Source of the DNA: a virus
Taxonomy: Duplodnaviria; Caudoviricetes
DNA length: 34,825 bases
Strand: one strand, 5' to 3'
IMG/VR virus record: IMGVR_UViG_3300031890_000032
Location: 1 to 34,825 of that record
Part shown: positions 1 to 34,825 of the stretch, piece after piece
How the letters are laid out: each line of letters starts with the position of its first letter
Numbering within the stretch: the stretch's first letter is position 1
The notes under the pieces: model-generated
What the model was told of the DNA's origin: nothing
Seen by the model: the letters and a program-made list of their open reading frames with translations, nothing else
Databases searched by the model: none
Program-made: the position numbers and the translations under genes

Positions 1-3000
1 CGGTGGCGCAGGCGTACCGGGCGCTGGCGTGTTGACGCATGCCTGCACGTCGCCGATGCCGCCACCAAACACGGCCACGTGCCCCGTGGGCACCAACGCC
101 ACAAACGGCGTGGGCGTCTGCGTGGGCTGCGGCACGAAGAACGGAGCCTGCGCCGGAGTAAGCGTGGGCGGCACCAGCGGCGTCTGCGTGGCGGTTGATG
201 TCGCAGTGCCAGTAACCGTCTGCGGCACGACGAACGGCTTAGGCGGTACAGGCGTGCCGGTGGGTGTAGCTGTGGCCGTGTTGGTTGGCGTGTGGGTGGG
301 CTGCGGAACGATGAACGGGTTAGGTGGTTGCGGCGTGTTGGTTGGCGTAGCCGTGGCAGTGCCCGTGGCAGTAGACGTGGGCTGCGGCACGAAGAACGGA
401 TTGGGCGGCTTGGGTGTGTTGGTCGGCGTGGCCGTAGCCGTACCGGTGGCCGTAACCGTGCCGGTGGCCGACGCCGTTGGGGCTGGGATGAAGAACGGCT
501 TAGGGGGTACCGGAGTATTAGTGGGTGTTGAGGTGAGTGTTACGGTCGGCGTACTGGTCGGCGTCTGCGTCGGAGACGCCGTGGGCTGCGGCACGATGAA
601 TGGGTTGGGCGGCTGCGGTGTGTTAGTGGGCGTGGCCGTGTTGGTAGGCGTTACCGTGACCGTATTCGTAGGAGTGTCGGTGGACGCTGGAATGAAAAAG
701 GGCTTGGGCGGCACGGGCGTGTTGGTCGGAGTAGCTGTGACCGTACCGGTGGGCGTGACCGTAGGCGTTGCAGTGAACGTGCTGGTAGCGGTGCCGGTGG
801 GCGCTGGAATGAAGAAGGGCTTGACGACCGGCGTGTTGGTGGGCGTAGCCGTGGCGGTGCCGGTGTTGGTTGCCGTAGCCGTAGCCGTGCCGGTGGCCGT
901 GTTGGTAGGTGCGGGAATGAAGAACGGCTTAGGCGGTACCGGAGTCCACGTTACGGTGAACGTCGCTGTGGCCGTAGCGGTCACAGTCGCGGTAAGCGTT
1001 GGCGTGGCAGTGATCGTTGGCGTGGCTGTGATCGTGTTGGTTGGCTGTGGGATAACGAACGGCTTGCTGAGGGGCGTAAAGGTGCGCGTGGGCGTAAACG
1101 TGGGCGTGGGCGTTGCAATCGTCAGCGCGTACTTGGTTCCCAAGCACGCTGCCGCTAGCGAGCGATCCGATGGCGATAGCTCCGCGCTGTACACCACCAC
1201 TTCCGCTATGGAGCCCACCAGGCCCCAGTTATTGAACGAGACGCCCAGCCGCCCGTTGCCACCACCCATGCCGACGACGTTGCTCGTGTCGCTGTAGAGC
1301 GTACTGCCCGACAGCCGCGCCGTCCAGCCGCTGGCGGTCGAGGTGACGTTGTACAGATTCCACGTGGCCAGGCTGGTGGCCGGGTTGCCCTCCGCACGGC
1401 GGGTGGTGCTGCCAAAGCTGTCGTAGATGTTGCTGTCTCCTGGCCAGCGGTAATGCGTCGCCACGCCGGACGTGCTGTACAACCACAAGCCCGACGTGGC
1501 CGTGGACGCTGGCGGGTCCACGTCGGTCTTCACCACAATGAATACGTCGAACGCAGCGGGTGTCGAGGGTAAGTCGGGCAGCGCCAGCCCTTGCGTGCCG
1601 TCGTGATGCACGGCAGGCAGCCCGTTTACCACGGCGGTGTGGTACACCGGATTCGGCAGGCCGCTGACGGTGGTAGCGTCGCGCCCGTTGCCGCTGCTGT
1701 CTGGCCACGTCAGCAGCGAGGCTCCGTCGGCCAGACCGGTAATGGCGTCGCCGCGATACCACATGGCAATGCTTGCCTGCTGCGGTAAGCAACTGGTCGG
1801 CGTAGGGGTAGCGGTACGGGTCGCCGTGGCCGTGGCCGTGGGCGTGGGCGTGTAGATGGTTGGCGTGACGGTTGGCGCGGGAATGAAGAACGGCGCGAAG
1901 CGCGGCAGCGGGCAATACTCCACGGTCAGCGATGGGCGTTGACTGGGGAAGGAGACAGTCGAAGTGGCGATGTAGATGTAGTTGTTCCCGGTGGGTGCCG
2001 CCCCGCCAGGCCGATATGTGGTCAGGCGCAGGTCGGTGAACGTACCCGCACCCACCTTGATGTTGCTGAGGTTCTGGAGCGTGTAGTTCTCGTCCGCCGT
2101 TGCCACGCCAGACAGCGGCCCCGGTATGTCGAACGCCACCGGCCCCGTTGGCGTCGGCACCCAGTCGGCGCTGCTCATAGTGCCGCTGAAGTACCGTGCG
2201 CCGACCGTCGCGTCGCTGTTTGCCGCCGTATCAACGCCCACGAACAGGTGCATCCACGCCGCCGCCACGTACGCGCCCGCTGGGGCTGCATCACCCGTCG
2301 GGAACCGCGCCACGTAGTTCTCACTGGTGTACGTGCTGGTGCCGTCGTAACTTGCCTGGATGTAGTTGGCGGTGCCGGAAACAAATCCTGGACTGCTCCC
2401 CGGCCACGACGCCCCCTGCGTGTACGGGAAGCCATCGGACGCCAGCGGCGTCAGCACAGCGAACGTGCACTGGTTGCTCATTGGGGACGGTGTAGGCGTC
2501 AGTGTAATCGTCGGAGTCAACGTCACCGTCGCAGTCGCCGTAACCGTAGCCGTGCTGGTGGCCGTGGCGGTGGCCGTGGCAGTGGCGGGCGGCGTGTTGG
2601 TGACGGTTGCCGTGGGCTGTGGGATGATGAACGGCTTGGGCGGCAGTGGAGTCCACGTGGGCGTGGGCGTCGCCGTGGCGGTGCTGGTGGCAGTGGCCGT
2701 GCTGGTGGCCGTAGCGGTGGCCGTGGCCGTAAACGTGGGCGTGTTGGTGACCGTCGCCGTTGCAAGCGGCGTCGGTGTCTGCGGGACAACCACTGGCATA
2801 AAGCGTGGCGGCGGGCAGTATTCGATTGTGAGGAAGGGCTGCTGAGTTGAGAGAGCGCTCGACGTGGCGATGTAAAGATAATTGTTGCCCGTGGGCGCAG
2901 CGCCGCCGGGCCGCACCGCCACCAGGCGCAGATCGGTGTATCCGCCGGTACCAGTCTTGATGTTGGCCACATTGGTAAGCGCAACGTTCTGATCGCCGCT

Positions 3001-4956
3001 GGCGTAACCCGAGAGCGGCCCTGGCATATCGAACGCCACCGGCCCAACCGCCGTGGCGGACCAGTCGGTCAAGTCAAGCGTTGAGCCCGCATCAAAGTAC
3101 CGCGCGCCGATCGTCGTATCGGTGTTGGCAGACGTCTGCGCGCCGACGAACAGGTGCATCCACGCCGTGGCGATGTACGAGTTGGCGGGAATCGCGGCAC
3201 CCGTAGGGAACCGGGCGACGTAGTTCTCCGACGTGTACGTGCTCGTGCCGTCCCACGACGCCTGAATGTAGTTGGCCGAGCCAGTGACAAAGCCTGTTGC
3301 ACTCCCTGGCCACGAGCCACCTTGCGCGTACGGGAAGCCGTCGCTGGAGAGTGGCGTCACCACGACGAACTGGCACTGGTTGCTCATCGGCGTGGGTGTC
3401 GTGGTAAAGGCGCTCGTTGCGGTGGCAGTCGCTGTTGCCGTTGCGGTAGCGGTAACGGTAGCGGTGCTGGTGTTGACCGGCGTATTGGTAGCCGTTGCGG
3501 TACGTGTCAAGGTGAACGTCGCGAGCGACGTTGCGGTAGCCGTTGCAGTAGGCTGCGGCACAAAGAACGGACGCGGTGCGGGGGTGATGGTCGGCGTTAC
3601 GGTGGGCGTGTTGGTCGGCACGGCCAGCGTAATGCCGTACTTTGCCGCCAGGCAGGCGTTGACCGTGGCGCGGTCCACCGAGGACAGCGCGGTATTGTAC
3701 AGCACGAACTCGGCGATGTACCCCACCAGGCCCCAGTTACTGAACGACACGCCGATGCGCCCGTTGCCACCGCCCATCGCCACGGTGTTGGTCGTATCTG
3801 AGTACACTTGCGCACCGTTGAACCGGGCGATCCAGCTAGCGGAAGCGGACGACACGTTGTATATGTTCCACGCGGCCAGGTTGTTCGGCAGGTTGCCCTC
3901 GCTGCGGCGGGTGGTGCTGCCAAAGCCGTCGTACACGTTCAAGTCACCGGGGTACCGGTAATGCGTCGCGAGCCCCGACGTACCGTACAGCCACAAGCCC
4001 GACGCTGGAGACGCCGCCGGAGGGTCAAGGTCGGCCTTCACAACGATGAACGTCTCAAGTGACGCAGGCGTCGCTGGCAGGTCGGGCACCGCCAGCCCCT
4101 GTGCGCCGTTCTGATACACGGCAGGCAGTCCGTTCACAATTCCGGTCTTGTACGTCGGATTGCCAAGGCCGCCCACCGTCGTGGCGTCCCGTCCGTTGCC
4201 GCTACTGTCGGGCCACGTGCCGAGGCTCGCACCGTTGGCGACGCCGGTAATGGCGTCCGCCTTGTACCAGATTGCCATACCGCTCAGCACCATGCAGCCC
4301 GTTGGCGTCACGGTGGCGGTAGCCGTGGCGGTGGCGGTGGCCGTGCTTGTCGGCGTGTTGGCCGGGGTGTTGGTTGCCGTGGACGTATTGACAGGGGTGT
4401 TGGTGCTGGTGGCCGTGGTTGTCCGAGTAGCGGTAGCCGTGTTGCCCGGCAGCGGGGTGTTCGTATTAGTCGCGGTCGCTGTGGGCTGCGGAACGAAGAA
4501 CGGCTTGGCCACCGGCGTGTTGGTCGGCGTGGCCGTGGCCGTGGCCGTGTACGTACGTGTCACGGTGTTGGTGAAGAGCGGCGTGTTGGTGCTGGTGGCT
4601 GTATTGACGGGCGTATTGGTAGCGGTAGCGGTGTTCACGGGTGTGTTAGTGCGTGTGGCCGTGTTGGCCGGCGTATTGGTAGCGGTAGCGGTGTTGACCG
4701 GCGTGTTGGTGCGTGTGGACGTGTTGGCAGGCGTGGGCGTCCACGTAGCGGTGGCTGTGTTGGTGGCCGTGCCGACCGGCCCAGGCGTGGGCGTTTGCGG
4801 AACAAAGAACGGGCGGAGGGTGGGGCCAGGCGGCGTGGCGGGGAGTTGCGGAATGTAGGGGATGTTCGAGCGAAGCGGTGGAATCCAGTTAGCCGCCGTG
4901 ACGGTGAAGCCAACCACCAGCACCGCAACGATCCATGCGACCCGGCGACCCCACAA
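1..4956 (-). CDS. Giant secreted Thr/Pro-rich modular adhesin-like protein (>1652 aa, truncated by window edge): signal peptide, LamG-like x2, DNRLRE/CBM96-like x2, long Thr/Pro linkers
   Basis: Not in the ORF track, consistent with having no in-frame stop in the window. TTG at 4956 lies 5 nt after GGAGG. Hand translation begins [27 protein letters not shown]. LamG-like copies at ~3628-4296 and ~1120-1791 (W..AD/GD..G...W.D.SGNGRDA...G.IAE...Y...LS..DR...KY). Second domain at ~2815-3378 and ~1912-2470. The plus-strand VGVAV shadow ORFs all fall in the matching antisense frame. Confidence 0.88.
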
Positions 4957-4971
4957 TGGTTCCTCCACCCA

Positions 4972-6399
4972 TCAGTACATGAGCCGCCCAGAGGCGACCT
5001 TGCCGACGCCGGGAGACGTGTCACCCGCGTTGGTGCCATCGCGCGTCACGAGCACATTGCAGTCGACGGGCGGTGTGGCGGTGCTGGGGATGGGCACCGA
5101 CGGAAACGAGAGAAGCGTGTACCCGCTGAAGACGTTGACGAGCGGAGCGCAGACCGATGGCGTGTACGCGCCCCACGTCATGTTGCGGAGCGGAACCGTG
5201 ACAAAGTACGGGCCGCATCCGATGGCCACCTTGAAGCACTGGTTCGTACACGAGCCCGTTCCAGAGCCGGTACAGCAGCTCAGCGGTGCGCCCGACGCGG
5301 TACATTGCGTGTTGTCCACCACCGTGCTGGCTTCCATGTCGAACCGGATCGTCGTCGCGCCGAGCGGCATCGCCCACGTCCACATGAACGGCCACGCGAA
5401 GGAGTCCGTCGTGACGGGATCGCAGTCGCGCGTGGCGATCTGTGGTTGGCCTTTGACCGAATCGTTCAGGTTGAGCGGACACGACAACGTGTTGCCGGAC
5501 GCCGGCCCCATGCCGAACTTGTTGACGAGGTAGCTGAACACCAACTGGCGATCCGCCGCCGAGAGCACTTGGTTGTAGAGGATGAACTCGCCGACGTCGC
5601 CGTTCAGGTAGTAGTTCAAGCCGCCGTCGCCCGTACCGCCATGCGACTGCCCGAGCGTCGGCGTGGCGGAGAACTGCACCGTGTTGCTCGCCGTGGAGAA
5701 GAGCGACACACCACCGAGAAAGATCTGATACCCGCCACCGGCCGAGTACACGTCATACACGCGCCACTGCGTCAGCGTGCCGACCGCCGAGTGGTCGATG
5801 CCGCCAATGCCAGTGCCCTTGCGCACCGTGGTGCCGAAGCCCTCGTAGATCTTGTCGTCGGTCCACGGGTAGGCGGTCGCCGGGTAGCCGTCGGAGGAGT
5901 TGGAGTCGGTGAAGCGCCAGAGCCCGGTGTTGTTCGTAAGCGTCGGCGGGTCGGTGGTGATCTTGACGACGATAAACGCCTCGCCCGCCGAGTAGCTGGA
6001 CGTCGAGGGAAGATTAAAGAACTGAGAGTTCGCCGCCGTGAAGCGCACCACGGGCGCGCACGCGGTGCAGCTGGCTGCGCCCGGCGGATAGGAGGAGTTC
6101 CACGGACCGTTGGCGACGTTGGTCTGGTAGGTGGGGCGGTTGGCGGCGGTGACCTGCGTGGCGTGATTGTTGTTGCCGGAGGTGTCGAACCACGTAGCGA
6201 TGGCCGCACCGTTGGCAAGCCCGACGATCTGATCGGCGCGGAGCCACTCCGTCATGTTGGCGGTGGGCGGCATGGCGCCCATCGAGAAGCTCGATGCGGC
6301 GTTGAACGGCACGATGTTGAGATTCAGCTGCGCGAGCGCAGAGACGCCAAAGCCGAGAAGCACCGCCACCGCGCCGAGCGCGAGGAGACGGCGGCGCAT
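4972..6399 (-). CDS. Secreted protein (475 aa): LamG-like jelly-roll domain plus C-terminal beta-sandwich carrying a Cys-rich insert
   Basis: Signal peptide MRRRLLALGAVAVLLGFGVSALA|Q. Contains WLRADQI..W.DTSGNNNHA...GDVGEFILYNQVLS..DR...YLVNKFG, then one CTASGAPLSCCTGSGTGSC module. Start overlaps the upstream stop (TGATG). Confidence 0.88.
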   Translation of the reverse strand: MRRRLLALGAVAVLLGFGVSALAQLNLNIVPFNAASSFSMGAMPPTANMTEWLRADQIVGLANGAAIATWFDTSGNNNHATQVTAANRPTYQTNVANGPWNSSYPPGAASCTACAPVVRFTAANSQFFNLPSTSSYSAGEAFIVVKITTDPPTLTNNTGLWRFTDSNSSDGYPATAYPWTDDKIYEGFGTTVRKGTGIGGIDHSAVGTLTQWRVYDVYSAGGGYQIFLGGVSLFSTASNTVQFSATPTLGQSHGGTGDGGLNYYLNGDVGEFILYNQVLSAADRQLVFSYLVNKFGMGPASGNTLSCPLNLNDSVKGQPQIATRDCDPVTTDSFAWPFMWTWAMPLGATTIRFDMEASTVVDNTQCTASGAPLSCCTGSGTGSCTNQCFKVAIGCGPYFVTVPLRNMTWGAYTPSVCAPLVNVFSGYTLLSFPSVPIPSTATPPVDCNVLVTRDGTNAGDTSPGVGKVASGRLMY

Positions 6400-7385
6400 C
6401 AGTAGGTAAACACCAGATCGATGAGGCTCATGTTCGAGGTATTCTCGCTCGAAGCAGAAGCCAGGTTCGCATCGCGGCAGAAGCGCACGATTACCGAGTC
6501 TTTCGGATGGCAGCCGCTCATGGTCATGCTGGTGGTGGAGAAGGAAGTCTGCCGCGACACAATGCCGCCAGTTGCCGATGGTGCCTGGCAGTTATTGCTG
6601 GCACCGGCGGTCGGTGCGGCGTAGAGCAGCGTGGCGGCGCCGAAGCCGTAGGCCCCGCCGCCGGCCGCGCATGCCACGTCGGTGTGGAAACATGCGGCGT
6701 GTGTGCCGTCGAGCACGCCACACGTGCCGGTGGTCGAGCCCGTGCAGCACGGCCACGGCACGCCCGCCGCCGTGCAGGTGGCGTTGCCCTTAGTCACCAT
6801 GCCGTAGGTCCACGTCATGTTTCCCGCCGCCACGTAGTCGGGCGGCATCGGAAAGTGGAGCAGGATGCAGCGCGACGCGCCGCAGTTCCCGGTACCGCTC
6901 CCGGTGCAGCAACTGTACGGTGTGTTGGCCCCCGTACAGTACGTGGTGCAGGTGCCCGCACCCGCGCCGGTGCAGCAAGCCCACGGTGCGCCGGAGCCCG
7001 TGCAGAGCGTGTTGGTCGCCACGGGCGCGTCAAAGTCCGCCAAGATCGCCCGGTTGGTGTTGCTCTGATAGAGCGTGCGCGGCGCGGTGAACGAGAGATT
7101 GCTCCCGAGCGACGCCCAGTTGCAGTTGCCCGCGCCCGCGCCGGTGCAGCAGTAGTAGGGCGCTGCGAGACCGGTGCAGAGCGAATTGAGACCGGGACCG
7201 CACGTACCGGTGCCCACCCCCGTGCAACACGCGTCCGGTGCGCCGGAGCCCGTGCAGAAGGCGTTGACCATCGGGTCTTCCGCGCTGGCGGCTTGGAAGC
7301 CGATCGAGCCGGCCCACACGGCTGACGGCGCAGCAAGCGCTGCTACCAACAGCACTGCCCAAAGCCACTTGATGATTCGAGTCAT
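6399..7385 (-). CDS. Secreted cysteine-rich protein (328 aa) with five CTGxGxPxxCCTGxGxGxC modules
   Basis: Signal peptide ending AVWA|G; GAGGAG RBS upstream; five repeats read directly. The scaffold (F.MP...RD...Y) resembles the C-terminal domain of the 475-aa neighbour. Confidence 0.88.
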   Translation of the reverse strand: MTRIIKWLWAVLLVAALAAPSAVWAGSIGFQAASAEDPMVNAFCTGSGAPDACCTGVGTGTCGPGLNSLCTGLAAPYYCCTGAGAGNCNWASLGSNLSFTAPRTLYQSNTNRAILADFDAPVATNTLCTGSGAPWACCTGAGAGTCTTYCTGANTPYSCCTGSGTGNCGASRCILLHFPMPPDYVAAGNMTWTYGMVTKGNATCTAAGVPWPCCTGSTTGTCGVLDGTHAACFHTDVACAAGGGAYGFGAATLLYAAPTAGASNNCQAPSATGGIVSRQTSFSTTSMTMSGCHPKDSVIVRFCRDANLASASSENTSNMSLIDLVFTY

Positions 7386-7404
7386 TGTTTCGCACTCCTC
7401 TTCT

Positions 7405-7429
7405 CGCGTGGCTGTATGGTAGCCACGCG
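7405..7429. promoter_or_regulatory. Intergenic 9-bp hairpin just upstream of the RBS of the Cys-rich gene
   Basis: CGCGTGGCT (7405-7413) / AGCCACGCG (7421-7429), 7-nt loop, no U-tract. Confidence 0.45.
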
Positions 7430-7452
7430 CTCTGCGTATAGTAAACCACCGT

Positions 7453-8055
7453 CTATAGTCCCACGGCTTGCATGCACAGCGTACCGCTACGGGCGTTGGC
7501 GGCGTCCTGGTTGAACACCAGGGCGCACGCGCCCGTGGTCGTCTGCCCCGTCAAGTGGTGCACCATCAACGCCGCGATGCCTCCGGTGGGCGTGTCCGTA
7601 ACGACGGGACCGACCACCACGTAGCCACCTGAGCTGAGATAAGGGCTGCTCCACGTCACGCACACGTTGGCCACGGCAGCCGCCGCAATCGACCCGGTGC
7701 CTACGCAGGCCCGCTGCCCGCCGCCGATCGATCCGTTGGTGGCCGGCAGGCAGAAGATCATCGCGCCCAGGGACGGGTCGCGCTCGACCACCACGCACAC
7801 CGGGGTCTGCACGGGGGTCTGCTGCGGCGTGGGCCACTGAATCATCTCGGGCTTGATGCGCGCCTCTGGCAGCGGGGTGCCCGTCTCGGTGGGGGTGGGC
7901 GGCGACGTACCGGTGGGCGTGCCGGGGGGCGTGGCGGTGGGGGGTACGGCTACGGGCGTCCACGTGCGGGTGCCCGTAAACGTGGGCAGCTGCGCCCGCG
8001 CCGGTAACTCGAGAACCATCAGCAATCCTATGACGAACAACCAGCGGCTGGTCAT
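7453..8055 (-). CDS. Secreted protein (200 aa): Thr/Pro linker plus C-terminal small beta-sandwich resembling phage tail-fibre tip (gp53-like/H-type-lectin-like) domains
   Basis: Signal peptide ending PARA|Q. The C-terminus VTWSSPY...YVVV...MQAVGL follows the typical fibre-tip pattern (vtf..pf...y.V...AiG). Confidence 0.75.
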   Translation of the reverse strand: MTSRWLFVIGLLMVLELPARAQLPTFTGTRTWTPVAVPPTATPPGTPTGTSPPTPTETGTPLPEARIKPEMIQWPTPQQTPVQTPVCVVVERDPSLGAMIFCLPATNGSIGGGQRACVGTGSIAAAAVANVCVTWSSPYLSSGGYVVVGPVVTDTPTGGIAALMVHHLTGQTTTGACALVFNQDAANARSGTLCMQAVGL

Positions 8056-8696
8056 AGCATGGGAATGTTACGCATGTTGATGACCTGAAAGTACACTTCC
8101 TGCGTGCCGGTGCCGGGGACAGGCGTCGGCGCAGTGCTGGGCACCGGGGGCGGAGCCCACGTCCATTGGCAGGTAAAGCGGTGCGTTTCGCTCGGAATCC
8201 ATACGCAGCTACCCGGTGACCCGCCACAGTCGGCGTCGGTAGCGCAGCCCTGTGTGGTGTTGCCGGCACAGTAGCCGCTCTGCACCACCACGTTCACGTC
8301 GCCTTGCAGCGTCAGGTATGTGGTGACGCTGGTGGGGGCAAACGATCCGGTGTCGTACAGCACGCTGTTGGTGGGCGTGTCGTGCACCTGGCAGCGCAAC
8401 GTCCACGGCTGCACCTTTATGTTGTCCGGCGTAGTGTATTCCAGCATCAGGCGCACGTCGGAGCCTTCGTTCACCACAAACGCAATCGCCGGTGGCAACG
8501 GCAGGCTCGTGGTACCGGGCGCAGTGGGGTCACCGGGTGGGTCCCAGCGGCGGTCGCCGAAGACGACGACGGTAGGCGTTGGATGCGGATGCCCGTGGCG
8601 GCGGTGCCACCGGTGGTGATGCGGCGCAGGCGTGGGCACCGGGGTTGCGCCCACCAGCGCCGCCAGCGACGCGCACAGTATGAGTTGACGCAGCAT
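8052..8696 (-). CDS. Secreted protein (214 aa) with His/Arg-rich segment, Ig/BppU-like beta-sandwich and a Cys-rich insert
   Basis: GGGAG RBS; hydrophobic N-terminus; HHHRWHRRHGHPHP; VNEGSDVRLMLEY... domain; CAGNTTQGCATDADCGGSPGSC. The fold call is tentative. Confidence 0.75.
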   Translation of the reverse strand: MLRQLILCASLAALVGATPVPTPAPHHHRWHRRHGHPHPTPTVVVFGDRRWDPPGDPTAPGTTSLPLPPAIAFVVNEGSDVRLMLEYTTPDNIKVQPWTLRCQVHDTPTNSVLYDTGSFAPTSVTTYLTLQGDVNVVVQSGYCAGNTTQGCATDADCGGSPGSCVWIPSETHRFTCQWTWAPPPVPSTAPTPVPGTGTQEVYFQVINMRNIPML

Positions 8697-8716
8697 GGTC
8701 TTCTCCCTTTAGGTTA

Positions 8717-11700
8717 TTATGGTAGCACGGTTACGATCATGCGAGGCACGCCGGCTTGCAAGCGCATGCCGGGTGTGGCCACGCCGCGCAGCACCGCCGC
8801 AGGCGTACCGGCCACCAGAATCATCCGCGGCGTAGCGGCCACCACATGCAGCGTCAACGGCACCTGTGGCGTGGCCGTAGGCGTACCGAGCCCCGTGGCC
8901 GTGGGCGTACTGCGGGCCGTACTGGTGGCGGTAGCCGGGGGCGTGACCGTCGGCGTAGCGGTAGGCAGCGGCGTGTCGGTAGGCGTGGCCGTGATGGTGC
9001 CCGTCGGGGTGTCCGTCGGGGTGTCCGTTGGCGGTAACGTCGGCGTGACCGTCGGCGTCACGGTCGACGTGCCGGAAGCGGTCGGCGTCGCGGTCGGTGT
9101 GCTGGTCGGCGTTACGGTCGGTGGGATCGGCGTCGGTGTGGTGGTCGGCGTCGGCGAAGCCGCAACGAGGGTCGGCGTGGCGGTCGGTGTGTAGCTCGCG
9201 GTCGGTGTGGTGGTCGGCGTCGGCGCGCACGCCTCGACCCACATCACGGGATGCCAATTAGGGTTGGAGTTCTCCAACGTCGCGATTGATACCTGTGCGG
9301 TGTCACCACGGTTGGGATTCGGCTGCGGCATGAGCAGCGGCACGAACACGCGGATCGCCGTGTAGCCGTGGGTGTTGATGGCGTCGTCGGGATTGGAACT
9401 ACCGCCAGCCGTCAGGTCGAGCGTGAAGCTGTACGTGCCCGATGTGGTCGGTGGCAGCAGCGCAAAGGACACCGGCCCAAAGGCAGTGTGGTCCTGCGCG
9501 CCGGTATAGTCGGTGGTCTGGAAACCGTCCTGTGCTACTGCGTTCATGAACGAGCCCTGCACGTAGCCAGGCCACTGATTGCTCGGAACCGTCTCGCTGG
9601 CGTTGCCGATGTTCAGGTCGAGCATGGCTTGCAAGATGGTGTAGTTGGCCAGCGGCGCGGTGTTGACGCGCATCCACGCCTCGCTGTTCTGCGTGTTGGT
9701 TTTGGTGGACGCCCAGCCCGGCGAGACGATCTCGGCACCGGAGCTGAGCGTCACGGTCCCCGAAACCGTTGGCGACCACGAACCGCCAGGATCGACCACG
9801 GAGGCCAGCACGTCCTCCGTCATCGCCCCGTTGTACCATTGGCAGGCGGGCGGCAACGTTGGCGTCGTCGTGATCGTGGGCGTTACGCTCGGCGTCTCGG
9901 TAATCGTTCCGGTGGCCGTATCGGTCGGCGTGGCGGTGGGCGTGATCGTCGGCGTGGCGGTCGGTGTGTCCGTGCCCGTGTTGGTCGGTGTGGCGGTGGC
10001 GGTCGCGGTACTCGTCGGCGTGGCAGTTGGCGTGAAGGTCACCGTCGGCGTCTGCGTCGGCGTGGCGGTTGCCGTGTTGGTCGGCGTGACAGTTGGCGTC
10101 TGAGACGGCCCTGGTGTGACGGTGGGCGTAATGGTCGGCGTCTGCGTCACCGTGCCGGTCGCGGTCACCGTCGGCGTCTGCGTCGCCGTGGGCGTCTGCG
10201 TCGGTGTGGCCGTTGGGGTTGCCGTCGGCGTGGCCGTCGGGGTGGCGGTCGGAGTGGCGGTCGGTGTGTAGGTGACAGTTGGCGTGGCTGTGGGCGTGGC
10301 TGTGGGCGTCTGAGTTGGCGTATTGGTCGGCGTCGCGGTGGGTGTGCTGGTCGGCGTGTTAGTGGGGGTCGCGGTCGGAGTGCTGGTGGCGGTCGGGGTC
10401 GCGGTCGGTGTGGCTGTCGCGGTAGCGGTGGGCGTCTGCGTCGGCGTGCGCGTCGGTGTCTGCGTGGGACTGCTCGTCGGCGTCGCGGTTGGGGTGACGG
10501 TGGGCGTCGCGGTTGGGGTGACGGTGATGGTCGCCGTGGCCGTCGGCGTCGCAGTGGGGGTTGCCGTCGGCGTCTGCGTTGGTGTGGCCGTCGGGGTCTG
10601 TGTGGGCGTCGCCGTGGGCGTGCTGGTCGGGGTGTTCGTAGGCGTTGCTGTCGGCGTGTAGGTCGCGGTTGGCGTCTGCGTCGGCGTGCTGGTCGGGGTC
10701 TGGGTTGGGGTTGCCGTCGGCGTGGCCGTCGGGGTGGCGGTCGGAGTGGCAGTCGGCGTGTTGGTTGGCGTGTTGGTCGGTGTCGCGGTAGGCGTGCTGG
10801 TCGGTGTCGCGGTGGGGGTCACGGTCGGTGTGTTGGTGATGGTCGGCGTGCGCGTCGGCGTCGCGGTCGGGGTGGCCGTCGGTGTCGCCGTGGGCGTCGC
10901 CGTGGGGGTCGCCGTCGGTGTGTTTGTCGGCGTGTTCGTAGGGGTTAATGTAGGAGTAGCAGTGTTCAATGGCGTCGATGTCGGGGTGAATGTGATGGTG
11001 CTAGTTGGTGTCACCGTTGGCGTTTGCGTAGGGGTCGCGGTCGCTTGGGCGACAGTCACGACGACGTTCGTCGACAGATCGCCAAAGAACGTCGACGTAT
11101 TATAGTTCATCTGCCACTGGAAATTGTAGGTGCCAGGACTTGATGGCGCGTTGATATTAAGCGAGAATGTTTTAGATTGACCGGGAGCGATACTGTCAGA
11201 CGTTCCCAAGAGGACTTGGTTGCTACCCCAAGACTGATTGAACGCGGGGTTCTGACTGATCATCGAGTAGTTCGTGGCCTTGGTCCACGTCGTGTTGCCG
11301 GTGTTCTTAAAGGTCACTGAGACAGACGCGACTTGACTAGGCAGCATGATGTCCGGGGGTGTGACCTGCGATATGAATTGTGCGTTGTCGATCGGGACTG
11401 TATTGGTTACCGTTGGCGTAGCGGTGCTCGTCGCTGTGGGCGTAGCCGTCGGCGTATCCGTCACTGTCCCTGTGTTTGTCACCGTGCCTGTAGCTGTGAC
11501 GGTGGGTGTCGCCGTAGGCGTTGCCGCTGCTACCGTCACGACGACATTCGTGGACATGGCCCCGAAGAACACCGTCGCATCGTACATCTGCCATTGAAAA
11601 TTGTATGTACCGATGCTGGGTGCGGTCACGTTGAAGGTGAATGTCTTGGATTGACCGGGGAGGATGTTCTCGCTGCCGCCGAGGTTGATCTGATTGAAGC

Positions 11701-12736
11701 CCCAGGTGGAATTGTACGCTGGGTTCTGACTGACCAGTGAGTAGGCCGGATAGGTCCAGGGCGTGTTGCCGGTGTTCTTCATCGTCACGGAGACGGAGTA
11801 GACGTTGACCGGCAGCATGACCGAGGGCACGGACTGAGAGATGAACTGCGCATCGTCGATCGCGACGGTGTTCGTGAAGGTTGCCGTGGGCGTTCGAGTT
11901 GGTGTGGACGTCGGAGTCACCGTGGGTGTGTTCGTAGGTGTGTTAGTTATGGTGTATGTAGGTGTAGCCGTCGGAGTTGCTGTTGGCGTGTTTGTTATTG
12001 TATATGTAGATGTTACTGTAGGAGTGCGTGTGGGCGTTGCCGTGATCGTGGGTGTCGGCGTCGGGAGGCAATATTCGATGGTTAACCATGGTATCTGATT
12101 GGATATGCCAACGGTAGACGTCGCGATATAGATGTAGGTGGTGCCGGTAGTAGGTGCAACGCCGCCCGGTCGAGAAGCCACGAGGCGTATGTCGGTGTTC
12201 CCACTACCCTTGACGATGCTGCCTAGATTTGATAAGGTGTAATTCTCCTCACCGGTTGCTACGCTAGATAGTGGCGCTGCAACATCGAATGCGACAACGC
12301 CGGCTGGTGCGGATACCCAGTCTGCGCTTCCAAGCGGTGTGCCGCCGGTGAAGTAGCGGGCGCTGAGAGTGGTGTCGGTGTTACTGGCGGCAGTGGCACC
12401 GACGAAGATATGCATCCATGCTGTCGCGATCGTTGCTGTTGATGGGATGGATGCGCCGGTTGGGAACCTGGCAACGTAGTTCTCTGAGGTGTACGTTGGA
12501 GCCGAACTAGACCAAGACGCCTGCACGTAGTTGGCATTGCCCGAGACGAAGGTGGTCGCACTGCCGGGCCAGGTATTGCTCTGCGACGTGGGGAAGCCGT
12601 CGCCGGCAGCTGGCGTGATCGTGACGAAGCTGCACGAGCCGTTCCAGGGCGTGGGTGTGGCGGTCTGTGCACTGGCCCGCTGGCCGCCCAGCAGCACGCC
12701 GAGCAGCACCAGGGCTGCAGCGACTCGGCGTGCCAT
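8717..12736 (-). CDS. Large secreted mucin-like Thr/Pro-rich protein (~1339 aa): DNRLRE/CBM96-like domain, two NBR1-Ig-like domains, ~400-aa TPT stalk, second diverged DNRLRE-like domain
   Basis: Start reassigned to ATG 12736 ([23 protein letters not shown]|Q), since the longer track ORF overlaps the upstream gene. NBR1-Ig-like motif (AQFISQ..P....S.SVT.KNTGNT.W...PGQSKTF....AP...GTYNFQWQM...FFG) at ~11530-11860 and ~11055-11390. Confidence 0.9.
9860..11050 (-). repeat. Low-complexity coding repeat (TPT[A/Q/N/S/V])n, ~12-nt period
   Basis: About 400 codons of TPTA-type tetrapeptides; includes an exact 47-nt duplication at 10212-10258 and 10704-10750. Confidence 0.95.
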
Positions 12737-12843
12737 GCGCGCCCGGCTCAGTGCATCCGCCAGTACATCGGCATGACGCCGACCAGGCCGAGGACGGCGA
12801 GGATGATGAGCACCGTCAGCAGCAGGAGGTAGCATTGCCTCTA

Positions 12844-13326
12844 TCACTGCGCTACGGTCCAGTCGATGATGTAATACACCGCCCGTATTGCGTCGCCAGG
12901 GTCTGGCGCGGTACCCAGACGCAGCCGCTCTTCCAGCGTACCGTCGGTCAGCGTGGCGCGGTACAGCCAATACGCTCCGGGCGGAATAGCCGTGCCGGGG
13001 TCGAGTTCCGCGCCAGTGGCCGGATCCCGGTCGGGGGACTCGAACGGCAACAGCTCCACGCGGTTCCACAGCACGTACAGCAACGGCCCCGGCTGGCGCA
13101 GCACCAGGTCCTGGTTAGGGATGGCGTACTCCGTCAGCGCCGTGGGGTACGGCAGCTGCTCCGCAGGCTGAAGCGTCAAGTTCCCACGGAAGAAGCCCCC
13201 CAGCACGTTCTCCGCTGCACCGGCAGCTTGCAACCTGGTGTCCATGGCGCTGGCCGCAATAGGGGCTTGCCGGCTGTAGGGTCCCGTCAGCGTCAGGCGC
13301 TGGTTGGTGGGGCGTTGGCTCGTCAT
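12844..13326 (-). CDS. Hypothetical protein (160 aa), no signal peptide
   Basis: ATGA overlap with the upstream gene, co-oriented, normal composition. Confidence 0.75.
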
Positions 13327-15629
13327 TGGCCGGTGCCCAGCAACGCCGTCAAGGTGGTGCTACACGCCGTCAGCGCTTTGCCCAGCGTCTCGCCGGGGTT
13401 GGGCGTGTTGTCAGCCATCACGCTGCCTGCCGTGGTGCTACTGCGAATCAGCAGGTCACCGGGAGTCACCGTGCCATCGCAGGGAACGCCACTGATGCTG
13501 CCCGTGGTCTGAATGTCGCCGATGTTCCCTGCCGTAATGCTCGCCACCGCTACCCCAAGCGCCAGGCGGGCAGTGCCGCTCGTCGAGCACGTACCCACTC
13601 CGGCCGCACCGTTAGCGCACACCACACGCCCACCCACGATAGTGGACCCGGTGGTGTTCGTCATCACCACCCAGCTGGGCGTATGTTGCTCGGTGCCGTC
13701 GATGTACGCCAGCAGCGTACCGGTTTGCAAAATCTCAGTGCCTTGCCAGAAGTTGGAAAAGACCACGTCGCTCGAAGAGTTTGATCCGGTCAGCGTCGTC
13801 AGGATGCCGTACTTACCAGTGCCCGCCCCAGTTGACTCCGCCCAGTTGTCGATGAGGAACAAGTTGATGAACGACGTAGCCGCACCACTCGTGAATGTGA
13901 TCTGCCCGCACGTAGAGGACGCTTGGCACCCGTTGAGCGTGTTGTCGCGCACCGTAACATCTGTAACCAAGCCGCCTGCACTCGCAGAGAACACGATGGC
14001 AGCGTTCGGCACATTGCGGATGACGTTCCCGAAAACACCCTGCGTCGAAACCAAGCCGCCGTTGGTACTGAGCACGATGCCATACGCATTGCCGCTGGGG
14101 TTGACGCCGGGGATGATGTTATCGACCACCTGAGTGGTCTTGCCTTCGCTCAGCTCGATGCCCGCTGCCGTGCCGGTAATGGCGGGGCACCCCGTCAGAC
14201 TGCCGATGTTGTTGTCCTGGATCACGCTGTTGCTGGCATTCTGCACGTACACACCGCGCGAGTTCGACAAGGCCGACCGTGACCCAAAGCACTCCAGGCG
14301 GTTGCCGGCAATCACCATAGCGTCGTGCATCTTGGCCGTAGTGAACCGAATGCCGTCGGAGCCGCTGAGCCGGATAAATCCGTTGGTGACGGTCACGTGG
14401 CCCATGTTTTCGGTAGTCGGGTTGGATGCCGGGTCGCCTACCGCACCCGTGGGCGTGCCCAGACTGTTGCTGCACTGGTTGGTGGTAAAGCCGTCTAGCG
14501 TGACCCACCCGCTGACGGGTGCCAGGCTGGTGGTGCCTCCGATCACGATGCAGCTACTGCCTGCCGTGTTGACGTCCACGTTCTGTAGCTGCGCGCCCGC
14601 TACCGCATGCACGCCGTAGATGCTCGCGTAGTACACTCGCAGGTTGCTCGCATAGATGGGTTGGCCAGGGTTGCCCGCGCCGCCCGTGTAACCTTGACCA
14701 ACAAGGTACACGCCGTCGGCCTGGCTGCTGCCCGTAAATGCTGGCCGAGGCCCCCAGCCGCTGTTGGTGGGGTCGCCCACCTGAATGTCATCAACGATGC
14801 CTTGGGACTGCTGCACGTCCACACCACCGCCCAGCGGCCCGATGATCGTCAGGTGCTCCAGGCGCAAGTTATTCACGCGCCAGGCCACCACGCGCGCCAC
14901 GCGCGGGTCGGTTTGCCCACCGGCAGAGGGTGCCCAGGAAATGCTACTCTGCGATCGGTTGTCAATGTAGCAGTTGCGCACCGTGATGTTGTTGATCGCC
15001 AAGGCATACGCACCGGGTGCAATGAAGTTGATCTTGATAGGTGCATCTGTGAACGTGCTGGCAGTTTGCAACTGGGCGTTCTGGCAGTCCAGTTCAGTGT
15101 TGGCGCGGCCGATCGTGATGGCCGTGGACTGTACCGCCGTTTTCGGCGGAATGGTCACGCGGCACCAGCTGCCGCTGCCCACTTGAGTGTTGCAGTCGGC
15201 CAGCGCGGCGTTCACCTGCGCGCCGATGTCTGCACCAGGGTACGCGCCCGCGTTGAGCGTGTAGTTGAGCACCTTGTTGTTATTGAGGACCACCATGTCG
15301 CCAGCGCCGGCTTTGTTGTTCAGCATGGTGACGAGATCGTTCGGCGGGCCACCCGCCAGGCAGCCGCTGCCCGTGCCCGCGCCGGTGCAGCAGGCATACG
15401 GTGCGCCCGTCCCCGTACATTCAGACACCACCGTGGACGTAAGGCCGAGCGCGTGCTGCATGGCAAACAGGGCGCTGTTCTGCGTGTTGTGCGCGCCGCT
15501 GGTTATGGTGTCCCCAGGGCCCACCACCGGCAGGTTGGTGGTGTTGTCGTATCCACCGGGAAAGTTGGTCTGCGCCTGACTCACCGCAGCCCACAGCACC
15601 ACCAGCAGCAACAGCAGTTTGAGTTTCAT
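13323..15629 (-). CDS. Tailspike-like parallel beta-helix (pectin-lyase-like fold) protein with signal peptide (768 aa)
   Basis: AAAGGAGG RBS; MKLKLLLLLVVLWAAVSQA|Q. YPGADIGAQVNAALA precedes repeated N.I.N/GI.L rungs (residues ~130-640). The C-terminal LGVAV...G.I...G.V.PGDLL...G..LGKAL resembles DUF2190/cement or spike C-terminal chaperone-type domains. One Cys module near the N-terminus. Confidence 0.85.
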   Translation of the reverse strand: MKLKLLLLLVVLWAAVSQAQTNFPGGYDNTTNLPVVGPGDTITSGAHNTQNSALFAMQHALGLTSTVVSECTGTGAPYACCTGAGTGSGCLAGGPPNDLVTMLNNKAGAGDMVVLNNNKVLNYTLNAGAYPGADIGAQVNAALADCNTQVGSGSWCRVTIPPKTAVQSTAITIGRANTELDCQNAQLQTASTFTDAPIKINFIAPGAYALAINNITVRNCYIDNRSQSSISWAPSAGGQTDPRVARVVAWRVNNLRLEHLTIIGPLGGGVDVQQSQGIVDDIQVGDPTNSGWGPRPAFTGSSQADGVYLVGQGYTGGAGNPGQPIYASNLRVYYASIYGVHAVAGAQLQNVDVNTAGSSCIVIGGTTSLAPVSGWVTLDGFTTNQCSNSLGTPTGAVGDPASNPTTENMGHVTVTNGFIRLSGSDGIRFTTAKMHDAMVIAGNRLECFGSRSALSNSRGVYVQNASNSVIQDNNIGSLTGCPAITGTAAGIELSEGKTTQVVDNIIPGVNPSGNAYGIVLSTNGGLVSTQGVFGNVIRNVPNAAIVFSASAGGLVTDVTVRDNTLNGCQASSTCGQITFTSGAATSFINLFLIDNWAESTGAGTGKYGILTTLTGSNSSSDVVFSNFWQGTEILQTGTLLAYIDGTEQHTPSWVVMTNTTGSTIVGGRVVCANGAAGVGTCSTSGTARLALGVAVASITAGNIGDIQTTGSISGVPCDGTVTPGDLLIRSSTTAGSVMADNTPNPGETLGKALTACSTTLTALLGTGQ

Positions 15630-15641
15630 CGGTCCTCCTTT

Positions 15642-16589
15642 TTACCCCGGTACGCACTCAGCGGGCAGCACGCGCACCGAGAACAGCATCTTATCGGTCT
15701 TGGCGGCAAAGCCGCGTATCTGTAGCTCCACCAGAATCGGCCCGCCCTGCGTTGGGTCCGGCGTGCCGAAGATCAGCCCAGGATTGGCGGCAAACGGATC
15801 AATGATCCAGATGGCCGTGTGGGTGTGCGTCTCGGGAAACGCCGTCTCGTACCCCACACGCAACGGGTCGGCGTCCGTCGGTGGTATGTACCCGTTCAGC
15901 GCCACAACCAGCTTGGTGTTATCAGCCCGATCCTTGGGCACAAAGTTGTTGTCTTTGATCGCCGACACCAGCCCATCCTGACCGTTGACTTCTAACGTGA
16001 CCAGCAGCCGCTCGCCAGGGTACACGCACACCGCTGCCTTGGCGTCCGGCACTGGAATCCATGCCGTGCGGCTGTGCGCCTCGTACCCGTTGGGAGCCAT
16101 CGACACGCCGTACACCGGGTGTGGGCGGGCGTCCACGGTGGCATGTAAGTCGGTGAACCCTGTGCCGATCCAGTGCAACGGCACCACCCCTTGCGGCGGA
16201 AAGTCGCGCACGGGGTCGTAAATCTGGATCATGCCTAGCTGCTCGTCGGCGTTGCTGGCCAACATGGCCAGCAGCAAGTCTTTGTCCTTATCGACGTTCA
16301 CCGAACGAGTACCCTGCCGGCAGCGCGTGCCTACCCGCAGGGCGCGCACCGGTTGCGTGCTGGGCTCGAACAGGTACGTATCCACGTCCTTGACTTCGAC
16401 AAACAGGTCATCGCCATCCAGCGTGGCGGAGATATCGCCGCCGTCGATCCAGATGGCGCGGCCCAGTACGTCGCCGGCCAACCAGCGCGCTGCCTCAGAC
16501 AGCTGCTGGATTACCGTGTTAATCGCAACGGCGTCCAGCAGACTGCCATTCTGTATGGCCTCCGCAGCGGGTAAGTATTCGAGGCTCAT
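15642..16589 (-). CDS. Minor tail/baseplate protein, paralogue 3 (~315 aa)
   Basis: Start MSLEYLP at 16589 (ATGA overlap). Shares VPL.W...D.RP.P and a downstream PG motif with its neighbours; position after hub. Confidence 0.7.
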   Translation of the reverse strand: MSLEYLPAAEAIQNGSLLDAVAINTVIQQLSEAARWLAGDVLGRAIWIDGGDISATLDGDDLFVEVKDVDTYLFEPSTQPVRALRVGTRCRQGTRSVNVDKDKDLLLAMLASNADEQLGMIQIYDPVRDFPPQGVVPLHWIGTGFTDLHATVDARPHPVYGVSMAPNGYEAHSRTAWIPVPDAKAAVCVYPGERLLVTLEVNGQDGLVSAIKDNNFVPKDRADNTKLVVALNGYIPPTDADPLRVGYETAFPETHTHTAIWIIDPFAANPGLIFGTPDPTQGGPILVELQIRGFAAKTDKMLFSVRVLPAECVPG

Positions 16590-17689
16590 TTCGTCTTCGA
16601 TATGCCGCCGGTCACCGCAAACTGCGGCTGCGGCGCAACCAACCGTGCCCACACTTGGGGGAACCGCACATCCACTTTGTACTGCCGCGCCTGCCCCTGT
16701 GGAATCAAATAGGCGGGGCAGATGTCGTGTATGGCATTCACCAGGCTCTTGTACGCTGCCCGCAGGTACAGCGTCTGCTTCTGGGTGTTCTGTGCGTGGT
16801 CGGCAATGGCCTGCGTCTGCGCAACGTCCAACCCGTTGAACGCCTCGACGCCCGCTTCCTCGCTGAGGTTGGTGCTCAACGCGCTGTTGATGTAGTGGGC
16901 CAGGGACTTCTGCAGCGTGTAGTCCTGCGGGTTCTGTATGTTGTTACCGAACGGCACGTCGCCATGCTTTTCGTCGATAGCGTCTTCGTACGGCAGCATA
17001 TACGTCACCGCAGTGCACACTTCAAACACTGCGCCCACGGGCGCGTACAGCCAGATGCGGTAGTCCCGCGCAATGGACCACCCATTGTCGATGTCCGCAC
17101 TGTACTGCGGCGTGGTCAGGTACGTGACGTTCTTGTCCACGTACAGAATCTGGCCAGGGCGGCGGCGCAGGTCGATCAACCCGTTCCAGCCTGCGCCAGC
17201 TATCATCGCCGCCACGGGTACCGCCACGTTGGCCACGTCGGGCACTTCCATGTAGGTGGTCTTGCGTTGCAGGCTCGGTGCCGTGATGGGGTACGGCACG
17301 ATGGTGCCCATACCGCGCTGGACTATGAATCCCAGGAAGGTGCCGATCACTGTTGGAGTAGCTGGAACGCCAGTCACAGTCTGCTGAGCCGAAACCGCCC
17401 GCAGGGCCACGCGGTCTTGTTGCAGCACTTCTTCCAGGCCCCACGCCTCCATCGGCTGCACTTGCGCGACATCTGGACTGATGGACATCAGCGCCGTCGC
17501 GCCGCCTTGCACCCACACCGGCCCGTACCGGTCAGCCAGCAGCGTACCGGGGCGGCTCTTGGCCCAGCGCACCAAGTTCCACTGCGCGTACGGGTCCACG
17601 GGGCTGATCACCGTGCCGGGCACCGGGCTGGTCGCGTCGGTGTACGTGTTCTGCAACCGCACCGGCGTATCGTCAACTGGCGTGCTCAT
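16586..17689 (-). CDS. Minor tail/baseplate protein, paralogue 2 (~367 aa)
   Basis: Start MSTPVDD at 17689 (ATGA overlap); VPVAAM...IDLRRRP motif. Confidence 0.7.
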   Translation of the reverse strand: MSTPVDDTPVRLQNTYTDATSPVPGTVISPVDPYAQWNLVRWAKSRPGTLLADRYGPVWVQGGATALMSISPDVAQVQPMEAWGLEEVLQQDRVALRAVSAQQTVTGVPATPTVIGTFLGFIVQRGMGTIVPYPITAPSLQRKTTYMEVPDVANVAVPVAAMIAGAGWNGLIDLRRRPGQILYVDKNVTYLTTPQYSADIDNGWSIARDYRIWLYAPVGAVFEVCTAVTYMLPYEDAIDEKHGDVPFGNNIQNPQDYTLQKSLAHYINSALSTNLSEEAGVEAFNGLDVAQTQAIADHAQNTQKQTLYLRAAYKSLVNAIHDICPAYLIPQGQARQYKVDVRFPQVWARLVAPQPQFAVTGGISKTK

Positions 17690-18879
17690 CCCGTTACCAA
17701 ACACGTAGCCGGCGTTGGCGGCGTGGCAGCAGCCACCGTGGACTGCACGGCATACGGCACCCATTCGGCACGCAGCGTGGCCCACACCACCTTGATGCCG
17801 TCGCTCTTATGGATAGGCCCTTCTGGGTCTTTCTTGAAACTGTACGTGTAGAACTCCGTACAGTAGATGCCATTGAAGTGGAAGATGCCTGGTGCAGCCT
17901 GCGACGCCTCATCAGGTTGCACCGCCGTGAACGCTTTAGGCAGGAACAGACACTCGAACGCCCAGGCGTTGCGCGAGATCTGCGGAAACGCCGCATGGTA
18001 CACCGGGAAGCACGTGCCCGCGCGCCCGCCGTACCAGAAGTGCCCGGTGGCAAAGCTGTCTGCCGGGTCGCCACGGCTGAGGCTGTACTTGCAGGCGATG
18101 TCAGGGCGCGCAGGGTCCTTCTGATCGAAACTCCCCTCGAACTGCACCTGCCCCGTGAACCACACCGCCTGCCCTGGCACCAACCAGAACGACCCTATGT
18201 TGCACGGCACCAGCAGACCCTCTTCGCTGTCGTACTCTGGGGCAATCATTATCGGCGCGTCTATGTTCACGTATTGCGCAATGCGCGGCAGCCACGGCGG
18301 CGTAGGTCGGCAGTCCCGCACGGCAGTGATCGCACCACTCACCACGCGCACCCAGGCCAGCGGCACCGCAGATGACCAGTCCATAGTCGTGACGGCTGCC
18401 ACCGTCTGCGCCGTTACCGCCACCCAATACGGGGTAGTAGGGTCGTACCGCGCATAGACAATGTACTCGCCGTCCGCCGGAAACGCCCCGACCGTGGTCA
18501 GCGTGGTCAGGTCGTTCAACTCGAGACGCATGCTGCCGTCCACGGTGCCCAGCGGTGCCGTACCGGCAGGGTTGGCCGGCGCGTACAGGTACCCGGCCGA
18601 CGGCGGATAGCTGGTGGTCCACTGGCTCAACGGCACACCCAGCTGCACCACCCCAGGCGAGAAGGTGACCGAGTTGCTGCCCGCAATAGCATGAAACCCG
18701 CCCAGCACCATGTTGGGACCGGCTGCGGCCCGTGCCCGAATGATCTCGCGCCGTGCATCGTACAGCGACGTACGGAACGCCGTGGCGTCTGGTGAGATGG
18801 GCTGCGCCGTGGTGGGAAACGGCGACGGCGGCACCGTGGTGATGCTGGGCAGCGGCACCGGAAAGTTCGGTGTGGTCAT
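17686..18879 (-). CDS. Minor tail/baseplate protein, paralogue 1 (397 aa)
   Basis: VTFSPG...YIVYARYD...VPLAWVRV..GAITAVRDCRP, a pattern typical of siphophage minor tail proteins. Confidence 0.75.
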   Translation of the reverse strand: MTTPNFPVPLPSITTVPPSPFPTTAQPISPDATAFRTSLYDARREIIRARAAAGPNMVLGGFHAIAGSNSVTFSPGVVQLGVPLSQWTTSYPPSAGYLYAPANPAGTAPLGTVDGSMRLELNDLTTLTTVGAFPADGEYIVYARYDPTTPYWVAVTAQTVAAVTTMDWSSAVPLAWVRVVSGAITAVRDCRPTPPWLPRIAQYVNIDAPIMIAPEYDSEEGLLVPCNIGSFWLVPGQAVWFTGQVQFEGSFDQKDPARPDIACKYSLSRGDPADSFATGHFWYGGRAGTCFPVYHAAFPQISRNAWAFECLFLPKAFTAVQPDEASQAAPGIFHFNGIYCTEFYTYSFKKDPEGPIHKSDGIKVVWATLRAEWVPYAVQSTVAAATPPTPATCLVTG

Positions 18880-19382
18880 GGCGCAAGCACGATGCTGATG
18901 GTCAGCGTATTGGCGCTACTCAGAGTCAGCACCGAGGGGAACACGTACCGGAACAGCGCGCTGCCCAGATTGGCCTGCTGGCTGGGGTACAGCGCCGCTT
19001 CCCAGATGTTGCCCGTCACCGGGGGGCTGGATAGGTCGGCTCCGCCACCGCCCGCACCGGGTATGGCCACGTCCAGCGTAAAGTCACTGCCGCTGGTGCT
19101 CCATGCCCCACGCACACGGGCCGGCGTGCCGTCGGGCAGCAGCACCGGGGCAACGCAGCCTGTGGTCACGGCGGGCTGCGTCACGGCGTTACTGGTGCCA
19201 ATCTCCACCCACTGGTAGATGGCGGGGCCTTTCTGCCCGGTGATCTGCGAGTGCACATCGTACACGCCGGCGTTCAGCTGGTCGTTGTGGCCATTGACGG
19301 CGTGCAGCACGCGGCCCGTGCGGGTGTCGATCAGCTGGATGGCCCAGCGCGTGGACCACAGCGTTAAGTGTGAGCGTTCCAT
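18876..19382 (-). CDS. Minor tail protein (168 aa)
   Basis: HN...NAG...EIGTS...IWEAALY...LFRYVF...LTISI pattern of small tail/baseplate beta-sandwich proteins; coupled to neighbours. Confidence 0.7.
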   Translation of the reverse strand: MERSHLTLWSTRWAIQLIDTRTGRVLHAVNGHNDQLNAGVYDVHSQITGQKGPAIYQWVEIGTSNAVTQPAVTTGCVAPVLLPDGTPARVRGAWSTSGSDFTLDVAIPGAGGGGADLSSPPVTGNIWEAALYPSQQANLGSALFRYVFPSVLTLSSANTLTISIVLAP

Positions 19383-20752
19383 GTGTCCGTATAGATGCTG
19401 AACCGGTCGCGCAGCACGAACGGTACCCGCTCGCCGATGGCCTGATTCTGCGACAGGGTGGCGTCTCGCCGTAGCTGCTCAGCAAAATACTGGTCCGGTG
19501 GCGGTGCATAGGCGAACTCCACCTGTGCCACCAGCTGGGCGTTCTTGTCCATGGTATAGCCCACCGATTCGATACGCTCCACGATCTCGGTGCCCAGCGC
19601 AGGGTCGATCACGCGTACCGCGCCCAGCGCGTGTGCCGGTCCGATGTAGCGGCGCGTGATAGCCTTGACATTACCCTTGGTCTGCGGTCGGCCCATCAGA
19701 CGCAGCCGCGCCGCGCCCCAGGCCCGCACGTCAGCCTCCTCGCTCCAAAACGGCGTGCTCACGCGAGCCATCAAGCGCCGGCCCCAGTAGTCGATCCATT
19801 CTTGGTCCGCTACCGTGAACAGCTGCGGCGGGTCGCCGGCCTTGGACCCCGGTGCCACTATGAGCAGCACGTTCTTCGAGGGTTCGATGGTGTCGGTCTG
19901 ATCCACGGACTCCACATCACTGCCAATCACAAACGACGCTTGTTCTTCGATTGGCAACCCTGGCGGCACGGCCAGTGGCGTGGCCACTGTCTCGTCTGAG
20001 TAGCGCGGGTGCGCGGCACCGTCGTTCCAGTTGCTGGGCTGCGGCGTCCAGCTGTCCACGCCGTACTGCGCCGTGCCGGTGGTCCACGGTTGCGGTGCAG
20101 TGAAGTAGAATCGGCGGTTCTCGTCCACGCCCCAGTTGTAGTTGCCCGCCAACTGCGCCAACTCGTTCAGCGCGTCGAGCAACGTCACCTTGTCCAGCTT
20201 CAAACCCATCGGGCGGTTCAGCGACGCGTGGATCAGATACGAGTCGGCCAGCGGGTGGGGCATGGCCGGGTCGGTGCCCAGCGCCAGCGGTGCCAGCAGA
20301 AACAAGGACCGCACCACACCGGCGATCTCGCCCACTTCGCCCGCTACCTTGAAGCCGGTACGCGCGTAGTTCCAGCTGATGGTGGCCAGCTTGGCCTGGT
20401 GCGCGTAGCCGCGCGCCTCCAACGTGATCGTCTCGGGCGTGTGCAACTTAGGCTGCACGGTTTCTACGTAGCCGGTCCAGTACCGCACTCCGCGGAAGTA
20501 CAGGTTCACGTGGTTGAAGAACCGAATGGCCCGGTTGGCATACCCCACGCCCCAAGCGTCCCAGGGCATGTGCAGCTCGGCCGTCAAAGTGTCGCATCCC
20601 AGGTTGCGCTTGAAGTCGAACTTCAGCTTGGTCAGGCGTCGGCGGCGCGGTCCCCAGCGTTCCACCAGCTGGTAGCGGCTGGCAGGGTCGGCGTTGGGCA
20701 GTACCGTGCTCACTTCGAGCACGTACTCTTCGGGGTTGTCGATGTCGCGCAT
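19364..20752 (-). CDS. Baseplate hub / Tal-like tail tip protein (~462 aa)
   Basis: Position after Dit; YWTGYV...LEARGY, LNELAQLAG.NWGVDENRRFYF, IDYWGRR motifs. Start is either ATG 20752 or GTG 20773. Confidence 0.75.
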   Translation of the reverse strand: MRDIDNPEEYVLEVSTVLPNADPASRYQLVERWGPRRRRLTKLKFDFKRNLGCDTLTAELHMPWDAWGVGYANRAIRFFNHVNLYFRGVRYWTGYVETVQPKLHTPETITLEARGYAHQAKLATISWNYARTGFKVAGEVGEIAGVVRSLFLLAPLALGTDPAMPHPLADSYLIHASLNRPMGLKLDKVTLLDALNELAQLAGNYNWGVDENRRFYFTAPQPWTTGTAQYGVDSWTPQPSNWNDGAAHPRYSDETVATPLAVPPGLPIEEQASFVIGSDVESVDQTDTIEPSKNVLLIVAPGSKAGDPPQLFTVADQEWIDYWGRRLMARVSTPFWSEEADVRAWGAARLRLMGRPQTKGNVKAITRRYIGPAHALGAVRVIDPALGTEIVERIESVGYTMDKNAQLVAQVEFAYAPPPDQYFAEQLRRDATLSQNQAIGERVPFVLRDRFSIYTDTWNAHT

Positions 20753-20754
20753 GG

Positions 20755-21147
20755 CTAGTTCAAGGTGCACCACACACTGCGGCGCGTTGCGGACGCACGC
20801 AGCAGCCGAGTGCGGATGTACATGGCGTCCAGGCTCAGCACGTCACACACGAACACGAACGATCCAACTTCGTGCGCATCGCTGTTGAACCACGCAGCAG
20901 CGTGCGCTCGGCTCTTGTAGTGCGCCGCGCGTGTGCGCAGGTTGGGCGTCCGGCCGCGCACGGCAGCAATGGCATCGGCCAGCACAGCGGCCCACAGCAT
21001 CTCCTCGGGGGTCACAGCGCGGTGGTCTCCTGAACGTGGTGGAGCCAGCGGGCCATCGTTCGACAGCCGCGACTCGTCTTCGATACGATACGTACACGCC
21101 CCAGCAAGCCGCATCTGCTCGACGCCGTCCTGGTACAACTTAGCCAT
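20755..21147 (-). CDS. Small helical hypothetical protein (E..LWAAVL.DA...A..WF.SD...SF..VC..L.LD..Y.R family)
   Basis: Motif of an uncharacterised family recalled from phages and Deltaproteobacteria/Binatia; inserted between Dit and hub. Confidence 0.75.
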   Translation of the reverse strand: MAKLYQDGVEQMRLAGACTYRIEDESRLSNDGPLAPPRSGDHRAVTPEEMLWAAVLADAIAAVRGRTPNLRTRAAHYKSRAHAAAWFNSDAHEVGSFVFVCDVLSLDAMYIRTRLLRASATRRSVWCTLN

Positions 21148-22090
21148 ACACGTCCACACCGAACTGGGCCAGGTCGTACATGCCAGGGGGCACGTTGCTG
21201 GGCACCACCAGGCTATCGTCCCACCACACGGCGCTGTGCGCTTGCAGCTGCGCCTGCAACACCGTGGCCCCCGGATTGCCGATGGGGCCGACGGTCAACG
21301 GCGACCCGTCGGGGTTGGAAAACGACAGCGTGTTGGACCCTGGAATCAAGATAGGAAACACACTACCCGGCTGCACGCGGCCCCATGCCGTTTTCGTGAG
21401 CGACGTCGGCACGCCGTACGATCCCAACGACGACTGGAAGACCGTCCACTGCCAACCGTGCAACACCAGCGGATCGGCGGGGTATGCCGGAATGGTAAAC
21501 GTGGCCACCGTGGCGTTCTGCACGTGGTACACGCGCACGGGCATCTCGGTGGTGGCGCTGCGCAGATACAGAAAGTAGTGCGCCGACGGTGCATTGCCGG
21601 TCATCGTCGCCGTGATGGTATTGCTCGACGCCGTGCCGTTCACCATTTGCAGCGCGTAGGCAAACGGATCTTCCACGGCGAAGTTCAGGTTTACTGCCCG
21701 CAGGTCTGGCCATCCCTCGGACTGCGTGACCTTGGCGCTTTCAAACAGCGCGTACTGAATCCAGCCGTTGCGGTAGTCGATGATGCAGCGCCGGTACTGC
21801 GCCAGAAACGCCAACATGGCCTGCAACGCGGCCAGGTACGTGACGTCGGTGTTAGCGGTAACGCCAAACGGAAGAGACCCGCCGTAGGTGCCAGACCCCA
21901 CGTAGCCGGTAAACACCACCTTCTTCTGCCCCATGTACGCCGTGTCCAGCGCACGGCTACCGTGGCCACGCGGCGTGTCAACCATACCCCAGTTGAAGCC
22001 GATATCGTGCTCGGCAACCCAGAACGACCGGTTGAGTACAAACCGCTGCGACCCGGAGGAGTCGTTGATGTAGTAGGGGATGCCTGCCAT
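21140..22090 (-). CDS. Distal tail (Dit)-like / phage tail family protein (316 aa)
   Basis: First tail-like gene after the tape measure; LNFAVEDPFAY, GNAPS, FPILIPGSNTLSF motifs. Confidence 0.8.
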   Translation of the reverse strand: MAGIPYYINDSSGSQRFVLNRSFWVAEHDIGFNWGMVDTPRGHGSRALDTAYMGQKKVVFTGYVGSGTYGGSLPFGVTANTDVTYLAALQAMLAFLAQYRRCIIDYRNGWIQYALFESAKVTQSEGWPDLRAVNLNFAVEDPFAYALQMVNGTASSNTITATMTGNAPSAHYFLYLRSATTEMPVRVYHVQNATVATFTIPAYPADPLVLHGWQWTVFQSSLGSYGVPTSLTKTAWGRVQPGSVFPILIPGSNTLSFSNPDGSPLTVGPIGNPGATVLQAQLQAHSAVWWDDSLVVPSNVPPGMYDLAQFGVDVYG

Positions 22091-22104
22091 AGCTAGTACC
22101 TACA

Positions 22105-22204
22105 GGGTGACGGATGGAGCCTTGGGAGTCTTCACCGTGTTGGGCGGCAAAAGTTGTCTCCCAAGGCCCACCCGCTCGACGGCAGTCGGAGACCCGCTGC
22201 CGTC
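22105..22204 (-). promoter_or_regulatory. Structured intergenic leader upstream of Dit (two hairpins)
   Basis: GACGGCAG 22178-22185 / CTGCCGTC 22197-22204; GCCTTGGGAG 22119-22128 / CTCCCAAGGC 22158-22167, extended by GGGTG/CACCC. Confidence 0.5.
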
Positions 22205-22685
22205 AAGGTTTCACCAGCGGCCCACGCGCTGCTACCGCTACCGGGAACCGCGTCTCTTGATCGTGCAGTTCTACTGTGGACTTGAGATGATGCTGTAACT
22301 CCGCCTGCGCCTTCAACATCATGTCGTATGCCTCGATGGTATCGGCGCTGTCCTTGCGCAGGGCGGTGTGGCGGTGCCGTTGGTAGTGCTCCACGGCAGC
22401 CGTTAGCGCGTGTGCCAGCACCACCGTCTTGTCATCCACGGGCTTGGCGCGCTGGAACAACAGGTTCACATCGCCGAACAGCTGGTCCGGCACGTTGGCT
22501 TCGACAGACACGCCACCCAGCGTCAGCGTCACGTAACACCAGTCGTCCTGCGTGGCCACAATGTTCACGCAGTGCACAGTGTGCAGCTTGTGTCCGTCCA
22601 GCTCCACTGTGCCAATGCCAAAGCCGTAGCTAGTGGGCGTGCCAACCGTGAGTTTCAGGTGATGCGGCTTCATCTCTGTGCTCAT
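22203..22685 (-). CDS. Hypothetical protein (~160 aa), start MSTEMKPHH
   Basis: ATGA overlap with the upstream stop at 22682-22685; the longer track ORF overlaps the upstream gene. Confidence 0.7.
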   Translation of the reverse strand: MSTEMKPHHLKLTVGTPTSYGFGIGTVELDGHKLHTVHCVNIVATQDDWCYVTLTLGGVSVEANVPDQLFGDVNLLFQRAKPVDDKTVVLAHALTAAVEHYQRHRHTALRKDSADTIEAYDMMLKAQAELQHHLKSTVELHDQETRFPVAVAARGPLVKP

Positions 22686-23656
22686 GGCAACACTCCTTGG
22701 GCGCGTTCGAGTACGGCCAGCGCCCCGGCGTCTACTTCGCCTAGTATGGCCTGCGCCACATACTGCCGCCCCACGGCACGGCGCACCAGCCGCCCCAACA
22801 GCGTGCGGGCCGCTGCGGGGGCGTCTACGGCCTCCAATGCGGCATGGGGCTGGTCGAGGTACACCGCACCAGTCGAGTCGCGTGTACGGGTCAGCAGGGC
22901 CGCAGCCAGGGGTACCCAGCTGCCACCCACCACGCGCCGCCGCCGTGCCCACACGCGGCGCACCCACGCGCCGTCCAACGTGGCCACGTAGTCGCCAGCG
23001 GCAAAGCCGGTGCAGTCCAGCGACCATACGGTGCTGGTAAGGTGCTCGGTGGCGCGCACAGTGTCTCGCAGTAGCTGGTGCCACAGGCGGGTGCTTGCCT
23101 CTAGAGACAACGGCGCGTCCGTGGTCTCGGTCTGCGCGGGCCAGCAGTACACCGTCAGCCCTTTGGCGGGGTACACATGCAGTTCGTGCAGGTCGTCACC
23201 ACGCCAGTCCTGCGCCCACTCCGTCGCCACCACGGGGCACAGCCGCTCGCACGGCGCAACCGGCACCAGATACTGCTCCACCACGGGCACTACCGTGTCG
23301 CCCAGGCGCTGGCGATCCCGCCGTAGGGCCAGCGCGGCGTGCTGCACGGCGTTGGCTGCGGTGCGCAGGTCTCGAGCCACGTTCACGGCGTACACAGCGG
23401 TGCCATACGGCGTAGTTACCGTGCAGCGGAACACCCACGCCTCCAGGCCCCACTTGACGCACCACAGCTCCACGGTGGCGGGGGCTCCGGCGTGCTGCGT
23501 GGCCACCAGGCGGTCTACGGCCTCGCGTGCGGCGCGCAGCGTGGGCGCACTGCCCAGCGTGTTGGAGTTGTAGCCAAGGGCCGGCATGGCCAGCTGCACG
23601 CCACCGCCCACACGGGTCCGCTCGGGGCCAACCAGAATGTCCATGCTAACGACCAA
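22682..23656 (-). CDS. Hypothetical protein (324 aa), possible atypical protein-kinase-like fold
   Basis: K.G...V...VNVA...VPV...EW...HE.H...W...AAGDYV motif series. The fold call is an inference. Confidence 0.65.
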   Translation of the reverse strand: MVVSMDILVGPERTRVGGGVQLAMPALGYNSNTLGSAPTLRAAREAVDRLVATQHAGAPATVELWCVKWGLEAWVFRCTVTTPYGTAVYAVNVARDLRTAANAVQHAALALRRDRQRLGDTVVPVVEQYLVPVAPCERLCPVVATEWAQDWRGDDLHELHVYPAKGLTVYCWPAQTETTDAPLSLEASTRLWHQLLRDTVRATEHLTSTVWSLDCTGFAAGDYVATLDGAWVRRVWARRRRVVGGSWVPLAAALLTRTRDSTGAVYLDQPHAALEAVDAPAAARTLLGRLVRRAVGRQYVAQAILGEVDAGALAVLERAQGVLP

Positions 23657-26600
23657 AGTGCGAGACGATTCCGCGCATCAGGTTGTTGCCGAACTCAGCG
23701 GCGTCGGTGCCAGGGGGCACGTTGACGGTGACGGCTCCGGGGTGCAGGTTGTACGTGGGCGACGCAATTTGCTGTACCACATTGCTCACCATCGCCGGCC
23801 CCACGCGCGACAACGCCGGCACCGGCACCGTAGTGGGCACGGTCTCAGCCAACACCCGGCCCACTATCGTCGGCGGTATGAGCCCACGGTTCAGGGCCAT
23901 AATGGCGTCGCGCCCACCCAGGTTGTGCGTGGCCTGCGGGTTCACGAGCCCTTCGCCTTCGTGCGCCACAATGGCGATGCCGCTGCGCCCCACCCGGTCC
24001 GTTGCGCCCACCGCACCTGGCGGGCGCGTCAGCGCCCCGTGCTCGAAGTACCCACCAGTCTGCCCAGTGCCCAGGATCTTGGTGCTGGCGGCAATCAAGC
24101 TGGCGAACAAGCCAATGATGAGGGACACGAACGACCCGACGGCACTGGCAAACTGCGCCATCTGTTCGCTGGCAATCATCATGAGTACCGCTACCACGCC
24201 AGAGATCGTGGTGATCACCGTGCCGATAATCGAGATGACCTTGCCCGCGTGGCCCTTGATCAGACTGCCAATGCCGATGAGAGCACCGCCCAGCGCCACA
24301 CCCACCATTGCAAACTTGGAGACAGTCTGCTGAAAGCCCGTCTGGCTGGTGGTCTTGATCTGCGTCAGTGGTTCGTGCAGCTTCTTGCCCATTGCGTTGA
24401 CGCTGTCGGTAATGCCGCCGCACGCATCCACCACGGCGGCCTGGCTCTTCTCGCTGCCACCGCCACCCCCGCTGGGCTCTGCCGACGGCGGAGGCGCAGG
24501 CGTCATGGCACCACCACCTTCGGCCGGGGTCATGGCCGCGCCGGCTGCCGCACGCTTGGCTTTGTCTTCGCCAGGGGCCGCGCCGGCCTCGGCGGCTTCT
24601 TGCGCTTCCTTGCCACCAAACAGGTCGGTCCAGATACCCTTGAAGAAGTCCACAATGCCGCCAAAGGCCCCGCCCAGCTTCTCGGGCAGCTCCTTGAAGT
24701 TGACCGTAGCCGGCTCGTCGAAGAACTTGATCTTGTTAAGGATCATGTCCTTAAACGTGGTGATCGCCGACTTGGCAAACGATTGCAGCATGCTGTGCCA
24801 CACCTGGCTCATCTTCTTGGTGCCGAGGATGATACCCTCGAACATATCCTCGATGGCGGTGCCGGCAATGTTCTTAAAGTCGATAACCGCACTGCGGCTC
24901 TTGTCAAGGCTTTGCTTAACTTCCCGAACCTGCTGCTCGCCTTGCTGTTTGGTCAGCTCGTCAACCTGGCTAACGTAATCCTTCTGTAATGCGATCTCCT
25001 GTTCCAACGACTGCTTTAGTATCTCGACACCTTGCTGGCTCACGCCATACGTGACCAGGCCCAGCTTCTGTGCTTCTTCCACGGCCAGTTGCGCATTGTC
25101 GCTGTTAGAATCCTTTAGCTTTTCCTGCAAGTCCAACAGGTCGTTGAGCCGTTTGGCTTCTTCCCCCATGCGGATGCGGCCATCAACTTCGGCCTTGCGG
25201 GTGGTGGCGTCCAACAGCGCCTGGTCGTCGTGCGCAGCCTTGGCGCGAGTGATGGCCAACGCCAACTCTTCTTGGTTGAGTTTGTCGAACTTCTTGGCCG
25301 CGTCCTCCGCGCTGTTGCTCAGCAGCTTCACGCCCTCAGAGATCTTGCTCTGCATGTTCTGCAGATTCTCGTTGGCAATGGCCAACGATTGCGCCTTCTC
25401 GATCTCGGCAGTGCTGGCACCCGCCAGCGCCAGCTTGGCCAGCTTCAGGTTGGTAGCGGCTTCGGTGCCGCCGAGCATCTTGGCGCGCTCTTCCTCCAGC
25501 GACTCGATCATTTTCTTGAGTTCGTCGTTGGCCTTGCCGGTCTCGCGCGCTACGCCTTTCAGCAGGTCGGCGTCTTTGTCTTCCTCATCGTCGGTAGCTT
25601 TCAGCGCCAGCTTCAGCCCGAACTGCGTGTTCAGGTACTTCTTGGTTTCCTCGGTGACTTCGCCGGTGTCGTCCTTCAAGTACGCTAGCTGCTCCCGGAT
25701 GTGCGCTGCCGCATCAGCAGCCTCCTGGCTACCGGGCGCAGCCCGCTTGTACATCTGCGTCAGCAGTTCGACGCTGTGCGCGGCGTGCGTGTGTGCCTCT
25801 GCCGTATTGTCGGCTTCCTGCTTGTTCTTCTCGAACGCCACGCCCGCCGACATCATGGCGTCGCCGAACCCGCCGAAGATCGTGTCTTTATCCCACGTCT
25901 CCTTCAGGATGCGCGCAAACTTCTGCTGGCCGCTCTCGAGATCTCCCTCCTTACCAACCGACTCTGTTGCTAGGCCGACGAATAGCTTGACGCCCCGGAT
26001 CAACCAGTCGATGCCTTTCAACACGCCGCCGATGATGAAGTTAAACGCCTCCAGCCCGTGCACCATGAAGTCGATAAACTCCGTGAACTGGCGCATCGAC
26101 AAACCGGAGTCTGTTAGCGCCGTGCCCATGGACTTCAGCCCATCGACGATACCCATCAGTTGTCGTACCAGCGTGTCGGCAAACTCGCGGATCTTTCCCT
26201 GGTTGTCTTTTAGGAATTTTAGAAACTCCGCCCGCAGCTGGATCAGCGCCTTCAGCAGCGGGTCAAAGGCCGGCGCGGCAATGGCCCCAATGAGGGTGAA
26301 CGTGGCTGCGCTCTGCTCCTTCAGAGTGTTCAGTTGCGTGGCCGCTTTGTCGGCACCTTCGATCAAGTTCTTAGAGAGCACCACGCCGGTGCTCTCCACG
26401 TACTGGTTCCAGGTCTGGTTGGCGTCGCCCAGCTCCTTGAACATATTGAGCATCAAGTGGCCTTGCCGGCCAAAGATGGCGAACGCCTCGGCGGTCTTCT
26501 TGGCACCGTCCGGCATCTTGTCGAACTTCTGCCGCACTTCCTCCATGACGTCGGCAGTGCTCTTGATGTAGCCTTGGGCGTTGATGACGTGAATGCCCAG

Positions 26601-27074
26601 GTCCTTGAACGCCTGCGCGGGGCCACGGCTACCGGTGCCCACCATGCTGTTGATGGCCATCGACAACCGCTGGAACATCTGCGTGCCGGCCCGTGCCCCA
26701 GCGCCCACCAGTTGCAGGCCCTGGTTGTACTCCTGCATCTTGGTGGTGCTGATGCCCAGCTGCTGGCTTTGCTCGACGATCTGCGCTGCAAAGTCTGCCG
26801 ACGCACCGACGGTCTTCTCAAAAATGCCTTGGGCCTGTTCGAATACGGCTCTGACGCCCTCGACGGCTTCCTTCACCGCAACATACGCAGCGCCAATCTG
26901 GGCTATAGCGGTGAGTTTCTTCGTGTCCTCCGCAGCTTGCTTTGACGCGGTGCCGATGCCCTGAATGGACTGCTCGATCTGCCCCAATATGCGGCGCGCA
27001 TCTGCGCCTTGGGACACCAGCTTCTCGAGGTTCAGCTCAACCCCGACTTCAAAAGTCCCAACCTGATCCGCCAC
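23646..27074 (-). CDS. Tail tape measure protein (1142 aa)
   Basis: Long Ala/Lys/Glu-rich helical protein after the chaperones. AFKDLGI...KTAEAFAIFGRQG core, hydrophobic segments near residues 915-990, C-terminal AHEGEGLVN...ALNRG motif. Confidence 0.93.
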   Translation of the reverse strand: MADQVGTFEVGVELNLEKLVSQGADARRILGQIEQSIQGIGTASKQAAEDTKKLTAIAQIGAAYVAVKEAVEGVRAVFEQAQGIFEKTVGASADFAAQIVEQSQQLGISTTKMQEYNQGLQLVGAGARAGTQMFQRLSMAINSMVGTGSRGPAQAFKDLGIHVINAQGYIKSTADVMEEVRQKFDKMPDGAKKTAEAFAIFGRQGHLMLNMFKELGDANQTWNQYVESTGVVLSKNLIEGADKAATQLNTLKEQSAATFTLIGAIAAPAFDPLLKALIQLRAEFLKFLKDNQGKIREFADTLVRQLMGIVDGLKSMGTALTDSGLSMRQFTEFIDFMVHGLEAFNFIIGGVLKGIDWLIRGVKLFVGLATESVGKEGDLESGQQKFARILKETWDKDTIFGGFGDAMMSAGVAFEKNKQEADNTAEAHTHAAHSVELLTQMYKRAAPGSQEAADAAAHIREQLAYLKDDTGEVTEETKKYLNTQFGLKLALKATDDEEDKDADLLKGVARETGKANDELKKMIESLEEERAKMLGGTEAATNLKLAKLALAGASTAEIEKAQSLAIANENLQNMQSKISEGVKLLSNSAEDAAKKFDKLNQEELALAITRAKAAHDDQALLDATTRKAEVDGRIRMGEEAKRLNDLLDLQEKLKDSNSDNAQLAVEEAQKLGLVTYGVSQQGVEILKQSLEQEIALQKDYVSQVDELTKQQGEQQVREVKQSLDKSRSAVIDFKNIAGTAIEDMFEGIILGTKKMSQVWHSMLQSFAKSAITTFKDMILNKIKFFDEPATVNFKELPEKLGGAFGGIVDFFKGIWTDLFGGKEAQEAAEAGAAPGEDKAKRAAAGAAMTPAEGGGAMTPAPPPSAEPSGGGGGSEKSQAAVVDACGGITDSVNAMGKKLHEPLTQIKTTSQTGFQQTVSKFAMVGVALGGALIGIGSLIKGHAGKVISIIGTVITTISGVVAVLMMIASEQMAQFASAVGSFVSLIIGLFASLIAASTKILGTGQTGGYFEHGALTRPPGAVGATDRVGRSGIAIVAHEGEGLVNPQATHNLGGRDAIMALNRGLIPPTIVGRVLAETVPTTVPVPALSRVGPAMVSNVVQQIASPTYNLHPGAVTVNVPPGTDAAEFGNNLMRGIVSHFGR

Positions 27075-27098
27075 GGGTTACCTCTCTTTGGGGGTGTC

Positions 27099-27560
27099 TT
27101 ACTTGCGTCGGGGCCGCTTGGGCACGGCGGTGGCCAACGGTGCGGGGGGCGGCAAGCCCTTTTGCCGGTGCACCGTGGCACGGCCAGCGTCCAGCTCGGC
27201 CACCATCTGCTCGTAGTAGTCCGCCGGCGCACCCTGCACGCGGGTGCGTTCGTCCTTTTGAAACAGCGGGATCAAGCCCATTGCACTGCCTCCACTGCCC
27301 AAGTCGTCGGTGCCGATGTCTGGCCGTTGCTGGTCGCCACCACCGAACGCCTTGAGCGCCTCGATAATGATCTCCGGCAGCATGAACAGCGGCGGATGCT
27401 TGGCCCACCACCCCACGGTGCGCAGGTAGTGCGGCAGGTCGAGCGTGTTGTAGATGCGCTCGCGACTCCAACCGAATGCCGAGGCATACGCACACTCCAG
27501 CTCTGTCCAAAACTGCGGGTCGTCTAGGCCGTAGTAGCTTTCACCAGCGGTTCCTGAATC
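27099..27560 (-). CDS. Tail assembly chaperone, downstream (gpT-like) part, probably expressed by -1 frameshift
   Basis: Open in the -1 frame relative to the upstream chaperone and overlapping its 3' end; ASAFGWSRERI...L.LP...WW.KHPP motif; directly precedes the tape measure. Confidence 0.7.
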   Translation of the reverse strand, partial: DSGTAGESYYGLDDPQFWTELECAYASAFGWSRERIYNTLDLPHYLRTVGWWAKHPPLFMLPEIIIEALKAFGGGDQQRPDIGTDDLGSGGSAMGLIPLFQKDERTRVQGAPADYYEQMVAELDAGRATVHRQKGLPPPAPLATAVPKRPRRK

Positions 27561-28054
27561 TCCGCTACCGTTGCCTCCCTCGTCGGAGTCGCCGGCGCGG
27601 GAGGCGCGGCCACCGGCATCCACGGAGGGCGGTTCAGCTGCAAGCCGTTAGCGGTGAACACGGCTTCCACCATCTGGTTCATGTTCGCCAGGTCGAGTAA
27701 CTCTTCGATCTGATCGCGAGTGATCTCCGGGTAGTTGCGGCGCAGACTGCGCTCGAGAATGGTCACAGCAGCGGCAATGCCCTCCACCACGGGGGCGGAG
27801 TCTTCGCCATCGACAGTCACCTTCTCGATCTTCTTGAGCAAGCCTTCGGCAGCGGTCTTGCTCAGGTCACGCAGCAGCATGGCCGGCACAAAGAAGCTGT
27901 ACCCACCCAGCACCAGCACTCGACCGCTGATGGGGTTGCGCTTCAGGCCAGGCCACGGCTCGGGGCCGATGTACTGCCCGTCGGCGTCCAGGTACGTGGG
28001 CGGTGGGGCCGGCGTGGGCGGCACAGGGGTTGGAGTAGCGGCATCGTCAGCCAT
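27524..28054 (-). CDS. Tail assembly chaperone (gpG-like, 176 aa)
   Basis: AGGAGG RBS; between tail tube and tape measure; LGG..F.VP...SLRRNYPEITRDQIEELLDL.N motif. Confidence 0.85.
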   Translation of the reverse strand: MADDAATPTPVPPTPAPPPTYLDADGQYIGPEPWPGLKRNPISGRVLVLGGYSFFVPAMLLRDLSKTAAEGLLKKIEKVTVDGEDSAPVVEGIAAAVTILERSLRRNYPEITRDQIEELLDLANMNQMVEAVFTANGLQLNRPPWMPVAAPPAPATPTREATVAEIQEPLVKATTA

Positions 28055-28172
28055 AGCAGGGTCCTCCTAGACTGTTGGCGGTGGGCTCCGTGGAGCGCAC
28101 CTGGGTGGTGGTGGTGGTGTTGGGCGCTGCCACCGTGGCCGGGCACGGCGAGAGCACTATAGCGGGGGTGCA

Positions 28173-28264
28173 GGTCGCGCTAGCCGCAAAGGAGGCGGCG
28201 CATCAGCGACTGCCCCCAGGGAAGGCTGGGAGGCAGCCGTGCGCAGGATGCGACTAGCGCGACC
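28173..28264 (-). ncRNA. Candidate structured cis-RNA: ~92-nt extended hairpin between tail tube and chaperone genes
   Basis: 16-bp outer stem (minus strand GGTCGCGCTAGTCGCA / TGCGGCTAGCGCGACC, one G-U), GCGCA/TGCGC middle stem, and ~13-bp inner stem CGGCTGCC(T)CCCAG / CTGGGGGCAGTCG. Confidence 0.55.
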
Positions 28265-28278
28265 AGCTTGGCAGCACG

Positions 28279-29112
28279 CTAAGACGCAGTGGCGTTGGTC
28301 AGCAGGTTGATGAAGCCAATGTCGTCGTTGGCATCGGCAAAGGCGCTCAGGCCGATGTCGATGTGGCTCCAGTCGTCGATGCGGCTGGCCCACTTCAAGC
28401 CGTGGGGCACCACTTGGTTCAGCTCCATGACCATCTGCTTGGCATCGCTGATCCCCTGGAACACGCCAGCGCATACCGGCGACAGGCCGATGATGACGTT
28501 GTTCCAATCGATCTTCTGTACGCCGGTGCCGCTGGCCACCGAGTACACGTAGGTGATCTGGATGCCATAGCCCACGTCGTCCGAGCCGAAGCTATACGTG
28601 GCCGTAGGCGCAGTCACCGCAACGGAAAACTTGCCGGTGTTGGGCGGGCTGCTAGGGACCGTGGTCACCTGCGTCAGCGGCATGCCCACCAGCGCCGCAG
28701 GGGTGGTGCCGGTGGCCTTGTATACCACTTCGAGGTTGCGCAGAAACTGGCCGGCAATGGTGTTGACCGTGGGCGGTGTGACCGTCACGGTGGCTGCGGC
28801 CACCAGCGGGTTGCCGGTGGCGTCGGTATTGACGATGTGCACCACGTCCACGCCGGGGATGACCTGGCTTTGCAGAATCAAGCCAATCACCAGCGGGTCC
28901 CAGTCGGTGAACTTGGCGGTGCCGTCTATCTTGCCCATGCCGGTGCGCACGTCCACCGGGAAGCGGTTGGCACCGTGCAACTGCTTGATATCCGTCTCGA
29001 CGGCCCAGCTGCCTTCCTGCATGGCGGCTACACCGACGCGAATGTACCCCAGGTCGGTGGCCTGCTTCAGGAACATCCGACCGGAGCCGAACGGGAAAAT
29101 CTGTCTCGCCAT
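28279..29112 (-). CDS. Major tail (tube) protein (277 aa)
   Basis: AAGGAGG RBS; FGSG...QE.S......K.L.G...FPV....G..KI.G.AK N-terminus and AFAD...IG C-terminus; central inserted beta domain; position before chaperones. Confidence 0.85.
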   Translation of the reverse strand: MARQIFPFGSGRMFLKQATDLGYIRVGVAAMQEGSWAVETDIKQLHGANRFPVDVRTGMGKIDGTAKFTDWDPLVIGLILQSQVIPGVDVVHIVNTDATGNPLVAAATVTVTPPTVNTIAGQFLRNLEVVYKATGTTPAALVGMPLTQVTTVPSSPPNTGKFSVAVTAPTATYSFGSDDVGYGIQITYVYSVASGTGVQKIDWNNVIIGLSPVCAGVFQGISDAKQMVMELNQVVPHGLKWASRIDDWSHIDIGLSAFADANDDIGFINLLTNATAS

Positions 29113-29145
29113 GATACTGGGCCTCCTTTTATAGGCGGTGGAGTG

Positions 29146-29466
29146 TTACTTCTTGGGTGCGGCACTGCTGGGCGCGGCAGCAGGCTCCGGTACGACTTCG
29201 GCATCGCCTTGCGCCACCAACGCATCGGCTACCGTTTGCGGAAACTGCCCCAGGCCATCGTAGAAGACGGCGACGCTCTTGCCGTCCTTGGTCGTCACAA
29301 ACTCTTCGCCAGCCAGCGGCGTAGGCCGCTTGCGGCGCAGCTTGACCAACTTTTCCGGTGGCTTGGTGGGGTCTGCCGGTGCCGTGGTGACGCCGCTGCT
29401 GGGAACCTGCGGGGCAGAGTCGGTGTCTGCCGCCCCGTCGTGCGGTGGTGCTGGATTGGTTGCCAT
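29146..29466 (-). CDS. Small Pro/Ala-rich hypothetical protein (~106 aa)
   Basis: Start MATNPAPP at 29466 with GGGAG upstream; fits between neighbours. Confidence 0.65.
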   Translation of the reverse strand: MATNPAPPHDGAADTDSAPQVPSSGVTTAPADPTKPPEKLVKLRRKRPTPLAGEEFVTTKDGKSVAVFYDGLGQFPQTVADALVAQGDAEVVPEPAAAPSSAAPKK

Positions 29467-29470
29467 CTGT

Positions 29471-29752
29471 TCAACTCCCATCGGTGAAGATGTTGCGGGG
29501 CTCGCGCATACGGCGAGTGTGCGCCCGGTGTGTGTTGGCTTCGCCAGTAAGTTCGTCAGGCGACGCATAAGCGATCGGGTCCAAGATGTTGCGCTTGGTG
29601 GAGTCATCAGTCGGCAGTGGGCGGAAGCCCAGTAGTCTTGAGACGTCCGCTACACGCTGTTCCAGTTGCCGCACGCGCATTTCCGTCCAGCGTGCCCACG
29701 CCACCCAGAAGCCCGCCGTCACGATCACGCCCAGTGCGGCTAGCCAGAGCAT
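29471..29752 (-). CDS. Small single-pass membrane protein (~93 aa)
   Basis: TGATG overlap with the terminator gene; MLWLAALGVIVTAGFWVAW followed by a short coiled coil. Confidence 0.65.
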   Translation of the reverse strand: MLWLAALGVIVTAGFWVAWARWTEMRVRQLEQRVADVSRLLGFRPLPTDDSTKRNILDPIAYASPDELTGEANTHRAHTRRMREPRNIFTDGS

Positions 29753-30240
29753 CAGTTGGGCACCGCATCTTCCGCACCCGTGGGCGCTAATTCCACCGTG
29801 TACTTGCTGGCCACGTGGTACAGCTTCTGTTGCTCGTCGAAATCTTCCATGAAGCAGGACTCTTGCTCGGTGCAGTTGACCAGCCAGTACGGCGCGCTGT
29901 GCAACAGGGCCGTCAGGTGCTGGCGGTGCAGCAGGCGGCGCACGTCGTAGTAAATCGAGTACGCCCCGCTCAGTCCACCTACCGTGCCGGGGTCGCTGGG
30001 CGTTTCCCACACCCAGATGTCCACCCACAGCTGGCCCTTCATCGCAAACACCACATGCTGATCCGAACCGCTTTCCCAATAGAGCGAGATGGCCGGGTAG
30101 TTAACCTTAGAGACCGCAGAGAGATGGTTGAGGAACACGGCCCGATGATCACGAGTAGCACCAGGAGCCCAGGCCAGCTTTGGCGCTAACGCGGCATCTG
30201 CAAGAAGCACAGAGCGCACCCGGCTTTTGAACTCGATCAT
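29752..30240 (-). CDS. Tail terminator / tail completion protein (162 aa)
   Basis: VRSVLLAD..L...YPAISL...VDIW...FDEQQKLYHVASKY pattern; position between gp10-like and tube genes. Confidence 0.8.
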   Translation of the reverse strand: MIEFKSRVRSVLLADAALAPKLAWAPGATRDHRAVFLNHLSAVSKVNYPAISLYWESGSDQHVVFAMKGQLWVDIWVWETPSDPGTVGGLSGAYSIYYDVRRLLHRQHLTALLHSAPYWLVNCTEQESCFMEDFDEQQKLYHVASKYTVELAPTGAEDAVPN

Positions 30241-30773
30241 TGTGCGCCCACGGCCTTGGCCACATCGTTGATGCCGACGCGCAAGGTGGCATGGATTTCG
30301 CTGCGGGCTCGCAGCGCCCCAATGCCCAGAAAGTCACGGGGGATCATGCGGCGCGTGCCCTTGATGATCCACGGGGCATAGGGAGCCTTCTGTATATCCA
30401 CGCCCACCACCGCGAGAATGCTGTTGCCGACGCGATTCACGCGGTTGTACAGGGCATCCCACAGCGTCTTGCTTTGTACGTGCACCAGCTTGATGTCGTG
30501 GCCCAGGGACTGCTCGCGCTGCAAGCGGGCTTCCTTGTGTATGCCGCCCTGCCACTGGCCCTTCTTGTTCTGGCGCATGTAGCCGCCACCGGCCACGCGG
30601 TACGGGTGACCCAACTTGGCCAAGTCCTTCAGCGAGTGGTCGTGGATGCCAATCTGGTCGCGCACGTAGTGCTCCAGCACCGCGTTCACGTCACGGCAGA
30701 TGGGCAGCAACGCATCGGCCATCGCATCGCACCGCTGTTGCAGACTCGCAGCTATGTCGTCGGCTTGGGACAT
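30237..30773 (-). CDS. HK97 gp10-like neck/tail completion protein (178 aa)
   Basis: VHVQS.TL...VG...APYA..I..GTRRM.PRDFL motif. Confidence 0.8.
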   Translation of the reverse strand: MSQADDIAASLQQRCDAMADALLPICRDVNAVLEHYVRDQIGIHDHSLKDLAKLGHPYRVAGGGYMRQNKKGQWQGGIHKEARLQREQSLGHDIKLVHVQSKTLWDALYNRVNRVGNSILAVVGVDIQKAPYAPWIIKGTRRMIPRDFLGIGALRARSEIHATLRVGINDVAKAVGAQ

Positions 30774-30892
30774 AGGATGCTGCGGCGTGGGGTCAGCCGG
30801 TCTCTTGAGTAGTGATCGGGAGAATCACACTCGCTTCAGCTGACGCCCACGCCGCCCGTTCTCGCGGTGAAGGGCGCGAGAGACGCTCTCCG

Positions 30893-31123
30893 CTACGTCA
30901 AGTCGGTTAGCACGACAGACATCGCAGTCTTGGCCGCGCCGGCGGGCAACACGCGGTTGATCTCGTTGGCGATGCGCAGCATGTCTCGCACGCCGTTGAT
31001 CGCCGTGTCGACCAGGATCACCGGGTCTACGCCAACCGGCAAGCCCCCAGGCCCCTGCTGATCGGTGGGAACCACCAGCGCCGTGGCGACTGCCTTGAGA
31101 TCCGTCATCAACGTTCCAGCCAT
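30893..31123 (-). CDS. Small hypothetical protein (76 aa)
   Basis: GGAAGGAG RBS, co-oriented. Confidence 0.65.
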   Translation of the reverse strand: MAGTLMTDLKAVATALVVPTDQQGPGGLPVGVDPVILVDTAINGVRDMLRIANEINRVLPAGAAKTAMSVVLTDLT

Positions 31124-31153
31124 TTTCCGTTCTCCTTCCTCTCTGTAGCCGCA

Positions 31154-32164
31154 CTACGCGGCGCTTGCAAACATGCCTGAGCCGTCGCCGTCGTCTTGCC
31201 CCGGCAGCGCCAGCACCTGGTCCTCGTAATCGTCGTCCGGTTCCGGTGGTTCCCAATCTGGGTCGTCCAACTCATCGTCGTCGGCCCACTCTTCGGTCAG
31301 GTCGCACATGCAGTTGGGGTGGCTCTTGGGCAGAAACGCATCGTAGTACACCCCAGGGCCGTGCGGGTGGCCCACGTCGGCCGTGGCCAGCATCTCGCAC
31401 ACTTCGTCGCCCTGCTTGCTGTACTTGTGCGAGTCGCTGAGGGTCCAACGCCACCCGATGATCTGCGGAGCCAGGCCAGCTGTTTCCATAGCGGACATCA
31501 AGTGGTCCGCCTCGCGGGCCAGGTCCCGGATGCCCGCCACGGCATAGTACTCGCCACGGCCTACCACCACGTCGTCCAGGGCGTCGTCCACCAGTTCTTC
31601 CGGATCGATGTCGGTTACGTCTTCATCAAACGGGTACGCAATCTTGCGGCGGGCGGGGTCAATGCTGGGGGCATCCTCGTCAACGTCGGCGTCCTCGTCG
31701 TCCGCAGCAGCGCGCAGTGCGGTGCCGCCGGCACGGCGACGCCACGCGTCCCACGTGCTGAAGAACAGCCCCTGCACGTAGCGGTCGCTAGGCCACTCCA
31801 GGTCGGTAATGCGCCAGCCACCCCGACGCTGGTGCGTCAAGGCGCGTAAGGCCACGCGCTGGGCCGCAGCGGCCACCGCAGCCGTTGGAGCAGCCGGGTG
31901 CCCTACCCACGGGTGCGCGTGCGCTCCAGCCACCATAGCGGCTGCCCGCAGCCGTGCCGCCCTGTGCGCCACCGCCACCACCAGCGCACGGCGCGGCTCG
32001 GCCACGTACTGGCGGAAGCGCGCCATGTACTGGCGCTGCACAGCCGCTGGTCCACCAGTGCGCGCGTCGGCCAGCAGCGCACGGCGGAATCGCGCGTACA
32101 GCAACGGCACGGAGTCCATGGCGGTCTTCACGGTCAGCAGCAAGTGGCGGCGGTGCGGCGTCAT
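31154..32164 (-). CDS. MuF / SPP1 gp7-like minor head protein (336 aa)
   Basis: GWRWTLS.SH...D.VCE.LA...GPGVY...P.SHPNCMC motif; acidic C-terminus. Confidence 0.78.
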   Translation of the reverse strand: MTPHRRHLLLTVKTAMDSVPLLYARFRRALLADARTGGPAAVQRQYMARFRQYVAEPRRALVVAVAHRAARLRAAAMVAGAHAHPWVGHPAAPTAAVAAAAQRVALRALTHQRRGGWRITDLEWPSDRYVQGLFFSTWDAWRRRAGGTALRAAADDEDADVDEDAPSIDPARRKIAYPFDEDVTDIDPEELVDDALDDVVVGRGEYYAVAGIRDLAREADHLMSAMETAGLAPQIIGWRWTLSDSHKYSKQGDEVCEMLATADVGHPHGPGVYYDAFLPKSHPNCMCDLTEEWADDDELDDPDWEPPEPDDDYEDQVLALPGQDDGDGSGMFASAA

Positions 32165-32313
32165 TTGCGAGCGTCTTCTTTATCGAGTTGTTCTGCACAG
32201 ATTTCGCACAGTGCACGAGGGCGATCTGTCAGTTCTCCACACGCAGGGCATTCATACCGGCTGCGCGGCAACCGGCACGCCTGTTCCTCGACAATGCGTT
32301 TAGCGGCGCTCAT
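32161..32313 (-). CDS. Small zinc-ribbon protein (50 aa)
   Basis: ATGA overlaps on both sides; CPACG...LCEIC. Confidence 0.65.
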   Translation of the reverse strand: MSAAKRIVEEQACRLPRSRYECPACGELTDRPRALCEICAEQLDKEDARK

Positions 32314-32678
32314 GGCAGCGGTGACGTGTCCCCAGCGGGCATGATTGCGCCAACTTCCAGCTCGGTGTGGCCACCCCAGCGGTGCACCGTCTCGATAACG
32401 CATTCGGCGTTCTCAACCACAGTGCGGTCATTGCGACGTATCGACACGTCACCCCGAATCCACACGTAGTACATTTGCGCGTAGGTATTGGCCAGCCGAC
32501 TGTTGAGTATCTTGCTGTTGCCTTCCGGCTGCACGTGACAGTGCAGCTGCAAGTACGGCCAGGGGTTGTACAGTTCTTCGCCCAGGTCGTTGACGCCGCC
32601 AACGTTCCGGAAGAACGTCAGCTGCTGCCACGTGGGTAGGGACCACGGGCTGATGTGCATGTCCTGGTGCATGTACAT
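32310..32678 (-). CDS. Head-closure (stopper) protein (122 aa)
   Basis: Follows the connector; NDLGEE...W...CHVQP...DVSIRRNDR......C.I..V...HTEL pattern. Confidence 0.75.
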   Translation of the reverse strand: MYMHQDMHISPWSLPTWQQLTFFRNVGGVNDLGEELYNPWPYLQLHCHVQPEGNSKILNSRLANTYAQMYYVWIRGDVSIRRNDRTVVENAECVIETVHRWGGHTELEVGAIMPAGDTSPLP

Positions 32679-32685
32679 AGTAACG

Positions 32686-33711
32686 TCAGCCCCAATACTT
32701 GCTGCGGTAGGGTTCGAGCATGCGCTTGACTTCGCCAGGCAGGATGTCTGGGTCCTTGGTGGCGTGGCTCACGCGGCCCACCGTCCAGTTCATCAGCGGG
32801 CCAAAGCCCTTCAGCCGAACAAACTGCAACGTCACGGCCACGGCGCGCTTCACCCGCTCCGGAATGACACGGAAGCCCGCCTCGTACGTGAATTCCACCT
32901 GGCTGTAGTTCACCAGGAAGAACCCGCTGGGCAACCAGCACTCGCCAGTGTACGGGTTGAATTCGATGTCTTCAGCGCGGATGGGCACAAACCGTGGCGG
33001 GCTGCCCAGCACGGCCATGACGCTCAGGTAGTTGGCGTTGATCTGGTTCAGCGTGCGGCGGTCTCGTCGGCCGTAGCCGTAGCGCCCCACCACGCCGCTG
33101 GCGTCAACCGGGTCGTTAGCGCGCACACTGAAGATGCGCGTGATGGGCCGGTGCGACAGGAGCACCAAGTTGCGGTCCGGCTGTACGTTGTACCGTTCCT
33201 TCTCAAAGATGCTCGGCCACAGGCTGCGGTGCATCCAGTCGTCGCACAGGCCCTGCGCAAACCGTACCTGCTGCACCGTGGGTGGGCCGTCGATGCCGTA
33301 CAGGTTCACCATCTCGTCGGGCGTGGTGTACGGGCGGTCGGGCAGGTAGGCGTTGGCCGTATCTTCCACCGCAAACTGGAACTCCGGCTGGCTGCCATCG
33401 CTCTGCACAAGGTTCTGGCCATTGCGGCTGCCGGTGTTCAGTCGCAGCGTGTAGTACTTGCCGAACGCCGTGGGCGGCATCACCGTGCCCGCCAACGGAA
33501 TGGGGAGGTTCAGCGAGAACACGCCAGGCCCTCGGCGCAAGGTGTACAGAAAATCGCTAAAGCCCGTGACCGGTGTAATGCCATCGACGTCATAGACGTT
33601 GAAGCGCGGTGCCTCGGGGTACTCGTCTGGGTCCACCAGGGTGGTAGGGGACGCAGGGTCGTACAGCGACCATACCGTATGCAACGTCGCGCCTTTGCTT
33701 ACGGTTTCCAT
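32686..33711 (-). CDS. Head-tail connector/adaptor (gp6-like) with an extra N-terminal beta-sandwich domain (341 aa)
   Basis: YTTPDE...AQGLCDDW..R, VEFTYEAGF..IPERVKRA, LPGEVKRMLEPYR motifs; preceded by a ~120-aa extension. Confidence 0.85.
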   Translation of the reverse strand: METVSKGATLHTVWSLYDPASPTTLVDPDEYPEAPRFNVYDVDGITPVTGFSDFLYTLRRGPGVFSLNLPIPLAGTVMPPTAFGKYYTLRLNTGSRNGQNLVQSDGSQPEFQFAVEDTANAYLPDRPYTTPDEMVNLYGIDGPPTVQQVRFAQGLCDDWMHRSLWPSIFEKERYNVQPDRNLVLLSHRPITRIFSVRANDPVDASGVVGRYGYGRRDRRTLNQINANYLSVMAVLGSPPRFVPIRAEDIEFNPYTGECWLPSGFFLVNYSQVEFTYEAGFRVIPERVKRAVAVTLQFVRLKGFGPLMNWTVGRVSHATKDPDILPGEVKRMLEPYRSKYWG

Positions 33712-33746
33712 CGCGTGTCGTACCCTGCGTGGCTTCTCCCCAGGGA

Positions 33747-33980
33747 CTACTTGCAGAATCCCGCTGCGCGCAGCTGCTCCAGCAGCTGGGCGGGCACAGC
33801 ATCGTTGCGGCCTTTCATGAACGACACGACGCGCTGCTTGCGGTAGTTGCCCGCATCGTCCTGGCCACTGGACTCGTCCGCCAGGTACACGGTGTGGATG
33901 CCCCGGCGTTGGTCGTGGCCGTCCTCACTGTTGGGGCCTGCCAACTCGCCCCGACGGGTTACTATCTTCACATCAGCCAT
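33747..33980 (-). CDS. Small hypothetical protein (77 aa)
   Basis: AAGGAG RBS; lies between capsid and connector genes. Confidence 0.7.
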   Translation of the reverse strand: MADVKIVTRRGELAGPNSEDGHDQRRGIHTVYLADESSGQDDAGNYRKQRVVSFMKGRNDAVPAQLLEQLRAAGFCK

Positions 33981-34016
33981 GTCACTGGTCTCCTTCCGGC
34001 AGTTGGTGCCGGCCCG

Positions 34017-34559
34017 TTACTTCTTCTTGTGCGGGTCAGCGTGCGGCGGTGCAGCGTGCGGGTCGTGCTTGGTGGGCGTATCCTCCTCGTCGGCCGCAGC
34101 TGCGGCCTTGGGCGGTGCCTTGCCACCGCTGTACGACTCCAACAAGTCCAGGAGTGCGGCCCGCGCCGCTGTGCCGCTCAGCTTGCCCTTGTGCTTGGCG
34201 AGAAAGTAATCGACCCACGCGGCAGCGTCAGCGCCGGCCTTGGGCTTGCCAACCTCGGGGTCCATGCCGTAGTCCCGGTGTTTGATCACCGGCTCCGCCG
34301 CCGGAGCATCAGGCGGTGGCTTGCCCGCAGGCCACTGCGCCTCTGCGGCTGCCTGCTTGGCTTCCTCTTCGGTGTGCACCGCCTTGACGCTCGGCTGATC
34401 TTCCTTGGCGTCGGGCGGTGCCTTGCCAGCGGGCCACTGGTGTTCGTCGCCGGCGTGGTGGGTCTTTGGCTCCACGGTGGACGGGAACTTGCGCGGATCG
34501 TTCACTGCCGGCTGGGCGTGCGGGTGTTGTTCGGGGTGGTGCGGGTCCTTGGTCGCCAT
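34017..34559 (-). CDS. Disordered Pro/Ala/Lys/His-rich protein (180 aa) with duplicated QWPAGKxPPDA
   Basis: AAAGGAGG RBS; internal 11-aa repeat; short helical core (WVDYFL...LLDLLESY). Confidence 0.75.
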   Translation of the reverse strand: MATKDPHHPEQHPHAQPAVNDPRKFPSTVEPKTHHAGDEHQWPAGKAPPDAKEDQPSVKAVHTEEEAKQAAAEAQWPAGKPPPDAPAAEPVIKHRDYGMDPEVGKPKAGADAAAWVDYFLAKHKGKLSGTAARAALLDLLESYSGGKAPPKAAAAADEEDTPTKHDPHAAPPHADPHKKK

Positions 34560-34599
34560 TGCTGTTGCCTCCTTTCGGCTGCTCGAACAGCAGTGGGTG

Positions 34600-34824
34600 C
34601 TACGGCCGAACGATGGTACCCACGCTGTGCGCGTAGGTGACGCGGTTGGCGTCCACTTCGGCGCTGGTGCCCGGATCGGCCTTGCCCTTGAACACCGGCG
34701 CGCCGAACATCACGCCCACGTACTGGGTGGCCAAGTTGCCCAGCAGTCCCAGGACGAACACGCGCGGCTCCGGGGTGGTGATGTAGTGGTACTCGATCAG
34801 GTCCTCGGAGACGATGACGCAGTA
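34600..34824 (-). CDS. Probable major capsid protein, C-terminal 74 aa (partial)
   Basis: Hand translation YCVIVSEDLIEYHYITTPEPRVFVLGLLGNLATQYVGVMFGAPVFKG...AHSVGTIVRP*; strongly biased codons; upstream of the neck genes. Confidence 0.72.
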   Translation of the reverse strand, partial: YCVIVSEDLIEYHYITTPEPRVFVLGLLGNLATQYVGVMFGAPVFKGKADPGTSAEVDANRVTYAHSVGTIVRP

Positions 34825-34825
34825 G

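Follow-up and report, generated by a model that had tools for sequence, protein, structure and literature searches.

Organization of the locus

The window analysed here is a single viral contig of 34.8 kb (34,825 nucleotides, 65 per cent GC) from an uncultured soil phage, and it carries one run of minus-strand genes. A cassette of eight minus-strand genes (g1 to g8) takes up ~15.9 kb of this run, between the tail genes and the DNA-packaging (terminase) genes. The last tail gene is 12 nt from g1, and the successive gaps from g1 to g8 are −4, 107, 20, −4, 67, −1, and 15 nt. A sequence-only reading of the window had described eight consecutive open reading frames, seven of them with signal-peptide starts, in a cassette of more than 15 kb lying 12 nt after the minor tail genes; all of its coordinates were reproduced, and the distances agree with our measurements. 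It had also placed the end of the late operon in the cassette, which is incorrect, since the same-strand run goes on into terminase genes. The window end cuts g8, and two assemblies that extend further to the left (L008 and L009) continue from g8 into same-strand genes of 78, 173, and 227 aa and then the terminase large subunit (phrog_675, E = 2e-82 in PHROGs). Genes judged by eye to be helicase- and primase-like lie beyond the terminase.

On the other side of the cassette, leaderless genes of 315, 367, 397, 168, 462, 134, and 316 aa (15642..22090, minus strand) are assigned by position to the minor tail or tail tip; profile scans of these genes with Pfam, PHROGs, and NCBIfam found no fibre or spike family. 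They are followed by the tape measure protein (23646..27074, minus strand; PHROGs, E = 1e-15), a probable tail tube gene placed by position (28279–29112, minus strand), and, within 28279..33711 on the same strand, PHROGs matches to neck (phrog_5), head morphogenesis (phrog_1657), and head–tail adaptor (phrog_442) genes. The adaptor carries an N-terminal extension of ~118 aa. Also upstream are a 396-aa probable capsid gene (L001) and an 814-aa gene, both without a family match, and farther upstream is a ninth leader-bearing gene of the same phage (L077:9568–11547), which is spike-like and has the Cys motif described below.

Terminase, head–tail connector, and tape measure genes (families phrog_675, phrog_442, phrog_5, and TMP) are co-directional in one run that encloses the cassette, which belongs to the interior of the phage. 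The stretch is present at 97–98 per cent of its words in the twenty-four soil-metagenome runs listed, of which seventeen are flagged as possible sources; no RNA dataset is among the listed runs that carry it. Contigs from two runs that are not flagged as sources (X18 and X19) span the junction between tail genes and cassette. These contigs, together with the continuity into terminase in L008 and L009, exclude the two artefacts that the earlier reading had warned of, namely host DNA past an att site and an assembly chimera.

Proteins of the cassette

The first gene, g1 (13323..15629, minus strand), encodes 768 aa with a leader whose predicted cut follows SQA (residue 19), a putative beta-helix body, a single copy of the four-Cys motif, and a cement-like C-terminal domain, as judged from the reading frame, Pfam, and ESM Atlas. 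The beta-helix spike proposed earlier has a Pfam match in g1 (Beta_helix), but a weak one that falls below the cut-off (E = 1e-4, 22.2 bits versus 25.9). The C-terminal ~120 aa (13323..13691, minus strand) resemble Phage_cement_2 (PF09956) in both Pfam and ESM Atlas: the profile match covers model positions 7–95 of 103 at E = 6e-4 and 20.5 bits (cut-off 24), and comparison of predicted models gives TM scores of 0.66/0.75 to a cement cluster. A further ESM Atlas cluster is 19 per cent Peptidase_G2, and our own fold of the domain was unusable (pLDDT 31). With ~645 residues ahead of it, the domain does not form a small protein of its own whose N-terminal capsid-binding arm is free. A weak profile match also links the g1 end to residues 125–190 of gp82 (8keg, E = 0.29), and neither g1 nor g7 has a sequence match in the PDB. 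In one bacterial genome (L230), a secreted protein that adjoins a glycosyltransferase-like gene ends in a similar domain, so the g1 end may merely trimerise; a trimerising cap is as likely as a capsid foot.

The short g2 (12844..13326, minus strand; 160 aa) has neither leader nor Cys. It has no family match in Pfam, PHROGs, or NCBIfam, and its BLASTP match to the 397-aa tail gene is not significant. g3 (8717..12736, minus strand; 1,339 aa) begins with a leader and has a domain of ~190 aa, two NBR1-type Ig domains (PF16158, E = 3e-14), and long Thr/Pro stalks. The ~190-aa domain recurs in two copies in g8, at 58 per cent identity.

Three smaller leader-bearing genes follow. The 214-aa product of g4 (8052..8696, minus strand) has a His/Arg patch, one further domain, and six Cys in its mature part. 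The suggestion that it is BppU-like found no support, with no match in Pfam, PHROGs, NCBIfam, or ESM Atlas, and its BLASTP match to an adaptor extension is not significant. g5 (7453..8055, minus strand; 200 aa) has a short Thr/Pro linker, six Cys, and a C-terminal domain without an assigned family. g6 (6399..7385, minus strand; 328 aa) combines twenty-six Cys with five four-Cys motifs that are inserted in a probable jelly-roll domain. Its model is of low confidence (pLDDT 40); the best match is to carbohydrate-binding modules (Z = 7.2), and Foldseek comparison of the same model gave no PDB match at E = 1e-3, its one viral match being uncharacterised.

g7 (4972..6399, minus strand; 475 aa) carries a leader, a phrog_10356 (LamG-type) domain, a C-terminal domain with one four-Cys motif, and twelve Cys. 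g8 (1..4956, minus strand, cut by the window end) is complete in L009 at 1,741 aa. It has a leader, two copies each of the phrog_10356 and g3-type domains, fourteen Cys, and Thr/Pro stalks with fifteen PF[FIV][IV]P repeats. The LamG-like character read from g7 and g8 is borne out by phrog_10356, annotated ‘virion structural protein’ (E = 1e-13 to 1e-16), but not by Pfam, which gives no LamG match. The g7 domain of this type has 7,747 relatives at E = 1e-3; among the best 150 of them, 129 begin with Met, fifty-six of the 129 pass the leader test described below, and many are giant secreted proteins. All-against-all BLASTP found no domain common to all seven leader-bearing proteins just after the leader, and Pfam, PHROGs, and NCBIfam found no N-terminal virion-anchoring family of a canonical tail fibre or tailspike at the cassette N-termini.

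Leaders, cysteines, and stalks

Leaders were called with a heuristic, which is not SignalP, that looks for a basic n-region, a ten-residue uncharged hydrophobic core, and small residues at −3 and −1. It is positive for seven of the eight cassette genes and for none of the twenty-four upstream genes, against a background of 14 of 4,416 internal positions in the same seven proteins. One upstream gene of 93 aa begins with an uncharged hydrophobic stretch. The seven predicted leaders, the same seven that had been read by eye, span 17–25 residues in the classic basic, hydrophobic, small-X-small layout; the exception, g2, lies between leader-bearing genes. An RR pair is present in the leaders of g3, g7, and g8, so these three may use the Tat route. 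As had been read from the complete proteins, a C-terminal membrane anchor is absent: the best 19-residue hydropathy past residue 40 is at most 1.62, and the end of the complete g8 is polar.

Cys counts in the mature parts are all even (g1 18, g3 4, g4 6, g5 6, g6 26, g7 12, and g8 14), and the seventh Cys of g4 falls inside its leader. Among ten leaderless proteins that we counted, Cys is odd in seven, even in two, and zero in one. Cys parity did not hold up as a general marker: in the leader-bearing genes of other phages, 59 of 87 counts are even versus 112 of 189, which is not significant (P = 0.18). The proteins had been called Cys-rich, which suits g6 (7.9 per cent Cys), g4 and g5 (~3 per cent), and g1 and g7 (2.3–2.5 per cent) but not g3 and g8 (0.3–0.5 per cent). 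They had also been called mucin-like, and this fits g3 and g8 only, not the other six; Thr/Pro/Ser runs account for 683 residues of g3, 742 of g8, and 52 of g5. The sequences argue strongly for disulfide formation in the mature proteins and make O-glycosylation of the g3 and g8 stalks plausible. Since virion proteins of crAss001 contain disulfides, according to the accessible text of the report (PMC10172136), Cys richness by itself is not proof of export.

Relatives in other phages

No other phage with the same gene order was found in viral and metagenome contigs, where queries with tube, g1, g7, terminase, and hub returned only copies at ~100 per cent; the same queries against genome contigs returned nothing. 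Homologues of the hub and tube proteins at 46–57 per cent are known as proteins without DNA context, and a 101.8-kb contig carries the tube and hub proteins of this phage. In cultured phages there was no match for g1, whole g7, g4, or the g1 end, and the LamG part of g7 gave only rows at E = 0.03–0.5, of which the two inspected are both leaderless.

The leaders are retained in diverged relatives, namely a g7 orthologue of 474 aa (P0042, 44 per cent) and three relatives of g6 (P0175, P0176, and P0178, at 65, 30, and 32 per cent). The sequence-only reading would have been undermined by leaders that were absent or not conserved, and here they are both predicted and kept. With leaders that are present and kept in orthologues, in a block that lies inside the phage and is not chimeric, export is well supported, and we consider the case for Sec export and leader cleavage of the seven products to be strong.

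We then scanned viral contigs for the four-Cys motif (CT[GA]xxxPxxCCTG) and found seventy loci. Twenty-two were dropped. Five of these came from copies of this phage and nine were near-duplicates; seven matched by chance or out of frame, and one had no motif in frame. L077, from the same phage, was excluded from the motif counts; L065 and L082 still overlap. At the forty-five loci with a called motif gene, thirty-five of these genes passed the leader test, and a leader was seen by eye in nine of the remaining ten. Genes near a motif gene also pass the test more often (52/145 within two places versus 17/245 at five or more; P = 1e-12).

Scanning up to six leaderless neighbours per locus with PHROGs, we found a head, connector, tail, or terminase match at thirty-two of forty-four motif loci. 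The other twelve had lysis matches only (three) or none (nine); L018 adjoins helicase genes. Motif genes follow tail genes in L038, L042, L057, L058, L073, and L078 and the capsid gene in L035, L040, L045, L052, and L076. Elsewhere the motif gene separates portal from capsid (L053) or neck from tail tube (L032), or lies amid baseplate-type genes (L039 and L061). Given these varied positions, the pattern is one of ‘anywhere in the late genes’ and not of the fibre slot alone. One late-gene family is leaderless in pelagiphage HTVC023P (gp57), and its member in L022 bears a leader together with the Cys motif. Glycosidase, lyase-like, and GDSL domains are among those carried by motif genes of other phages.

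Likely host

A motif scan of genome contigs gave at least 123 loci, with ~600 estimated. An in-frame match to the extended motif is present in 56 of the 123 loci listed, some of them by chance. Among the matches listed, the clear ones come mostly from Binatia, unclassified ‘delta proteobacteria’, Nitrospirota, Desulfobacterota-type bacteria, and Acidobacteriota; many have leaders and some have Thr/Pro stalks. Two loci (L128 and L145) and one of the five genomes scanned for PF02366 rest on an unpublished genome (G001), and the argument stands without them. From the Binatia-like motif proteins and the 65 per cent GC we infer that the host is likely a Binatia-like diderm bacterium.

In the class of a Binatus genome, the tube protein matched 6 of 401 genomes (four aligned at 24–31 per cent) and the terminase matched one of 401 at ~30 per cent, and these few distant prophage matches do not fix the host. 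Four of the six distant prophages carry leader-bearing late genes, three with lyase-like spike domains. Disulfide oxidase searches in four motif-bearing genomes, all incomplete, found DsbB in none and VKOR in one. We rejected PF02366 (PMT-type) as a sign of protein O-glycosylation, since it occurs in all five motif genomes but also in six of fourteen controls, including E. coli.

Comparison with known systems

The closest parallels in cultured phages come from Cellulophaga, where phi10:1 gp091–gp095 (KC821618) and phi18:3 gp085–gp087 (KC821620) all have leaders. Like the cassette, these are consecutive leader-bearing genes, which in phi10:1 follow the tail genes. They differ in that no sequence match to the cassette was found, the phi10:1 proteins are Cys-poor (0–2), and the host belongs to another phylum. 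GenBank notes annotate seven of these eight leader proteins as ‘structural protein, experimental MS/MS proteomics’, and the visible notes of the records do not mention the leaders. This annotation is the only experimental tie between leader and particle, it comes from other phages, and co-purification could explain the MS detection. A common leader-bearing N-terminus is found in gp093 of the siphovirus phi10:1 and gp086 of the podovirus phi18:3.

The last ~120 aa of g1 resemble PF09956 and so recall a set of beta-tulip decoration or cement proteins and fibre beads that includes Phage_cement_2, lambda gpD, phi29 gp8.5, and the A-1(L) neck fibre gp82/gp81, parts that bind late or post-assembly. 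The g1 domain differs from these in its setting, at the C-terminus of a protein of 768 aa that begins with a leader. To our knowledge, the beta-tulip decoration and cement proteins described so far are cytoplasmic and leaderless. The accessible text of one account has no occurrence of the word ‘signal’; according to it, a free arm at the N-terminus is the main means by which such cements attach to the capsid, and Dec can be bound in vitro to P22 capsids that are already mature (PMC7602432). The A-1(L) neck fibre self-assembles prior to being hooked on, as the accessible part of its description states (PMC10966104). These two precedents make late docking physically reasonable.

Two further systems export fibre or virion proteins. 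The MAT fibres of Bdellovibrio bacteriovorus, in the accessible text of their report, are adhesins resembling phage fibres; they carry signal peptides and reach their mature form outside the cytoplasm, as predicted here; unlike the cassette, they are chromosomal and act at the cell surface, share a ~130-aa post-leader domain, and in many cases have S74 chaperones (PMC10769870). Neither feature was found in the cassette, where all-against-all BLASTP detected no shared post-leader domain and Pfam no S74 match. Coat proteins of filamentous phages bear signal peptides and stay in the inner membrane, through which the particle is extruded. Use of Sec for virion proteins is predicted for the cassette as well, but this phage is tailed (terminase, tape measure) and its leader-bearing proteins are anchorless. 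The cassette resembles late-binding decoration and fibre proteins and, in export, the MAT fibres, yet fits none of these groups in full. Our literature search, with most subscription papers outside its reach, found no description of signal peptides or export on tailed-phage fibres or decorations. A 2026 survey, in its accessible text, counts signal peptides on prophage CAZymes as secreted enzymes, with structural genes excluded (PMC13507307).

Interpretation

Textbooks have tailed phages complete their particles in the cytoplasm before lysis. The best reading of the cassette, to which we give somewhat better than even chances, is that it encodes appendages that are exported, stabilised by disulfide bonds, and attached to completed particles when the cell lyses. 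The late genes of this long-tailed phage would produce seven leader-bearing proteins that are exported by the host Sec system and then oxidised and folded in the periplasm. Head and tail would be finished in the cytoplasm, and lysis would mix the compartments, so that fibres, spikes, or head decorations could dock. Candidate docking sites are the leaderless g2, which may be a docking piece made in the cytoplasm, the tail-tip proteins, the N-terminal extension of the adaptor, or the capsid through the cement-like end of g1. The appendages would bind glycans at a distance for adsorption in soil, and the phage would gain host-type adhesin modules, disulfide-knotted and stalked, that can fold only once exported. 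Profile scans recognised no leaderless fibre or spike gene in the tail module, so that within the stretch read, recognisable domains of receptor-binding type occur in the exported set alone.

Docking at lysis is less certain than export, cleavage, and disulfides. Counting against it are the lack of a common N-terminal docking domain and the cement-like domain of g1, which scores below its cut-off and is C-terminal. The Cys motif, Thr/Pro stalks, NBR1-Ig domains, and LamG-type domains are also common in secreted cell proteins. The sequence-only reading had offered two outcomes for the exported proteins, joining the particle at lysis or acting on or outside the cell; the evidence leans to the first but does not settle the choice.

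A wider proposal seems to us evenly balanced: that two-compartment assembly occurs in tailed phages of Binatia-like and related diderms, with a periplasmic kit of disulfide-knotted, stalked, and probably glycosylated parts, and that CT[GA]xxxPxxCCTGxxxxxC is its sequence tag in genomes of podo, sipho, and myo type alike. If receptor-binding parts do mature in the periplasm, lysis would itself be an assembly step, and host oxidases and glycosyltransferases would shape the virion. Many phage genes that are now taken for ‘secreted auxiliary enzymes’ or for host contamination on account of their signal peptides would then encode virion proteins. New from this window are the large extent of the block, its giant stalked proteins, and a Cys tag that can be searched for; the idea is open to testing in cultured phi10:1.

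The strongest alternative, possible though on the whole doubtful, is that the proteins are exported late in infection and never enter the particle, forming instead a coat of stalked lectins or depolymerases, either within the envelope or surrounding the cell as it dies. Such proteins could help release by loosening capsule or matrix, tie the burst to hosts nearby, or act as decoys. It would account for the stock of domains shared with secreted proteins of Binatia-like bacteria, the lack of a virion anchor common to the seven proteins, and the enzymatic domains (glycosidase, lyase-like, and GDSL) of motif genes in other phages; the N-terminus shared between a siphovirus and a podovirus of Cellulophaga would likewise make the Cellulophaga block independent of tail type. 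We also know of few virion parts that resemble stalked proteins of 1,300–1,700 aa, which are unusual in that role. It does less well with the leader-bearing proteins that are annotated from MS as ‘structural’ in two cultured phages, the cement-like and phrog_10356 domains in the cassette, a tail module with no other recognised fibre gene, and the absence of a membrane anchor to hold the proteins on the cell.

It is unlikely that the cassette is lysogenic-conversion cargo, with a prophage expressing secreted adhesins of host origin that alter the surface of the lysogen. The host-type modules would suit this, as would the leader-bearing genes in late regions of four of the six prophages in the Binatus class. 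The cassette is nevertheless knit into the late run, with genes on the same strand that overlap or nearly abut, the leaderless g2 interleaved, and GC3 values (0.76–0.87) like those of the tail genes (0.78–0.86). It has no excess of promoter-like sites (3 versus 2.6 expected, sigma-70 consensus only) or terminator-like sites (8 versus 10.7 expected), and no integrase was noticed among the flanking ORFs, which were read by eye without a profile search.

Least probable is that the leaders do not direct export but serve as propeptides or tethers to the inner membrane, so that fibres would be assembled on its cytoplasmic side: hydrophobic N-terminal extensions do occur in two other phages on proteins that must meet cytoplasmic partners (a major capsid protein in L026, a cement protein in L052), but the cassette leaders have the classic layout in 17–25 residues and the Cys counts after the predicted cut are even.

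Additional genes and protein extensions

The phage carries a ninth leader-bearing gene, found in another locus of the same phage (L077:9568-11547, minus strand) and lying outside the window on its upstream side, upstream of the head-region genes too. Its 659-aa product has two copies of the four-Cys motif and a weak tail-spike match. The head region also holds large acidic genes of 1060, 591, and 322 aa (L077:2617-9254, minus strand) with repeated 'HPR/QPR..G.FT'-like motifs, which we take to resemble polyvalent proteins linked to head morphogenesis.

Among other viral contigs with the four-Cys motif, an SU10-type major capsid protein (L026:12008-13312, minus strand) and a phrog_1731 virion structural protein (L052:4685-5698, plus strand) each start with a hydrophobic extension of 40-50 residues, hinting that head assembly is tethered to the membrane in those phages. 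The window's head-tail adaptor (32686-33711, minus strand) has an N-terminal extension of about 118 aa, a candidate docking site for neck fibres; in L035, from another contig, the adaptor adjoins leader-bearing genes and the extension reaches about 220 aa. In yet another phage, a glycosyltransferase gene (L045:6532-7587, plus strand) separates a pair of leader-bearing genes from the gene for the major capsid protein. The cement-like domain at the C-terminus of g1 also ends a secreted bacterial protein (L230:1468-2475, minus strand), whose gene adjoins a glycosyltransferase-like gene.

Fine structure of the cassette

Past the double stop of g2, about 29 codons continue in its frame (window 12841-12749, minus strand) with coding-like codon use and a hydrophobic run of 20 residues, and may encode a small membrane peptide. 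The g3 leader would also be longer if translation began at an in-frame ATG at 12835. Along the Thr/Pro stalk of g8 (window 1-4956, minus strand, and assembly L009), the motif PF[FIV][IV]P occurs in 15-16 copies, possibly partner-binding sites, and is repeated in no other protein examined. Compared with window 4147-4178, assembly L008 lacks 11 codons, in-frame, within the first LamG-type phrog_10356 domain of g8.
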